Assembly: GCA_964526295.1 (NCBI GenBank)
Contig: CAZGKW010000007.1
Location: forward strand, 5,136 to 69,135
Source of the DNA: an uncultured Anaerolineales bacterium
GTDB taxonomy: Bacteria > Planctomycetota > Phycisphaerae > FEN-1346
DNA: 64,000 nt
Direction: 5' to 3'
A program made the translations under genes and the position numbers. Position 1 is the first letter of the stretch; each line of letters begins with the position of its first letter. Under the pieces are notes generated by a model. The model was not told where the DNA came from. It saw only the letters and a program-made list of their open reading frames with translations, and made no database searches. Of this stretch, positions 1 to 64,000 are shown piece after piece.

Positions 1-1192
1 CGGCCTCGGCGCCCTCGCGGAGGAGGACCCGAACGGCCCGGATGCGGGCGACGGTGGGCCGCTTCGCATCGGCGACGGCCGCGTACAGGAGGTCCTTGGC
101 GGCCTCGCGGTCGTCGAGGGCGTCCCGGACGGCCTCGGCCACGTCGGCGTCGTCGGCGGCCAGGAGGTCCAGGACCGCCTCGTCGGCCTTCGGCCCGCCG
201 ATCTGGAGGATCGCCGCCAAGGCGCTCGACCGGACGAGCCGGGCGGCGTCGCGACGCCGGCGGTCGATCAGGCGGCGCAGCATCGGCTTGGCGGCGTCCG
301 GCGAACGGGTCAGCCACGAGTGGCTCCCCTTTCCGGGCCGCTCGCCGCGGCGGACCAGCTCGGCGTCGAGCATCTGGCGGATGGCGTCGAGGTCGGCCTC
401 CGTAACAGGCCGGCTGGACCGCTCCTCGAAGCCCGCGAGGCGGGCCTTGCTGAGCGGCTCGCGGACCAGCTCGACCAGCGGCCCGACGGCCTGCTCGTCG
501 CCGAGGCGGCCCAGGGCGTCGGCGGCCGAGCGGCGGAGGGCGTCCTCGTCGGCCTTCAGGGCCTCGAGGAGCTTCTCGACGCGGCCGGGGTCGCCGCTTC
601 GGCCGAAGGCGTCCGCGATGGCGGCCCGTTCCTCGGTCGAGCCCTCCGCGAACATCCGGTCCAGCCGCGAGAGGCCGGCCGGACCCAGCCGGCTGAGGGC
701 CTCGATGGCCGCCAGCCGCACGAACGTCACGTCGTCGGTGACGCACTCGGCCAGGGGATCGACCGCCTCGGGCCGGCCGAGCCGCCCCAGGACCTCGCAG
801 GTGGCGAGGCGGACCTCGTCCTCGGGGCTCGAGAGCAGCCTCACGAGCGGCCCGACGTCCTCGACGAGGTCGGGCCGGGCCAGGGCACGGATCGCGCGGA
901 TCCTCAGGTGCACCTGGATGTCGTTGCAGGCGGCGTTAAGGAGGGGCTCGACGACGACCGGGTGGTCGATGCGCGAGAGCGCATCGATGGCGGCGGCCCG
1001 TTCGGGGGGCTCGCCGGCGGCCAACTGGTCGATCCAGGGCCGGGCCGCCAGGACCTGGGGGTCGGCGGGGACCTCGGGCTCCTCGGCGCAGCCCGCGAGG
1101 GCCGCGGTCGCCGCCAGCACGACGGCCGCCACGAGCGGGCGGGTCCCGCATCCCGGCCCCGCCGGCCTATTCCCTCTCGTCGGCGAAGCCAT
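1..1192 (-). CDS. HEAT/PBS-lyase-like repeat lipoprotein (partial; 3' end lies beyond window start)
   Basis: Manual minus-strand translation from ATG at 1192-1190 gives MASPTRGNRPAGPGCGTRPLVAAVVLAATAALAGC (signal peptide + lipobox Cys). This is followed by repeated ~30-aa units of the form ...VRxxAxxALGRLGxPEAVxPL..., which are HEAT/PBS-lyase-like. The frame is open to nt 1 with G/C-rich third positions. It is not in the ORF track because it has no in-window stop. The plus-strand ORFs 42..1859 and 320..1255 are its antisense. It overlaps the exbD stop by about 26 nt. Confidence 0.6.
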   Translation of the reverse strand, partial: MASPTRGNRPAGPGCGTRPLVAAVVLAATAALAGCAEEPEVPADPQVLAARPWIDQLAAGEPPERAAAIDALSRIDHPVVVEPLLNAACNDIQVHLRIRAIRALARPDLVEDVGPLVRLLSSPEDEVRLATCEVLGRLGRPEAVDPLAECVTDDVTFVRLAAIEALSRLGPAGLSRLDRMFAEGSTEERAAIADAFGRSGDPGRVEKLLEALKADEDALRRSAADALGRLGDEQAVGPLVELVREPLSKARLAGFEERSSRPVTEADLDAIRQMLDAELVRRGERPGKGSHSWLTRSPDAAKPMLRRLIDRRRRDAARLVRSSALAAILQIGGPKADEAVLDLLAADDADVAEAVRDALDDREAAKDLLYAAVADAKRPTVARIRAVRVLLREGAEA

Positions 1193-1616
1193 GGCTGCTC
1201 CGCATGTAGACCCGGCGAAGTCCGAACAGCTCCAGGTTGTCCACGACGTCCATGAGGTGATAGTACGGGGTCCGTCGGTCGATGTCGAGGCGGATGGGCA
1301 TGTCGCGGTCCTGTTCGGCGACCGACCGAAGGAACTCCATCATCTCGGCCCGGCCCACCGGGGCCTGGTTGTAGAACTGGTTGTCGTCGTGGATGTAGCG
1401 GTCGCCCTCGTGCGTGACGGTGATGACGATCTCCTTCTGGAGGCGGGTGTCGCGGGCGTGGGCGGCCCGGGGCATCTCGATGGGCAGCACCTTCTGGGGC
1501 TTCTTCAGGCTGGCGGTCACGATGAAGAAGATCAGCAGGATGAACGCCAGGTCCAGGAGGCTGGTCATCTGGACCGCCCCTTCTTCGGAATCATCGTCGC
1601 GGTGGATCAGGGCCAT
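1167..1616 (-). CDS. exbD: ExbD/TolR biopolymer transport protein
   Basis: This is the C-terminal 149 aa of track ORF 1167..3134(-): MALIHRDDDSEEGAVQMTSLLDLAFILLIFFIVTASLKK...VVDNLELFGLRRVYM. It has a single N-terminal TM plus a periplasmic domain, which is the typical ExbD/TolR layout. ATG at 1616-1614. Confidence 0.85.
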   Translation of the reverse strand: MALIHRDDDSEEGAVQMTSLLDLAFILLIFFIVTASLKKPQKVLPIEMPRAAHARDTRLQKEIVITVTHEGDRYIHDDNQFYNQAPVGRAEMMEFLRSVAEQDRDMPIRLDIDRRTPYYHLMDVVDNLELFGLRRVYMRSSHGFADERE

Positions 1617-1666
1617 CTGGGTCCTCCCGGCGGCCCGTCGATTCAGGGCCGTGTTCTGTCCGCCGT

Positions 1667-3256
1667 CTATTCCAGCTCCTTGACCGCCTCGATCAGCTCG
1701 CGGTCCTCGTGGGTCATCAGAATGACGCTGAACCCCGTCGTGCCGGTGGCGTTCTCCAGCTTGAAGAGGAACCGGTTGAAACCTGCCCTCAGGGGCACCG
1801 CCCGGAACCCGTATCGCGTGAACGGGACCCACGGCTGGGTGTCGGGCGGGCTCTGGTAGAGGCGCTGGCCGTTGACCCAGCAGACGCCGTAATCGTCGCT
1901 GGCGAACGAGGCCAGCACGGTCCGGTCCTTGTCCGACCACACCTCGGTGTAGAAGTACCAGATGGCGTAGGCCTCGTTGTCGACCGTGTAGGGCTCGAAC
2001 CGGACGCCCCCTTCGATGAAGTCCGAGCCGATGTGGCGGTACTTCCACCGGAGCTTCCGTCCGCCCTTGCCCTCGTAGACGGCGTCGAGGTCGGGGGTGC
2101 TGTTGGGGGTCTCCGGGGGGTACTTCCGCTCCAGTTCCGAGAGGCGCCGGGTGGCCCCGGGGTGGTGGAAGGGCCCCACCGAGTACCACCGGTCGATGCT
2201 GACCCACTGGGCCCCGAGGGTCACCTCGCCCTCGCCGATGCGGTTGCCCAGGGCGACCTCCGGGTCGATCAACTGCTGGAGGTCCACTTGGCGGAGGAGC
2301 TTCGGGTTCAGGTAGTGGCCGAAGTAGGGCACCGGCGGGGGGACGATGTCGTACTGCTGGCCGAACATGGTCGAGAGGAGGAAGCCGCGGTCCTTCGCCT
2401 GGGCCAGCTCCAGCCACCGCCGGGCCGTGTTCAGCATGTCCTGGGTCTCGAGCCAGGCGTCGACCAGCTCCTGCTTGTACTGCTTGAACGGCTCCCCGAG
2501 CCAGGAGGTGATGCGGGTCGTATCGAGCAGCTCGGCCCGGACGTCGCGCCGCTGGGGCAGGTCCAGGCGGGTGTTCTCCAGGGCCTGGCCCAAGGGGATG
2601 GGGTCCTCGAGCGATTCGGCCAGTTCCAGGGCGTGGAACCGCTGATAGATGGCCCCGATCTCCCGCTCCAACGGCGGGTGCAGCCGGTACAGCTCGACCA
2701 GGCCCATCCCGGAGGTATCCGCGAGGGGCTCGAAGTGAAACCGCGTGGGCTCGACGTCCACGCGGGGGAAGTACTCCGCCTGCGGGTCGGGGTCCTCGGC
2801 GGTGGGCCAGACGCCCAGGCGGACCTTCTCCCGCCGGTCCTCGTCCTCGGCCTTCATCCGGCGGAGCTTGGCCAGCTGGAGGGCGTCGAGCTGGGCCCGG
2901 ATCTCGGTCAGCTCGAACAGCGACTCCTCGAACCGCCGGGTGTAGAGCTTCTTCAGCGTCTGGATGGCCTGGCGGACCTCCCACGGCGCGACCTGGACCT
3001 CGCGTCCCTCCTCGGTCTTGATGAGGAAGTCGTAGACGTAGCGGTTCGACAGGGCGATCGCCACGATCACGTGGACGATGACCGAGACGATGAAGAAGGC
3101 CCGTACGTGCTTCGACTGGACCATCCACCGCCACAGGCGGGGCCGAGGCGACTCGGGAGGCCCTCCGGGGGGTTCGTCCTGCGGCCTGACGCCGGAGGAA
3201 CTCGGCCCCGGCCTTTTGTCGGCCGCGTCGCCCGATTGTCTGGGTTCGTCGCTCAC
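1667..3256 (-). CDS. bitopic membrane protein of unknown function, inserted between exbB and exbD
   Basis: Track ORF 1667..3256(-) of 529 aa. It has a Pro-rich cytoplasmic N-terminus, one TM (AFFIVSVIVHVIVAIAL) and a ~430-aa periplasmic domain. G/C third positions are high. There is an alternative start at the MVQSK codon (~3130). Confidence 0.7.
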   Translation of the reverse strand: MSDEPRQSGDAADKRPGPSSSGVRPQDEPPGGPPESPRPRLWRWMVQSKHVRAFFIVSVIVHVIVAIALSNRYVYDFLIKTEEGREVQVAPWEVRQAIQTLKKLYTRRFEESLFELTEIRAQLDALQLAKLRRMKAEDEDRREKVRLGVWPTAEDPDPQAEYFPRVDVEPTRFHFEPLADTSGMGLVELYRLHPPLEREIGAIYQRFHALELAESLEDPIPLGQALENTRLDLPQRRDVRAELLDTTRITSWLGEPFKQYKQELVDAWLETQDMLNTARRWLELAQAKDRGFLLSTMFGQQYDIVPPPVPYFGHYLNPKLLRQVDLQQLIDPEVALGNRIGEGEVTLGAQWVSIDRWYSVGPFHHPGATRRLSELERKYPPETPNSTPDLDAVYEGKGGRKLRWKYRHIGSDFIEGGVRFEPYTVDNEAYAIWYFYTEVWSDKDRTVLASFASDDYGVCWVNGQRLYQSPPDTQPWVPFTRYGFRAVPLRAGFNRFLFKLENATGTTGFSVILMTHEDRELIEAVKELE

Positions 3257-3302
3257 CGTCGGTCCTGCCCTTCCGGGGGCATCGAGGGGGCTTGCCGGGG
3301 GT

Positions 3303-4061
3303 TCACTCGGTCGCCTGGTCCACGGTCTCGGCCTCTTCGTCTTCCTCCCGCTCGACGAACCAGTCGCGCAGGAGTTCCTGGACCGCCACGTCCAGCTCGT
3401 CGGCGTAGGTGTTCGTGCGGTTGCGGAAGTAGTTCCACAGGGCCAGCGTCACGATGGCCACCAGGAGGCCGAACTGGGTCGTCACGAGGGCCAGCGAGAT
3501 GTTGCCCGCGAAGACCGAGGGGTCGCCCGTCTCGCCGAGGAGTCGGAAGTCCTTGAACGCCCCCAGGACGCCCGTGACCGTCCCGAACAGTCCCAGCAGC
3601 GGCGCGATGGTGGCGGAGGCGAACATGGGCTGGAGCCGCCGCGAATGGACGCTGATGGCCGAGCTCATCATGTCGCCGACCACGGTCCGCATCTGCTCCA
3701 GGTCGACCCGGCGGTTCTCGACCATCAGGAGGATGCCCTGCGCCAGGACGCTGCCGTCCCGCTCGCACCGGGCCACCAGCTCGTCCAGCCGGCCTTGCTG
3801 CCACAGCCGCCGGGCCTCGGAGACGAGCCACATCGGGGCGATGCGCCTCCGCCGCAGCCTCACCAGCCGCTCGATCGTGAACGCGATCGTCACGATGCTG
3901 CAGATGAGGATGAGCCACATCGTCGTGCCGCCGGCCATGAACCAGTTCTTCAACTCGGTCCAGTAGTAGCCGGGGCTGAGTTCCACGGCCAGGGCCTGCG
4001 AGGCCCAGACCGTCATGACCAGGCCGCCGATGAGGACGATCCAGAGCCGCCTTCTTCGCAT
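3303..4061 (-). CDS. exbB: MotA/TolQ/ExbB proton-channel protein
   Basis: 252 aa with 3 TM helices and the conserved ...APLLGLFGTVTGVLGAF...TTQFGLLVAIVTL... core of the MotA/TolQ/ExbB family. Confidence 0.9.
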   Translation of the reverse strand: MRRRRLWIVLIGGLVMTVWASQALAVELSPGYYWTELKNWFMAGGTTMWLILICSIVTIAFTIERLVRLRRRRIAPMWLVSEARRLWQQGRLDELVARCERDGSVLAQGILLMVENRRVDLEQMRTVVGDMMSSAISVHSRRLQPMFASATIAPLLGLFGTVTGVLGAFKDFRLLGETGDPSVFAGNISLALVTTQFGLLVAIVTLALWNYFRNRTNTYADELDVAVQELLRDWFVEREEDEEAETVDQATE

Positions 4062-4332
4062 GCCGTCTCCTTTGCCATGTGGGCCCCGGGCCGGGGCTGC
4101 ATGCAGTTCTAACGACAGGGGGGAGGGGAGGTTCCGCCGGAAAAGGGCCGGACGCCGGCCGCCCCGCGGCGGGTGACAGCACTGCCGTGACTGCCCGCTG
4201 GTCCATCGCGGCCGGCCGGGGACGTCGCCACGCAGGAGTGCGGGTGCCGCGGGACTTGCCCGAAGCGCTTCCCCCTTCTATCTCTGCGGCCGTTGCGGTA
4301 TCCTCCGCCGGGCTCGGGGCGGGGAGGCCCCG

Positions 4333-5235
4333 ATGGCTGACACCTGGGTCGACAAGTTCGGCTACCTCAATGCGAGCCGGCCCCTCCACCCCAACGACGA
4401 CTACTGGCGTTTCCTCGTTCGCGAGGTCTGGCGATTGGACGAGGGCCCCCGCCGCGTGATCGACTTCGGCTGTGGGTTTGGGCGAACCGGCCTGCACCTG
4501 ATGCCGCTGCTTCCGGCCGGGAGCACGTACACCGGTTTCGACCGGTCGCGGCCCCTGCTGGCCAAGGGCAACGAGGTGTCTGCGTCGCTGCCATGCCCGG
4601 CCCGGTTCGTGCAGGGGGACGTGCATGCCGCCCCGTTCGGAGACAGCCGCTTCGACGTGGCCGTTGCCCACACGGTGCTGATGCACGTCGTGTCGCCGGA
4701 GCGCGTCATGGCGGAGATGGTTCGCGTGACCCGGCATGGGGGGACGGTCATCACGTGCGATGCCAGCCGCAACGCCCACAACGCGCTCTTCCACATCCAT
4801 GAGACCCAGGAACAGGACCAGACGCCTCTGTCCCTGTTCCAGGCAATGAACGCCGCCATCAGGAAGCGGACAGGCGTGGACTACAACATCATCGGGATGA
4901 AGACGCCGATCCTGATGCACCTGGCAGGGCTGCGGGACGTGCAGGCCCGGACCAGCGATGCCGTCCGCCTTCTCTTCCCTCCGGTCGACACGCCGGAGAA
5001 GGAGCGGCTTTTCCGGGCAATCTGCGACGATGGTTTCGGGTACTGCCCCACGGACGAGGACGGCATCCGCAAGTGGCAGGCCCGGCTCGTCGAGCAGGGG
5101 GTGAGCGAGTCCGATGCGGCGGCCGAGATCCAGAGAGAGATCGACCGCGACTTCCCGCGAAAGGGGCGGCAGTATCACACCGTTTACGCCGGCGTCCTGA
5201 CGTTCAGCTTCGGGACCGTCCACAAGGACGGGTGA
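4333..5235 (+). CDS. class I SAM-dependent methyltransferase
   Basis: 300 aa. It carries motif I VIDFGCGFGRTG and a later acidic motif, matching the Rossmann-fold methyltransferase signature. Confidence 0.85.
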   Translation: MADTWVDKFGYLNASRPLHPNDDYWRFLVREVWRLDEGPRRVIDFGCGFGRTGLHLMPLLPAGSTYTGFDRSRPLLAKGNEVSASLPCPARFVQGDVHAAPFGDSRFDVAVAHTVLMHVVSPERVMAEMVRVTRHGGTVITCDASRNAHNALFHIHETQEQDQTPLSLFQAMNAAIRKRTGVDYNIIGMKTPILMHLAGLRDVQARTSDAVRLLFPPVDTPEKERLFRAICDDGFGYCPTDEDGIRKWQARLVEQGVSESDAAAEIQREIDRDFPRKGRQYHTVYAGVLTFSFGTVHKDG

Positions 5236-5452
5236 TCCGGCCCATGCCGTAGGGCTTCTCGGCGTTGCGAACGAGGCCGGGGGCCGGCCTCAGGTCTGGA
5301 CGGCGGTTCGCCGAAGGACTCAAGCCACCCACGGGTCGGCGGCCCTCCGGGGCCCGCCGGCTTGTCCCCGATTCCTCCTTGACTGCGGTTAGGGCTTGGT
5401 TACGATTGAATTAGCAGTGCCGTTCTTCGGTATCTGCGTCCTTTCGTTGTGG

Positions 5453-5488
5453 GCGCACCGGACCAGCAGCCGGTGCGTCCTTTTTTCT
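5453..5488 (+). terminator. candidate rho-independent terminator
   Basis: GCGCACCGG-ACCAGCAG-CCGGTGCGTC stem-loop followed by TTTTTTCT on the plus strand. It lies downstream of the methyltransferase gene. Confidence 0.45.
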
Positions 5489-5839
5489 GTGCGGTCCCCG
5501 GGGGCCGCACGTCTTCGCATCCGGGGCGATTACGACTGGAAGGGGACCGGCGGCTTTGTGTTCGACCTGGACCTCACCGACGAGTTCCTGAAGCCCGGAC
5601 GTCACCACACGCCGATGGGGACCGCCGGGGCCCTGCTGGAGCACTACTTCGGGGCCTTGGACGACAAGACCTTCCTGCGGCGCCTCGGCACCCCGGCCGG
5701 CGGAGGAGACGATGTGTTCCAGTGGGCGTCGAACCGCTGGTTGGATGCAAGCGATCACCGCGTTGTCGTGTGGGGATTCGTGGTGGTCAATCCCCCCGCG
5801 CGGCGTGCCAAGGTCGTGTGCCACGGGGTTGCCGAGTGA
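5489..5839 (+). CDS. hypothetical protein (start uncertain)
   Basis: This is the 3' part of track ORF 5396..5839. G/C-rich third positions begin around ...GDYDWKGTGGFVFDLDLTDEF.... An in-frame GTG at 5489 is the first plausible start after the terminator. No family was recognised. Confidence 0.35.
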   Translation: MRSPGAARLRIRGDYDWKGTGGFVFDLDLTDEFLKPGRHHTPMGTAGALLEHYFGALDDKTFLRRLGTPAGGGDDVFQWASNRWLDASDHRVVVWGFVVVNPPARRAKVVCHGVAE

Positions 5840-5935
5840 CGCCGCAATCCGATGGTTCGGAAACCCGTGGCGCCGCCAACGGTGTGCTCGCTGACGCTGC
5901 GGTTTCGCCTCCAGGCACGCCCGGGGGCGCGCCGC

Positions 5936-6907
5936 TCAAGCTGCCTCCTTGAGGATCGCGTCGATCTCGGCCATCTGCTCGGCGCTCAGGGGGCCGTACT
6001 CGGCCGCACCGACGTTCTCCTCCACCTGCTCGACCGTCTTGAAGCCCGGGATGGGGATCGTGACCTCGCTCCGGGCCCAGATCCACCCCAGGGCCGCCTG
6101 GGCCAGGCTCCGGCCGTCCCGCGTCAATACGCCGCGCAGCTTCTCCAGCCGGTCCAGCCACTCGGCCTCGCGGCCCGCCTTGAGGTCCCACCCCGGGGCC
6201 CGGACGTCGTCGTCGGGGAACGTCGTCTCGTGGGTGAACTTGCCCGTCAGGAGTCCCTTCGCCAGGGGCCCCCGGTTGATGCTCGCCAGGTCCTCCTGCT
6301 CACAGAGGGCCAGCGTCTCGGGGTCCCCCTCGAAGAGGCTCAGCCGCTGCTGGATGGCCGTGCAGTGCGGCCCCTGGGCGAACAGGCGGGCCCGGTCCGG
6401 ATCGTCCGTGCTCCAGCCGTACCAGCGGACCTTGCCTTCGGCGACCAGCTCCTCGAGCGTGTCGCGGACCGGGGCGGCCTGCTCGGCGGGGTAGTTGCCC
6501 TGGTGGAACTGGTACAGGTCGATGCGGTCGGTGCCGAGCCGCCGGAGGCTCGCCTCCAGGGCGGGCTTGATCTCCGCCGGACCCTTGTAGGGGCCGGTGA
6601 CGCGCTTCGCCTCCGGGTCGAAGTGGTGCCAGAACTTCGTGGCGATGAGGACCTCGTCGCGGCGGCCGGCGAGGGCCTTGCCCAGGACCTCCTCGCTGTG
6701 GCCGCAGCCGTAGCAGGCGGCCGTGTCGAAGAGCGTGACGCCGAGGTCGAGTGCCCGGTGGAAGGCCCGGACGGACTCCTCGTCGTCGACCCGGCTCCAT
6801 CCGACGGGGCGGCCCTGTTCGTCATTGTAGGGTCCGCCGATGGCCCAGCACCCGAGGCCGAGGGCGGAGGTTTCGATGCCGCTACGCCCGAGAACGCGTG
6901 TCATCAT
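5936..6907 (-). CDS. aldo/keto reductase
   Basis: MMTRVLGRSGIETSALGLGCWAIGG...LIATKF...IDLYQFH..., which are AKR family signatures. The track ORF extends 10 codons further upstream, to 6937. Confidence 0.85.
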   Translation of the reverse strand: MMTRVLGRSGIETSALGLGCWAIGGPYNDEQGRPVGWSRVDDEESVRAFHRALDLGVTLFDTAACYGCGHSEEVLGKALAGRRDEVLIATKFWHHFDPEAKRVTGPYKGPAEIKPALEASLRRLGTDRIDLYQFHQGNYPAEQAAPVRDTLEELVAEGKVRWYGWSTDDPDRARLFAQGPHCTAIQQRLSLFEGDPETLALCEQEDLASINRGPLAKGLLTGKFTHETTFPDDDVRAPGWDLKAGREAEWLDRLEKLRGVLTRDGRSLAQAALGWIWARSEVTIPIPGFKTVEQVEENVGAAEYGPLSAEQMAEIDAILKEAA

Positions 6908-7297
6908 GGTGCGCCGCTCCTTTCGTGTGCGGGTCATTAAGGCTGATGCCGGGGATCCAGCCTAGCGGGTCGGGCGGGCCGTCGCAAGCGGAGCGGCGAA
7001 TCGGGCCGGGCCCGCGTTCGCTGGAGCCCCTCTCCGAGCCGCCCTCCGTGTCATTCCGAACGGGGTCCCGATGTACGCCCGGACGGAGTCGAGGATTCTC
7101 GCCGTGGTCGTTCTTGGTGACGGACGGGGAGATTTCTCCACTCGCCCCGGCTGCGTCGGGACTCGGTCGAAATGACAGGCGCGGGGCGGGCAACGGTTCC
7201 CTCGACGGGCCATGCCTGCTTTTCCCTGTCGCGGCGCCCGCGGCGGAGGCATAATGGCCCGGCACAACCGGCACCACCAGCGAAAGGGAGAGCACAC

Positions 7298-7879
7298 ATG
7301 GCCTTCACGCTCCAGATCGGCGAGCGAGCACCCGACTTCAGCCTGCCCGGCATCGACGGCAAGACGTGGTCGCTGGAGGACTTCGACGACGCCGACGTCC
7401 TCGTCGTCGTGTTCCGATGCAACCACTGCCCCTACGTGATCGGCTCGGAGGAGCGGATCAGTGCGGTCTACGAGGACTACCGGCCCAAGGGCGTCGCCTT
7501 GGTCGGCATCAACTCGAACGAGACCGAGAACCATCCCACGGACGACTTCGACCACATGGTCTCGCACGCCGAGGAGCACGGCATCGCGTACCCCTATCTG
7601 TGGGACGAGTCGCAGGACGTCGCCCGGGCCTACGGGGCCCTCCGGACGCCCCACTTCTACGTCTTCGACCGCGACCGGAAGCTTCGCTACACGGGCCGCC
7701 TGGACGACCAGCCGCGGGACGCCTCGCAGGCGACCACGCAGGAGCTCCGCGGCGCCCTCGACGCCGTGCTCGAGGGGCGCGATCCGCCGGTGCCGCTCAC
7801 GAATCCCATCGGGTGCAACGTGAAGTGGCAGGGCCAGGACGCGCACTGGATGCCGCCCGAGGCCTGCGACCTGGTCTGA
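7298..7879 (+). CDS. thioredoxin-fold thiol-disulfide oxidoreductase (redoxin/TlpA-like)
   Basis: ATG at 7298 is preceded by AAAGGGAGAG. The protein [29 protein letters not shown]...FRCNHCPY contains a CxxC motif, and ...[16 protein letters not shown]... is redoxin-like. The upstream part of track ORF 7172..7879 is 5' leader. Confidence 0.8.
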
Positions 7880-7899
7880 GCGGCGCCGCGAGCGATCGG

Positions 7900-8900
7900 C
7901 GCGGTCGGTCTCCGTGCCGACCGCGCTCGGCGGGCGAGGCAGGTCGTGCCGCCCGGCGCGCTTTCTTTCACGTTTTGCCGCGCGGCGGCCAGGACTTTCC
8001 ATCATTTTGGGGCGCGGCGGCCAGTCTTGGCCGCCGCGTGATTCGCGTTTGGAAGTCCCCTCGCGGCGGGCAGGACTGCGCGGCGCGCTTTCTTTCACAT
8101 TTTGTCGCGCGGCGGGCAGGACTTTCCATCATTTTGCCGCGCGGCGGCCAGTCTTGGCCGCCGCGTGATTCGCGTTTGGAAGCCCCCTCGCGGCGGGCAG
8201 GACTGCCCGCCGCGCCTTCGGTTGGGCTGCCCGCCGCGCTTTCGCTTGGACTGCGCGGCGCGCTTTCTTTCACATTTTGCTGCGCGGCGGCCAGTCTTGG
8301 CCGCCGCGTGATTCGCGTTTGGAAGCCCCCTCGCGGCGGGCAGGACAGCCCGCCGCGCCTTCGGTTGGGCTGCCCGCCGCGCTTTCGGTTGGACTGCCCG
8401 CCGCGCTTTCTTTCACATTTTGCTGCGCGGCGGCCAGTCTTGGCCGCCGCGTGACCCGCGTTTCGAAGTCCCTTCGCGGCGGGCAGGACTGCCCGCCGCG
8501 CTTTCGGTTGGACTGCGCGGCGCGCTTTCGGTTGGACTGCCCGCCGCGTGATTCGCGTTTCGAAGCCCCCTCGCGGCGGGCAGGACTGCCCGCCGCGCCT
8601 TCGGTTGGGCTGCCCGCCGCGCTTTCTTTCACGTTTTGCTGCGCGGCGGCCAGTCTTGGCCGCCGCGTGACCCGCGTTTCGAAGTCCCTTCGCGGCGGGC
8701 AGGACAGCCCGCCGCGCCTTCGGTTGGACTGCCCGCCGCGCTTTCTTTCACGTTTTGCCGCCCGGCGGGCTTTCCTTCACATTTTGCCTCGCGGCGGGCA
8801 GGACAGCCCGCCGCGCTTTCGGTTGGGCTGCCCGCCGCGTGATTCGCGTTTCGAAGTCCCTTCGCGGCGGGCAGGACTGCCCGCCGCGCCGACTCTTGAC
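7900..8900. repeat. complex tandem array of palindrome-containing repeat modules (~1 kb)
   Basis: At least six copies of a ~118-nt module GCGCTTTCTTTCACRTTTTGCYGCGCGGCGGCCAGTCTTGGCCGCCGCGTGAYYCGCGTTTSGAAGYCCCYTCGCGGCGGGCAGGACWGCCCGCCGCG, interleaved with ~26-nt submodules CYTTCGGTTGGRCTGCCCGCCGCG. Two internal hairpins recur: GCGGCGGCCAG/TTGGCCGCCGC and CGCGGCGGGCAG-GA-CTGCCCGCCGCG. Overlapping multi-frame ORFs encode the same MKESAPRSP... peptides, which is an artefact of the repetition. Confidence 0.85.
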
Positions 8901-9202
8901 GGAACCTGCCAGACCTCGCCGCACGCAGGAACCCCCTAAGGACCCCCTGTTTCGAGGTTCGTTGGACCCCCGGTGACCCCCCGGCAGCGCCCCGGTTGCC
9001 TCGCGGTTCTCCCCCTGGCGTCGAAGGCGTCTTGCGCCGGCTGGCGGTCACGGACTCGGCGGCCCCTACCGACGAAGCGGGGCCGTCCCACGGGCAACTC
9101 CTCGGAGAAGTTGAATCCGCTCGCCAAGCCTCGGCGAACCCTACCTGAACGCAAGCACGGGGTAAGACAAGGATAACCGAGGGGTAATCAGGGAGCACGA
9201 CC

Positions 9203-10429
9203 ATGGACGCCTACAGGACAACGAGGACGTTTGGGAGGTTGATCGGGGCGGGTTCGGTGGTTCTGGCGGCCGCCGCGGTGGCCCTTGGGAGCGGTGGATG
9301 CACGCCTGAGTCGCACCAGGCGGGACAGGCAGGATCGAAGGACATCGTCGAGCTGGCGGTGGCGGCCGGCGACTTCGAGACGCTGACGGCTGCGGCCAAG
9401 GCGGCCGGCCTCGTCGACGCGCTCAAGGGGCCCGGGCCGTTCACCGTGTTCGCCCCCACCGACGCCGCTTTCGCGAAGCTGCCCGAGGGCACCGTCGAGT
9501 CGCTCCTGGGGCCCGAGAACCGGGGCAAGCTGGCGGCCATCCTCAAGTACCACGTCGTCCCCGGCCGCGTAACGGCCGCCGACGTGGTGAAGCTCTCCGG
9601 CGCGGCGACCCTGAACGGTCAGCGCATCGAGATCAAGGCCGCCGGCGGCAAGGTCATGGTCGACGGGGCGACCGTCACCAAGACCGACATCTTCGCCTCC
9701 AACGGCGTGATCCACGTGATCGACGCGGTCCTCCTCCCCGCGAGCGACGACATCGTCACGACCGCCGTCAAGGCCGGCAGCTTCAGCACCCTGGCCGCGG
9801 CCCTCAAGGCGGCCGGGCTGATCGACACCCTGAAGGGCGAAGGCCCGTTCACCGTGTTCGCCCCGACCGATACGGCCTTCGCCAGGCTGCCGGCCGGGAC
9901 GGTCGAGTCGCTGCTCGAGCCCGAGAACCGGGAGAAGCTGGCCGCGATCCTCACCTATCACGTGGTGCCGGGCCGGGTCTACGCCGAGGACGCCCTCGCC
10001 GCCAAGAAAGCCGGCACGGTCGGCGGGCCGCCCCTGCGGTTCGCCAGCAAGGGCGGCGCCGTCCGCGTCAACGGGGCGACCGTCGTCCTGGCCGACCTCG
10101 ACGCCTCCAACGGCGTCATCCACGTGATCGACTCGGTCCTGCTGCCGCCCGAAAGGCAGGCCCGGGGCCCGTCGGCCCGCGATGAGATCGTCACGGCCAT
10201 CGGGCACGGCTCCAGGATGTACAACGCCGGCCACCACGCCGCGTGTGCCGATCTGTACGAGAAGACGGCCCTGGAACTGGCCCACGCCCGGCCGTCGGAG
10301 CTGACCGCCGGCATGCGTCAGCACCTGATGGCGAGCGTGGAGCGGAGCCGCGGGATGGATTCCGCCAGCGCCAGGGCCTGGCAGATGAGGCATGCATTGG
10401 ATGCCGCCCTGGCGTCGCTGGGCCGCTAG
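9203..10429 (+). CDS. fasciclin (FAS1) domain lipoprotein, two FAS1 repeats plus C-terminal helical domain
   Basis: Signal peptide plus GSGGC lipobox. Two ~130-aa units contain [21 protein letters not shown]...L..IL.YHVVPG and [14 protein letters not shown], the canonical FAS1 H1/H2 motifs. Confidence 0.85.
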
Positions 10430-10566
10430 GCCCGTTCCCATCGAGCGGCGCCAGGGTCCAGCCGGGCAATGCCCAGGCGACGTCCAGACCGGGACGCTCC
10501 CCGCGTCCCGGTCTCTGCTTCGCTCGCGTTCGCCCCGGATCCCGGCCCGTTCGGCCGGACGAGAAA

Positions 10567-10595
10567 TTGACACACCGTACGCGAAGCTCGACAAT
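10567..10595 (+). promoter_or_regulatory. candidate sigma70-type promoter upstream of ECF sigma gene
   Basis: TTGACA (10567-10572), then a 17-nt spacer, then GACAAT. This sits 24 nt upstream of the GTG start at 10619. Confidence 0.3.
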
Positions 10596-10618
10596 GGCAA
10601 GCGGCACGCACGGGGGCC

Positions 10619-11200
10619 GTGTGCTACGGAGGGGCAGTCATCGTCGCCCAGCCGGCTACCTCGACGCTCCAGCGGATCGCCGACGGCGACGCCGCCGCCG
10701 TCCGCGAGGGCATGGAGCGGTTTGGCGGCCTCGTCTGGTCGCTGGCCCGGCGGCTCCTTGCGAACCCCGTCGACGCCGAGGACGCCGTTCAGGAGATCTT
10801 CATCGACCTCTGGCGAAGTGCCGACCGGTTCGACCCGTCGGCCGGGTCGGAGACGGCGTTCGTGGCGACGATCGCCAGGCGCCGCCTCATCGACCGGCAC
10901 CGCCGCCGCGGGCGGCGCATCGAGACCGTCCCCCTGGACGAGCGGCTGCCTCACCCGGCGAGCGAGACGGCCAATCCCGTCGACGCCCGCGACGAGGCCG
11001 ACCGGGCCCGGGAGCACCTCTCGCGCCTCCGGCTGGACGAGCGGCGGGTCATCGAGCTGTCGGTCTACGAGGGCCTGTCGCAGAGTGAGATCGCCGCCGC
11101 CACCGACCTGCCCCTCGGCACCGTCAAGACCCACGCCCGGCGGGGCCTGGCGAGGCTGCGGCGCCTCGTCGGCGAGGACCCCCCCGACACAGGCGACTGA
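10619..11200 (+). CDS. RNA polymerase ECF-type sigma-70 factor
   Basis: GTG start. Region 2 reads VWSLARRLLANPVDAEDAVQEIFIDLWRSADRFDP, and region 4 reads LSQSEIAAATDLPLGTVKTHARRGLARLR. Confidence 0.85.
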   Translation: MCYGGAVIVAQPATSTLQRIADGDAAAVREGMERFGGLVWSLARRLLANPVDAEDAVQEIFIDLWRSADRFDPSAGSETAFVATIARRRLIDRHRRRGRRIETVPLDERLPHPASETANPVDARDEADRAREHLSRLRLDERRVIELSVYEGLSQSEIAAATDLPLGTVKTHARRGLARLRRLVGEDPPDTGD

Positions 11201-11243
11201 CTCCGGCGGCGGCGCGTCGCCTCGGAGAAAGCGGAGACGACCC

Positions 11244-12326
11244 ATGAGCGAGCCGCGCGTGCTCCTGGCCACGGTCCTTGGCGAGGCGAGCGGGGCCTTG
11301 GCCGCCTATGCCGCCGGCGATCTGCTTGAGCGCCGGCCCGAGGCGGCCGAGGCGTTCGAGGCCGATCCCGCGGCGGGATGGCGAGGGTTTTTGGCCAAGC
11401 GGCTGCGGGACCTGGCGGCCTCGGCGGCCCACGGCGAGGCGGCGCTTTTCGTCTCGCAGGTCCAGTGGGCGGGTGCGGCGTTCGCCGCCCGCGGCGTGGA
11501 CCTGGAGCACCTCCGGGTCGCCCTGGAGGCGGTCGGCGGGGTGCTGGCGGCGGAGCTGCCCGTCCCGGCCCGGCCGCCGGCGGCCGAGTACGTCTCGGCG
11601 GCGCTGGAGGCCCTGGAGGCGGGTCCGCCGGACCTGCCGACGGAACTCTCGCCCGAGACGCCGGACGGCCGGCTCGCCCTGGCGTATATCCTGGCCCTGC
11701 TGGAGGGCGACGCCCGGCGGGCGACGGCCCTCATCTTGGAGGTCGCCGAGGACGGCCGCTCGCCGCCGGACCTGTACCTGAACGTCCTGGCGCCGGCGCT
11801 GCGGGATGTGGGACGGATGTGGCTGGCCGGCGAGGTCAGCATCGGCGAGGAGCACTTCGTCACGGCGACGACGAAGACGGTCATCTGCCGGCTGCTCGCA
11901 CTGGCCGAGTTCGGCCCGCCCAACGGCAAGACCGTGGTGGCGGCCTGCGTCCAGGGAAACCGGCACGACGTCGCCGTCCAGCTCCTGGCGGCCCTGTTCG
12001 AGATGGACGGCTGGCGGGTCGTGGCGCTGGGCGCCGACGCGCCGGTGCCGGACGTCGTCGCGGCGTCGGCCGACTTCGAGGCCGACCTGGTGGTCCTCTC
12101 GGCCGCCCTGACGTCGCAGCTCGGCGTCCTGGAGCGGACCGTCCGGACGGTGAAACGGAACGCCCCGGCGGCCGGGGTGAAGGTCCTGGTGGGCGGGGCC
12201 GTCTTTCGGAAGGTGCCGACGCTGACGGGGCGGCTCGGGGCGGACGCGTGCAGCGACGACGTCGCCGAGGCGGTCCATCTCGGCCGCCGCCTGGTCGGCC
12301 TGCCGACGCACTACGAGGAGGCTTGA
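11244..12326 (+). CDS. cobalamin (B12)-binding domain protein, possible light/B12-responsive partner of the ECF sigma
   Basis: ATG at 11244 after GCGGAGA. The C-terminal half reads ...LAPALRDVGRMWLAGEVSIGEEHFVTATTKTVI... (B12-binding_2 helical bundle), then KTVVAACVQGNRHDVAVQLLAALFEMDGWRVVALGADAPVPDVV (Rossmann B12-binding module). The N-terminal long part of track ORF 10392..12326 is a spurious extension. Confidence 0.7.
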   Translation: MSEPRVLLATVLGEASGALAAYAAGDLLERRPEAAEAFEADPAAGWRGFLAKRLRDLAASAAHGEAALFVSQVQWAGAAFAARGVDLEHLRVALEAVGGVLAAELPVPARPPAAEYVSAALEALEAGPPDLPTELSPETPDGRLALAYILALLEGDARRATALILEVAEDGRSPPDLYLNVLAPALRDVGRMWLAGEVSIGEEHFVTATTKTVICRLLALAEFGPPNGKTVVAACVQGNRHDVAVQLLAALFEMDGWRVVALGADAPVPDVVAASADFEADLVVLSAALTSQLGVLERTVRTVKRNAPAAGVKVLVGGAVFRKVPTLTGRLGADACSDDVAEAVHLGRRLVGLPTHYEEA

Positions 12327-12327
12327 G

Positions 12328-14256
12328 ATGAGAGGACACCCCCCGATGCGGTCGAGATGGCAGAAAAGGCGAGCAGGACGGTGGATCGGGGCAGCGCTTG
12401 TCGCAGCGGCGCTGGCCGCCGGCGGCGATGACGTTCGGGCCGCATCCCCCTGGGACGCCGCCAACGAGGACACCTGGCGGTTCCCGCCCTCGATGAAGGT
12501 CGTCGACGTCAAGGAAGCGTTCGGCGCCGTCGGCGACGGCCGGCACGACGACACGGACGCCCTCAAGCGGGCCTTCGACCAGCGAAACGCATTCGTCTAC
12601 CTCCCGAACGGCACCTACCTGGTGCGGGACCGCATCCAGTACACCCAGGGCCCGAGCATCGGCCCGACCATCCAGGGGGAGAGCCGCGACGGCGTCGTCA
12701 TCAAGCTGGCCGACGATGCTCCCGGCTTCGACGATCCGAAGGACCCCCGGGCGGTCGTCCGGCTGATCCGCGACGGCAAAGTCTCGGCCGACTACTTCAA
12801 GATCAAGCTGCGGAACCTGACCATCGACGCGGGTCGGCACCGCGGGGCGATCGGCCTGATGTTCTACGCCAACAACAACGGGCAGTGCCGCAGCGTCCGC
12901 ATCGTCGGCCGGGGGGCGATCGGCCTGGACCTCTCCTATCAGCTCAACGGGCCGCTCCTGGTGAGCAACGTCGAGATCGACGGGTTCGACGTCGGCATCA
13001 AGGGCGGCTCGGGACCGTACAACTCGCAGACCCTCGAACACGTCGTCCTGAGGAACCAGCGCGAGTGGGGCGTCTACAACGACGGCGAGTGCCTCTCGAT
13101 CCGCGGCTTACGCAGCACGAACACGTGCCCGGCCGTCTTCACCCGCGGCGGCAGCATGGTGCTCATCGATTCGGAGCTGGTCGGCGGGGCGGCCAACAGC
13201 GCGGCCGTTACCTGCGCCGGGCAGCTCTTCGTCCGGGACCTGAAGACGGCCGGGTACGGCCGGGCCATCCAGAGGCACGCCTACGACCGCCGCCGGGGCC
13301 TCGGCCCGGCCGAAGGGTCGCCCGTCCCCGGCGGGACCGTCGCCGAGTGGACCAGCCACCCGCCGGCGAGCGCGTGGAGGGAGCCCGGAATTAAGTCCCT
13401 GAATCTGCCTGTCGAAGAGGCCCCCTACGTCCCGCTGGAGAAGGACTTCGACCGGTGGGTCTGCGTCGACGACTTCGGGGCCGACGGCTCGGACAAACAG
13501 GACGATACGGCCGCCGTCCGGAAGGCGTTCGATCACGCGGTCGTGACCGGCAAGTCGGTGGTCTCGTTCGCCGCGAACGGCCGCTACATCGTGAACGGCG
13601 AGCTGGTCGTCCGCGGGCCGATCGCCCGCCTCCAGGGGGCGAACTCGTACCTGACGACCGGCCGGGGCGAGGCGCTGAGAATCCGCGTCGAGGACGGCCC
13701 GCCGCCGGTGGTCGTCTTCGACCTTCTCGACCGGCCGCTGGGGCGCATCGCGATCACGATCGAGAACGCCTCGTCCCGGACGCTGGTCGTCAACAACTTC
13801 CGCGGCGAGCTGGTCGGGTCCGGCCCGGGCAAGACCTTCCTCGAGGACGCCTGCTCGAACGTCTGGATCACCCATCCGAAGCACCGGTGCTGGGTCCGCC
13901 AGCTCAACTCCGAGCGCCGCGGCGCCCGCGACGGGGTGAACAACCACAACCAGGGCGGCACGTTGTGGGTCCTGAGCCTCAAGACCGAGGGGCAGAACCT
14001 GCTGGTCAAGACGACCGGCGGCGGACGGACCGAGGTCCTCGGCGGATGGGTCTACGTCCTGGGAAAAGAGGTCCCGACGAATCCCATGTTCCAGATCGTC
14101 GATGCGAAGGCCTCGTTCGCCGGCATCGCCCAGTGGCACTACAGGGGCATGACGTACCCCGTCCTCCTGGACGAGACGCAGGGCGGCCAGCACCGGCAGG
14201 TCACGAAGGAGTCGAACGGCGGCCGGGCCTCGTTTACACTCGTGACCTCGAAGTGA
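12328..14256 (+). CDS. secreted right-handed beta-helix protein, pectate-lyase superfamily / GH55-like (two tandem beta-helix modules)
   Basis: Signal peptide. There are two copies of the N-terminal motif ...FGA.GDG..DDT.A...AFD (DGRHDDTDALKRAF and DGSDKQDDTAAVRKAF), which is typical of Pectate_lyase_3/GH55 exo-glycanases. Confidence 0.7.
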   Translation: MRGHPPMRSRWQKRRAGRWIGAALVAAALAAGGDDVRAASPWDAANEDTWRFPPSMKVVDVKEAFGAVGDGRHDDTDALKRAFDQRNAFVYLPNGTYLVRDRIQYTQGPSIGPTIQGESRDGVVIKLADDAPGFDDPKDPRAVVRLIRDGKVSADYFKIKLRNLTIDAGRHRGAIGLMFYANNNGQCRSVRIVGRGAIGLDLSYQLNGPLLVSNVEIDGFDVGIKGGSGPYNSQTLEHVVLRNQREWGVYNDGECLSIRGLRSTNTCPAVFTRGGSMVLIDSELVGGAANSAAVTCAGQLFVRDLKTAGYGRAIQRHAYDRRRGLGPAEGSPVPGGTVAEWTSHPPASAWREPGIKSLNLPVEEAPYVPLEKDFDRWVCVDDFGADGSDKQDDTAAVRKAFDHAVVTGKSVVSFAANGRYIVNGELVVRGPIARLQGANSYLTTGRGEALRIRVEDGPPPVVVFDLLDRPLGRIAITIENASSRTLVVNNFRGELVGSGPGKTFLEDACSNVWITHPKHRCWVRQLNSERRGARDGVNNHNQGGTLWVLSLKTEGQNLLVKTTGGGRTEVLGGWVYVLGKEVPTNPMFQIVDAKASFAGIAQWHYRGMTYPVLLDETQGGQHRQVTKESNGGRASFTLVTSK

Positions 14257-14314
14257 GGGCGACCCGGCGGCGGGGGGCGGCCGGCACGGGACCGATGGGC
14301 GGAAAGGGACACCC

Positions 14315-15259
14315 GTGACGAACTTTCTGGGCCTCGAACCCCCAGATGAGGGCGGCCCGGCGGCGGCGCGGTTCGCCGTCCTGCCCGTCCCATACGAGGC
14401 GACGGTCACGTACGAGCGCGGCACGGCCGACGGGCCCGCCGCCATCCTGCGGGCGTCCGAGCAGGTCGAGTTGTACGACGAAGAGCTGGGCGTCGAGTTT
14501 CCCCGGGGGGGCGTCGCCACGCTGCCGCCGGTGAGCTTCGCCGAGCCCGGCCCCGCCCCCGAAAAAGACACTAAGTGTCTTTTCCTCCGAAGGAGCCCGG
14601 CGGGTGCTCCGCAGAAAAGACACTTAGTGTCTTTTTCGGGGGGTTTGCGGCGGGTCCGGGAGGCGGCGCTGCCCCTGATGGAGGCGGGGCAATTCGTCCT
14701 GGCCCTCGGCGGCGAGCACAGCATCACCGTCCCGCTCGTCGAGGCGGCTGCCGAGGCCTTCGGCCCCTTGAGCGTCCTCCAGATCGACGCCCACGCCGAC
14801 CTCCGCGACACGTACGACGACACGCCGCACTCGCACGCCTGCGTTATGCGGCGGGTCCTGGAGGTGACGGACCGCATGTGCCAGGTGGGCGTCCGGAGCT
14901 ACTCGAAGGAGGAGGCGGACGCGTGCCCCGAGGCGATCGGGCGGCTCATCACGCCGGCCATGATTCGCCGGGACCCGGACTGGATCGACCGGGCCCTCGA
15001 CCTGCTCACCGGGCGGGTCTACGTGACGGTGGACATGGACGGGCTGGACCCGTCTCTCGCCCCGGGCGTCGGGACGCCCGAGCCGGGGGGCCTTTCGTGG
15101 GAGGAGGTGACGGGGCTGCTCAGGCGCGTCGCGAGCGACCGGGAGGTCGTGGCGGCCGACGTGGTGGAGGTCCGGCCCATCCCGCCGCACCACGTGACGG
15201 AGTTCGTCGCGGCTCGCCTGGCGGCGAAGCTGATCGCCTACACCGAAGCGAGGCGGTAA
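14315..15259 (+). CDS. speB: agmatinase/arginase-family ureohydrolase carrying an in-frame 73-nt palindromic insertion
   Basis: GGEHSIT, IDAHADLRDTY, SHA and VDMDGLDPS metal-binding motifs identify the ureohydrolase family. The frame stays open across the inserted element at 14563-14635, which adds ...EKDTKCLFLRRSPAGAPQKRHLVSFSG... Confidence 0.8.
   Translation: MTNFLGLEPPDEGGPAAARFAVLPVPYEATVTYERGTADGPAAILRASEQVELYDEELGVEFPRGGVATLPPVSFAEPGPAPEKDTKCLFLRRSPAGAPQKRHLVSFSGGLRRVREAALPLMEAGQFVLALGGEHSITVPLVEAAAEAFGPLSVLQIDAHADLRDTYDDTPHSHACVMRRVLEVTDRMCQVGVRSYSKEEADACPEAIGRLITPAMIRRDPDWIDRALDLLTGRVYVTVDMDGLDPSLAPGVGTPEPGGLSWEEVTGLLRRVASDREVVAADVVEVRPIPPHHVTEFVAARLAAKLIAYTEARR
14563..14635. repeat. 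MITE-like element: two inverted copies of a 21-bp perfect palindrome flanking a 31-nt structured core
   Basis: AAAAGACACTaAGTGTCTTTT (14563-14583) and AAAAGACACTtAGTGTCTTTT (14615-14635). The spacer CCTCCGAAGGAGCCCGGCGGGTGCTCCGCAG has its own inverted repeats. The element is AT-rich in a GC-rich CDS. A third copy lies at 61335-61362. Confidence 0.7.
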
Positions 15260-15383
15260 CATGGCATAGGCGAGGTGCGGGGACCCGCCCCGCAGAACTC
15301 CTGGGCGCTGCCAAAGCCCACGGGTGGCGCCCCGTGGGCTGCCGTGCCGAATGCGGTCGGTGAGGATGTCCCCCTCGCCCCGC

Positions 15384-15406
15384 CCCTCTCCCGCCAAGTG
15401 AGAGGG
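15384..15406. repeat. GC-rich palindromic element between convergent genes (CCCTCTC-loop-GAGAGGG)
   Basis: CCCTCTCCCGCCAAGTGAGAGGG followed by AGGTGATGG. A near-identical element (CCCTCTCC-CACCA-GGGGAGAGGG then AGGTCATGG) lies at 51251-51273, and a related one at ~21308-21345. Confidence 0.5.
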
Positions 15407-15424
15407 AGGTGATGGGACAGCTTT

Positions 15425-16563
15425 TCAGCGGCTTCTCTTCGGCCCCTCCTTCGCCGCCTTCATGCTCACCAGCATGTCCCCGTCCCACTCGAACCGGAGC
15501 CGCGGCCGGGCCGGGGCCGGGTACCGGTCGAAGGCGTAGCCGGCCAGCAGCGGCAGCGAGACGCTGGGCTCGACCCAGGCCATGGCGAAACGGGCCTGGC
15601 GGTCGATCTTGCCCCACGACTGGGCCTCCCCCAGCGTCGAGCTCGACAGCCCCCCGTCCTGCGTCACCGCCGTCGTCACCTGGATGGCGTAGTCGTGGCC
15701 CCGCTCCTGGTTGAAGATGTAGGCCATGACGATCGAATCGTTGATGTAGTTCTTCGGGACGCCCCCGGCGACGTAGATGGCGGCGGTCTTCCTGCTCGCC
15801 AGGACGATCTGGACCAGCTCGTAGTTGTCGCGGATGGCGTCGATGGCGATCCCTGGGCGGCCCTCCTCCCGGCAGCGGTGGTAGTGGTGCGTCAGGCCGA
15901 TGCCGATCGACGAATCGTTCAGGGCCGGCGAGAACATCGGCACGCCGAGCCGGTGGCACTGGCCGACGATCGAGTCCGGGTCGTCCAGGTGCGAGCCGAG
16001 GAAGTCGAGGTAGGCCCGGCTGGAGGTGTTGCCCGGCTCCAGCTCGTCGGCCACCCGGCCGCACCACGTGTCGGTCTCCCAGAACTTCTCCTCGTCGACA
16101 TAGGTGTCGTAGATGCGGTCGATCCGAAGGTCGCGCAGCTCGACGTCGTCGGCCTCGGGCGTCCCGCGCCAGTGGCGGAAGCCCCGGGCCTGGTAGACGT
16201 CCTGGTAGAAGATGGCGCCGGTCGAGACGACGACGTCGACGTAGCCGCCGACCACGAGGTCTCGGATGACGCGCCTCAGGCCCGCAGCGATCAGCGGCCC
16301 GGCGAGGCCCAGGAAGACCGTCGGGCGGTCGGCGTCCTCGTACATCGCCGAGAGGACCCGGGCGCACGTCCCGACGTTGCGGGCCTGGATCGACATGCCG
16401 GCCATCCCGTCGACGAGGTCGGCGACCGTCATGCCGGGCCGGACGTGGGCGGCCTCGACGGGCCGGGACAGGATGCGGCGCTTCCGCCGCCGCTGGGCCG
16501 GGGGAAGGGGGCCGTAGGGGCCGGCCTCGGCGCCGGATTTCTTGCCGCTGCGCTTGCGTGCCA
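15425..16563 (-). CDS. deoxyhypusine synthase-family protein (homospermidine/deoxyhypusine synthase-like)
   Basis: ATG at 16563-16561 gives MARKRSGKKSG.... The body reads ...AGLRRVIRDLVVGGYVDVVVSTGAIFYQDV... and ...IYVAGGVPKNYINDS..., which is a DHS-like NAD-binding fold. The track ORF 15425..17026 runs on into the next gene's frame. Confidence 0.8.
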
Positions 16564-16581
16564 TGGGGCGGCCTCCCTCGA

Positions 16582-17139
16582 TCAGAGCAAGAACACGGCG
16601 GCGGCGATGGCGGTGGTCCATCGGCCGGTCGGATCGCCCTTGGCCGTCTGGACGCACGCCCGGGTCCGTACGATCTTGCCCGACATGCGATAGACTTCCT
16701 TGCGTTCGTCGTAGGCCTTCTCGGGGTCGAACTCGATGCCGAGGGTCGTGGCGAGCATGGTGGCGGCCATGTCCTCGACGAGGTCGGCGATCCGCCGCCG
16801 CTGCATGCCGAAACCGTGGTGCTCGCTGATGTAACCGTACTGGCTCCCCTCGGCGGGCTGGGCCAGGCCGAGGCCGGCCCCGATGAGCCGCGAGGGCTCG
16901 TCCGTGGCCGCCTCCGCCAGGACGAGGAACGTGATCTGCCCCGGCTGGAGCTGCATCAGGCCGCGGCCCTTGGGGATGACGCGGCAGCCGGGGGGGAGGA
17001 TGCTCGAGACGCGGACCAGGTTGCACTTCTCGATGCCGGCCTTTCGGAGGGCGAGCTCGAAGCTCTGGAGCCGGTTGCGGTGCCGGCCCACGCCTTGGGT
17101 GAAGAAGACCCGTCGAGGAACGAGAGGCTGTCGCTGCAT
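16582..17139 (-). CDS. pdaD: pyruvoyl-dependent arginine decarboxylase
   Basis: MQRQPLVPRRVFFTQGVGRHRNRLQSFELALRKAGIEKCNLVRVSSILPPGC... is the PdaD family signature, including the self-cleaving serine region. ATG at 17139-17137. Confidence 0.8.
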   Translation of the reverse strand: MQRQPLVPRRVFFTQGVGRHRNRLQSFELALRKAGIEKCNLVRVSSILPPGCRVIPKGRGLMQLQPGQITFLVLAEAATDEPSRLIGAGLGLAQPAEGSQYGYISEHHGFGMQRRRIADLVEDMAATMLATTLGIEFDPEKAYDERKEVYRMSGKIVRTRACVQTAKGDPTGRWTTAIAAAVFLL

Positions 17140-17518
17140 CGTTTCGCCCTCCGAATCATCTGAGAGGAAGGGGTTCGGCGCCGCCCCCGGCCGGGCTGGC
17201 GGTCCCCTGGAGATCGGCTGGGATGGCCGATGAGCGGGCCTTTGTAGCATCCGGGCGGGCCGGGAGCAAGCGCCGACTTGCCGCGGCCCGAGGGACAGCC
17301 CGGCCGGTCTCCCGCGAGGCGGCCCGCCGGTCTCGCCGGCCGGCCTTAGAAGACGCCCCCACCGCCGGGCAGGAGAAACTTCCACCGCGACGCGGGCCGC
17401 CACCCGATTCACGCCGTCCCGGCGCGGCCCTATCATGAATGAACGGATGGGGCCCCGCGGCCGGCAGCGTGTGTCGATCCGCTGCCGACCCGGCCCAAGA
17501 CAGGCGGGAGGCCGATCG

Positions 17519-17845
17519 ATGAAGACCATCACGAGAGACGAGCTGAAGCGGAAGATCGAGGAGAACGGCGACTTCGCCCTGGTCGAGGTGCTGGACAAGA
17601 AATATTTCGACAAATACCACCTTCCGGGCGCCATCAACGTGCCCGCCGACGAGCACTTCGAGGAGGCCATCCAGGAGGCCGTGCCGGACAAGGACACCCC
17701 GGTGGTCGTCTACTGCCTGAACACGCAGTGCTCGGCCTCGCCGCGGGCCGCCCGGCAGCTCGACCACCTCGGCTACGCAGAGGTCTACGACTACGAGGCC
17801 GGCAAGGAGGACTGGAAGGAGGCCGGCCTGCCGACCGAGTCCTGA
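17519..17845 (+). CDS. rhodanese-like sulfurtransferase domain protein
   Basis: ATG at 17519 after GGGAGG gives MKTITRDELKRKIEENGDFALVEVLD...VVVYCLNTQCSAS (active-site Cys loop). Confidence 0.8.
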   Translation: MKTITRDELKRKIEENGDFALVEVLDKKYFDKYHLPGAINVPADEHFEEAIQEAVPDKDTPVVVYCLNTQCSASPRAARQLDHLGYAEVYDYEAGKEDWKEAGLPTES

Positions 17846-18022
17846 GCACAGGCATCGCACCATCGTCACCCTGACGCCGACGCCCGGCGCTATTGGTATG
17901 CCGGTGGTTGGCCCGAGGCGCTTGGCACCGACGCCGGGCCTGCCTATACTTGCTTCGTAGTCCGTCCCGCGCGTCGTGTCGGGGCCGGACGCAAGGGGGA
18001 ACGCTCCGGGAAAGGAACGGCG

Positions 18023-19282
18023 ATGGTGCACGTGCGCGGTATGCGGAACTGGGTGAGCGGCATCGGCCTGGCCGGGGCGGCCTTGGCGGCGCTGGCGGCG
18101 ACCGCGGCGGCCGACTGGCCGAAGTACCTCGGCCCGAACGGAAGCGGCGTCGTCACCGATGCCAAGGTCGCCAAGGCGTGGCCCGACGGCGGGCCGCCCG
18201 TCTTCTGGGAGACGGACGTCGGGCCGGGTTTCGGCGGCGCGGCCGTCGTCGACGGTAAGGTCTATCTGCTCGACCGGGTGGGTGAGGAGGGCGACAAGCT
18301 CCGCGTCCTCGACCTCGCCTCCGGGCGCGAGCTGTGGGCGTCCTTTTACGAGGCCCCCGGCAAGGTCGGCCACCACGGTTCCCGCTCGACGCCGACCGTC
18401 GACGCCGGCCGCGTCTACACCGTCGGCCCGTTCGGCCACCTCTACTGCTTCGACACGCGGACTCGCCGGCCCGCCTGGCACGTGGACTTGGCGAAGGACC
18501 TCGGCGCGAAGCGGGGGGGGTGGGCGTTCGCCCAGTCGCCGCTTGTCCACGGCGGCCGCGTCATCGTCTCGATCAAGAGCGCCTCGTGCGGCGCCGCGGC
18601 GTTCGACAAGGCGACCGGCCGGCTCCTGTGGAAGTCCGACCGGATCGGCGGGGCCGACTGCTACACGTCGCCCGCCATCGCCACCGTCGCGGGCGTCGAG
18701 CAGGTCCTCGTCCTCCAGAAAGGGGCGCTCGCCGGGCTCGATCCGGCCGACGGGCGAATCCTCTGGAAGTACGAGGGCTACGCGGGCAAGCGGCCCATCC
18801 CGAACCCGGTCGTCGTCGGCGAGGACCGCATCTTCATCACCTCGGGCTACGGGGCGGGCTGCGCGATGGTCCGCCTCGAGCGCGCGGCGGCGGGCTTCGC
18901 CGTCAAGGAACTCTTCAACGACAAACGCAGCGGCTCGAAGACCTCGCCCGCCCTCTACGCCGACGGGCACATCTACTCGAACACCGAGACCGGCGACGGG
19001 CTCCAGTGCATGACGGCCGACGGCGAGGTCAAGTGGCGGACCGGCCGAAGCCCGAGCTTCCACCTCGGCAGCCTCATCCTGGCCGACGGGGTCCTGTTCG
19101 TCATGGACGGCAAGGGCGGTGTGCTGCACATGGTCGAGGCATCGCCCGAGGGCTACAAGGAGTTCGGCAGGGCCGACGTCCTCGACGGCAAGACGACGTG
19201 GGGGCCGCTCGCCCTTGCCGACGGCAAGCTCCTCGTCCGCGACACATCGACGATGAAGTGCCTCGACGTCGCCGCGAAGTAA
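18023..19282 (+). CDS. PQQ-like beta-propeller repeat protein (BamB-like), secreted
   Basis: Signal peptide. Repeated ...G.VY.....G.L.C.D..TG...W... blades: GRVYTVGPFGHLYCFDTRTRRPAW, ATGRLLWK, ADGRILWKY. Confidence 0.8.
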   Translation: MVHVRGMRNWVSGIGLAGAALAALAATAAADWPKYLGPNGSGVVTDAKVAKAWPDGGPPVFWETDVGPGFGGAAVVDGKVYLLDRVGEEGDKLRVLDLASGRELWASFYEAPGKVGHHGSRSTPTVDAGRVYTVGPFGHLYCFDTRTRRPAWHVDLAKDLGAKRGGWAFAQSPLVHGGRVIVSIKSASCGAAAFDKATGRLLWKSDRIGGADCYTSPAIATVAGVEQVLVLQKGALAGLDPADGRILWKYEGYAGKRPIPNPVVVGEDRIFITSGYGAGCAMVRLERAAAGFAVKELFNDKRSGSKTSPALYADGHIYSNTETGDGLQCMTADGEVKWRTGRSPSFHLGSLILADGVLFVMDGKGGVLHMVEASPEGYKEFGRADVLDGKTTWGPLALADGKLLVRDTSTMKCLDVAAK

Positions 19283-19372
19283 GCCCGCGTACCCGATGCG
19301 GCGGCCCGCGGCGTGGTCATGGCCGGGCCGTGCCGCCGGCCGCAAGCCCACAAGACCCGGAAGGAGGTCGGC

Positions 19373-20518
19373 GTGGAGTATACGCAGCTTGGCAGGACCG
19401 GTGTTCGCGTCTCGCGGCTCGGGTTCGGGGCCATGCGGCTGCCGATGGTCCAGGTCGGAGACGAGCAGTACGTCGACATGGACCGGGCGGTCGAGGCGTT
19501 CCATCGGGCGTTCGAGCTGGGCGTCACCTACGTCGACACGGCGTTCCTCTATTGCTCGCAGCAGAGCGAGTTCGCCGTCGGCCGGGCCCTCCGGGGGCGG
19601 CGCGACCAAGTGGTCCTGACGACCAAGGCGACGAAGCAGCGGATGGCCCGCCAGGGCGACCTCCGACGGATGCTCGACCACCAGCTCCAGCGGCTCGAGG
19701 TCGACTACCTCGACTTCTACCTGTTCCACGGGATCGGCCTGGAGAACTTCCACGAGTTCGACCGCAAAGGCGGGTGGCTCGCCGACATGATGCGGGCCCG
19801 AGACGAGGGCCTCGTCCGCCACGTGGGCTTTTCGTTCCACGACAAGCCTGAGGGCCTCGTGAGGCTCGTCGACCTCGGACACTTCGAGATGCTGACCTGC
19901 CAGTACAACTATCTCGACCGTAAGAACGCCGAGGCGATGGCCTACGCCAGGGAGAGGGGCCTCGGCGTCGTCGTGATGGGCCCGGTGGGCGGGGGACGCC
20001 TGGCCGGCCTGCCGGGGTTCCTCTCCGGCGCCGCCGGGCTCGACACCTCCCATGCCGCCCAGCTCGCCCTGCGGTTCGTCCTGGCGAACCCGAACGTCGA
20101 CGTGGCCCTCTCGGGGATGGGCAGCCGCGAGATGGTCGAGGAGAACGTGGCGGCGGTGGAGGCCGGGCCGCTCTCGGAGGATGAGCACGAGGCCCTCGCC
20201 CGGCTCCTCGAGGAGACGCGCCAGCTCGCCGACCTCTACTGTACCGGCTGCGGCTACTGCATGCCGTGTCCCCAGGGGGTGGACATCCCCGGCCGATTCG
20301 CGGCGATGAACGCCTTCAAGGTCTACCGGATGGAGGACCACGCCCGCCGGAGCTACGCGAACGTCCGCCGCCGGGAGGCGAAGAGCGAAGGGCAGGGCAC
20401 GTGCATCGAGTGCCGCGAGTGCGAGGCCAAGTGCACCCAGGAGATCGCGATCGTCGACCAGCTCCGCGAGACCGATGCCGCCCTGGCCGAGCCGGCCGCC
20501 GCCGCCGCGGCGACGTAG
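19373..20518 (+). CDS. aldo/keto reductase fused to C-terminal 4Fe-4S ferredoxin-like domain
   Basis: GTG at 19373 after AAGGAGG gives VEYTQLGRTGVRVSRLGFGAMRL.... The AKR core is followed by CTGCGYCMPCPQG...CIECRECEAKC Cys clusters. Confidence 0.8.
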   Translation: MEYTQLGRTGVRVSRLGFGAMRLPMVQVGDEQYVDMDRAVEAFHRAFELGVTYVDTAFLYCSQQSEFAVGRALRGRRDQVVLTTKATKQRMARQGDLRRMLDHQLQRLEVDYLDFYLFHGIGLENFHEFDRKGGWLADMMRARDEGLVRHVGFSFHDKPEGLVRLVDLGHFEMLTCQYNYLDRKNAEAMAYARERGLGVVVMGPVGGGRLAGLPGFLSGAAGLDTSHAAQLALRFVLANPNVDVALSGMGSREMVEENVAAVEAGPLSEDEHEALARLLEETRQLADLYCTGCGYCMPCPQGVDIPGRFAAMNAFKVYRMEDHARRSYANVRRREAKSEGQGTCIECRECEAKCTQEIAIVDQLRETDAALAEPAAAAAAT

Positions 20519-20552
20519 GCCGACTTGATACCGTGCGAGGGCCTGCCGGGCG

Positions 20553-21302
20553 TCACCACATGGCCTCCGACAGCTCCCCGTGGCGGTCGATCCAGAGGGA
20601 CGTCTTGTCGGCATCGAGGGCCTTGATCGTCCGGGCGATCGCGCTGCCCGATTCCTCCGGCGCGAGTGTCGCGTTCGGACCGCCCATGTCCGTCCGCACC
20701 CATCCCGGCGAGAGGGCCACCACCGTGATCCCGTCGTCCTTCAGGGCAAAGGCGAGCTGGCGGGTGATCATGTTCAGGGCCGCCTTGCTCGTCCGGTAAT
20801 GGACCATGTCGGGGCCCTTGATGCCCTTCAGGGACCCGGCCCCGGACGAGACGTTGACGATGCGCGGACGGTCGGATTTCCGAAGGAGCGGCAGCATCGC
20901 CCGGGCGACGCGAAGCGGTCCCAGGGCGTTCGTCTCGAACGTCCGCCGCATCTGGTCGAAGTTGATCTCCAGCGGCGAGGCCGGCTCGACCTTCGGGTTG
21001 ATCCCGGCGTTGTTGAGGAGGGCGTCCAGCCGGTCCACCTTGGCGGCTACTTCCTTCGCGGCGGCCGAGGCCGACTCGTCCGAATCGACGTCCAGTTCGA
21101 CGACGTGGACCGTCTCGGGGTGGTCATCGCGGAGGGCCTTGAGATCGCCGGCGTCGTCCGGCCACCGGCACGCCGCCACGACCGTGTCGCCGGCGGCCAC
21201 CAGGGCCCGGGCGACCTCCAGGCCGATGCCGCGGTTTGCTCCCGTCACGAGGACAATCTCCGGCACGGATGGCCCCTTTCGTCGGTTAAGAGGCTGTTTC
21301 AT
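20553..21302 (-). CDS. SDR-family short-chain dehydrogenase/reductase
   Basis: MKQPLNRRKGPSVPEIVLVTGANRGIGLEVAR is a TGxxxGIG cofactor-binding motif. It also has NNAG and Y..SKAA catalytic motifs. The track ORF extends 23 codons further upstream, to 21371. Confidence 0.85.
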   Translation of the reverse strand: MKQPLNRRKGPSVPEIVLVTGANRGIGLEVARALVAAGDTVVAACRWPDDAGDLKALRDDHPETVHVVELDVDSDESASAAAKEVAAKVDRLDALLNNAGINPKVEPASPLEINFDQMRRTFETNALGPLRVARAMLPLLRKSDRPRIVNVSSGAGSLKGIKGPDMVHYRTSKAALNMITRQLAFALKDDGITVVALSPGWVRTDMGGPNATLAPEESGSAIARTIKALDADKTSLWIDRHGELSEAMW

Positions 21303-21489
21303 CGCTTCCCTCTCCCCCTCGCGGGAAAGGGGCGGGGGGAGGGGGCTGAGAGCGACTGAGACAGCCTTCATGCATCTGCGGGACAGGGTTATCCTAGACC
21401 CGTCCGACAGGCGGGGTCAAGCGCGGCCGAATGTGCCAGAGGGCCGGACGAGATCGGCGGCCCGCGAGGCCGGCCGCGGCGGTCTGTGA

Positions 21490-23223
21490 ATGACAGGAGC
21501 GGGCCAGATGATGGCGCGAATGCGTCGGATGGCATCGGGCCTTGCGGCGATCGCCCTGCTGGCGGCCGCATGCGGACCACGCGCCTTGGCGGCGGAGGAG
21601 ACGGTCGTCGGCTATCGCGGCGACGGGACGTGCGTCTTCCCCGGCTCGGACCCGCCCATCGACTGGGACGAGCAGACCGGCCGCAACATCCTGTGGAAGA
21701 CGCCCCTGCCGCACTTCGGCCACAGCAGCCCCATCGTCGTCCGACCGGCCTCCGGCGGCCCGGGCCGGGTGTTCCTCACGTGCGAGCCGGGCTGGAAGCA
21801 CGACTTCCCGCTGCTTCTCTGCCTCGACGCCGACACCGGCCGCATCCTCTGGCAGCGCGAGGTCAACCACCTGCCCGTCGCGCCGGTCTCGGACGCGGAG
21901 CGGGCCGAGATCGCCCGGACTTGGCACGACCTGATGGCCCGGTACCGGCAGGCGTACGGGACCTTTTACGAGTGGCTGCACGGCGACCGTGACGCGGCCC
22001 AGAAGCAGTTTGAGGCCGCCGGCTTCCAGTTCCGCGGCTACAAGGGCGGCGGGTACGGCCAGCTCCGCTCCATGCGGTTCGCCGACGCCGACGCCCACAA
22101 GCACCGGATGAAGACCCTCAAGGCCGCCGGCCTCGAGCTGAACACGTGGCAGCACAACTGCGGCATGGGCACCCACTGCGTCGGCCAGACGTTCGCCACC
22201 CCGGTGAGCGACGGCCGGTTCGTCTACCTCGCCACGTCGTTCCACAGTTTCTCCTGCTGGGACCTGGACGGGGACCTCCGGTGGATGCGGCTGGACCACG
22301 GCGAGTTCAGCCTCCGGGGCAACGACTACTGCAAGAACGCCCGCTCGCCGCTCCTCTATAAGGACCTTTTTATCAGCGACGTCGGCAACATCGTCCGGGC
22401 GTTCGACCGTCGAACCGGCGAGCTGCGGTGGTCGCACAGCTACTTCGGCAGCCACACGATCTTCACACCGGTCGTGATCACGGTCGGCGGGACGGACGTC
22501 CTGCTGTGCGTCGACGCCCACGCCTTTCGCCTGCCCGGCGGCGAACCGCTCGACGTGACCGGCTACCGCCAGTTCGGCGCGAGCGGCGTCGTCAACACCG
22601 ACGAGCCCGACGTCGTCTTCTTCAGCGGCGGCGGGGAGCACGGCGGATGGGAGGGCAAGGGCCAGTGCCCGACGCCCCCGCCCGCCGCCGTCCGGTTCCG
22701 GCTCGAAGGCGACCGCCTCGTCGGGACGCCCCTCTGGTGCGGCATCGACGGCGAGATCGTCCGCGAGCACGTCGGCCTGACGTACTACCGCGGCGAGCTG
22801 TTCCATCCGCAGGGGTTCGTCGTGGACGCCGCGACGGGGAAGCTCCTCCGCGGCAGCCGCGAGAAGCGGGGGCCCCGGGCCGTCCCGCAGACGAGGCACC
22901 TCCTCCTGGTCGCCGGCGACCGGACCTACGGCCTTCGCGAGGGTCGCCGCGGGCGCCACGAGTGGGAGGAGTCGCAGATCGGCATCGCCGAGGTCTACTC
23001 CCTCGACGGCCGAAAGCTGGCCGAGAGCACCCTCACGAACCTGCCCGTCGAGGGCGAGAAACGCGACCAGGTCCGCCAGACCGTCGGCTACGAGAAGTGG
23101 CAGTTCAGCTACGCCTGTCCGTTCACGATCGCCGGCGACCGGCTCTACGTCCGGTGCAACGACTACATCGTCTGCATCGCGGATACGTCCAAGGCCCGGC
23201 GCACTGAGGCGGCGGCGCGGTGA
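21490..23223 (+). CDS. secreted PQQ-like beta-propeller repeat protein
   Basis: Signal peptide (MMARMRRMASGLAAIALLAAAC). Blades such as LLCLDADTGRILWQREV, RAFDRRTGELRWSH and VVDAATGKLLRG are visible. Confidence 0.6.
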   Translation: MTGAGQMMARMRRMASGLAAIALLAAACGPRALAAEETVVGYRGDGTCVFPGSDPPIDWDEQTGRNILWKTPLPHFGHSSPIVVRPASGGPGRVFLTCEPGWKHDFPLLLCLDADTGRILWQREVNHLPVAPVSDAERAEIARTWHDLMARYRQAYGTFYEWLHGDRDAAQKQFEAAGFQFRGYKGGGYGQLRSMRFADADAHKHRMKTLKAAGLELNTWQHNCGMGTHCVGQTFATPVSDGRFVYLATSFHSFSCWDLDGDLRWMRLDHGEFSLRGNDYCKNARSPLLYKDLFISDVGNIVRAFDRRTGELRWSHSYFGSHTIFTPVVITVGGTDVLLCVDAHAFRLPGGEPLDVTGYRQFGASGVVNTDEPDVVFFSGGGEHGGWEGKGQCPTPPPAAVRFRLEGDRLVGTPLWCGIDGEIVREHVGLTYYRGELFHPQGFVVDAATGKLLRGSREKRGPRAVPQTRHLLLVAGDRTYGLREGRRGRHEWEESQIGIAEVYSLDGRKLAESTLTNLPVEGEKRDQVRQTVGYEKWQFSYACPFTIAGDRLYVRCNDYIVCIADTSKARRTEAAAR

Positions 23224-23261
23224 CCGCGCTGCCTGTCAATGACCGAGGAAGGCTTGGCGCT

Positions 23262-24788
23262 ATGACGTCGATGCTTTTCATGGCATGCGTTGCCGCGGTG
23301 CTCCTTGGTGTTGGTGCACGCGCGTCGGCCGCCCCTGCCGCTGTGCCCGCAGCGACAGTCGCGCCCGGGTTTCGCCCCGCCCGGCCGCTCGGCGGCGCCG
23401 CCGAGGACCATCTCGACGTCGCCTACCTCCCCGACCGCGTCGTCGACGCGTGGGAGGACCGGTGGGTCCGCATGAACGTTCACGTGCCGGCCGGCGGCGG
23501 GCCGTTTCCGTGCATCCTGTTCGTCCACGGCGGCGGATACGGCGGGGGCGACAAGGACGGCGGGTACGGGGGCGCCGGGCCCCCGCCGCGGGAGGTCATG
23601 GAGCGGGCCGTCCGCGAGGGCTACGTCGTCGCCAACCTGAACTACATCCTCAACCACGGCGGCCGGGGCTTGCCGCAAATCTGGTGGGACTTTCGCAGCG
23701 CCGTCCGGTTTCTCCGCGGCCGCGCGGCGGCGTACCGGATCGATCCGGGCCGCATCGCCGCGTGGGGCATCTCGGCGGGCGGATGGCTCGCCTCGTCGGC
23801 CTCCTTCTCCACCGCCGACGACCTCCAGCCGACCGAGCTGACGGCCATCGACCTGGACCGTGGGGCCCGGCGGCGGATGCGGATCGGCGTCCCGATGGAC
23901 GCCCCGCGGCCGGTGTATCCGGCCGAGAGCTCGCGCCTGTCGGCCATCGTGGCCGACTTTTGGCAACATGCGGAGCTGCTGGCGCCCGACGATCCGGCCC
24001 TCCTGACGTTCGTCGGCGAAGGCGCGAGGCACAAGAAGGCCGACCTGGTGGCGCAGGGCGGCATCGACTTCACGGCCCTCGTCCTGACGGGCGAGAAGTA
24101 TCGCGCCGCGACCTCCGTTCACGTCCCGAAGTCGACAGCGCCCGCGGTGCCGCTGGACGGGGGAGAGGGTCCGAGCACGCTGGCCGACGAGGCCATGAAG
24201 TGGCTCGCGAAGCGGCTGAAGACGGACCGGCGGAGCGTGCCGCCGGAGTTTCGCCCGAACCGCCGCTTCTTCGCCGACCGCGTCCGGGTGACGCTCGTCC
24301 CGCCCGCGCCCGATGCAGCCATCCACTTCACCATCGACGACACCGCCCCGACGCCCCGCTCACCTCGCAGCGAGGGGCCGATCGGTCTGGCCGAGACGAC
24401 CACGGTCAAGGCCGTCACGGTGCGAAGGGGCGAGCGTCCGTCGGCCGTGGCGTCGGCGACGTTCGTGCGCGGCGGCGGGCCGCCGGCCATCGTCCGGCCC
24501 GAGGGCCTCCGCCTGCCGGACGCCAAGGTGGGCACGCCCTACGAAGTGCAGTTCGCCGCCGAGGAGGCCGACGAGGTCGTGTGGAACCTGACGGGGCACC
24601 TCCAGCCGACCAAGCCGCGGCACGGCCGCGAGGTCGTCAGCCCCGTCGGCCTGGCCCTCGATCGCGGGACGGGCGTCCTGGCCGGTACGCCGACCCGCGC
24701 CGGGGCGTTCACGTTCCAGGTGCAGGCGGCCCGAGGGATTGGCGAGCCCGCCGACGCCCGGACGTACCTGCTCGTCGTCGAACCCTGA
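23262..24788 (+). CDS. secreted alpha/beta-hydrolase (esterase) with C-terminal chitobiase/Ig-like domains
   Basis: Signal peptide MTSMLFMACVAAVLLGVGARASA. The protein has PCILFVHGGGY and the nucleophile elbow GISAGG. The C-terminal ...AIHFTIDDTAPTPRS... is CHB_HEX_C-like. The track ORF starts at an upstream GTG at 23220. Confidence 0.75.
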   Translation: MTSMLFMACVAAVLLGVGARASAAPAAVPAATVAPGFRPARPLGGAAEDHLDVAYLPDRVVDAWEDRWVRMNVHVPAGGGPFPCILFVHGGGYGGGDKDGGYGGAGPPPREVMERAVREGYVVANLNYILNHGGRGLPQIWWDFRSAVRFLRGRAAAYRIDPGRIAAWGISAGGWLASSASFSTADDLQPTELTAIDLDRGARRRMRIGVPMDAPRPVYPAESSRLSAIVADFWQHAELLAPDDPALLTFVGEGARHKKADLVAQGGIDFTALVLTGEKYRAATSVHVPKSTAPAVPLDGGEGPSTLADEAMKWLAKRLKTDRRSVPPEFRPNRRFFADRVRVTLVPPAPDAAIHFTIDDTAPTPRSPRSEGPIGLAETTTVKAVTVRRGERPSAVASATFVRGGGPPAIVRPEGLRLPDAKVGTPYEVQFAAEEADEVVWNLTGHLQPTKPRHGREVVSPVGLALDRGTGVLAGTPTRAGAFTFQVQAARGIGEPADARTYLLVVEP

Positions 24789-24932
24789 CCGGCCCGCCCG
24801 CCGACCCGGCCGCGTTGCGTCCTGACGAGGCGCCGCGAAGCGGGAACACCGTTGCTTTCTCCGCCCCGCGGGGTTAGACGAAGAGGCCGAATCGCGAGCA
24901 GCGGAGTCCATGCAGCCACAGGAGGCGTACCG

Positions 24933-26027
24933 ATGAGGATGAGCGGCAAGGCAATGAGCTGGGTCGTGGCGACCGTCATGGCGGCGACGGTCGCGCTGGC
25001 CTGGACGAGTGCCGAGTGTGCCCCGAAAGGGCCGGCGTACGCCTCGGTCGAGGAGGCCCGCAAGACCGGGCCCGGCTACGACCTCCAGGGCGAGTACGAG
25101 GGCACCGTCGGCGGAGAGAAGATCGGCGTTCAGGTCATCGCCCTCGGCAGCGACCAGTTCCAGGCCGTCTTCCTGCCGGGGGGTCTGCCGGGCGCCGGCT
25201 GGGACGAAAAGACCAAGGTCCTGTGCCAGGGCAAGCTCGACGGCGACACCGTCGCCTTCGGGCCCGCGGCGGGGGATCGCAAGTACATGGCCGGCAAGCC
25301 CGAGGAGTTCAGCGCCACCAAGCAGTTCCCGCCCGAGGGGCAGAAGCCCTACACCGCCACGCTCAAAGACGGCAAACTGAGCGGCAAGACCGACGCCGGG
25401 GAGCCCATCGAGGCGAAGCGCGTCGAGCGGAAGGGCCCTACGCTCGAGATGAAGCCGCCCGCCGGCGCGATCGTCCTGCTCCCTTACGAGGCGGGCCAGC
25501 CCACCTCGCTCGAGGAGTGGACGAACCAGGATTGGGACGTCAAGGGGCACGGCGGTGTCACCGTGACGAAGGGCAGCAACAAGACGAAGAAGACGTTCAG
25601 CGGCCCGTGGCGGATGCACCTGGAGTTCAAGACGCCTTTCCAGCCGACGGCCCGCAGCCAGGGGCGGGGCAACAGCGGCGTCTTTCCGCCGGGGGGACGC
25701 GAGATCCAGGTCCTCGACTCGTTCGGCCTGGAAGGGCTGCCTAACGAGTGCGGAGGCATCTACAAGAGCCATGCCCCCCGAGTGAACATGTGCCTCCCGC
25801 CCCTCCAGTGGCAGACCTACGACGTCTGGTACTACCCGGCGAAGCGGGGCGACGACGGCAAGATCGCCCAGCCCGCCTGGTACAAGGTGGTCCACAACGG
25901 CGTCACCATCCACGAGAAGGTGGACCTGGGCGAGGGCAAGGAAGGCGCCCTGAGCCTCCAGGACCACCGCAACCCGGTTTCGTATCGCAACATCTGGATC
26001 GAGCCGGAGCGGCCCGGCGCGGAATGA
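24933..26027 (+). CDS. DUF1080 / 3-keto-disaccharide hydrolase-family (LamG-like jelly roll) protein
   Basis: ATG at 24933 after AGGAGG, then a signal peptide. The C-terminal region WRMHLEFK...GNSGVF...EIQVLDS...GGIYK...LSLQDHRNPVSYRNIWIE matches DUF1080. Confidence 0.8.
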   Translation: MRMSGKAMSWVVATVMAATVALAWTSAECAPKGPAYASVEEARKTGPGYDLQGEYEGTVGGEKIGVQVIALGSDQFQAVFLPGGLPGAGWDEKTKVLCQGKLDGDTVAFGPAAGDRKYMAGKPEEFSATKQFPPEGQKPYTATLKDGKLSGKTDAGEPIEAKRVERKGPTLEMKPPAGAIVLLPYEAGQPTSLEEWTNQDWDVKGHGGVTVTKGSNKTKKTFSGPWRMHLEFKTPFQPTARSQGRGNSGVFPPGGREIQVLDSFGLEGLPNECGGIYKSHAPRVNMCLPPLQWQTYDVWYYPAKRGDDGKIAQPAWYKVVHNGVTIHEKVDLGEGKEGALSLQDHRNPVSYRNIWIEPERPGAE

Positions 26028-26063
26028 GTGCGGCGGGGTACTGCGCGTGACCAGCGCGGACCG

Positions 26064-26984
26064 CTACGCTTCGCGGAACAGCTCCACGGCGCCGTAGAGG
26101 ACCGCCTCGTCCCACAGGGCCGCCCGGCGGATGGGCACGTCCGCCAAGCCTTCCACATCGATCAGGCGGCGGAACCGTTCCCGGACAGGCTCGACCATCC
26201 ACGCCGGGTCCCGGCACAGGCCTCCGGCGAGGGTCACGACGTCCGGCGCCAGGAGCTCGACGACGAACGCGAGCGCCGCCGCCAGCACGTCCCGGGCCCG
26301 CTCGACCACCCGGACCGCCACCGGGTCGCCCGCCTCCATGGCCGCTACGACGGCCTCCGCGGTCAGGCCCTCGCGGGGCAGACCGGTTTCCTCGCCGCGG
26401 GCCATCCGCTCCAGGGCCCGCTTCACCAGTCCTGTGCCGGAGGCCGTGTCGTTGAGGTTCGGCAGGTCGGGCTCCCCCTGGAAGGCCCCCGGCCGGAAGC
26501 ACCAGATGTCGCCGGCCAGGCCCCGGTGCCCCTGCCATATTCGCCCGTCGACGACGGTCCCCGTCCCGAGGCCCGTGCTGATCGTCATGTAAAAGAGGCC
26601 CCGGCAGCCCCGGCCGCTGCCGTGGAGCGCTTCGCCCAGGGCCCCGGCGTTGGCATCGTTCTCCAGGCGAACCGGGACGCCGAGCCGCTCGCTCAATCGG
26701 GCCGCGAGGGGGAAGTCCCGCCACTCGGGCAGGTTCGGCGGCGCGAGCACGACGCCGTCCGCCTGGCTCAGCGGTCCGGGGCACCCGACACCCACGCCGC
26801 CGAGAGGCGCGGGCAGATTTGCCTCCGCGATGGCGTTGCCGATCAGCCGGGCGGCGGCGTCCGGGTCCCGAGGCGTGGCGGCGCGGAGGAGCGTCTCGAT
26901 CCGCTCGCCGCGGAAGTGCCCGATTTGCGTCTTCGTGCCGCCGATGTCGACGCCGACGATGGTCCCTGGCTGGGCCACGGTCAT
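26064..26984 (-). CDS. ROK-family sugar kinase (glucokinase/N-acetylglucosamine kinase-like)
   Basis: MTVAQPGTIVGVDIGGTKTQ is the N-terminal ATPase motif. ...LENDANAGALGE... and GLGTGTVVDG are ROK signatures. Confidence 0.85.
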   Translation of the reverse strand: MTVAQPGTIVGVDIGGTKTQIGHFRGERIETLLRAATPRDPDAAARLIGNAIAEANLPAPLGGVGVGCPGPLSQADGVVLAPPNLPEWRDFPLAARLSERLGVPVRLENDANAGALGEALHGSGRGCRGLFYMTISTGLGTGTVVDGRIWQGHRGLAGDIWCFRPGAFQGEPDLPNLNDTASGTGLVKRALERMARGEETGLPREGLTAEAVVAAMEAGDPVAVRVVERARDVLAAALAFVVELLAPDVVTLAGGLCRDPAWMVEPVRERFRRLIDVEGLADVPIRRAALWDEAVLYGAVELFREA

Positions 26985-26988
26985 GACC

Positions 26989-27903
26989 TTACTCGCTCAG
27001 GCAGCGGACGCCTTCGGCCGCGGCGGCCGCCGCGAGCCGCTCGACCTCCTCGTCCGGCAGCGGCGCCTCGTATGCTCCGTACGCATACGCTCGTCCGAGG
27101 CGCCGATATTTCGACCGGGCGAGCGGATTGAAGTTGATCAGCTCGACCGGCACCCGCTCGTCGACTTCGCGGACGTACCGGGCGACGGCCCGGACGTTCT
27201 CCTCGGTGGCCGTCACGGCGGGGATGAGCGGCACGCGGACGCGGACGTTCGTCCCGCGCCGGCAAAGCGCCTCGAAGTTCGCCCGGATCGGGTCGCTTGG
27301 GCGGCCGGTCAGCTCCTCGTGCCGCGCCGAGTCGGTCAGCTTCAGGTCGACCAGGAACAGGTCCACCAGGTCGACCAGTGGCTCGACCGTCTCGGGCGCG
27401 GCGAAGAGGCACGTCTCGATGGCCGTGTGCAACCCCTCCTCGCGGCAGAGGCCCAGCACCTCGCGGCTGAAGGCCGCCTGAAACAGCGGGTCGCCGCCCG
27501 AGAGCGTCACGCCCCCGCCGGAGGTCTCGTAGAACACGCGGTCCTTGAGGACCTCCTCGACGACCTCGGCGGCGCCCATCTCGCGGGCGTCGAACTCGAG
27601 CGCCGCCGAGGGGCATTCCCGGACGCACGCGCCGCAGACGGTGCACCGCTCGCGGTGGATGCGGACGGCCGGCTCCCCCTCGGCCTCGCCCGCCGAGAGG
27701 GCGTCCTCGGGGCAGACCTCGATACATCGATGGCACCGGATGCATCGGCCCTCGGTGTACCAGATGCCGATCTCCGGCGCGATGCCCTCCGGGTTCTGGC
27801 ACCACGGGCACGCCAGGGGGCACCCCTTGAGGAACACCGTCGTCCGGATGCCCGGCCCGTCGTGGACCGCGAATCGCTTGATGTCGAACACCGTGCCGCG
27901 CAA
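26989..27903 (-). CDS. glycyl-radical enzyme activating protein (radical SAM, PFL-AE family)
   Basis: CPLACPWC is a CX3CX2C radical SAM motif. An internal ferredoxin-like C-rich insert (CIRCHRCIEVCP...CTVCGACVRECP) is present. It sits immediately downstream of GRE-1. Confidence 0.9.
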   Translation of the reverse strand: MRGTVFDIKRFAVHDGPGIRTTVFLKGCPLACPWCQNPEGIAPEIGIWYTEGRCIRCHRCIEVCPEDALSAGEAEGEPAVRIHRERCTVCGACVRECPSAALEFDAREMGAAEVVEEVLKDRVFYETSGGGVTLSGGDPLFQAAFSREVLGLCREEGLHTAIETCLFAAPETVEPLVDLVDLFLVDLKLTDSARHEELTGRPSDPIRANFEALCRRGTNVRVRVPLIPAVTATEENVRAVARYVREVDERVPVELINFNPLARSKYRRLGRAYAYGAYEAPLPDEEVERLAAAAAAEGVRCLSE

Positions 27904-27906
27904 CGC

Positions 27907-30303
27907 CTACCTCCCGAACGTCGTCCGCGCGATGATCTCGTCCTGGAGCTCCTCGGCCAGCTCCGTGAAGTAGGCCGTGTAGCCCGCGACGCGGACCGTC
28001 AGGTGGCGGTACGCCTCGGGGTCGGCCTTGGCCCGGAGGAGGTCCTCGCGTCGGACGACGTTGAACTGGGCGTGATGGATGCCGAGCCGGACCAGCCCTT
28101 CCAGCAGGGCCGCGAACTTCTCCCGGTCGGCCTCCCGCCGGAAGAACGCCGGCAGGAACTTCATGTTCAGAAGCGTCCCGTTGCTGCCCCAGATCGAGCC
28201 GACCCGGGCGACGCTCTTCAGGACCGCCGTCGGTCCCCGGACGTCCCGCCCGGACATCGGCGAGAGACCTCCGTCCGCCAGGGGCGCCCCGGCCCGGCGG
28301 CCGTCGGGTGTCGCGCCGACGTTGCGGCCCATCGGCACGTGGGCCGAGACCGTGTAGAAGCCGGCGTGGTACGGCCCGCCGCGGGCGTTCTCGTGCGTGG
28401 CGAGCTTCCGGGCGAACGCCTCCGCCCACTTCGCCGCGAGACGGTCGACCCACTCGACGTCGTTGCCGTACTTCGGCACGTGCGCGAGGAGATGCTGCCT
28501 GAGCGGCTCGTCGCCCTCGAAGTCGCGCCGCAGGGCGTCCAGCAAGCGGCCGGGCTCCACGGATCGCTCCTCGAAGACGCACTGCCGGATGGCCGCCAGG
28601 CTGTCGGCCAGGTTCGCCGGCTGGATGCCCTGGACGCCGGAGAGGTTGTACCGGGCGCCGCCGGCGGTCACGTCGACGCCGCGCGCCAGACAATCGTCGA
28701 CCACGCTCGAGAGGAGCGGCGACGGGACGACCTCGGCGTGGGTCCGGTCCACGGCGTCGCAGGCCCGGACCATGATGGGCAGGAAGTAATCGAGCTGGGC
28801 TTCGAGGGCCCGCTCGACGTCCTCGAACGAGCGGTGGTCGGCCAGCGTGCCCGTCCGCGGCCCCAGAGGCTCGCCCGTCAGCAGACATCGACCGTCGTTG
28901 ATGGCCAGCTCCAGGGCCTTGACGAGGTTGAGCATGGCGGCGTCGCTCCAGCCCAGGAAGTTGCCCTGGGCCGACAGCTCGACGCACCCGACCACGCCGT
29001 AGTCCCGGGCGGCGCGCTCCTCGACGCCGCGGGCCATGAGGGCGGGAACCACGCTCTCGTCGTTGAAGACCTGGGGCATGCCGCTCCCGAGGCCGATCAC
29101 GCGGACGACCTCCAGGAGGAACCGCCGCGGCGAGCCCCGATGGAGACGGGCCGAGAGGTTCGGCTGCGGCAGGCCGAGGTGCTCCTGGGCCTTGAGGCAG
29201 AGGTACGAGAGGGCGTTCGTCGCGTCGGTGCCGTCCGGCGTCCGGCCGCCGATCGCGCCGTTGAAACCGATCGGGAAGCCGGCGAAGTAGCGGGCCCCCT
29301 CGGTGCTTCGCATGTAGACGATCGAATTGAACTTCAGGAAGAGGGCTTCGAGGACCTCCAGGGCGCCGGGCAGGTCGAGCCGGCCGCTCGCCAGGTCGGC
29401 CGACAGGCAGGGCTCGAGTGTCTGGTCGATGCGGCCCGGCGAGAAGCTCGACGCGTTCGATTCCATCTGGAGCAGGACGAACAGGAACCAGAGCGACTGG
29501 ACCGCCTCGCGGAAGGTTGCCGGCGGATGGTCGGCCAGCCGGTCGGCGATGCGACCGATCGCCCCGAGGTCCGACCGCTCGGCCTCCGGCCGGTCGGCGC
29601 GGGCCATTTCGTCGGCGAGGCGGGCGTAGCGCCGCATGAAGTCCCGCGACGCCGACAGGGCCGTCACCACCGCGCGGTAGAAGTCGGCCCGCTCGCCGTC
29701 GGCCCCGGCCAGGCGCTGCTCGGCCTCGGCTTGGAGGCCCGCCGGGCCGAGCCGCAGCCACGTCCGGACGTTCGGGATGATGTGTCCCTGGGCGTGGTCC
29801 TTCTGGTTGATCTTGACGACGCGGTCGGCCCGCCGCACGTCCGCATCCAGCCGCTCGGCGACGCGGTCCTCCAGCGTCCGGCCCCGCCAGTAGGGCAGGA
29901 CCTCGGCGCGGAAGCGGCGGACGTCCTCGGCGGAGACGTCGAAGGTGTCCTGGGGCCGGGTCGGGAGCGACTCGATCTCGCGGTCGATCCACTCGACGGC
30001 CGCCTCGGGAAAGACGACGCCCGCCCGGCTCGTCGGCGTCCGGTTGCCGACGATCAGCTCGTCCGGGTCGATGCGGATGGTGATGTGGCGGAGCGTGTGG
30101 GCGAGGGCCTCGGCCCGCTGGACGATCCGCGGGGCCGACTCGTGGCGGCGATAGCTTTCCGTCACGAGCAGGGCCTGCTCGAGGCTGACGACCCGCCGCT
30201 CGGCCAGGAGCTTCTCCCTCAGGCGGCGGATGCGCGGCGTCGGCTCCAGGCCCGCCAGGGCCGCCGGGTCGGCCGCATCCAGTTGGCTCGGTGCGTCGGG
30301 CAT
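27907..30303 (-). CDS. glycyl radical enzyme (PFL-like fold), GRE-1
   Basis: 798 aa. The Cys loop is ...YGVVGCVELSAQG..., and the C-terminal glycyl radical motif is TVRVAGYTAYFTEL. Confidence 0.9.
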   Translation of the reverse strand: MPDAPSQLDAADPAALAGLEPTPRIRRLREKLLAERRVVSLEQALLVTESYRRHESAPRIVQRAEALAHTLRHITIRIDPDELIVGNRTPTSRAGVVFPEAAVEWIDREIESLPTRPQDTFDVSAEDVRRFRAEVLPYWRGRTLEDRVAERLDADVRRADRVVKINQKDHAQGHIIPNVRTWLRLGPAGLQAEAEQRLAGADGERADFYRAVVTALSASRDFMRRYARLADEMARADRPEAERSDLGAIGRIADRLADHPPATFREAVQSLWFLFVLLQMESNASSFSPGRIDQTLEPCLSADLASGRLDLPGALEVLEALFLKFNSIVYMRSTEGARYFAGFPIGFNGAIGGRTPDGTDATNALSYLCLKAQEHLGLPQPNLSARLHRGSPRRFLLEVVRVIGLGSGMPQVFNDESVVPALMARGVEERAARDYGVVGCVELSAQGNFLGWSDAAMLNLVKALELAINDGRCLLTGEPLGPRTGTLADHRSFEDVERALEAQLDYFLPIMVRACDAVDRTHAEVVPSPLLSSVVDDCLARGVDVTAGGARYNLSGVQGIQPANLADSLAAIRQCVFEERSVEPGRLLDALRRDFEGDEPLRQHLLAHVPKYGNDVEWVDRLAAKWAEAFARKLATHENARGGPYHAGFYTVSAHVPMGRNVGATPDGRRAGAPLADGGLSPMSGRDVRGPTAVLKSVARVGSIWGSNGTLLNMKFLPAFFRREADREKFAALLEGLVRLGIHHAQFNVVRREDLLRAKADPEAYRHLTVRVAGYTAYFTELAEELQDEIIARTTFGR

Positions 30304-30368
30304 CGCTCTATCTTACACGGGCGTCGGCCGGGGGAAAGGCCGCCGGGTCGTCGCGAAGCGTCCGCGCG

Positions 30369-31562
30369 TCAGCGGTAACGGTCGACGAAGCCGATCGTCC
30401 GGCCCCGGTCGAAGAACGGGTCCGGGTGCCGCGGGGCCCCGAGGTAGGACGGCTCCTTCTGGCTGACGTTGTTGGCGCAGGTCGTCCCCTCGCCCTCGGC
30501 CAGGACGTCGCCCTCGGTGAAGAAGTTGACGTTGTTTCCGAGGATGACGTTGTTGCGGCACGAGGCGTGCTCGCGGATGCCGTATTCCATCCAGAGCTGG
30601 CCGCCCCAGTTGAAGACGGAGTTGCCGACGACCTGGACGCCCGCGGTCTCGCCCTCCAGGAGGATCCCGATGAGGCGGGCGTCGCGGCGCCCCGAGCCCG
30701 AGTCGATGACGTTGTTGGCGTTGATCGAGCCCCACTTGACGTCCCGCACGACGATGCCGTGCCCCAGGTGCCAGCAAAATATATTACTTGAGATATTGAT
30801 CTCGTGGGCGGTGTCGACGACGACCGCCGCATCGGAGACCTGGAAGCTCCGGCAGCCCGATACGAGGACGCTGTTGCTCGTCGTGTGGATGTGGTAGGCG
30901 GGCCCGGCGCTCTGGTACACCGCGCAGCCGAGGATGTTCAGGACGATGGCGCGTCGGCACTCGATCCCGGCACCGCCCGCGTAGACGACGCAGCCGGAGA
31001 CCAGGTTCGGCACGTAGTTGCCGATGCGTCCCCCGTCGGCCAGGTGGTCGGCGAAAACGCCCGCCTTGCCGTTCTCGGCCAGGCGGCAGCCCCGGACCTC
31101 GCACAGAAACGAGTTATTGCGCATCCACACGCCGTACCCCGCGAAGCCGACGCAGAAGAGGTCCCGCACCTGGCAGTCGCCGCAGTCGTCGAGGACGACG
31201 CCGGCCTCGGCGTCGGCGTTCTCGCCCGCCTTGAGGGCGAGGTCCGAGACGAGCGCCCCCCCGAGCCCCCGGCACAGGATTCCGACGCCGGTGTCGTGCT
31301 CCCGCGCGAGGACCAGCTCGGTGGCCCGTCCGCTGCCGCGGAGCCACACGTTGTCCGCCAGGTGCAGCTCCTTCCGAAGGACGTACCGCCCCTCGTGGAG
31401 GAGGACGGAGCCGCCGGTCTCGGGCAGGCGGTCGACGGCCGCCTGGATGGCCTCCGAGGCGTCCGCCGTCGCGAGGACCTCCCGGCCGCTCGCCCGGTGA
31501 CGGGCCCGGACGGTCCCGTCGTCGAGGTAGACTTCGCAGCCCTGCGAGCTTCCTCCGGTCAT
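30369..31562 (-). CDS. right-handed parallel beta-helix repeat protein
   Basis: Repetitive ...G..I.....N.V..N.. turns with many Gly/Asn/Cys, which is a pectin-lyase-fold signature. The start is taken as the MTGGSSQGCEVYLDDG ATG at 31562; the track ORF extends to 31790. Confidence 0.6.
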   Translation of the reverse strand: MTGGSSQGCEVYLDDGTVRARHRASGREVLATADASEAIQAAVDRLPETGGSVLLHEGRYVLRKELHLADNVWLRGSGRATELVLAREHDTGVGILCRGLGGALVSDLALKAGENADAEAGVVLDDCGDCQVRDLFCVGFAGYGVWMRNNSFLCEVRGCRLAENGKAGVFADHLADGGRIGNYVPNLVSGCVVYAGGAGIECRRAIVLNILGCAVYQSAGPAYHIHTTSNSVLVSGCRSFQVSDAAVVVDTAHEINISSNIFCWHLGHGIVVRDVKWGSINANNVIDSGSGRRDARLIGILLEGETAGVQVVGNSVFNWGGQLWMEYGIREHASCRNNVILGNNVNFFTEGDVLAEGEGTTCANNVSQKEPSYLGAPRHPDPFFDRGRTIGFVDRYR

Positions 31563-31779
31563 GGTCGGTCTCCGGTCTTGCGTCGCGTCGTCTTGCGCCT
31601 CTTGTACTGAGACAGCGCCGGCGTGCAAGCCGAAACCGTCGCGCCGCACGCCCCGTTCCGGGAAAGCACTACCCATGCGGCCGCGGGTCGTATAGTCTGG
31701 GACAGCGTTGCCAGCCCGGCGCGTGTGTACAGGCACCGGCTCATGGCCACGAAGCGCACCAAGCGAAGGAGGTCCCGGC

Positions 31780-32760
31780 ATGGCCGACAAGGTCCGTTAC
31801 GGCGTCATCAGCACGGCCCGCATCGCCCGGAAGTCGCACATCCCCGCCGCCGCCAAGACGACGAACTGCGAGATCGTCGCCATCGCCAGCCGCGACCAGA
31901 GTCGGGCGGAGCACTGGGCGGGCGAGCTGGACATCCCCCGGGCCTATGGTTCCTACGCCGAGCTGCTCGACGATCCGGACGTCGACGCCGTCATCAACGC
32001 CACGCCGAACAGCCTCCATGCCGAGTGGACCGTCCGGGCGGCCGAGGCCGGCAAGCACATCCTGTGCGAGAAGCCGTTCGCGATGACCGTGGAGGAGGCC
32101 GACGGGATGATCGCCGCCGCCCGCGACGGGGGCGTGCTGCTGATGGAGGCGTTCCGCTACCGGTTCCACCCGCAGGTGCCGTTCGTCCGCGAGACGATCG
32201 ATTCGGGCGAGGTCGGCGAGCTGCGCCTGACGCGCGTCGAGCTTCTCTACACGATCCAGGACTGGGCGGGCGACTCGCGCGTCAAGCCGGGGCTCGGCGG
32301 CGGGTGCCTCATGGACGCCGGCTGCTACACCGTCAACCTGACGCGGTTCCTCATGGGGGCCGAGCCGGTCCGCGTGCAGGCGTTCGAGCGGCGCCGGGCC
32401 GAGCCGGCCGTCGACACGACCTTCGCGGGCCTCATGGAGTTCCCCGGCGACCGGCTCGCGTACGTCGCGACGGGCATGGAGGAGCCGTTCCGGTTTACGT
32501 GCGAGGTGATCGGTTCGGAGGGCACGATCCGCGTGGCACACTGTTTCGCGGGCGGGGCGGTGACCGTGGAGTCCGGCGGCCAGGAGAAGGTCCGCGAGTT
32601 CGACGGCATTGACCAGTTCCAGGCCCAACTCGAACACTTCTCCGACTGCATCCTGAGCGGCACGCCGCCGATGTTGCCGGTGGAAGACGCCCGGGGCAAC
32701 ACGGCGGCGCTGGTGGCCCTCCGCCGCGCCGCCGCGGAAGGACGGGCGATTGACGTGTAG
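31780..32760 (+). CDS. Gfo/Idh/MocA-family NAD(P)-dependent oxidoreductase
   Basis: ATG at 31780 after AAGGAGG gives MADKVRYGVISTARIARKSHIPA.... ...EKPFAMTVEEADGM... is the classic EKP motif. Confidence 0.85.
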   Translation: MADKVRYGVISTARIARKSHIPAAAKTTNCEIVAIASRDQSRAEHWAGELDIPRAYGSYAELLDDPDVDAVINATPNSLHAEWTVRAAEAGKHILCEKPFAMTVEEADGMIAAARDGGVLLMEAFRYRFHPQVPFVRETIDSGEVGELRLTRVELLYTIQDWAGDSRVKPGLGGGCLMDAGCYTVNLTRFLMGAEPVRVQAFERRRAEPAVDTTFAGLMEFPGDRLAYVATGMEEPFRFTCEVIGSEGTIRVAHCFAGGAVTVESGGQEKVREFDGIDQFQAQLEHFSDCILSGTPPMLPVEDARGNTAALVALRRAAAEGRAIDV

Positions 32761-32810
32761 CGACGGCGGGGGCGAGCGGCGTTACGTCGAGGCGTGAGGA
32801 AGGGCAGGGG

Positions 32811-35114
32811 ATGGCTAGGACGGTCGAAGTTGCGGAGTTGGTGGGCCGGCCGGACACGCCGCGCGTCGCCGACCTGAGGCTGCGGGTCTGGGAGGCGATG
32901 GAGCGGCCGCCCGTCGCGTGGGATTGCCCCGAGCGGATCGCCGAGGCGCCCATGGCCGAGCCGCTCGCGGTCCGCAAGGCCCGCGCGATCGCCCTGAAGC
33001 TCGCCCACATGCCCACGGACCTGTGGCGGGGGCAGCTCCTGGCCGGGTCGATGACGCTCGAGGAGCCCCGCGTCCACGCCGAGCGGGGCTTCCCGGATTA
33101 CACGACCGAGGCCGAACGGGCCGCGGCGGCCGAGAAGGGCCTCTCGGTCCACTCCGTCTTCGGCCACATCGTGCCGGACTACCCGCGGTTGCTGGCGAAG
33201 GGGCTTCGGGGCATCCTGGCCGACGTCGACGCCCAGCGCCCCTCAGCCGAGTCTCCCGAGGAGACGGCGTTCCTCGATTCGGTCGCCATCGCGCTGAAGG
33301 CGGTGATGGCGTTCGCTTCGCGCCTGGCCGACCGGTGCGATGCCGAGGCCGAGGCGTGCGCCGACGCATCGCGGGCCGCCGAGCTGTCGCAGATGGCCGC
33401 CGACCTGCGGCAGGTGCCCGCCGGGCCCGCCCGGACCTTCGCCCAGGCCCTCCAGTCGGTCTGGCTGCTGCACATGATCTTCCATTCGACGATGAACGGC
33501 AACGCCCTCGGGCGGCTCGACCAGTACGCCTGGCCCTACCTGGAGGCGGACCTGGCGGCGGGCCGCACGTCGTGGACCGAGGCGGCCGAGCGGGTCGACT
33601 GCTTTTGCCTCAAGTTCAACGAGCGGGCCAAGACCACCGAGGAGCAGCGGCCCGATGGCCGCGAGGACGAGCCGATCGACCTCCGGCAGCGGACGCGGCA
33701 CACGACCTCGTCGCAGCTCGGACGCCGCCGCGACCGGCTCGACGCGACGAACCACTGGCTCCAGAACATCGTCGTCGGCGGTCGGACGCCCGGCGGGGGG
33801 GACGGCACGAACTCGCTCTCGCTGCTCCTCCTGGAGAGCTATCGCCGGAACCGGATGACCAACCCGCTGGTGACGGTGCGGCTCCATCGCGGCTCGCCCG
33901 AGGGGCTCGTGCGGCGGGCCGCCGAGGTGCTCAAAGAAGGCGGCGGGATGCCCGCCCTCTTCAACGACGAGGCGCTCGTCCCGGCCCTGGAGCGGATCGG
34001 CATCCCGACGCCCGACGCCCGCGACTATACGAACGACGGCTGCTGGGAGGTGATCGTCCCCGGGCGGACGGACTTCCGGTTCCAGCGCTTAAGCGCGATG
34101 CTGTGCCTGGAGCGGGCCCTCGGCCGCGGGCAGGCCCGGCTGGACGGCTGGCCGATGGGCCCGGACACGGGCGACCCGCGGGCGTTCGAGGCGTTCGAGG
34201 ACATCTGGCGGGCGTTCGAGGCGCAGCTCGATGCGATGATCGCTCGGACCGTCCGGCGGGTCGTCAAGCGGCTGGACGAGCGGTCGACGATCGCCCCGGT
34301 GCCGCTCCTCTCGGCCCTCGTTGATGGGGCGATCGAGTCGCGGCGCGACATGACGGCCGGCGGGGCCCGGTTCCGCATGTTCGGGATGCTCTGCGAAGGG
34401 GCGGCCCACGCCATCGACTCGCTCGTGGCGATCCGGACGGTGGTCTTCGAGGACGAGGCCGCGACGATGGCCGAGCTTTGCGATGCGCTCGAGGCGGACT
34501 TCGAGGGCCGCGAGCCGCTCCGGCGCCGGCTGCGCGCCGCCCCGAAGTACGGCAACGACGACGACCGGGCGGATGCCCTCGGGCGGCGGATGATCGAGGC
34601 GTTCACCGCGTCGGTGGCGCGGCACGCCGAGGCCCACCGCTGGCGGGTGCGGTTCCCGTGCGGCGTGGGGACGTTCTCGTGGTACGTCGGCATCGGCGAG
34701 GGGCTGGGGGCGTCGGCCGACGGTCGCGGCGCGGGCGAGCCGGTCTCGTCGAACTTCTCGCCCGCCCTGGGGCGCGACGTCGAGGGGATCCCCGGGGCGA
34801 TCCTCTCCTACGCGAAGATGCACCAGGCCCATCTGCCGGCCGGCGGACCGCTCGACGTGCGCCTGGCGCGGCGGCTGGTCGAGGGGGAGGCCGGCACGGA
34901 GCGTCTGGCCGCCCTCCTCCGGGGCTTCGTCGACACCGGCGGGGCCATGCTCACCCTCACCGTCGCCGACACCGAGGAGCTTCGGGCCGCCCAGCGGGAA
35001 CCCGAGCGGCACCGGTCGCTCCGCGTCCGGATGGGCGGCTGGAGCGCCTACTTTACGATGCTGAGCCGCGAGCAGCAGGACCATCACATCCGCCGCCAGG
35101 AAGGGCGGGCATGA
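32811..35114 (+). CDS. glycyl radical enzyme (PFL-like fold), GRE-2, with atypical radical-Gly motif
   Basis: 767 aa. The Cys loop is ...YTNDGCWEVIVPG.... The C-terminal RVRMGGWSAYFTML replaces the canonical RVSGYSAxF. It is immediately followed by, and overlaps with, its activase. Confidence 0.85.
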   Translation: MARTVEVAELVGRPDTPRVADLRLRVWEAMERPPVAWDCPERIAEAPMAEPLAVRKARAIALKLAHMPTDLWRGQLLAGSMTLEEPRVHAERGFPDYTTEAERAAAAEKGLSVHSVFGHIVPDYPRLLAKGLRGILADVDAQRPSAESPEETAFLDSVAIALKAVMAFASRLADRCDAEAEACADASRAAELSQMAADLRQVPAGPARTFAQALQSVWLLHMIFHSTMNGNALGRLDQYAWPYLEADLAAGRTSWTEAAERVDCFCLKFNERAKTTEEQRPDGREDEPIDLRQRTRHTTSSQLGRRRDRLDATNHWLQNIVVGGRTPGGGDGTNSLSLLLLESYRRNRMTNPLVTVRLHRGSPEGLVRRAAEVLKEGGGMPALFNDEALVPALERIGIPTPDARDYTNDGCWEVIVPGRTDFRFQRLSAMLCLERALGRGQARLDGWPMGPDTGDPRAFEAFEDIWRAFEAQLDAMIARTVRRVVKRLDERSTIAPVPLLSALVDGAIESRRDMTAGGARFRMFGMLCEGAAHAIDSLVAIRTVVFEDEAATMAELCDALEADFEGREPLRRRLRAAPKYGNDDDRADALGRRMIEAFTASVARHAEAHRWRVRFPCGVGTFSWYVGIGEGLGASADGRGAGEPVSSNFSPALGRDVEGIPGAILSYAKMHQAHLPAGGPLDVRLARRLVEGEAGTERLAALLRGFVDTGGAMLTLTVADTEELRAAQREPERHRSLRVRMGGWSAYFTMLSREQQDHHIRRQEGRA

Positions 35115-36025
35115 CGGCACCGGCGGACCCGCTCGCGCCCCGTGGCCTGGTGTTCGACGTCGACACGTTCGCCGTCCACGACGGGCCGGGCATCCGCCTG
35201 GCGGTCTACCTGAAGGGCTGCCCGCTGGCGTGCCGGTGGTGTCACAGCCCGGAGTCGATCTCGCCACGTCCCGAGGTGCTGTTCCACCGCGACCGGTGCG
35301 TCCTGTGCGGACGGTGCGCCCGTGTCTGTCCGGCGGGCGTCCACACGGTGAGCGAGGCCGGGCACGCGGTGGACCGCGAACAGTGCGAGGTCTGCGGACG
35401 GTGCGTCGAGGCGTGCCCGGCGGGGGCGCTGCGGATCGCGGGACGCGAGGTGACGGCCCGAGAGATCGTCGAGCGGGCCGGGCGGATGCGGCCGTTCTTC
35501 GACCACTCCGGCGGCGGCGTGACGCTGACCGGCGGCGAGGTGACCGCCCAGCCGGAGTTCGCCGAGGCGGTGCTCGACGGGTGCCGCGGGCTCGGCGTGC
35601 ACACGGCGATCGAGACGTGCGGGGCCGCCTCGTGGCCGACGCTGGAGCGGCTGGCCGACCGGGCCGACCTCGTGCTCTATGACCTGAAGCTGATCGACGA
35701 GGCCGACCACCGGGTCTGGACGGGCGGGAGCAACCGGGCCATCCGGGCGAACGCCCGACGGCTGGCCGGTCGCAGCGTCGAGGTCCGCGTGCCGCTCATC
35801 CCCGGCGTCACGGACACCGAGGCGAACCTGCGGGGCCTGTTTGGCTTCTGCCGCGAGGCGGACCTTGAGCGCGTGACGCTGCTGCCGTTCAATCCGTCGG
35901 CGGGGGCGAAGTACGAGTGGCTCGGCCGGCCGTTCGAGGTCGACGCCGAGCCACAGACGGACGAGCAGCTTGGGGGAATCTGCGAGATGGGACGGGCGGC
36001 CGGGCTGGACGTGTCGGTCGGCTGA
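35111..36025 (+). CDS. glycyl-radical enzyme activating protein (radical SAM)
   Basis: ATG at 35111 overlaps the GRE-2 stop as ATGA. It has CPLACRWC (CX3CX2C) and a ferredoxin-like insert CVLCGRCARVCP...CEVCGRCVEACP. The upstream part of track ORF 34478..36025 is spurious. Confidence 0.9.
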   Translation: MTAPADPLAPRGLVFDVDTFAVHDGPGIRLAVYLKGCPLACRWCHSPESISPRPEVLFHRDRCVLCGRCARVCPAGVHTVSEAGHAVDREQCEVCGRCVEACPAGALRIAGREVTAREIVERAGRMRPFFDHSGGGVTLTGGEVTAQPEFAEAVLDGCRGLGVHTAIETCGAASWPTLERLADRADLVLYDLKLIDEADHRVWTGGSNRAIRANARRLAGRSVEVRVPLIPGVTDTEANLRGLFGFCREADLERVTLLPFNPSAGAKYEWLGRPFEVDAEPQTDEQLGGICEMGRAAGLDVSVG

Positions 36026-36095
36026 GAAGTAGCCATGCTGATGGCAGGGGCCCGGACCCGCCCCGCCAATTGCTCAAGACCGGCCCTGGTAGCGG

Positions 36096-37052
36096 TCACA
36101 TCTCGGCCAGCTCGTTTCGCCAGAGCTCCCTCGCCTGCTCGACCACCTCCACGGGCGGATACTTGCCGTCGGCCGCCTCCAGGAGGCCGTCGGCCTGCTG
36201 CGGCGTGTTGATGCCGACGATGACGCTCGCCACCACCGGGTGGGCCAGGGCGAAGCGGATGGCGAACGAGACGAGCGAGTCGCCGATCTGGTCGCGGAAC
36301 GCCTCGACCACCTTGGCCCGCTTGGAGAACTCGGCCGCATGCCTGGGGTCGCTCAGGCGGTGCCCGTCCGGGGCGTCCTCCGGCGAGACGAACCGGTCGG
36401 TCAGGATGCCCTGGTAGAGTGGCCGAATGCACAGGAACCCCATCCCCCGCCGCTGGAGGTCGTCGAACAGGTCGGCCATCTCCATCTCGCACGGGTTGTA
36501 GTAGGCGATGAGGCCGTCGAAGCGTCCCGTCTCGATGGCCGCCCGGCCGCACGGGACCGTGTAGGGGAAGGTGAAGAGGTGGCCGACCTTCCCCTCGTCG
36601 CGCATCGTCTCGAACGTCTGGACGACCTCGGGCAGGACCTGCGCCAGGAGCGGCAGGCGCCGCTCGTCGGTGTTCGGGTCGGACCGCCACATATACTGAA
36701 GGATGGCGATGCGTTCGGCGTGCAGGTCCCTGAGGGCCTCCTCGACCCGGAGGCGGAACTCCGCCGGGTCGAACCGGTCGCCGTCCTGGAAGTCCGGGAC
36801 GGGCACCTTGATGACGTGGTGCAGCTCGCCCCGGCGGGGATGGTCCTTCAGGACCCGCTCGAGCATCCACCGGGTGCCGTACTCGTAGCTGGAGTGGATG
36901 AAGTTGACGCCGCCGTCGAGGACCCGCCGGAGGGCGGCCTCGCCGAGGCGGGACTTCTCGTCGTCGCCGGGGCTCCGAGCGGCGGCCCGCATGGGGCCGA
37001 GACAGATGACGCTCGCTACGATGTCCGTGCCGCCGATCGTGCGGTATTTCAT
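36096..37052 (-). CDS. aldo/keto reductase
   Basis: MKYRTIGGTDIVASVICLGPM... with an AKR-like (alpha/beta)8 pattern. The track ORF adds 6 upstream codons, to 37070. Confidence 0.8.
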   Translation of the reverse strand: MKYRTIGGTDIVASVICLGPMRAAARSPGDDEKSRLGEAALRRVLDGGVNFIHSSYEYGTRWMLERVLKDHPRRGELHHVIKVPVPDFQDGDRFDPAEFRLRVEEALRDLHAERIAILQYMWRSDPNTDERRLPLLAQVLPEVVQTFETMRDEGKVGHLFTFPYTVPCGRAAIETGRFDGLIAYYNPCEMEMADLFDDLQRRGMGFLCIRPLYQGILTDRFVSPEDAPDGHRLSDPRHAAEFSKRAKVVEAFRDQIGDSLVSFAIRFALAHPVVASVIVGINTPQQADGLLEAADGKYPPVEVVEQARELWRNELAEM

Positions 37053-37155
37053 GGGCAGTCCTTTCGTCAACGGTGAGCGGAGCCGGGGCCCCGGCCTGGC
37101 CCTACGGCGTGCTCTTGCACGCCGCGCGAAACTGACACCTTCCGAGCCTGTACCC

Positions 37156-38115
37156 TCAGGCGGTCGCTTCGTCGAGGCGCTGCATCTGGTCGGCCGTCAG
37201 ATCCAGGTCCGCCGCCCCGAGGTCCTCCTCGATCTGGTCCACGCTGCTGCACGAAAAGAGCGGCACGACGGCCGGGTCGCTCTGCATCATCCACGCCAGG
37301 ACGACCTGGTTGGGCGTGGCGCCGGTTTCCTCGGCGACGGCCCGGAGGGCCTCGAGGCGGGCCTCGTTCTCGGCCGTCCGGTAGGGCTCGCCGATCTCCT
37401 TGTCGTCACGGGTGTAGGCCCCCTTCATGAGCGGCGAGTAGGCGACGATTCGGACGTCGCGGCTGCGGCAGGCGTCCATCAGGTCGTCGTTCGCGGGCGG
37501 CCACAGCCTGTAGTCCACGCCCCGCTCGGGCCGCAGGTAGGTGTGCTTCTGCTGGACGGCGACGAAGGCGGCCGAGCCGTTCGCTTCGCTCACTTTGAGG
37601 GCCTCGGCCAGCCGCCACGCCTTGTGGTTGCTGGCGGCGACGAAGCGGACCTTGCCCGCCTTGACGAGCCGGTCGAACGCCTCCAGGGACTCCTCCAGGG
37701 GCGTGGAGCGGTCGTCGTTGTGGGTGTAGTAGAGGTCGATCGTGTCGATGTCGAGCCGCTTCAGGCTTTTCTCGCACTCGGCCTGGATGATGGCGGCCTT
37801 GAGGCCCCGCTCCGGGCCGGGCTCGTCGCCGGTCCCGGTGTAGTCGAAGCCGACCTTCGTGGCGAGGAACAACTGGTCGCGGTTGCCTCGGTCGGCCATC
37901 CATCGGCCGAGAAGCGACTCGCTTTCGCCGCCCACCCCGCCGGGCATCCAGTGGGCGTAGGCGTTGGCCGTATCGAGGAACGTCCCGCCGGCCTCGACGT
38001 AGCGGTCGAGCAGGCGGCGGGAGGTCTCCTCGTCGGTTCGCGTGCCGAACATCATCGTGCCCAGGCAAAGGGCGCTCACGTCGGCTCCCGAACGTCCAAG
38101 CGACAGCGTCTTCAT
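37156..38115 (-). CDS. aldo/keto reductase
   Basis: MKTLSLGRSGADVSALCLGTMMFG...FLDTANAY...LATKVG...IDLYYTHN. Confidence 0.85.
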   Translation of the reverse strand: MKTLSLGRSGADVSALCLGTMMFGTRTDEETSRRLLDRYVEAGGTFLDTANAYAHWMPGGVGGESESLLGRWMADRGNRDQLFLATKVGFDYTGTGDEPGPERGLKAAIIQAECEKSLKRLDIDTIDLYYTHNDDRSTPLEESLEAFDRLVKAGKVRFVAASNHKAWRLAEALKVSEANGSAAFVAVQQKHTYLRPERGVDYRLWPPANDDLMDACRSRDVRIVAYSPLMKGAYTRDDKEIGEPYRTAENEARLEALRAVAEETGATPNQVVLAWMMQSDPAVVPLFSCSSVDQIEEDLGAADLDLTADQMQRLDEATA

Positions 38116-38251
38116 GCGTCTCCTCCTGTAGGTCGAACGATCACACGCATTGGCGCGTCAGCCCGGCGTGTATTCACACCGGGCGAAACAGGCCGTGCGA
38201 GATGGGCCGGGCGAAATGCGCCCGGCGCCGGCATCCCGCTCCTCTTTTCGC

Positions 38252-39244
38252 TCATAAGGCGCCGAGCGCCTCCTGGTCGGCGGCGATCCGGTCGAGCAGG
38301 GCGTGGCGGGCCTCGTCCGGCTCGTAGGCCCCCGCCCGCCGTTCGTAGAACTCGGCCGTCCGGGCCATGGCCTCGCCCAGGCTGAGTCGGCACTCGAACT
38401 CCCCCGCCACGTCCATCACCTTGGTGTTGTCGAACAGGACCGGCCAGGCCTTGTCCCCGAGGAGCGGCCCCTCCCACTTCGGATCGTACCGGATCAGCGT
38501 GTCGGTCGGGACGTGGACGAGCCGGGCCTCTGCCCCGAGGGCCCGGCCCACCTCCTCGTAGATGCGGTTCCAGGTGTAGCTTTCCATGTGGCGGGTGATG
38601 TGGAACGCCTCGCCGAGGGCCCGGTCGTTGCCCAGGAGGCCGACGAAGGGCCGGGCGAAGTCCTCGCTGGGCGTCAGCGTCCAGAGGGCCGTTCCGTCGC
38701 CGTGGACGATGACGGGGCGGCCGTTTCGGATCCGCCAGGCCCAGTCGTCGCCGCCCGCGATCCCGCCGGGGAACCGACGACGGTGCGTGTGGCTGGGCCG
38801 GACGACCGTGACGGGCATCCGCCCGGCGGCATGGGCCTCCATCAGCAGCCTCTCCATCGCCGCCTTCTCCCGGCTGTAGGCCCAGTAGGGGTTTTCGAGG
38901 GGCACCTCCTCGGTGACGACGAGCCGCTCGGGGGGCTTCCGGTAGGCCGAGGCCGTCGAGATGAAGACGTACTGCTCGACGCGACCGCCGAAGACCTCCA
39001 GGTCGCGCTCGACCGTCGCCCGCTTGTAGGCGAGGAACTGGCAGACGACGTCGAAGCCGCCGTCGCCGAGGCGGGCGCAGGCCGCGTCGTCGGCGAGGTC
39101 GCCGGTGATGCGGCGGGCGGCCGCGGGCAGGGGCTCCTCGGTCCGGCCGCGGTTGAAGACGGTCACGTCGTGGCCGGCCCGGAGGGTCTCGACGACGCAA
39201 GGGTGGCTGATCTCGCCCGTCCCGCCGACGTAAAGGACCTTCAT
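38252..39244 (-). CDS. NAD-dependent epimerase/dehydratase (extended SDR)
   Basis: ATG at 39244-39242 gives MKVLYVGGTGEIS, a GxxGxxG motif. ...YSREK... is a YxxxK catalytic motif. The upstream part of track ORF 38252..39826 is spurious. Confidence 0.8.
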   Translation of the reverse strand: MKVLYVGGTGEISHPCVVETLRAGHDVTVFNRGRTEEPLPAAARRITGDLADDAACARLGDGGFDVVCQFLAYKRATVERDLEVFGGRVEQYVFISTASAYRKPPERLVVTEEVPLENPYWAYSREKAAMERLLMEAHAAGRMPVTVVRPSHTHRRRFPGGIAGGDDWAWRIRNGRPVIVHGDGTALWTLTPSEDFARPFVGLLGNDRALGEAFHITRHMESYTWNRIYEEVGRALGAEARLVHVPTDTLIRYDPKWEGPLLGDKAWPVLFDNTKVMDVAGEFECRLSLGEAMARTAEFYERRAGAYEPDEARHALLDRIAADQEALGAL

Positions 39245-39354
39245 GGGGCCTCCTGGCGTTGGTCGCTTCTTCGCGTCCTTGTGCTCCTCGCGCGTCAGCC
39301 CCCGGTGTGTTCGCCGGGGGCCAAATGGGCCTGCCTGAGTGCTCGGGCGCGGCC

Positions 39355-40119
39355 TCAACGGCCCACGTGGCCTTCTTCGATGTCGAGGTCCTCGCGCCGC
39401 TCGATGCGTTCGACGGCCCCGTCGCGCATCCACAGGACCCGGTCGGAGTTGGCCAGCATCTTGTGGTCGTGGGTGGCGGCGATGATCGTCACGCCCTCCT
39501 CGACCGAGAGGCGTTTCAGCAGATCGATGATGTCGGCCCCGGTCTTCAGGTCGAGGTTCCCGGTCGGCTCGTCGGCCAGGATGATGACCGGGTCGTTGAC
39601 AAGGGCCCGGGCGATGGCAACCCGCTGCTGCTGGCCGCCGGAGAGCTCGTCCGGGCGGTGGTCGAGGCGGTCGCCCAGGCCGACCCGCTCGAGGACCCGG
39701 GCGGCGGCCACGGTGGCCGTCCGCGTGTCGGTCCCGGAGAGGACCCGCGGCAGCGCGACGTTCCGCGACGCCGTCAGCGACGGCAGCAGGTTGTAGGACT
39801 GGAAGACGTAGCCGATGTACTGGCACCGGACGTAGGCGAGCTGGCGGCTCGAGAGCTTCGTCAGGTCCATCGGGCCGATGGTCACCGAGCCTGAGCTGGG
39901 CACGTCGAGGGCCCCGATCATGTTGAACAGGGTCGTCTTGCCCGAGCCCGAGGGGCCCATGACCGAGAGGTACTCGCCGCAGAGGATGTCGGCGGAGACG
40001 TCCTTGAGGGCGTGGACGGTCTCGCCGCGGAGGCGATAGACCTTCGAGACGTTGCGGGCGCGGATGAGGACCTCGCCCAGGGCGATGCCGTCGCTTGCGG
40101 TTTCGAGCCCGGCCGTCAT
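39355..40119 (-). CDS. ABC transporter ATP-binding protein (MacB/FtsE/LolD-type)
   Basis: Walker A GPSGSGKTT, signature LSGGQQQRVAIARAL, Walker B ILADEPTGNLD, H-loop ATHD. Confidence 0.9.
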   Translation of the reverse strand: MTAGLETASDGIALGEVLIRARNVSKVYRLRGETVHALKDVSADILCGEYLSVMGPSGSGKTTLFNMIGALDVPSSGSVTIGPMDLTKLSSRQLAYVRCQYIGYVFQSYNLLPSLTASRNVALPRVLSGTDTRTATVAAARVLERVGLGDRLDHRPDELSGGQQQRVAIARALVNDPVIILADEPTGNLDLKTGADIIDLLKRLSVEEGVTIIAATHDHKMLANSDRVLWMRDGAVERIERREDLDIEEGHVGR

Positions 40120-40260
40120 TTGCTTCTTCGGTCTCCTCTGAGCGTGTTCAGGGGAGTCTCGTCAGTTTTTGGCGCGGCGGGTCACCGTGCCCGCCGCGTT
40201 CCGGTGGGCCAGGCGCGGCCGGCACGGAGACCGACCGCGCAGGACCATCCTGGACCCGCC

Positions 40261-42303
40261 TTAGAACGGCAGTTGGAACACGCTTTTCATCAGGAACGTC
40301 ACGCCGATGCTGAACGTTCCGACCAGCCCGACGCCGCACATGAACCCCGCCGCCACGACGGGGATATACTGCCGCCAATTGAGGCCCAGCCGCCGCTGGA
40401 AGTAATACCGGCCGAGCAGGGCCCCGATGAAGTTGGGGATGACCGCGTGGGGCATGGTCTGCCCCAGACCGCGGACGACGCCGTAGACGAGGAACGTCGG
40501 GGCCCCCAGCCGCGTCAGCAGCGTGAACATGAAGGTCCCCAGGACCAGCCCCGCCGCCAGGTAGTCCAGGTTGAACGCCCGCTCGAACAGGGAGTACCCG
40601 CCGAGGGTGGCGCTGTGCATGATGGCCTCGTTCTCGGCGTAGAGGTCCCACATTTTCTGGGCGAACGGGTACTGCGGCCCCGGCACCGGCGCCAGGCCCC
40701 AGATGAAGTTCGCGAACAGCAGGCTCGACAGGATGATGATCGGCGCGAGGATGAGGTCCGACTTCCAGATGCTCGTCACCTTCGTTCCCGTCAGCTCGGC
40801 CTGCCGGAACGACACGGTCTTGACGCCGTAGTTGTGGAGGGGGATGGGCAGGAACCAGACGGCCACCCCCTGGTAGCCCGACAGGATGAACGAGGCCTCC
40901 CGGACGAACGGAATGTTGACCACCTGGCCCGCGATGCCCTCCAGGCGGGCCGTGGCATAGCTGATGAACGGCGTGTAGAGGAAGCCGTAGAAGACCAGGA
41001 CCAAGAGCACGCCCGTGTGGACCCGGCCGTCGGTCAGATAGAGGAGGTAACACGATACGAGGATGTATAGGGCCGTCGAGATGATGTAGGTGATGATGAT
41101 GAAGCGGGTGCGGATGTCGCCCCGGCCGGGCGGCGGGGCGAAGCCCTCCTCCTGGAGCGTGTCCCGCTCCCGGTGCCACCGCCGCAGCTTCACGATGGCC
41201 TGGCAGATGGCCCCGATGCCCACCAGCGCGATCGCCAGCATCAGCCCGATCTGGAAGCTGAAGTAGAAGTCCACCTGGTTCTTGAACAGTGTCGAGATGG
41301 TGTTGTCGGCCCCGGCCTGCCACGCCTCCAGGACGTCCAGCCGATACAGGGCGGGGTTCGCGACCACCGTTACGAGCAGCCCGATGAAGCTGCCCACCAT
41401 CGCCCAGAACGGCAGGACCATGCCGGTGATGAGGTGTCCCAGGTCGAACGAGAGGCCCGTGGCGACGGCGGGCAGGTACTTGCCCGTCTGGGGGGTCCAG
41501 TCGACGAACGGGATGGGCAGCAGGACGATCGGCTTGTCGAGCAGGGCCCCCGTCACGGTCGGAATGCCGATATAGACGGCCCCGAAGACGATGCCGATAA
41601 TCGAGCCGATGGAGAAGACGCGGTATCGCCATCGGGTGGCGGGGCCGGAGGAGGTCTCGTCGGGCGCGCGGTTGGGGTTCTCCTCCTCCTGCTCCTCGCT
41701 GAGCGCCAGCACGCCCTGGGCCTGCAAGGGCGCCAGCGGGAACGGGAGCTTCTCCACGTCGCTTGCCAGGCGGAACAGGCCGTAGCCGAGGATCGTGTTG
41801 TTGAGGCGGCTCATGATCGTCGTGAAGACGATCAGGCCGATCGCCGGGAGCCACTCCCACGTGAAAATCGACCGGTGCGCCAGCACCTCCTGGCTCGGGA
41901 CGAACCAGAACGGGATGTGCTCGGCGATGCCGTGGGCCTCGGCCGCCGTCGACTGGGCGTAGAACTGCTTCCACAGGAGCGAGCCCTTGGGGATGACGGC
42001 GGCCGTGCCGGCCATCGCCGCCGCCGCCAGGTAGAACAGCGTGAAGATCTCGGCCCGTTTGAGGGTCTTGTTCGCCCGCCGGGCCACCTCGATGAACAGG
42101 ATCACCGTGACCCACTGGGCGGCCGGGCCGATCGCCTTGCCCGCCACCAGCGTCATGTAGAGCGCCCCGGGCACCATCACCAGGGCGACGAAGCAGACGC
42201 CGATGAACGACGACCATGTGAAGCCCTCCTCAAACGTGGAGGGGACCTCCAGGAGGCTTCGAAACTCCTGGACTTCCCGGTCGTCGGCGAGTTTTCTGGC
42301 CAT
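40261..42303 (-). CDS. 680-aa polytopic inner-membrane protein of unknown function
   Basis: About 14 predicted hydrophobic helices throughout, G/C-rich third positions, and no recognisable motif. Confidence 0.7.
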   Translation of the reverse strand: MARKLADDREVQEFRSLLEVPSTFEEGFTWSSFIGVCFVALVMVPGALYMTLVAGKAIGPAAQWVTVILFIEVARRANKTLKRAEIFTLFYLAAAAMAGTAAVIPKGSLLWKQFYAQSTAAEAHGIAEHIPFWFVPSQEVLAHRSIFTWEWLPAIGLIVFTTIMSRLNNTILGYGLFRLASDVEKLPFPLAPLQAQGVLALSEEQEEENPNRAPDETSSGPATRWRYRVFSIGSIIGIVFGAVYIGIPTVTGALLDKPIVLLPIPFVDWTPQTGKYLPAVATGLSFDLGHLITGMVLPFWAMVGSFIGLLVTVVANPALYRLDVLEAWQAGADNTISTLFKNQVDFYFSFQIGLMLAIALVGIGAICQAIVKLRRWHRERDTLQEEGFAPPPGRGDIRTRFIIITYIISTALYILVSCYLLYLTDGRVHTGVLLVLVFYGFLYTPFISYATARLEGIAGQVVNIPFVREASFILSGYQGVAVWFLPIPLHNYGVKTVSFRQAELTGTKVTSIWKSDLILAPIIILSSLLFANFIWGLAPVPGPQYPFAQKMWDLYAENEAIMHSATLGGYSLFERAFNLDYLAAGLVLGTFMFTLLTRLGAPTFLVYGVVRGLGQTMPHAVIPNFIGALLGRYYFQRRLGLNWRQYIPVVAAGFMCGVGLVGTFSIGVTFLMKSVFQLPF

Positions 42304-42364
42304 CGGCCGATCCTCAGGCCCGTTCGGGCTTCCCTCGTTCCGCCATCTCCGCGGCGGGGCCCGG

Positions 42365-45300
42365 CTACTCCGCCGTCGCCTCCGCTTCCTCCTCGCCCAA
42401 GGCCGTCAGCGTCGCCATCCGGTACGACTCGACCGTCTCGGGCGTCAGCGTCCGCCACAGGAGGAACTGCCGCCTCAGGTCGTGCAGAAAGACCCGGTTG
42501 GCCCGTTTCCAGTCGGCGGCGGCGCCGCTGAGGCGGTCGGCCTCGACGGTCACCTCCTCGACGCCGGGGACCTCCGACGGGGCGCTCGAGAGCTCGAAGT
42601 GCTGCGTCACCCCCAGGTCGAACGGCGCCAGGGCCAGCTCGGCCTCCAGCGCCAGGCCGTCCGTCTCGCCGACCCGCCGGATGCGGACGTCGCGCGAGGC
42701 GAACACCCCGAGCCCGGCATCGTCGTGCTGGCGAAAATGCTCCGCCAGGTAGCCCACCACCCCGGTAATGTCGTAGGCCGAGACGGTGAAGGGGAACGTC
42801 ATCCGGAGGGTGTCGCCCTCGGGTGGGGGCATCTTCCAGGACCGCTTCAGGCCCGGGTTCGCACTCCGGGAGGCCCGGTAGGCGGGGAAGATCGCCGACG
42901 CCAGGACCGTCGCCATCACGATGCCGATGGCGAACAGGGCGTTGGTGGAGGAGAAGTTGATGTTCGTGGGCTGGATGAGGCCCCGCTCGGCCAGCATCAG
43001 CGTCCCCTGGGCCACGCCCTGGGCGAGGACTTGGCCGGCCATCCCGCCGACGACCGCGTAGACGGCCGCCTCGGCGAAAAACAGGAACCCCACGTCCAGC
43101 GGCGCCAGGCCCAGGGCGCTGAACGAGTAGATCTCCCGCTCCCGGTCGGCGATGCTCCCGAGCATCGTCCCGAAGATGATCAGCCCGCCCAGCAGGACCG
43201 GCACCGCCAGGGCCGCCGCCCCCGTCACCTCCGTCAGCTCCGAGAAGACCAGCCGTACGACGCCTTCCGTGCCGTTGGCCCAGACGGGCAGGGCGGTCTG
43301 CTCGGCCGCCGCCGCGCCGGCCTCCACCCGGTCGGTCTCCTCGGGTGGGTAGACCGTGACGACGTGCAGCCGTCCACCGAGCCGGCGGACGAGGTCGGCC
43401 GAGGCGATGGCCACCTGGTTCGGGCTCAACCGGACGAACTCGCGGGCCAGGACGTCCTCGGACGCCCCCTCTTTCTCCTCCGCCTTGACGGCCGAGGAGG
43501 GGTCGCGGAAGTCGACCGGCAGGGCGCTGCGGCCGTCCAGGTGGTTGAGCCGCTGGAGAAGGCGGTCGTCCAGGACGCCGGCGAACCGGCACCGCTCGCC
43601 CGCCACGAGGATCGGGTCCCCGGCATGGAGGTCCATCTGGTCGCGGAGGATCCGGGGCAGATAGACCCCCCCGCCGGCCAAGGCCGCGCACTTCTCCTCC
43701 AAGGTCTCGCCCTGGAGCAGCTCGGCCATCTGGGGCCACCGCCGCACCTCCTCCGGCGTCACGCCGATGACGCCGTCGACCCACAGGCTGGCCCCCGACG
43801 CCGGTCGGACCACGCCGAAAGCCGGGTCGCCTTCCAGCTTCGGGGCCAGCCACCACTGGCCGGTGACGAGCCCGCCGCCCGGGGCCCGGCGGGAGGCCGG
43901 GGCCGGGTCCTGGCCGGGCAGGTCCGCACCGGGGCGGGGGGCCGCCCCGCCCAGCGCCGCCTCGGGCGAGGCCGGGCCCTCCGAGCCGCCCAGCATCACC
44001 AGGGCGTCGCTGGAGAGGGCCTTGTAGTCGAGCTTCCGCAGGAAGAGGCCGGCGGCGTCGTCGCCGGGCGGCCGCTCGTAGACCTCCCGCACGCCCACCA
44101 GGTTCGCGAGCGAAGCGAAGCACATCACCGTGAAGGTCAGCATGACCACCGTGACGGCCGTCAGGACGGTCCGCAGCGGCCGACGCCGCATCGTCGAGAT
44201 GCCCATGTTGACGGCTGCGATCAGCGTCGAGAGCCGCGACTGCTGCACCCGGTGACGGGCGCTCGACTGGCCCTGCATTGCCCTCAGCTCGGTCTGGAAC
44301 TTGCGGGTCACGATGAAAATGACCACCGACGAGAGGAGGATGATGAGGAACGCCAGGAGAATGACGATCGGCGTGGCGGCGATCTTGAACCCCGGATGCG
44401 TCAGGAACAAGAGGACGAACGTCACCAGGAACAGGGCGGCGAACCCCACCAGCCGCGTGTAGATGCTCGTTGCGCAGACGATGAGACGTTCCATGACGAA
44501 GGCGAACGGGATGGCCAGCAGTAGCAGCAGGACAATCGCCCGGATCAGGTCGTTCATCACGTTCTTGAGCGGCAGGTAGACGTCGCGCGACAGGGCGGCG
44601 CTGCGGCCGAAGCGGGTCGTCCGCAGGGCCGTCGAATCCGCCCGGTGGGCCTCGGTCCTGATGCGCTGGGCCCGCCCGTGGAGCCGTTCCAGGTCGGCCG
44701 CGACGATGCCCCGCGTCCGGAGGATGCTCAGGCGGCCCTCGTTCAGCCGCCACAGGTCCTCGGCGCTCGTGGGGTCGGTCGGCGGCGGCGTCTGGAACGC
44801 CTCGAACGGGAACCCGTCGCCGGTTGCGCGTCGCGTCGGCTCGCCCAGGAACACCGGGCCCTTCGGATGGAAGACCTTGACCGTGCCGGGGAGACCCTCG
44901 AACATGTAGAAGAACGCGAAGTCGTCGCCGTGGCCGAGCAGGCGCCGCTGGATCCTGAACGGGGTGTCCGACCCGCCCGCCAGGACGTGGATTTCCTCGT
45001 CCGTGCCCCACTCGGCCATCAGGGGCCGGCCCACCACCTGGCCCTGGCATCGGAACAGGTTCAGGCGGACCCATTCGGCGCTCTTGCGGGTGTCCTCCTC
45101 GCGGTTCGTGATGGCGGTCGGCCGTCCCCGCGAGTCGAACATCGCCCCCACCACCTGGTACGTCGAGAAGAAGATCTTCTGGATGCCGACCAGTTCAAAG
45201 CGGCCGTCGGCGTTGGCGGCGGCGATGAACGTCGGGTCGAAGAAGGTGAACGAGTCGTCAAGGACGAGCGGGTTGACCCACTTGCGAGGTTCGCCGTTCT

Positions 45301-47512
45301 TCTTGGGCCAGACGGCGATCAGGGCGCCCGCGGCGGGCCGGTTCTCCTCCAGGCTTCCGGTCACCTGGAGACCAGCGAAGTTGCCCGTCGCGGTCTTCTT
45401 GGCATCGTCCCACTGGGAGAACCGCTTCAGCGAGAGGTCCTCGAACGTTCGCCGAAGCGACAGGGCCCGGAGGTCGGCCGCCCGCGCCAGGAGACGGGTC
45501 CCGGCCGCCGCGTGCCGGCGAAGCTCGCGCCACGCCAGCCGGTCCACTGTGTCGGCGGGGTGCCCGTCGCGGGGCCGGCGGTCGTGGCCCGTCATCAGCG
45601 ACACGTTGTAGATGCCGTGCACCCCGGCGACGCGCCCGTCGGAGACGAACCGGCCGGGGGCGTAGCGTCGGCTCTCGGTCGGCTCGCTGAGCGTTTTCGT
45701 GTCGAGGCTCGCGAGCCCGGTCGCGGCCGCATCGGTGGTCTCGGGGGCGCCGAACGACTCGGCCGCCTCGCGAAAGGCCGCCAGGACCTGGGCGTAGTGG
45801 CCGGCCGAGTCGGCGTTCGGGTTGGTGGCGATGTCGTGCAGGGCATCCCGCACGACCACGCCCCAGGTCGGCCCCTCGCCCGAGAGGTTGTAGCCGGTGT
45901 GCAGGACGATCGTCCGGTCCGCCAGCCGGGTCCGCAGCCGGCGGCCCTGCTCGTCGATTCGGACCCGCACGGCCAGCTCGTCGCGTCGGCGGGCGAAACC
46001 CGCGGCCGTCGCCTCGACCAGCTCCGCGTACAGCGCCGGATGGTCCCGGTGTACGAGGACGGTGCCCCCCAGGGCGGCCTCCGGGTCCGCCGCGCCGAAC
46101 AGCCAGCGGAAGGACCGGACCAGGTGGCTCTGTCGCCGCGTCCCGTGCAGGGCCCGGCGGACGGCGTCCCATCGACTCACCATCGCCCTGAGGTCATCGA
46201 CCTCTTGCATCTCAGGCGTCTCGCCCGCGGCCGCTTCCTCCTCGGCCCGGCGGCGAAGCTGCATGAGGCGGACGTTCAAGTCGGCCCGGAGATGGTCGGC
46301 CTGTCGGCTGAGCGCATCCTTGGCCGCGTCGACGTCCCCCGTCTCGACGTTCCACTGGCCCGGCGCCTGGCGGAGCAGCGCCAGGATGCCCTCGACGAAG
46401 GCCTTCTCCTGGCGATGCGCCTCGGCGAGCTTCTCGGCCTGTCCGCTCTCGAGGGTCAGGGCCGTGTAGAACGCCCGGGCCCCCGCGAAGGACCGGGCTT
46501 GGCCGTCCAGGAACGCCACCAGCACGTCCCGCCGGGGCCGGTTCTCCTTCAGCCAGGCCGTTGCTTCCAGCAGGGCCGCCACGTTGGCCGCTCCCCGGGC
46601 CCCCGGCGACAGGCGAGGCACTACGCCGAACGAATCGTAGTTGGCCGACAGGACGACCAGCTCCGGTCCGGGGCTGTCGAAAATGGGGTTGGTGCCCGGC
46701 AGGAAGGCGAACACGTTTCGCCCGGACGTCCGTTTCCACTCGACGTGGCTGACGACGGTCACCTCGGGGTGGTCCCGCCGAAGGTCGACGCCGGCCCGGC
46801 GGGCCTCCTCGGCCGGGGCGTAGAGGCGGACCAGGTTGGCCGGCACGTAGGCGTGCTTGCGGGCCAGGGGGGTGGCTCGATGATCGGCACCGGCGGCGGG
46901 GCCGGGCTGCGCCGCCGGACCGCCCAGGAAGATCACCGCCTTGGCCCCCATCCGGAACGCCCGCTCCCACTGGTCGTCGCAGTCGTACTCCAGTCCGACG
47001 ATGGCCCCTGCGCAGGGGCGGTCTCCGTACTCGGCCAGCGTGCCGCGGCCGGCGTAGAGGTACGGCCCCCTCAGGCCCTCGTCCGGCGTGACGGGCGGCA
47101 TGAGGATGTTCGGGCGGACGGGGAGCAGCTCGACCTTCGCCGCGCCGCCCGGGGCATCCGTGCCCAGGAGCAACTCGCACCGCGCGGGCTGGGTCTGCCA
47201 CAGCGGCACGTCGAGGATGAAGACGTCCTGGGCGGCCGTCAGCGGGGCCTCGGCCGGGGTCGTCTCGCCCGCCGGGGGGGGCACCGCTAGGCCCATAGCT
47301 GCGAGACGCCCCAGGACATAGTCGGCGGCCCGCCGTCCTTCGGACGTGCCCGCCAGACGGTGCGGGTCCCGCGTCAGGGCCTCGAGGTCGGCCCGGAAGG
47401 CCTCCTCCCCGGGCTCGCGGGCGGGGGCCCCGGCCGCGCAGTCGGGGCCCGCGGCGGCCGCGGCCAGCGCCGCCCACCCCGCCAGCGACAACGCGATGAC
47501 CCGAGCACCCAT
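42365..47512 (-). CDS. 1716-aa secreted/membrane fusion protein: PA-domain-containing M28-like (apparently inactive) peptidase domain + large extracytoplasmic region + 4-TM bundle + MacB-type FtsX permease
   Basis: The real start is ATG at 47512 (MGARVIALSLAGWAALAAAAAGPDCAAG, a signal peptide), and it overlaps the stop of the upstream ABC ATPase as ATGA. The upstream 159 codons of track ORF 42365..47989 are antisense of that ATPase. An M28-like block reads VVLSANYDSFG...GARGAANVAALLE...VAFLDGQARSFAGARAFY with the Zn ligands replaced. The C-terminus ...LLGGLIIFGTMLGSIADREREIYSF...IFPAYRASR is an FtsX domain. Confidence 0.75.
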   Translation of the reverse strand: MGARVIALSLAGWAALAAAAAGPDCAAGAPAREPGEEAFRADLEALTRDPHRLAGTSEGRRAADYVLGRLAAMGLAVPPPAGETTPAEAPLTAAQDVFILDVPLWQTQPARCELLLGTDAPGGAAKVELLPVRPNILMPPVTPDEGLRGPYLYAGRGTLAEYGDRPCAGAIVGLEYDCDDQWERAFRMGAKAVIFLGGPAAQPGPAAGADHRATPLARKHAYVPANLVRLYAPAEEARRAGVDLRRDHPEVTVVSHVEWKRTSGRNVFAFLPGTNPIFDSPGPELVVLSANYDSFGVVPRLSPGARGAANVAALLEATAWLKENRPRRDVLVAFLDGQARSFAGARAFYTALTLESGQAEKLAEAHRQEKAFVEGILALLRQAPGQWNVETGDVDAAKDALSRQADHLRADLNVRLMQLRRRAEEEAAAGETPEMQEVDDLRAMVSRWDAVRRALHGTRRQSHLVRSFRWLFGAADPEAALGGTVLVHRDHPALYAELVEATAAGFARRRDELAVRVRIDEQGRRLRTRLADRTIVLHTGYNLSGEGPTWGVVVRDALHDIATNPNADSAGHYAQVLAAFREAAESFGAPETTDAAATGLASLDTKTLSEPTESRRYAPGRFVSDGRVAGVHGIYNVSLMTGHDRRPRDGHPADTVDRLAWRELRRHAAAGTRLLARAADLRALSLRRTFEDLSLKRFSQWDDAKKTATGNFAGLQVTGSLEENRPAAGALIAVWPKKNGEPRKWVNPLVLDDSFTFFDPTFIAAANADGRFELVGIQKIFFSTYQVVGAMFDSRGRPTAITNREEDTRKSAEWVRLNLFRCQGQVVGRPLMAEWGTDEEIHVLAGGSDTPFRIQRRLLGHGDDFAFFYMFEGLPGTVKVFHPKGPVFLGEPTRRATGDGFPFEAFQTPPPTDPTSAEDLWRLNEGRLSILRTRGIVAADLERLHGRAQRIRTEAHRADSTALRTTRFGRSAALSRDVYLPLKNVMNDLIRAIVLLLLLAIPFAFVMERLIVCATSIYTRLVGFAALFLVTFVLLFLTHPGFKIAATPIVILLAFLIILLSSVVIFIVTRKFQTELRAMQGQSSARHRVQQSRLSTLIAAVNMGISTMRRRPLRTVLTAVTVVMLTFTVMCFASLANLVGVREVYERPPGDDAAGLFLRKLDYKALSSDALVMLGGSEGPASPEAALGGAAPRPGADLPGQDPAPASRRAPGGGLVTGQWWLAPKLEGDPAFGVVRPASGASLWVDGVIGVTPEEVRRWPQMAELLQGETLEEKCAALAGGGVYLPRILRDQMDLHAGDPILVAGERCRFAGVLDDRLLQRLNHLDGRSALPVDFRDPSSAVKAEEKEGASEDVLAREFVRLSPNQVAIASADLVRRLGGRLHVVTVYPPEETDRVEAGAAAAEQTALPVWANGTEGVVRLVFSELTEVTGAAALAVPVLLGGLIIFGTMLGSIADREREIYSFSALGLAPLDVGFLFFAEAAVYAVVGGMAGQVLAQGVAQGTLMLAERGLIQPTNINFSSTNALFAIGIVMATVLASAIFPAYRASRSANPGLKRSWKMPPPEGDTLRMTFPFTVSAYDITGVVGYLAEHFRQHDDAGLGVFASRDVRIRRVGETDGLALEAELALAPFDLGVTQHFELSSAPSEVPGVEEVTVEADRLSGAAADWKRANRVFLHDLRRQFLLWRTLTPETVESYRMATLTALGEEEAEATAE

Positions 47513-48375
47513 CACGCCTGCCCCCCGATCCGGCCCACCCGGACCTCGACGTCCTCGCGTCGGTCGACCCGCTCGATCTGGCCGTCGCGGATCCACATCA
47601 TCCGGTCGCAGACGTCGAGCAGGCGATGGTCGTGCGTCGCACAGACGACCGTCACGCCCTGGCTCTCGTTGAGGCGCTGGAGGACCTGGAGGATCTCGGC
47701 CCCGGTTGCCAGGTCCAGGTTGGCGGTCGGCTCGTCCGCCAGGAGGACCTTGGGCTGGTTGCACATGGCCCGGGCGATGGCGACCCGCTGCTGCTGGCCT
47801 CCCGACATCTCCTTCGGCCGATGGGTCCACCGGTCCGCCAGACCCACCAGGTCCAGCAGCTCCATCCCCCGCCGGCGGGCGGCCTCGGGCGCCACCCCGG
47901 CGAAGGCCATTGGCACCGTCACGTTCTCCAGGGCCGTCATGTACCGGATCAGGTTGTAGCCCTGAAAGATGTAGCCGATCTTGCGGCACCGGAGGAAGGC
48001 CAGCTCCTCGGCGCTGAGTTGGGCGACGTCGGTTTCGTCAATGAGGACCCGCCCCTCGGTGGGCGAGTCGAGCGCCCCGATCATGTTGAAGAACGTCGTC
48101 TTGCCCGAGCCCGAGGGGCCGAGGATGGCGATAAACTCGCCCCGGTGGATGACCGCGTTGACCCCGTTCAGGGCGTAGGTGGTCTTCTCGCCCATCTGGT
48201 AGCACTTGACGAGCCGGAGGGTCCGGATGATGACCGGCTCGTCGGTGGATTGCGGTGTCTCGGTCATCTCAGCTTGCGTGAATCCTTGCGCGTCCACAGG
48301 CCCCGGCGAGCTTCCGCTCGCCGCTCGAAAACTTTCGACTCGGGTTCCCGCCTTCGCCAAGGCGACGGCGGGCAA
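47512..48375 (-). CDS. ABC transporter ATP-binding protein (MacB/FtsE/LolD-type)
   Basis: Walker A GPSGSGKTT, signature MSGGQQQRVAIARAM, Walker B LLADEPTANLD, H-loop ATHD. Confidence 0.9.
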   Translation of the reverse strand: MPAVALAKAGTRVESFRAASGSSPGPVDAQGFTQAEMTETPQSTDEPVIIRTLRLVKCYQMGEKTTYALNGVNAVIHRGEFIAILGPSGSGKTTFFNMIGALDSPTEGRVLIDETDVAQLSAEELAFLRCRKIGYIFQGYNLIRYMTALENVTVPMAFAGVAPEAARRRGMELLDLVGLADRWTHRPKEMSGGQQQRVAIARAMCNQPKVLLADEPTANLDLATGAEILQVLQRLNESQGVTVVCATHDHRLLDVCDRMMWIRDGQIERVDRREDVEVRVGRIGGQA

Positions 48376-48420
48376 GCCCGCTTGCCGCTCGAAGACTTCC
48401 GCGGCAGGCTCGAACCGTTT

Positions 48421-49887
48421 TCATTCGATTCGCATCGCTTCCATCGGCGCGAGGCGGGCCGCCGCCCACGCCGGGCCCACCGCTGCCAGCACCGCCAGCA
48501 CCAGGCCCGAGGCGAGGCACGCCGCCGCCCCCACGAACGTCTCCCGCACCGGCAGCACCATCAGGCTGCCGAAGGCGACCGCGCCTCGCAGCATCGCCAG
48601 GGCGTAGCCCAGGATGATCCCCGCGATGGCCCCCACCAGGCCTTGCGTCCCCGACTCGAATAGAAACTGGAGCCGGATGAACCCGTCCATCGCCCCCAGG
48701 CACTTCATCGTGGCGATCTCGGCGAACCGCTCCGCCACCGACATGAACATGGCGTTCGCCACGCCCACCGTGCACACCAGGAACGACAGGCCGATCAGCC
48801 ACTTGACCCAACCGGGGACGGTCAGCAGACCGCCGCCCTCGACCGGGGGCGGCCCTTCGCCCACGGCCGCCGAGAGCCGCGACTGCTCCCGCAGCGACTC
48901 GGCCAGCGCCAGCAGCCGTTGCGGCTCCACACGCGGCCCGGCCGCGTACCGGTTGATCAGCGTCCCCAGAAACGCCGCCTTCTTCCGCGAGTCCAGCCAC
49001 GCGAGCACCCGGCCGTGGGTCACCTCGGTGGCCTTGAGGTCCAGCTCCTTGGCCAGGGCCCGGGCCACGTCGGGCAGCTTGACGGCTTCGGTCAGGCGGA
49101 TCTGCTCCTCGGCCTGCCGCGCCAGGGCCGCCAGCTTCGGCAGGGCCTCCTGGGGCAACTCGAACCCCGCGGCCGCCAGCGTCTCGGCGAAGTCCGGCGG
49201 CGGGTAGGCGAACAGCTCCCGCGGCGACCGGCCCGGATACGCCGCTTCGATACGCCGGATGGCCGCCTCCTGGCCCCGGCGGATCCGCTCGGCCATCGCC
49301 AGGGCCTCGGGGCGGTCTCCCGTCAGCACCGCCCGGAACCGCTCGACGCTACCGAGCGGCGGCTCCAGCCGGAGCTCCTTCAGGTGGGCGAGGAACGCCT
49401 CGAACCGCTGCGCTTCGCTCAGGCGGCCCGCCGCCTCGTGCGGCTCAAGGTCCGCCACCAGGACCGTCCGCGTCGCCACCGGCAGGCCCTCCAGGTAACC
49501 GTAGAGCCGGGCCAGCGACCGGGCGGCCTCGCGGGCCGAGGCGAACTCCGCCTCGGTCGCGCCGCTCCAGGTCCGGTACGCACCCACCCGCGGCCCGTCG
49601 GCCCCCGCCAGGCGCGAGAGGATCGCCGCCGCGTCGTCCGGCACCGTCAGGCGGGTCGTCCACTCGCCCAGGAGCCGGGCATCGCGGAGCTGCCGGTACG
49701 CCGCCAGACGCGTCCGGTTCTCGATCACGCTGTACCCGAGGACGTGGGCGAGGAACGCCACCGCCAGGGCCAGGATCGAGACCGTCACCATCGACCGGAA
49801 CATCCGGTACGACATCCCGGTCAGCGTCAGACCGAAGCACCGGGCCGGCCCGATGCGAACCTGGTTCTTGACCACCAGCGGCTTCAC
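48421..49887 (-). CDS. FtsX-like ABC permease (MacB-type, with ~350-aa extracytoplasmic helical domain)
   Basis: GTG at 49887 (VKPLVVKNQVRIGPARCFGLTLTGMSYRMFRSMVTVSILALAVAF is TM1) overlaps the PqqD-like gene stop. The C-terminal FtsX TM2-4 is ...LSFLVCTVGVANAMFMSVAERFAEIATMKCLGA...AARLAPMEAMR. The upstream low-complexity part of track ORF 48421..50163 is rejected. Confidence 0.75.
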   Translation of the reverse strand: MKPLVVKNQVRIGPARCFGLTLTGMSYRMFRSMVTVSILALAVAFLAHVLGYSVIENRTRLAAYRQLRDARLLGEWTTRLTVPDDAAAILSRLAGADGPRVGAYRTWSGATEAEFASAREAARSLARLYGYLEGLPVATRTVLVADLEPHEAAGRLSEAQRFEAFLAHLKELRLEPPLGSVERFRAVLTGDRPEALAMAERIRRGQEAAIRRIEAAYPGRSPRELFAYPPPDFAETLAAAGFELPQEALPKLAALARQAEEQIRLTEAVKLPDVARALAKELDLKATEVTHGRVLAWLDSRKKAAFLGTLINRYAAGPRVEPQRLLALAESLREQSRLSAAVGEGPPPVEGGGLLTVPGWVKWLIGLSFLVCTVGVANAMFMSVAERFAEIATMKCLGAMDGFIRLQFLFESGTQGLVGAIAGIILGYALAMLRGAVAFGSLMVLPVRETFVGAAACLASGLVLAVLAAVGPAWAAARLAPMEAMRIE

Positions 49888-50324
49888 GTCTCGGCCCCCT
49901 CGGCCGCCGGACCGGCCCCGTCGGTCGGCGTGCCGATCATCACGATCAGCCCCCGCCGGGTCAGGTCGCGGAGGAACTGCATGACGCTGATCCGGGCCTC
50001 CTGGAACGTCAGGTGGTGGGCCCGTGAAAAGCGCTCGATGATCTCTTCGGCGGTCCGCCGCCCGTCGCAGGCCTCCCACACCTCCCGGCCCAGCCGGTCG
50101 AGGCCCACGGCCCGCTCGCGGCTGAACGGCATCACCCACGACAGCGGCGGCCGCATGTACCACCGGCGGACGAGCGGCACGCGAAGGACGATCCCGCCTC
50201 CTCCCGGTCCCCGGCCCGACGGTTGCGGCTCGGCGCGGACCGACTCGTTCGGCACGGGGACGGCGTCGAGCAGGTCGGTCGGCCCCAGCGTCGTCTCGGT
50301 CTCCGGTTGCGTCTTCTTCTTCAT
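49884..50324 (-). CDS. PqqD-family / RiPP-recognition-element-like small protein
   Basis: ATG at 50324 overlaps the upstream stop as ATGA. The C-terminal ~85 aa read ...LDRLGREVWEACDGRRTAEEIIERFSRAHHLTFQEARISVMQFLRDLTRRGLI, matching the PqqD fold signature. It is hidden inside track ORF 49884..51245. Confidence 0.65.
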   Translation of the reverse strand: MKKKTQPETETTLGPTDLLDAVPVPNESVRAEPQPSGRGPGGGGIVLRVPLVRRWYMRPPLSWVMPFSRERAVGLDRLGREVWEACDGRRTAEEIIERFSRAHHLTFQEARISVMQFLRDLTRRGLIVMIGTPTDGAGPAAEGAET

Positions 50325-51205
50325 GTCAGCTCGCGCTCCGCCCCGTCCGGCGCCCCGTCGCAGCAGCGGACGGCGAAGGCCTCCGGCCGCACCAGGTCCT
50401 TCCGCGGGCCCCGCGTCGTCACCAGGAACACTGCGTGGGCCGACGGGCACAGCCACGCCCGGTCGAGCCGCTCCGGCGTCCGCCGCACGAACCGGGCGAC
50501 GGCGTTCGGGGCCTCGTTGCTGCGGCCGTCGCGGGCCTCGTGGGTCCCGTACGTCGTCTCGGACACCTGGCACCGGGCGGGGCCCGTCTGGTTCCTCAGG
50601 AACGCCGCCAGGTCCCCGCCGAACCAGGCGTCGACCGCCCCCAGCCGCCGCACGACCGCCTCCCGCCGCCGGTCCTTGCGGAACGTCATCGACGCATCGG
50701 CCGGCCGGGCCGACACCTCGGCCAGCGGCCACTCGGGCGGGACGCGGATGTCGAGGCCGAAGGCCCGCCACCGACGCGGCGGATCGGCCTCGTCGTCCAC
50801 CTCGAACCCCTCCAGGAGCCGCCGCTCCAGGCCCGTATCGACCGCCTCGGGCCACGAGACCACCATCTCGACCCACCGCTTCAAGGCCGCCAGGTACCGC
50901 CCGGCCCGGGTGATGGTGCCGGCCTCGCCCCGGCGGCGGAAGCCCCGCCAGCCGGCCGTCCGCTCCAGGCGAGTCAGCTTGCAGTCGGGGTCCTCGGCCA
51001 GCTCGTCGGCCCGGTAGTCCGAGAGCGTCCGCTTGACGTCCGGCTCGGCCTCGGCCCGGATCCACGAGACCTGGAGCCGTTGCCGACGTCGGTCCGCCAG
51101 GGCCAGGCTGCCCCGCTCGGCGCCCAGGGCGTGGCGGACGATCTCCCACGCCTCCGGCACCGCCAGGTGCATGCCCAGCCACACGATGTCGCGGGTCGTC
51201 TGCAT
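50321..51205 (-). CDS. hypothetical 294-aa protein (no TM, family not recognised)
   Basis: Track ORF 50321..51205(-). G/C-rich third positions. Its stop is coupled to the PqqD-like ATG. Confidence 0.6.
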   Translation of the reverse strand: MQTTRDIVWLGMHLAVPEAWEIVRHALGAERGSLALADRRRQRLQVSWIRAEAEPDVKRTLSDYRADELAEDPDCKLTRLERTAGWRGFRRRGEAGTITRAGRYLAALKRWVEMVVSWPEAVDTGLERRLLEGFEVDDEADPPRRWRAFGLDIRVPPEWPLAEVSARPADASMTFRKDRRREAVVRRLGAVDAWFGGDLAAFLRNQTGPARCQVSETTYGTHEARDGRSNEAPNAVARFVRRTPERLDRAWLCPSAHAVFLVTTRGPRKDLVRPEAFAVRCCDGAPDGAERELT

Positions 51206-51250
51206 CCGCTTGGCTCGCCAAGGCAGGCCCGCCTGCCCCCCTCACCCCAC

Positions 51251-51273
51251 CCCTCTCCCACCAGGGGAGAGGG
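51251..51273. repeat. GC-rich palindromic intergenic element (copy 2 of CCCTCTCC...GGAGAGGG + AGGTSATGG)
   Basis: CCCTCTCCCACCAGGGGAGAGGG followed by AGGTCATGG. It lies in the 87-nt gap between the 946-aa and 294-aa genes. Confidence 0.5.
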
Positions 51274-51291
51274 AGGTCATGGCATGCCGGC

Positions 51292-54132
51292 TCAGCCCGG
51301 CAACAGGCTGTAGGTCACCGGGGCCTTCCCCGTCAGGGCGAAATAGACGGCCCCGACGATGGCCCATCCGATGGCCGCCAGCAGCTCGCCGGCGATCACG
51401 CCGACCATAAGCGGCTTGATCAACTGGTACCCCTTGGCGCCGCCGAGCTTGACGACGGCGGTCTTGATGGCCCAGCCGAGGAAGAACGAGGCGGCGAGCT
51501 CGAACCCGGGCTTCGTGCCCCAGACGAGAAACATTACCGGATGGATAAACCACCAACTGATACGCAGCCGCGCGATCGAGACCCCCACCACCAGCGCCAG
51601 GCCGAGGCCCACCCAGCCCATGACTTCCGGGTCGAACCGGGCCTCCGCCAGGGCCCCCAGCCCCGACGTGGCCGTCGCCCGGGCCAGGTCGCCTCGGGCC
51701 CGGAGCTCCACGATGTGCTTCTCGATGCTGTTGAAGACCTCCCGCGGCAGCGACACCGTCGCCCACTTGTCCCGGTGGTTGACCCCGAGGTTGTACTGGA
51801 ACCACAACGTTACCAGCAGGGCCGCGACGAAGGCGGCCACCAGCATCACAAGCAGCCAGGGGGCCAGGCGGCGCGGCCGGGCGCCGGCGCCGCTGTGGCC
51901 CATCCGCAGGCCGTTCGCCAGATACGGCATGATGGCTTCCCGCGGGTCGCCCACCAGGATCACGCTGGCCAGGGCCAGCAGGACGTACGCCTGGGGACTG
52001 ATGGCCGAATGCCCCAGCACCGCCACCAGGACGGTCGCCGGCAGCCAGTAAGCCTGGAGGAAGAACGCCCCGGTCTCGACGTTGATCCGCGTGATGATCA
52101 ACAGCGTCAGCATCACCAGCGCGATTGCCAGGATGCTGAGCGGCCAGTCGAGCCCCGCCCGACACAGAAGCAGCACCGCCAGGACCAGGCACACGATCAG
52201 GCCGCGCGCCGCCCACGTGGCATAGGGGGGCGTGTCGCGCCGCCGACTGAGGCCGAAGGCGCTGCCCAGCACGTTCAGGTAATACCGCCGTCCGATGTAA
52301 AGCAGGACGCCCGCCATCCCAAGGTAGGCCCCGAAGACCATCAGGTTCACGTTCTTGGCGTCGAAGTACGGGCTGACCATCGCCGTGCCGCGGGCCACCA
52401 GGATCGTCCCGAACGCCACGTACGCGACGCCCGAGATGCCCAGGCTGAACGAGACCCCCTTGTTCAGGAAGAAGGCGAACGCCACGACGCTGAGGTAGAT
52501 CGTCGGGTTCCAAACGCCCTGCCAGTCGTAGACCTTCTTGGCCGTGGGGAAGAGCTTCTTCAGGGGCGTAAAGTCGACCTGCGTCGGGACCTTGATGAAG
52601 AACGTTTCGTTGTCCCACTTGTTCAGGCCGTTCACGAGGTGCAGCAGGACCAGCGCCAAGAGGCCGTACCAGAAGAGCCGCGACAGAAGGACCGCCGGGG
52701 TCCGGCTTTCCGCGGCGGGGCGCGTCACCTCCTCGACGAACCGGGCGATGGGGTAGGCCAGCAGCTCCCGCTGCGACCACTGGGGGTGGACGATCAGCGT
52801 CAGGCAAAGCGCCGCCGTGCCCACCAGCAGCGCCAGGCCACCCCACAGCTTCAGCGTCGGCCACCATGTCCTCCAGGGCAGGTCCGCCAGGCCGAGGCCG
52901 AATCGCTCCCCGGTGCCGCCCCGCCACCCCTGCTGGAGCGTCTCGACGGCGAAAGGGTCGATCGTCCCGCCGGCCAGCAGGGGGCCCTCGTCCGGGTCGT
53001 ACGGCGCGAGCAGCTCCGGCCAGGCCGCCTCCAACGCGATGCGGTTGATCTCGGCCTCCAGGCGGCCCACCTGGTTCGCCGTGCCGATCCGGTGGTCGAT
53101 CGAGTCGATGCGTTCCTGGAGGAGGCGGATGGGGTTGTCGTAGGCGGCAAGCCGCCCCGTGACGTCGCGAATGCGGGCCTCCAGCGGGGCCATGCGGGCA
53201 TCCAGGGCCTCGATCTCCCGGCGGAGGGCCTCGATCCGGCTCGTCAGGTCGGAGGGGGCCTCGGCCGCCGGGGCCGGTTCGCCGCCGGGGCCCTCGGCCT
53301 TGCGGAGGCGGGCCTGGAGGTCGGCAAGCTGCCGGGCCAAGGCCTCGCGCTGGAGGCGCAGGGGCTCGCGCTCGGCGATGAGGGCCTCCCGCTCGGGCTC
53401 CAGGCGGACCCGGAGGCTCGTCCGCCGGGCTTCCAACTCCCGGAGCCGATCGCCGAGATCCTCGCGCTGCACGGCCAGCTCGGCCCGCTCCTCGAGGAGC
53501 GCCTCGGCGACCTCCGGCAGTCGGTCCCCCAGGGCGGTATAGAACGCCCGGTCCTCGATGACGTTCTCGTTGATGGCCCGCAGGAGGGCGGATTCCTCGG
53601 CGTCCGAGAGGCGGGCGTCGTCGGGCCGCTCGCCCGCGATCCGTCGGGCCCCCTCGGGCAGAAGGGTCCAGACCAGCCGGTCGGTTTCGTCCTCCGCCGC
53701 CTCGGCGGCGGCCAGCCGCTCGACCAGCGCTTCCCAGTCGCGGACGTGGCCCCGGGCGAGGTGAGGAGAGCCGCCCGGCACGTACGACATGATCTGGGCG
53801 TCCTGCCACCCGGTCCGGTTCCGGATGAGCTGGCTGGGCATGGCGAGGTTCGTGGTGAACGTCCGGAAGAACCCCGAGCCGGGCCATCCGCAGGCCGCCA
53901 GGCCGATCGCCGTGATCACGACCAGCTCGGACGACTTCAGCCGCCACCTCGTTCCGACGGCGCCGAGCGTCGGGTTCACCGCCAGCAGCAGGACCACCAG
54001 GACGCCGAAGACCGCGATGGGAAGGAAGTTCCCGATCAGTTGGGTCTGGTTGATGACGGCGTCGTTGAAGTAGGTGACGGCCGAGACGAGGAGGCCGAGC
54101 AGGAGGCCCAGGATGACCGCGCGGAGCGTCAT
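51292..54132 (-). CDS. 946-aa polytopic membrane protein with ~350-aa central coiled-coil
   Basis: ATG at 54132 after GGGAGG gives MTLRAVILGLLLGLLVSAV.... It has ~5 N-terminal TMs, then a long heptad-rich region (...LRELEARRTSLRVRLEPEREALIAEREPLRLQREALARQLADLQARLRK...), then ~12 further TMs. The track ORF is extended to 54333. Confidence 0.7.
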   Translation of the reverse strand: MTLRAVILGLLLGLLVSAVTYFNDAVINQTQLIGNFLPIAVFGVLVVLLLAVNPTLGAVGTRWRLKSSELVVITAIGLAACGWPGSGFFRTFTTNLAMPSQLIRNRTGWQDAQIMSYVPGGSPHLARGHVRDWEALVERLAAAEAAEDETDRLVWTLLPEGARRIAGERPDDARLSDAEESALLRAINENVIEDRAFYTALGDRLPEVAEALLEERAELAVQREDLGDRLRELEARRTSLRVRLEPEREALIAEREPLRLQREALARQLADLQARLRKAEGPGGEPAPAAEAPSDLTSRIEALRREIEALDARMAPLEARIRDVTGRLAAYDNPIRLLQERIDSIDHRIGTANQVGRLEAEINRIALEAAWPELLAPYDPDEGPLLAGGTIDPFAVETLQQGWRGGTGERFGLGLADLPWRTWWPTLKLWGGLALLVGTAALCLTLIVHPQWSQRELLAYPIARFVEEVTRPAAESRTPAVLLSRLFWYGLLALVLLHLVNGLNKWDNETFFIKVPTQVDFTPLKKLFPTAKKVYDWQGVWNPTIYLSVVAFAFFLNKGVSFSLGISGVAYVAFGTILVARGTAMVSPYFDAKNVNLMVFGAYLGMAGVLLYIGRRYYLNVLGSAFGLSRRRDTPPYATWAARGLIVCLVLAVLLLCRAGLDWPLSILAIALVMLTLLIITRINVETGAFFLQAYWLPATVLVAVLGHSAISPQAYVLLALASVILVGDPREAIMPYLANGLRMGHSGAGARPRRLAPWLLVMLVAAFVAALLVTLWFQYNLGVNHRDKWATVSLPREVFNSIEKHIVELRARGDLARATATSGLGALAEARFDPEVMGWVGLGLALVVGVSIARLRISWWFIHPVMFLVWGTKPGFELAASFFLGWAIKTAVVKLGGAKGYQLIKPLMVGVIAGELLAAIGWAIVGAVYFALTGKAPVTYSLLPG

Positions 54133-54329
54133 AGGCGGCTTCTCGATCCTCCCCGGCCCGCCCGGTGCGAAGACACGTGCGAGCGGGGCCGGTTCGCCCC
54201 CGTGATGCCGGCGGACCACGGCCGGGCCCGCCGGGGCGTCGGATTCTAATGGCGCGGCGGGGCGTTGCCAAGACCAAAGACGGACAAGACACAAGGGACA
54301 AGGGTGGACGCCCGTCGGCCCGGCTCGAT

Positions 54330-54722
54330 TCACGTGAACCGATCAGGCGAGAGGGGCGCCGGGTCGAGGAGCGGCCGCTCTCCGACCAGGAGCTGCGCGA
54401 CGAGCCGGCCGGTCGCCGGCGCCTGGCAGATGCCCTTCATGGCGTGCCCCGTCGCGACCAGGAGGTCCTCGCACCGGCCGGTCCGGCCGACGGCCGGCAG
54501 GCCGTCCGGCAGGCACGGCCTGAGGCCCCGCCAGATCTCGACCTTCCGCTCGTCCGGACCTTCGACGGGCGGCCTGGCCGGCTCGCCGGCGTCGCACGCG
54601 TGGTAGGTCGACACGGCCCGCCGCACGGCCGCCACGCGGCGGCGGTCGACCGACTCGTCCAGGCCCGCCAGCTCCAGCGTCCCGGCGAACCGCAAGGCCC
54701 CGCCGAGGGGCGTGACGGCCAC
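54330..54722 (-). pseudogene. C-terminal remnant of FAD-dependent (DAO/ThiO/DadA-type) oxidoreductase lacking its N-terminal two thirds
   Basis: ...LLVATGHAMKGICQAPATGRLVAQLLVGERP...APLSPDRF is the conserved C-terminal FAD-closing region of DAO-family enzymes. No GxGxxG-containing N-terminus exists upstream in any frame. Confidence 0.5.
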
Positions 54723-55097
54723 CTTCGCCTCCGACAGCAGCAGCGGCCGTTCCGGCGCCGGCGCCCGTTCATTCGGACACGTCGTAGTAGAGCGGCGTGC
54801 GGGGCCCCCGGCCGAGGGTCTCCGAGAGCAGGTCGGCCTCGACCTCCGGGTGGGCGTCCATCGGTTCGGCCACCAGGACGTAGCTTCGTCCGACGGGCCG
54901 CCGGGCGATCGGCAGCACGTGCCCGTCCAGCAGCGTCCGGTGGCCCATGAAGATCGTCCTGCCGCGGTACTTGCCCGTCAGGACCTCCTCGACCTCGTAC
55001 TCGTAGATGGTGACGGCGCGGGGGTAGGGGGCGGCCTGGCGGGCGTCGGCCGGGTCCGGGCCGGCGAGACGACGGCCGTACTGGGACGGAACGGACG

Positions 55098-55150
55098 CAA
55101 AACCGGAAAGGTTTTGCGCATTCTGAGGCCGGGGGCCGGTTTTTTCTCCG
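55098..55150 (+). terminator. candidate tandem hairpin plus T-run terminator
   Basis: GCAAAACC-GGAAA-GGTTTTGC, then GGCCGGGGGCCGG, then TTTTTTCT. Confidence 0.3.
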
Positions 55151-55468
55151 TTTCGATTTGCCTCCGGGCGTTTTCTATGCTATATAAAGGGCGCTCGGCC
55201 TTACGGGTCCCCGCCCGCGGCGACCTCTGCCGCCGCCGGCCCTCTCCAACCGGACAAGCCAGATTCGCGGGAATTCCATGCTTGGCCGTCGAGAGCGTCC
55301 GCCACCGCCATCGCCTTTGTTTCGTCCACTGTATCACCCTTTCCACTGACGGCAAGACCCCATCCACGGGGCAACTCGATTCTAGGGGACCATGATCTAG
55401 GGGGCCAAGGAAATTCTGGTGAGGCTTGCGGGATGGGTTTGACAGAAGGAATGAAGATCAGGCGGGGC

Positions 55469-55813
55469 CTAGTTACTGCAGATTTCGGCCACGTTCTCGA
55501 TAAACTTCTCGGGGCTTATATCGGTGCTAATGAAGTCTCGGACAAGGGGGCTATATTGCTGATCTAGGTGCCCCTCGCGGGGCCTGCGGTGCATACATTC
55601 ATAGATCCTATTCAATGTCGAATCCCAAACCTCCCCGTAAGCGTCAATCTCTCCTTTAAGCCGTTCCTTTTCTGCTTCTGTTTCGGCATTTGTGTATTGA
55701 TTGACGAGCGCCTTGTATCGTCCCAGCCTATCGGCCAGCTCGCCCAACGTACACCCATCTGCGTTATCGAGATACCACTTTCTGGCGTTGAATTGGCGAT
55801 TGCCCTTGCCCAT
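55469..55813 (-). CDS. hypothetical 114-aa soluble protein (island gene)
   Basis: Track ORF. No TM and no recognised motif. Low-GC codon usage matches the island. Confidence 0.5.
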   Translation of the reverse strand: MGKGNRQFNARKWYLDNADGCTLGELADRLGRYKALVNQYTNAETEAEKERLKGEIDAYGEVWDSTLNRIYECMHRRPREGHLDQQYSPLVRDFISTDISPEKFIENVAEICSN

Positions 55814-55948
55814 TTGCTCCTCCCCTTCCTCTGCGCCTACGGGTGTGATCGGTTCACTTGCTAGCTCATTCTACAGACTCCCTCACTCAGATTAGACGGC
55901 GCGGTCGGCGTTTTTCCTTGGCCCATCCCGATTCGCGCGGTACTGGCG

Positions 55949-56257
55949 TCATCGTTTCCGAAGTGACGCCAGCCCAAAGCCGACGACAGTTGGGATTGAA
56001 CCCACGACAATAATTACGAGTATGCTATCGATGGTATTTGCTAGCGCGAAGAATAGGAGCGCCGAGAGAATCAGCCCCCCTAGGACGGCAATGGCACCCC
56101 ATCCCGTTGTTGCTTCGGTCTTCTCTCCTGAGATCGGATGCCCACAGTGGGGGCATTGGCAAGCAGATGAACTAACTTGACTGGAGCAAACAGGGCATCT
56201 TATCAGTCCCATTGCAGCCACCTCTTCAGGATCCAAAGATTGTGGCCCGCAACTCAA
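55949..56257 (-). CDS. zinc-ribbon membrane protein (island gene)
   Basis: CPVC...CPHC zinc ribbon, then two TM helices (AIAVLGGLILSALLFFALA / ILVIIVVGSIPTVVGFGLA). The start may be the internal MGLIRCPVC. Confidence 0.55.
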   Translation of the reverse strand: MSCGPQSLDPEEVAAMGLIRCPVCSSQVSSSACQCPHCGHPISGEKTEATTGWGAIAVLGGLILSALLFFALANTIDSILVIIVVGSIPTVVGFGLASLRKR

Positions 56258-56286
56258 GCAGACGGTCGAGACTTAGAGTTGCACGC

Positions 56287-57090
56287 TCAGAGGAACGGGA
56301 CCAACCCGAGGAGGAACGGGATCAGCCCGAGAATGAAGACGCCGACTATGAGCCAAAGTGAACCAACGAAGCCAAGAATTAGTCCGGCCGTGGCTAATCC
56401 CTTCGGTTCGCTGAACATCCCGCAAAAGCTGAGCAGAAGGCCAATGGGTGCAAGGACGCCGCAGGAAAAGAATCCCAGGAGCGAAAAGACGAAACCCGCG
56501 ACCCCCAAAACGTTGCTTCGTGGAGCCTCTATGACAACCACTTGAGACTGGCTTTGCCTTGAAGTTCGGCTGACTTGGCGATAAGGCGCACCCCTGTTGC
56601 TTGGTTGTATATTCGCATTCGTGTGTACATGTGCCGAGGATGGTACAGGAAGCTTCTGTTCGTAAGGTTGAAGGACTTCGCCCTCTATCGCCTGTGTACG
56701 TCCTGCGGTTTCTGTCTTTGCCTTAGCGTCTAGATAAGCCTCAGACTCGCGACGTTTTTGCTCCTGTTCTCTCTTATGTTCTGCTGCGGCTTTGACCTTG
56801 CGCTGTTTTGCTGCTTTTCGTTTCTGTCGATATTCCTTCATTCGCTGTTGCATCTCGGGCCACAGAAGCTGAAACCCAGCGGCTTGGACGATGTTCTGAC
56901 ACTTTGAGCACTGGATATCGTCGCGTCGGTGCTCGTAAGAAACCGTGATCCCGTCGCCACAAACAGGGCACTTAAACCGGACTGGGTGTTTTGCAACCAT
57001 GTCGAATCGCTCTACCTTGACAATCGGAACGGAGCAAATAAGAACTTCATCACTGAGAACGCACGCTTCCCCCCTTCTTCTTCGATTCAA
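56287..57090 (-). CDS. zinc-ribbon membrane protein with Lys/Arg/Glu-rich linker (island gene)
   Basis: CPVCGDG...CSKCQN zinc ribbon, a highly charged KRK-rich linker, and a C-terminal multi-TM segment. The TTG start at 57090 abuts the PEP-CTERM gene stop; an alternative ATG is at 57000. Confidence 0.55.
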   Translation of the reverse strand: MNRRRRGEACVLSDEVLICSVPIVKVERFDMVAKHPVRFKCPVCGDGITVSYEHRRDDIQCSKCQNIVQAAGFQLLWPEMQQRMKEYRQKRKAAKQRKVKAAAEHKREQEQKRRESEAYLDAKAKTETAGRTQAIEGEVLQPYEQKLPVPSSAHVHTNANIQPSNRGAPYRQVSRTSRQSQSQVVVIEAPRSNVLGVAGFVFSLLGFFSCGVLAPIGLLLSFCGMFSEPKGLATAGLILGFVGSLWLIVGVFILGLIPFLLGLVPFL

Positions 57091-57774
57091 TCAGGACTTC
57101 AAACGCTTCCTGCTGTACGATCCCAGAAACCCGAGCCCAATAAGGCCGGAAGCCAACGTTACCGGTTCGGGAATCACGTAACCAGGTTCAAGGTCCACTT
57201 CAATCCTGAGCGTAGCGTAGTCTATGGCCGCATCGTCAGTCAAACGCATGTCGAGTACCCCGTCTTGGAGAAGCGGAAGCCTATCATCCCCCAAGACGTT
57301 CGCGAGGTCGAGCGTCCTCATGCTAGTTCCCGACTCAGGGACGGGGAGCCACCCTAGGTCGCTGAAGGTGTAGTATGGATAGTCCTCAATGGGGTTGTCC
57401 TTGTGAAACACCACCCAGTCGGTGGTCACCAGGCCATCCGTCGCTCGCAAAGCGAAAGTCAGCGTAGCTGCCGTCACTTGCTCTCCTGTCGCAAGCGAAA
57501 ACTCCAGCGTGAACGGCACCAACTGGTTGGCGTGGAGTTCGTCAAAGTCGGACGTTCGAGGAACACGAGGGACTGCAAGCCAAGCTTGCATGCCCGGACT
57601 CAGATATACGTCATCTTCGCTTCCTGCGCCTTCGTAGGTGAACCCGTCAGCGTCGCCCAGCAGGTACTCACGGGTTTCAGGATATGTTATGGCTAGGGCT
57701 GGGACCTGGGCGCAGGCGAAGAAGCCAATCCCACCGGCAACCAAAAAGGCAGCACACTTCCCAAGACATGTCAT
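57091..57774 (-). CDS. PEP-CTERM sorting-signal secreted protein
   Basis: Signal peptide. The C-terminus VIPEPVTLASGLIGLGFLGSYSRKRLKS has the PEP motif, a hydrophobic helix and a basic tail, which is the exosortase substrate signature. Confidence 0.75.
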   Translation of the reverse strand: MTCLGKCAAFLVAGGIGFFACAQVPALAITYPETREYLLGDADGFTYEGAGSEDDVYLSPGMQAWLAVPRVPRTSDFDELHANQLVPFTLEFSLATGEQVTAATLTFALRATDGLVTTDWVVFHKDNPIEDYPYYTFSDLGWLPVPESGTSMRTLDLANVLGDDRLPLLQDGVLDMRLTDDAAIDYATLRIEVDLEPGYVIPEPVTLASGLIGLGFLGSYSRKRLKS

Positions 57775-57888
57775 TCCGCTTCCCCCACTTTTACATTGTC
57801 ATAAACATTCGGCGAACTGGGCAATGTACCTCAAGAACCCGGTTGCGTCAAATAGAAAATGGCGCGCTACTTAGTTCGAGTTGTGCAC

Positions 57889-58425
57889 TTATGCCGCTCG
57901 TGAACAGAGATCCGGCAGGGACTGAAGGGATTTGCGCGAACCCTGGTCCCAGGCCGGGGTCTCCGAAAACCGCTGTCGCAGCGACTGCCGCCGGAGGGTC
58001 GTCAGCAGGTCCGCGAACGCGGCCCGACGCTTCCGGCGGTACCACGGCCGGTGCGGAAAGGACAGATGGCGATGGCCGTCCTGGACGAACCACAGGACGC
58101 TCAGACTGTACAGGAGCGGGGCCGTGGGAGCGGTCCGCTCGACGGCCCGGCGGGTCCAGCCCCGGGGCCCCTCGAAGCCCAGGTGCCCCTTGGCCACGCC
58201 GATGTCATGCTCCTCGCTCACCCACAGCAGCCGGGCCTCGCCCAGGTCGTCCACCAGGTCCGCCCCGTAGTCCCGCGGGACGAAGTTGCCGAACGGTCCG
58301 TTGAACATCGGCCAGGCGGGCGGCCGCGCGCCCTCGGCCGCTGCCGCCATGCCCACTCCCACCAGGGCGATCAGCAGCGTCGCGGCCCGCAGGATCCGAA
58401 GAACACTATTCGCGTTGCCGTGCAT
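57889..58425 (-). pseudogene. partial duplicate of the N-terminal ~100 aa of the downstream PQQ-like lipoprotein, with unrelated tail
   Basis: AWPMFNGPFGNFVPRDYGADLVDDLGEARLLWVSEEHDIGVAKG closely parallels AWPMFNGPCGNFVPLRFDVQLVDDLADARLLWVSEEEDIGIAKG of gene 58406..60067. The remainder is low-complexity. Confidence 0.55.
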
Positions 58426-60067
58426 AAGGTTTGCTCCCGTGAACCTGGTTGTTCGGTGAGTTGCGCAGGTCGTAGCAGACGATCGCCCCCAAGGACGTGC
58501 GCAAGTAGATACGGCCGTCGTAGTAGGGAACCTCGATCGGCACGCCCGAGCCCGTTGCGGCGAAGTGCGGCGCGATCCAGCCGTGCGAGAGACGCTCCAC
58601 CCGGCCGCCGGAGATGTCGAACCAGGACGCCCCGAACTGCCGGTCGTTGTGGACGACGTCGTAGAACGTCATCATGTGGTCCCCGCAGAGCAGGATCTGG
58701 TTGAAGCCGTTCTTCTCCGGCGTCTCCGGAAGCGGGCGTACCTCCTGGAGGACCTCGCCGGTCTCCTCCCCGATGACGAACAGATATCGCTTGTCACGGA
58801 GGCCCTGGCTGTTGCCGAGCCAGACGATGCCGTCCCGGATCACCACCTTCCGGTGCGTGCCGGGGCCCGGGCCGACCTTGAAGTCGTACTTCGCCTCGTC
58901 CGGCAGCTTCCAGGCGAGTTCGGCCCCGCCCAAGTCGAAGCGGTAGGCGCCCCACCGCCCGCCGTAACGCCCATCCGGCGCCGTCTCGGGGTCCGGCCGG
59001 ACGTTCACCAGCACGTGCGAGTCCGACGGGCCGAGGGGGGAGAGCATCGGCCCCAGACCCTCTACCGTCCAGAGCACCTCGCCGGAGCGGGGGTCGATCA
59101 GCCGAAGCTCGCCCCGGCCCGAGTTGGCCAGCAGGTACTCCCGCCCCTCCAAGCGGACGACGGCCGGTGTCGAGAACTTGCTCAGCACCCCGCCGATCTC
59201 CCAGAGGATCTCGCCGTTTTCCGGATCCACGCCGGCCAGGCCGCGCGGGCTGCCCGTAAACGTCGGGCAGATCAGCACGTCGGCGGCCACCACCAGCGAA
59301 CTGAGCCAGCCACTGAGCAGCTGCGCATCGCCGAAGCGCTGCTGCTCCAGCGCAGCCGCCTTGGCTTGTTCGGCCAGCTCGTGCGTGCGGCCGAGGCCCT
59401 GTTCCCAGATCTTCGCGCCGGTCTGCGCATCGTAGCAGTACAGTCGGGCCGTCGTGCCGAGATGGTAGACGCGCCCGTCGTGGTAGACTGGCGAGACGCC
59501 CCAGCCGCCGCGCTTCAGCCCCGGCGTCCGTACGCCCTTGCGCTGCTCGATGGCCTTCCACTTCGTTCGTCCGGTCTCGGCGTCGATCGCCACGACGACG
59601 TCGTGGGCGTCGATCGCCCAGATGTCCCACCACGTCTCCGGGGCCTCGGCCCGCGTGCCCACCGTCCGCAGGGACTCCGGCGAGTATGGCGGACCGACCG
59701 GGCGGAAGAAGGCGACATAGACGGTCCCTTCGGCCACGATCGGGCTGCTCCGCCCGCCGGGGTGGGGACTGGCGCCTTCGGCGACGATCCGTTGCGGGCC
59801 GTACGGCCCCTTGGCGATGCCGATGTCCTCCTCCTCGCTCACCCACAGCAGGCGGGCGTCGGCCAGGTCGTCCACGAGTTGCACGTCGAAGCGGAGCGGG
59901 ACGAAGTTGCCGCAGGGCCCGTTGAACATCGGCCAGGCTGCCCGGGCGGCGTGGGCAGATGTCTCGTCGGCGCCCGCTGCGATCCCAACTGTGCATCCGG
60001 CCACCAGGCCGAGCACGGCAAGTGAACCCGCGCCAAGTAGCCGATTCCATCCGAGATCCGTGCTCAT
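58406..60067 (-). CDS. PQQ-like beta-propeller repeat lipoprotein
   Basis: Signal peptide plus LVAGC lipobox. Propeller blades include AIDAETGRTKWKA, CYDAQTGAKIWEQ, VDPENGEILWE and IDPRSGEVLWT. Confidence 0.8.
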   Translation of the reverse strand: MSTDLGWNRLLGAGSLAVLGLVAGCTVGIAAGADETSAHAARAAWPMFNGPCGNFVPLRFDVQLVDDLADARLLWVSEEEDIGIAKGPYGPQRIVAEGASPHPGGRSSPIVAEGTVYVAFFRPVGPPYSPESLRTVGTRAEAPETWWDIWAIDAHDVVVAIDAETGRTKWKAIEQRKGVRTPGLKRGGWGVSPVYHDGRVYHLGTTARLYCYDAQTGAKIWEQGLGRTHELAEQAKAAALEQQRFGDAQLLSGWLSSLVVAADVLICPTFTGSPRGLAGVDPENGEILWEIGGVLSKFSTPAVVRLEGREYLLANSGRGELRLIDPRSGEVLWTVEGLGPMLSPLGPSDSHVLVNVRPDPETAPDGRYGGRWGAYRFDLGGAELAWKLPDEAKYDFKVGPGPGTHRKVVIRDGIVWLGNSQGLRDKRYLFVIGEETGEVLQEVRPLPETPEKNGFNQILLCGDHMMTFYDVVHNDRQFGASWFDISGGRVERLSHGWIAPHFAATGSGVPIEVPYYDGRIYLRTSLGAIVCYDLRNSPNNQVHGSKPYARQRE

Positions 60068-60284
60068 GGTCCTTCCTTTCCATTAGTGCAGGTCTGCACC
60101 TGTACTCATCGCCACTCTTGTCCAAAACAATCTTGAAACCGCGTGAACGCTTGAAGGTTTCGACGTCTCCCGGAATGGGGTAGCATGGGGATTGGTTAAA
60201 GCCCAAACACCCCATCCAGGAGACGCTTACAGGGTATCAGTGGCCAGTCTGTTGGGTCAAGTCCCAGAAACAAGTCGGCTGGGT

Positions 60285-61319
60285 TCAGGCCGCGGGGACG
60301 AGGTTCCGCACCTCGAAGCCGTCGGCCCGTCGGGCCTGGATGTAGCGATTCAGTTCCTCCCGTTCCAGCGTCGTGAACTTCACGCCGCGCCACCGCTCGC
60401 TCGCCCGCCACAGCGTGGCGAACACGAGTTTCAGGCACTCCTTCTCACCCCGGAAGCGCGGCAGGACCTTCGCCCGGCGCCGCTCCTCCACGAAACTCCG
60501 CTCGCACAGGTTCGTCGTCCGCACCGTCCGGGGGTGCCGGCCCGGCAGCTTCAGGTGGGCCAGGCTGGCCGCCAGGTCGTCCTCCAGGCACCCCGCCGCC
60601 GACGGCAGGTCCCGCGAACGCAGCTCCTCCACCAGGGCCTGGGCCCGCTCCCGCCCCAGCTCGTGGTTCGGGGCCTCCCGCACGTCCACCAGCAGCCGCT
60701 TGATCTCCTCACGCTGAGCCTCCGGCACTTTTTCCAGCACGTTCTTCATCTTGTGCACCCAGCACCGGATCCGCTCCGCCGACGGCCACGTCGCCTCGAT
60801 CGCCGCCAGGCACCCCGGCGCCCCGTCGCTCGTCACGGTCAGCGGCGTCGGCAGGCCCCGCTTGCGGGCCAGGGTGTCGTCGACGGCTAGCCAGACCCCG
60901 GCGGCGGGGTCCAGCAGACGCAGCACGAGGTCCAAGGCGGCCAGACCCAACTCGTCGAGCGACCACCGGGCGGCGGCGAAGACCCGGTGGAACGCCGAGT
61001 GGTGCTTCGTGCCGACGGCCCCGGCCGCCTGGATCATGCCGGTGACCGTCCGCCGACGGGCGAATATCCATCCCGCCAGCACGATGAGGAAACTCTGAAA
61101 GGTCGGCCGGGTCATCACGAAAGAAACCTCACGAACCAGCGTCTCGAACGTCGAGACGAATTCCACAGGCGAGCCCTCCTCCGTTCGGTGCGTTTGCCAC
61201 TCACTGAACCGGCAGGAAGGCTCGTTATTTATTGACAAAACTCCCGGCGCCCCACCACCTTGAAAAGTGCGAAACACGAACTGAGTGTCCTTTTGACAGA
61301 AGCTAAGCCCTTTATCCAC
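60285..61319 (-). mobile_element. chimeric/degenerate transposase ORF: IS256-family C-terminal half fused to an unrelated IS (IS701/IS4-like) N-terminal fragment
   Basis: The C-terminus ...SDGAPGCLAAIEATWPSAERIRCWVHKMKNVLEKVP...TTNLCERSFVEERRRAKV... matches the IS256 (Transposase_mut) catalytic half. The N-terminus ...LAGWIFARRRTVTGMIQAAG...HSAFHRVFAAARWSLDELG...LAVDDTLARKRG resembles a different DDE transposase N-terminus. No intact full-length IS256 N-terminus is present. Confidence 0.65.
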
Positions 61320-61334
61320 ACCGGGTTAGGCGCA

Positions 61335-61362
61335 GAAAAAAGACACTTAGTGTCTTTTTTTT
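61335..61362. terminator. third copy of the AAAAGACACTTAGTGTCTTTT palindrome flanked by A and T runs (bidirectional terminator-like)
   Basis: GCGCAGAAAAAAGACACTTAGTGTCTTTTTTTTCC, with the same 21-bp core as at 14563 and 14615. Confidence 0.5.
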
Positions 61363-61447
61363 CCCGCCTCCGGGCGTTTGTGGCCTGCCGCCTTGGTCTC
61401 GGCCTTCTCGCTCGGCCTCGTGACGAACCGATTACTTGGACAGGCCC

Positions 61448-61558
61448 TTAACGCTATCCTTGCGTGCTGCTAACGGTTTCGCCGCAAAACTCACCGCCAT
61501 CTAACGCGCGGCTAGTGAAACTAGCGCGCTTTTAACTTGCCCTTAACCGAACGCTAAC
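61448..61558 (+). promoter_or_regulatory. six direct YTAAC repeats upstream of the phosphate porin gene (candidate response-regulator/Pho-box-like sites)
   Basis: TTAAC/CTAAC at 61448, 61470, 61501, 61532, 61543 and 61554. The last three are spaced about one helical turn apart. The region is locally AT-richer. Confidence 0.3.
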
Positions 61559-61744
61559 CTTTCGTGGGTAGCGTCACTGCGGGGCGTGACGGATCGGGGG
61601 CCGGCCGAGAGGGGTCGGACGGGCCCGACGGGGGGCCAGGGGGGGTATCAAGGGGCCGCCCCCGGCCCTCCGACGCCGACCCTTCCGCGGCGAAGCAAGG
61701 GGCGAGGCGCCGTCGCCGGCGCCACGGGTGAGAGGAGTACTGCG

Positions 61745-63235
61745 ATGGGGCACCGGGGGTGGCCGGGGGGGTCTGTCGTCATCGTGGTCGTCGTGGTCCT
61801 GGCCGCTTCGGCGAGGGCCGAGCAGCCGGACGGATCGGTGGAGGCCAGGCTCCAGGGGCTCCGTGGCGAGATGGCCGTGCTCCAGGGCCGCATCGACGAG
61901 CTGGAGGCGGAGGCCGAGAGGTCCCGCCGGGTCGACGCCGCCCTCGAGGAGCTGGGTCCGGAGGCCCTGCCGAACGACTTCCGCCTCTACTGGGACAAGG
62001 GCATGCGGGCCAAGACGACCGACGGCCGGCTCAGCATGAAGTTCGGCGGGCGGTTGATGTACGATTGGATCTGGATCGACGACGGGGACTTCGACGAGCG
62101 GGGCGAGGACCTCCTCGACGGGGGAGAGGTCCGGCGGGCCCGGCTCTACTGGGAGGGCACGTTCTGGAAGCGGATCAAATTTAAATGGCAGTACGACTTC
62201 GCCGAGGGCGAGGCTACGGTCAAGGACCTGTACCTGGAGCTGGCGAACCTGCCCGGATCGGGCGACGGCCGGGCCTGGCACCTCCGGGGCGGGCACTTCA
62301 AGGAGCCGTTCAGCCTGAACGAGCTGACCAGCTCGAAGTACATTACCTTCATGGAGCGGGCCCTGCCGAACGCCTTCGTTGCGGGCCGCAACCCCGGCTT
62401 CATGGTCCACGGCCACGCGTTCACCGAGCGGATGACGTTCGCGGCCGGCGTTTTCAAGGACGCCTCGGCCTCCGAGGACTGCGAGGCCGAGCTGGTCGAC
62501 GTCGACGACGACGGCGACATCGACCCGGACGATGCGATCGATTGCGACATCGACCTCCAGCTCGACGACGCCCAGTTCCAGCGGGACGGCGACTACGTCG
62601 GCGCCGCCCGGATGACGTTCCTGCCGTGGTACGACCCGGGCAAGGGCCTGTTCCACGTGGGCGGGTCGTACAGCTTCCGGCCCATGGACGTCCGGTACCG
62701 GTCGCGGCCGGAGGCCCACCTGACGGAGCGGCTGATCGGCACGGCCGTCATTCCCGTCGACGAGGCCCACCTGGTCGGGGCGGAGGGGGCGTTCGCCTAC
62801 GGGCCGCTGCACTGCCAGGGCGAATACGTCTGGGCCGTGACGGACCTCTCGTCGTCGGCCCCGGGGGGCTTCGACGACCCCACCTTCGCCGGCTGGTACG
62901 CCCAGGCGGGCGTCTTCCTGACCGGCGAGAGCCGCCCTTACAAGCCGACGGCCGGCACGTGGGACCGCGTGAAGCCGAAGAAGAGCTACGGCCAGGACGG
63001 CGGCTACGGCGCGGTCGAGCTGGCGGGGCGCTACTCGGTCCTCGACCTGGACGACGCCGACTTCGAGTTCGGCGAGATGCGCAACTGGACGGTGGCACTG
63101 AATTGGTACCTGACGCCGAACGTCGTGGTCAAGTGGAACTACATCCGGACGATGCTCGAGGACCTCGCGGAGATAGACGGTGACGATTCGCCCGAGACGG
63201 ACCTGTTCATGATGCGGCTCCAGGTGGACTTCTAG
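61745..63235 (+). CDS. phosphate-selective porin O/P family outer-membrane protein
   Basis: ATG at 61745 gives MGHRGWPGGSVVIVVVVVLAASARA (signal peptide), then an N-terminal coiled-coil and an OprO/OprP-type beta-barrel (...WHLRGGHFKEPFSLNELTSSKYITFMERA..., with a C-terminal ...MMRLQVDF aromatic terminus). Confidence 0.85.
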   Translation: MGHRGWPGGSVVIVVVVVLAASARAEQPDGSVEARLQGLRGEMAVLQGRIDELEAEAERSRRVDAALEELGPEALPNDFRLYWDKGMRAKTTDGRLSMKFGGRLMYDWIWIDDGDFDERGEDLLDGGEVRRARLYWEGTFWKRIKFKWQYDFAEGEATVKDLYLELANLPGSGDGRAWHLRGGHFKEPFSLNELTSSKYITFMERALPNAFVAGRNPGFMVHGHAFTERMTFAAGVFKDASASEDCEAELVDVDDDGDIDPDDAIDCDIDLQLDDAQFQRDGDYVGAARMTFLPWYDPGKGLFHVGGSYSFRPMDVRYRSRPEAHLTERLIGTAVIPVDEAHLVGAEGAFAYGPLHCQGEYVWAVTDLSSSAPGGFDDPTFAGWYAQAGVFLTGESRPYKPTAGTWDRVKPKKSYGQDGGYGAVELAGRYSVLDLDDADFEFGEMRNWTVALNWYLTPNVVVKWNYIRTMLEDLAEIDGDDSPETDLFMMRLQVDF

Positions 63236-63339
63236 GGGGCCGCTGGGTAGACTCAGGGGCGTCGGATCGCAGGCCCCCGGGGGGGAGAAGGCCGCCGAGC
63301 CTGGGGGTCCGGGAAGCGGAGAGGAAGGGTCGACCGGCG

Positions 63340-64000
63340 ATGTCCATCCATTTCACGCGGGAGCTGTCGAAGCTGAAGCGTCTGAATCTGGCCCTCGGGG
63401 CCCGAGTCGAGGAGGCCATCGCCAAGGCCGTCACGGCCCTGTCGAGCCGCGACACGGTCATGGCCGACGAGGTCATCGAGCAGGACGCCGAGATCGACCG
63501 CCTGGAGGTTGAGGTGGAGGAGGAGTGCCTGAAGCTCCTGGCGCTGTATCAGCCGGTGGCGACGGACATGCGGTTCATCGTCGCGGTCCTGAAAATGAAC
63601 AACGACCTGGAGCGGATGGGCGACCTGGCGGTCAACATCGCCAAGGCCGCCAAACGGGTGGTGTCGAACCCGCCGATCGCCTCGCCGCAGGACTTCACGG
63701 AGATGGCGGTGAAGGTCCGCTCCATGGTCAAGCGGTGCCTGGACGCCCTCGTGAACGGCGACGCCGCCCTCGCCCAGCAGGTCTGTGCCGACGATGACGA
63801 GGTCGATGCCATGCGGCAGACGTTCCGCGAGCAGATCGAGTCGCAGCTTGCGGCCGACGGCGGCGACAACACGTCGGTCCTGGTCTCGCTCTACACGATC
63901 GTCGGGCACCTGGAGCGGCTGGCCGACATGGCGACGAACATCGCCGAGGACGTGATCTACATGGTCCAGGGCCGGATTATCCGCCACGGCGGGGCGACCC
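63340..64000 (+). CDS. phoU: phosphate transport system regulator PhoU (partial, continues beyond window end)
   Basis: ATG at 63340 after GGAGAGGAAGGG gives MSIHFTRELSKLKRLNLALGARVEEAIAKAVTALSSRDTVMADEVIEQDAEIDRLEVEVEEECLKLLALYQPVATDMRFIVAVLKMNNDLERMGD..., the canonical PhoU two-repeat helical protein. It is absent from the ORF track (no in-window stop); track ORF 63253..63987(-) is its antisense. Confidence 0.85.
   Translation, partial: MSIHFTRELSKLKRLNLALGARVEEAIAKAVTALSSRDTVMADEVIEQDAEIDRLEVEVEEECLKLLALYQPVATDMRFIVAVLKMNNDLERMGDLAVNIAKAAKRVVSNPPIASPQDFTEMAVKVRSMVKRCLDALVNGDAALAQQVCADDDEVDAMRQTFREQIESQLAADGGDNTSVLVSLYTIVGHLERLADMATNIAEDVIYMVQGRIIRHGGAT

Follow-up and report, generated by a model that had tools for sequence, protein, structure and literature searches.

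The window analysed here, a 64-kb stretch of DNA from a high-G+C genome that is probably planctomycete, contains a low-G+C islet (positions 55,316–57,868, no strand assigned) that is very probably a recent horizontal acquisition. Taken together with a functional sketch of its four genes (D, C, B, and A), the whole statement remains probable, whereas the sketch by itself is tentative and rather doubtful. The islet has a G+C content of 54%, versus 70% for its surroundings, and its limits were defined by likelihood segmentation and by the edge of an IS701 repeat. G+C was 0.51–0.58 at about 55,200–57,900, as against 0.65–0.77 across the rest of the window. A two-change-point likelihood fit delimited a block at 55,316–57,940 (G+C 0.539 versus 0.701), and the lowest G+C of any other 2.6-kb segment was at least 0.663, giving the islet a z value of −10 within the 64 kb. 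The right edge was placed at the IS701 inverted repeat (57,869), and homology to a related locus, L008, begins at about 57,860. Codon usage and oligonucleotide composition showed the same deviation, with GC3 values of 0.51–0.62 in the four islet genes, compared with 0.80–0.98 in about 40 host ORFs, and a tetranucleotide distance between islet and host of 0.68 (host chunks: mean 0.18, maximum 0.34). The nearest tetranucleotide signatures (0.27) were those of L008, L016 and L026, contigs that carry homologues and have a G+C content of 56–58%. The donor would most likely have been another member of the Planctomycetota-like community, with about 55% G+C.

An earlier note had pointed to this low-G+C block as horizontally acquired and proposed G+C and codon-usage plots as a check; the values above bear out the block and its deviation. 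A compositionally foreign block set among disrupted genes and remnants of IS elements, as seen here, is the classic mark of horizontal acquisition. The islet is of an ordinary kind, resembling other small islets of IS-rich variable regions in its deviating G+C, GC3 and tetranucleotide composition, and in its association with IS remnants, truncated genes and accessory surface or membrane cargo. However, it differs from them in that an integrase, a tRNA target and flanking direct repeats are all missing, and only one of its borders is an IS end. If acquired as proposed, the islet provides a clean and quantitatively supported case of very recent import into a 70% G+C genome.

The junctions themselves were verified in independent data. 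Logan contigs from SRR7048218 and SRR7048227 bridge both of them (100% and 99.97% identity), and two further runs carry the islet with short flanks. The abruptness of the compositional switch, and the fact that Logan contigs L003 and L004 stop no more than about 250 nt from each border, might suggest that a lower-G+C piece was misjoined into a high-G+C contig during assembly or binning. However, the junction-spanning contigs L001 (13.1 kb) and L002 (8.7 kb) are independent assemblies of different runs and cross both junctions with identical sequence, the short contigs keep a host-type flank (230–250 nt on the left and about 130–180 nt on the right), and the breaks in L003 and L004 fit a loss of coverage in DNA of 70–75% G+C. 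As both junctions are spanned by two independent assemblies, we conclude that the islet is not a chimera, an explanation to which we would give next to no chance. The breaks in L003 and L004 were also considered as a possible sign of repeats at the borders, an interpretation that was set aside because G+C-dependent coverage loss explains them better.

The islet is part of a 7-kb "junkyard", with a DUF6785/ABC-transporter cluster at one end and a porin gene at the other. The left border had been described as a truncated FAD-oxidoreductase remnant. Such a remnant is indeed present on the minus strand (54,330–54,722), corresponding to the C-terminal third of a FAD-dependent (DAO/DadA-like) oxidoreductase with its N-terminus missing (Pfam DAO, positions 259–353 of 353 only, E 5e-14), and the in-frame sequence upstream of it is not protein-like. 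However, two truncated genes were found rather than one, the second being a host-like gene on the same strand (54,769–55,101), reduced to a 110-aa C-terminal fragment without a start codon. This fragment has host-type codon positions (GC3 0.83) and matched no Pfam or NCBIfam model. No integrase, tRNA gene, direct repeat, second IS701 end or other repeat was found at the left border, and no recombinase domain was detected in the four islet genes or in the flanking ORFs.

On the right, a minus-strand ORF (57,889–58,425) is a chimera of the N-terminus of a PQQ-protein paralogue (aa 1–78) and the C-terminus of an IS701 transposase (aa 79–156, matching positions 327–403 of 412 of the model; NCBIfam NF049999, E 7e-11). 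The neighbouring gene (58,406–60,067, minus strand) encodes an intact PQQ-like beta-propeller lipoprotein (Pfam PQQ_2, E 5e-19) and has host composition (GC3 0.88). The PQQ-like fragment matches the start of this gene over 133 nt at 84%, but the amino-acid identity of 56% indicates a diverged paralogue. Thus, the fragment that had been taken for a partial duplicate of the PQQ gene does exist, but it is fused to IS701 and is not a recent copy. Farther to the right, the chimeric IS remnant reported previously was confirmed as a minus-strand ORF (60,285–61,319) that joins the N-terminus of an IS701 transposase (model positions 4–101) to the C-terminus of an IS256 transposase (170–334) in Pfam and NCBIfam searches.

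The assignment of these fragments to IS701 and IS256 insertion sequences by NCBIfam and Pfam models is accompanied by two terminal inverted repeats of the IS701 family, each 22 nt long. The islet-side repeat, ACTTAGTTCGAGTTGTGCACTT, lies on the plus strand at 57,869–57,890 and pairs at 18 of 22 positions with a second one about 3.4 kb away, on the minus strand (61,265–61,286); no further match was found elsewhere in the window or in shuffled sequences. The islet ends exactly at the first repeat, the cut falling 18 nt upstream of the −35 box of gene D (57,851 to 57,869). The two IS701 transposase fragments scored 41.7 bits (positions 327–403) and 66.4 bits (positions 4–101), against a cut-off of 170 for the 412-position model, and no full-length IS701 transposase was found in the right flank. 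Unlike IS701 elements, of which fragments alone survive here, the two ends enclose 3.4 kb of host genes and lack a target-site duplication, the 4-mers flanking the repeats being different. This arrangement suggests that the ends probably belong to two copies that have lost their inner parts. The G+C content of the IS701 fragment (0.66–0.74) is host-like, implying a resident element rather than a part of the import. The locus shows a variable region shaped by IS701/IS256 activity and deletions: the gap has probably been cut repeatedly by both kinds of element and by deletions, and the islet may have entered by illegitimate or IS-associated recombination, with the IS701 insertion and the deletions following later.

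The contact with an IS701 terminal repeat, together with several deletions in the region, could also be read as the last trace of a larger mobile element (an IS701 composite transposon, an integrative element or a prophage) that has lost its mobility genes. In line with this, a 22-nt inverted repeat brackets D and the C/B module in L008, and a leader fragment lying inverted inside the islet shows prior recombination. We nevertheless consider a remnant of this kind unlikely, given the host-like, resident character of the IS701 fragment, the lack of an IS701 repeat at the left border and the absence of the L008 bracketing repeat from the window. Nothing significant was obtained with PHROGs, phage and plasmid collections yielded no DNA match to the islet, no tRNA gene was found, and no relative of D was present in viral contigs. 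An anti-phage defence function, or a phage or plasmid origin, was likewise rejected, as PADLOC and PHROGs returned only sub-threshold zinc-ribbon noise. Rfam produced chance hits only, and a non-coding RNA within the islet was discarded as a candidate.

The preferred reading is that of a small islet recently acquired by horizontal transfer. Over about 2.55–2.6 kb, four minus-strand genes follow one another in the order D, C, B, A, and independent gene calls on Logan contigs recover all of them. The cargo is as the earlier note had proposed, namely a PEP-CTERM protein, two zinc-ribbon membrane proteins and a small unfamiliar protein, but the genes cannot be called tightly packed, with spacers of 90, 77 and 135 nt. 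Four small co-oriented genes of foreign composition separated by 77–135 nt, and the unlike divergence of D (88% identity) and C (about 50%) from L008, which implies module shuffling, would be in keeping with an integron-type cassette array that lacks its integrase. However, inspection of the three spacers revealed no imperfect palindromes of the attC type (RYYYAAC/GTTRRRY ends), a conserved promoter of its own precedes D, and the leader of C is kept in L008 and L012 as a 5′ leader, not as a 3′ recombination site. An integron array is therefore hardly credible. The inverted leader, on the plus strand (55,907–55,943), is a 37-nt copy of the sequence found ahead of C-type genes in L008 and L012, contigs from SRR31660262 and SRR31660266. 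It is 89% identical to positions 964–1000 of L008 on the opposite strand and includes an exact 22-mer; this copy marks an earlier recombination event within the cassette.

A putative sigma-70-type operon promoter, TTGACG-17-TACATT, was located on the minus strand at 57,823–57,851 by a consensus scan. In L008/L009, a relative with 88% identity, both hexamers and the distance between them are retained, and the sequence farther upstream is unrelated. The first gene, D (57,091–57,774, minus strand), encodes a putative exported protein of 227 aa for which motifs, Pfam searches and an AF2 model point to a signal peptide, a beta-sandwich and a PEP-CTERM tail. The putative signal peptide, read from motifs, consists of a hydrophobic stretch (aa 3–27) ending in PALA and followed by a conserved YPETREY sequence. 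The tail has the layout VIPEP, transmembrane segment, RKRLK: the VIPEP motif occupies aa 200–204 of 227 and is followed by the transmembrane helix VTLASGLIGLGFLGSY and then by the basic sequence SRKRLKS. The definition of PEP-CTERM proteins includes a near-invariant Pro-Glu-Pro near the C-terminus (Haft et al. 2006, PMC1569441), and D resembles the substrates of the PEP-CTERM/exosortase system described there in its signal peptide, C-terminal Pro-Glu-Pro, transmembrane helix and basic cluster. Relatives of D match TIGR02595 and PF07589 (six and seven, respectively, of the eight family members, with E values of up to 0.01). However, D itself scores below the curated cut-offs (PF07589: 16.5 bits, cut-off 20.7; no TIGR02595 match at E 0.01), and it leads a four-gene operon, in contrast to the single-gene operons reported as typical. 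The AF2 model of D is a jelly-roll (pLDDT 70) with weak CBM/BcsB-like matches (TM-score of about 0.3). No exosortase was found within the 64-kb window, in which the multi-transmembrane ORFs were MotA/ExbB, OPT-like, FtsX and DUF6785 proteins, nor was there a second PEP-CTERM protein within these limits. At other loci, D-like genes frequently adjoin other PEP-CTERM genes.

The comparison with L008 also bears on the age of the import. Both D and C are under purifying selection (Ka/Ks of 0.095 with Ks of 0.70 for D and its 88%-identical homologue in L008, and Ka/Ks of 0.19 for C and its homologue P0011). Despite a Ks of 0.7, GC3 is the same in D from the window (0.62) and from L008 (0.621), so no drift towards host composition is detectable. 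A genome scan for an islet-free close relative returned a single locus, 45% identical and not syntenic, and exact look-ups of the flanking proteins retrieved the same arrangement only, with no empty site.

One further locus suggests a different history. L011 carries a D-like gene (51% identity) whose position, 300 nt upstream of a member of the DUF6785 family, matches that in the window in order and orientation, implying that a D-type gene at this spot may predate the present allele. D would then be an old resident upstream of DUF6785, its allele having been swapped, together with neighbouring genes, for that of a lower-G+C relative. Such a xenologous replacement would agree with the lower GC3 of D-like genes relative to their neighbours in several high-G+C contigs (0.72 versus 0.89–0.93 in L010, and 0.70 versus 0.90 in L011). 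However, this is one case only, the DUF6785 protein of L011 could be a paralogue, its identity being no more than 35%, and tblastn revealed no D-like gene upstream of the 45%-identical orthologue in L005. Furthermore, D is separated from DUF6785 in the window by unrelated truncated genes (DAO and the second fragment). Replacement at an old site is thus quite unlikely, and we retain the acquisition of a new islet as the explanation of this locus.

Gene C (56,287–57,000, minus strand) encodes a protein of 237 aa with a zinc ribbon and a DUF4190-like hydrophobic C-terminal domain, as delimited by gene callers and by the homologue P0011, which has 56% identity and the same architecture. A TTG start abutting a stop had been proposed for this gene, but homologues and gene callers place the start at the ATG at 57,000, and the TTG is an artefact of the ORF listing. 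Motifs and hydropathy divide the protein into a CPVC...CSKC zinc ribbon, a K/R-rich helix (aa 45–100), a Ser/Gln linker and a hydrophobic domain (aa 162–237). In common with DUF4190-like zinc-ribbon membrane proteins, C and its homologues have a four-cysteine ribbon at the N-terminus and, at the C-terminus, two glycine-rich hydrophobic helices, which align with the profile from end to end. However, the DUF4190 (PF13828) scores of C (10.2 bits, E 0.66) and P0011 (16.5 bits) are far below the cut-off of 35, and these proteins are therefore not members of the family. To our knowledge, DUF4190 has no known function, and a search of the literature for DUF4190 associated with a zinc ribbon, or for DUF6785, found nothing.

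Gene B (55,949–56,212, minus strand), called on L003 and preceded by GAGGTG 6 nt upstream of its ATG, encodes a protein of 87 aa with a CPVC...CPHC zinc ribbon and two transmembrane helices. In L008, a single polypeptide begins like C and ends like B: the first 99 aa of C are 51% identical to this fusion protein, and B is 42% identical to its C-terminal half over 31 aa. HMM searches of the zinc-ribbon membrane proteins, which the earlier note had suggested, gave matches above the Pfam zinc-ribbon thresholds for the fusion protein, but C and B from the window remained below them. Since the N-terminal domain of C is fused to a B-like domain in a relative, it is probable that C and B cooperate and serve as a membrane partner for D. 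The pairing of a PEP-CTERM protein with adjacent zinc-ribbon membrane proteins, to which the note had drawn attention, is not recurrent; it was found again only in the related locus L008/L009, and about 17 other D-like loci lack it.

Gene A (55,469–55,813, minus strand) has a strong GGAGGAG ribosome-binding site and encodes a near-orphan of 114 aa, predicted from protein searches and AF2 to be a soluble helical bundle. It matched only itself among 5.8 billion proteins, and a single homologue was identified among 1.84 billion representatives (31% identity, E 1e-7). The AF2 model has five helices (pLDDT 75) and no fold match in the PDB. A weak TIGR03879 match (E 0.09) had raised the possibility of an HTH regulator, which was dropped in view of this plain five-helix bundle. 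A terminator-like hairpin directly 3′ of the gene (55,459–55,471, minus strand) is a weak candidate from a consensus scan only.

These features suggest that the four genes may form one transcription unit that starts at the sigma-70-type promoter, covers D, C, B and A in this order and ends at the weak terminator. D would be exported by Sec, its PEP-CTERM tail recognised by an exosortase of the host, and the protein presented at the cell surface or within the exopolysaccharide layer, where a glycan or some other surface ligand might be bound by its CBM-like jelly-roll. The products of C and B would be inner-membrane proteins with their zinc ribbons and the basic helix of C facing the cytoplasm, and A may be a soluble helical accessory protein. 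The islet would then be an accessory cell-surface module. It is also conceivable, although very unlikely, that D-C-B(-A) constitutes a mobile "surface-display cassette", complete in itself, of Planctomycetota-like bacteria, an undescribed accessory module of the exosortase system in which C and B partner D, for example by coupling exosortase-dependent anchoring to a cytoplasmic signal, and which passes from genome to genome as a small unit with inverted repeats at its ends, as in L008. The evidence linking D to the zinc-ribbon membrane proteins is thin; if they do partner D, they would provide a first handle on accessory factors of exosortase sorting. D defines a rare family of PEP-CTERM proteins, with the signature YPETREY...DYAxLT[IL]EV-PEP, known from about 25 loci and behaving as part of the flexible genome.

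The low-G+C block at 55,316-57,868 (hereafter the islet), which carries genes D, C, B and A on the minus strand, is real, well delimited and horizontally acquired, and its cargo is uncharacterised. The remainder of the window (the host sequence) has a G+C content of about 70%, with 1-kb bins of 0.65-0.76 except at 55-58 kb, where they fall to 0.53-0.58. At 400-nt resolution the trough spans about 55,200-57,900 (G+C 0.51-0.58), and a two-change-point likelihood fit placed the block at 55,316-57,940 (0.539 vs 0.701 outside; z = -10), every other window of the same size having a G+C content of at least 0.663. GC3 was 0.51-0.62 in the four islet genes vs 0.80-0.98 in about 40 host ORFs of the window, and the tetranucleotide distance between islet and host was 0.68 (equal-size host chunks: mean 0.18, maximum 0.34). 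These analyses bear out the compositional contrast and the coordinates proposed in the earlier note. Both junctions are crossed by Logan contigs from SRR7048218 (13.1 kb, 100% identity) and SRR7048227 (8.7 kb, 99.97%), and 2.9-kb contigs from SRR7048220 and SRR15699983 contain the islet and extend into host-type sequence by 230-250 nt at its left border and by about 130-180 nt at its right. The islet is not an assembly artefact, because contigs from two separate runs span both junctions, and for the same reason a chimera generated during assembly is hardly credible.

Both flanks are disrupted. On the left, the truncated FAD-oxidoreductase previously described was recovered as a DAO fragment (54,330-54,722, minus strand; Pfam positions 259-353 of 353 only), but it is not the sole remnant: a second C-terminal fragment (54,769-55,101, minus strand), which includes the sequence …AVTIYEYEVEEVLTGKYRGRTIFMGHRTLLDGHVLPIARRPVGRSYVLVAEPMDAHPEVE… and has no start codon, ends 46 nt upstream of it, with host-type codon usage (GC3 0.83) and no Pfam or NCBIfam match. 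The composition is mixed between this fragment and about 55,316, and this border shows neither an IS701 repeat nor a tRNA gene or a direct repeat. On the right, an ORF at 57,889-58,425 (minus strand) joins two unrelated parts. Its residues 1-78 are similar to the beginning of an intact gene next to it, for a PQQ-like beta-propeller lipoprotein (58,406-60,067, minus strand), with 56% amino-acid identity and 84% identity over 133 nt, and residues 79-156 align with the IS701 transposase model at positions 327-403 of 412. The likeness behind the suggested partial PQQ duplicate is genuine, but the N-terminal part is a diverged paralogue fused to an IS701 C-terminus and not a fresh duplicate.

Just past the stop codon of this ORF, a 22-nt sequence (57,869-57,890, plus strand) pairs in inverted orientation, at 18 of 22 positions, with 61,265-61,286 (minus strand); no further match to this repeat was found elsewhere in the window or in shuffled sequences. 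The distal copy sits upstream of another chimeric ORF, with an IS701 N-terminus and an IS256 C-terminus, which corresponds to the chimeric IS remnant already recognised. The interval bounded by the repeats (57,869-61,286, the IS701 shell) contains two IS701 transposase fragments, an IS256 fragment, the PQQ-paralogue fragment and the intact PQQ gene, and has no target-site duplication. Deletion of the inner parts of two IS701 copies is the most likely origin of the shell, which could, in principle, undergo mobilisation in trans as a composite unit. The right end of the islet is the IS701 repeat itself, 18 nt upstream of the -35 box of D (57,851 to 57,869), and homology to L008, the locus of the closest relative, starts at about 57,860. 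The IS701 fragment has a host-like G+C content, and IS701 is therefore a resident element cutting the islet, not its vehicle. A strong bidirectional terminator-like hairpin (61,330-61,360; AAAAAAGACACTTAGTGTCTTTTTTTT) lies in a local dip of the G+C content, with the IS701 end on one side and the porin gene on the other. Defence, phage, plasmid and RNA-family searches were all negative; we consider it unlikely that the islet is the remnant of a larger mobile element, and an integron-like cassette array would be extremely improbable.

Contrary to the earlier note, the four genes are not tightly packed, since their spacers measure 90, 77 and 135 nt. A promoter (TTGACG-17-TACATT, 57,851-57,823) lies 5' of D, its hexamers and spacing are kept in the closest relative, in which the sequence farther upstream is unrelated, and a weak terminator-like hairpin follows A. 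The simplest reading is that D-C-B-A form one operon. Gene D (57,091-57,774, minus strand; 227 aa) encodes an N-terminal hydrophobic signal sequence ending in PALA, a mature domain opening with the family signature YPETREYLLGD and the C-terminus VIPEP-VTLASGLIGLGFLGSY-SRKRLKS, with the same order of PEP, transmembrane helix and basic cluster that defines PEP-CTERM proteins (PMC1569441). The D family matches PF07589 (7 of 8 members) and TIGR02595 (6 of 8), in agreement with the PEP-CTERM assignment of the earlier note, with D itself below the Pfam cut-off (16.5 vs 20.7 bits). Neither an exosortase nor a PEP-CTERM protein other than D was found in the window. The AlphaFold2 model of D, built from an 8-sequence alignment (pLDDT 70, pTM 0.64), is a beta-sandwich, and its top PDB matches, with TM-scores of only about 0.3 throughout, were the BcsB carbohydrate-binding domain, CBM6/15/4 modules and TGF-beta prodomains. 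This points to a jelly-roll that possibly binds glycans, and to nothing beyond that.

The two predicted zinc-ribbon membrane proteins were confirmed, C and B both having a four-Cys ribbon and hydrophobic or transmembrane segments. Protein C (56,287-57,000, minus strand; 237 aa) has a CPVC...CSKC ribbon followed by a highly basic helix (17 K/R between aa 45 and 100), a linker rich in Ser and Gln and a hydrophobic C-terminal domain (aa 162-237), with which the DUF4190 profile aligns end to end at a score far below threshold. The TTG abutting a stop, previously taken as its start, is only the earliest possible start in the open frame; gene callers place the start at the ATG at 57,000, and in both homologues the initial Met occupies the corresponding position, immediately ahead of the ribbon. 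Protein B (55,949-56,212, minus strand; 87 aa) combines a CPVC...CPHC ribbon with two transmembrane helices, and its ribosome-binding site (GAGGTG) lies 6 nt 5' of the ATG. Protein A (55,469-55,813, minus strand; 114 aa), the small unknown protein of the cargo, is soluble and preceded by a strong GGAGGAG site. Its sole match among 5.8 billion proteins was itself, and 1.84 billion representatives, scanned in full with HMMER, yielded one remote homologue (31% identity, E 1e-7); no PDB neighbours were found for its model, a five-helix bundle (pLDDT 75). At L016 (186-1681), this sole detected homologue is followed directly by a 319-aa protein that has zinc ribbons at its N-terminus as well as a transmembrane helix, a weak echo resembling the A/zinc-ribbon neighbourhood of the window.

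Relatives of D are rare, with only 8 in the search of 5.8 billion proteins and 16 more D-like loci from a pattern scan of JGI metagenomes. The closest, P0002 (L008/L009; 88% identity), lies on a contig with 57% G+C and has a GC3 of 0.62. The Ka/Ks of 0.095 between the two genes (Ks 0.70) indicates purifying selection on D, which is thus a functional gene. Despite this divergence their GC3 values are equal, so that D has not drifted towards the host value of 0.9, which argues for a recent arrival. We consider it probable that the islet was acquired recently by horizontal transfer, and quite unlikely that it xenologously replaced a D-type gene already resident here. No near relative was found in the genome collection, where the single match was a Phycisphaeraceae MAG (45% identity), without synteny; placement of the host in the Planctomycetota, as Phycisphaerae-like, is accordingly tentative.

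At L008, D is followed by a gene for a single 176-aa protein, above the Pfam thresholds for Zn_ribbon_LysW and DZR, which shares 51% identity with the N-terminus of C over its first 99 residues and has, in its second half, a transmembrane helix and a zinc ribbon (42% identity to B across the ribbon). This 'Rosetta-stone' fusion hints that B and the cytoplasmic domain of C may cooperate. A full-length C homologue, P0011 (56% identity, Ka/Ks 0.19), is encoded at L012, which shares its sample of origin with L008, and has no D-like gene beside it. Since no A, B or C homologues were found in the roughly 17 other D-like loci, where the neighbours are mainly other PEP-CTERM genes or tandem D paralogues, the D/zinc-ribbon pairing is lineage-specific and does not form a recurrent system. 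A mobile 'surface-display cassette', in which zinc-ribbon membrane proteins would serve as dedicated partners of a PEP-CTERM protein, is very unlikely. Weak echoes were seen at L019/L020, where a small CxxC-TM-CxxC-TM ORF lies 650 nt from tandem D-like genes, and at L011 (69-2935), where a gene for a DUF6785-family membrane protein (35% identity to the product of 51,292-54,132) is preceded, at a distance of 300 nt, by a D-like PEP-CTERM gene (51% identity). The order and orientation are those of D and the DUF6785 gene in the window, either by chance or because the neighbourhood may be conserved. A 22-nt inverted repeat (91% complementary), not found in the window, flanks the D and zinc-ribbon module of L008 (24-45 and 1647-1668, 1.6 kb apart) and could be the boundary of a mobile cassette or a dispersed repeat in two copies.

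Identity to L008 is uneven (D 88%, C only about 50%), and an inverted 37-nt copy of the L008-type C leader, including an exact 22-mer, lies between B and A (55,907-55,943). Recombination with related cassettes therefore took place, either during the residence of the cassette at the present locus or earlier. A perfect 12-nt inverted repeat surrounds A (55,402-55,413 and 55,913-55,924; GGGCCAAGGAAA and TTTCCTTGGCCC); about 0.3 such pairs per 3 kb are expected by chance, and its right arm overlaps the inverted leader fragment.

The findings show a foreign operon, recently arrived, in an IS-scrambled gap. We tentatively suggest that it encodes a secreted D that, if the host has an exosortase, would be processed at the PEP-CTERM and presented on the envelope or within the exopolysaccharide layer, its jelly-roll domain binding a ligand there. 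C and B would lie in the inner membrane, with the ribbons and basic helix cytoplasmic (positive-inside rule), and jointly act as the partner of D, and A would be a soluble accessory protein. This sketch, taken as a whole, is possible rather than probable.

Elsewhere in the window, a large transporter-like cluster (39,355-54,132, minus strand) encodes two ABC ATPases, FtsX-type permeases (one of 1,891 aa), a PqqD-like protein, an OPT-like 9-TM protein and a 946-aa DUF6785/DUF6784 protein with a long coiled-coil insert; no literature on DUF6785 was found. Two proteins of about 800 aa (26,989-30,312, minus strand; 32,754-35,114, plus strand) have the C-termini …VRVAGYTAYF… and …VRMGGWSAYF… and are adjoined by a CxxxCxxC protein. 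From their translations, they look like putative glycyl-radical enzymes with an activase.
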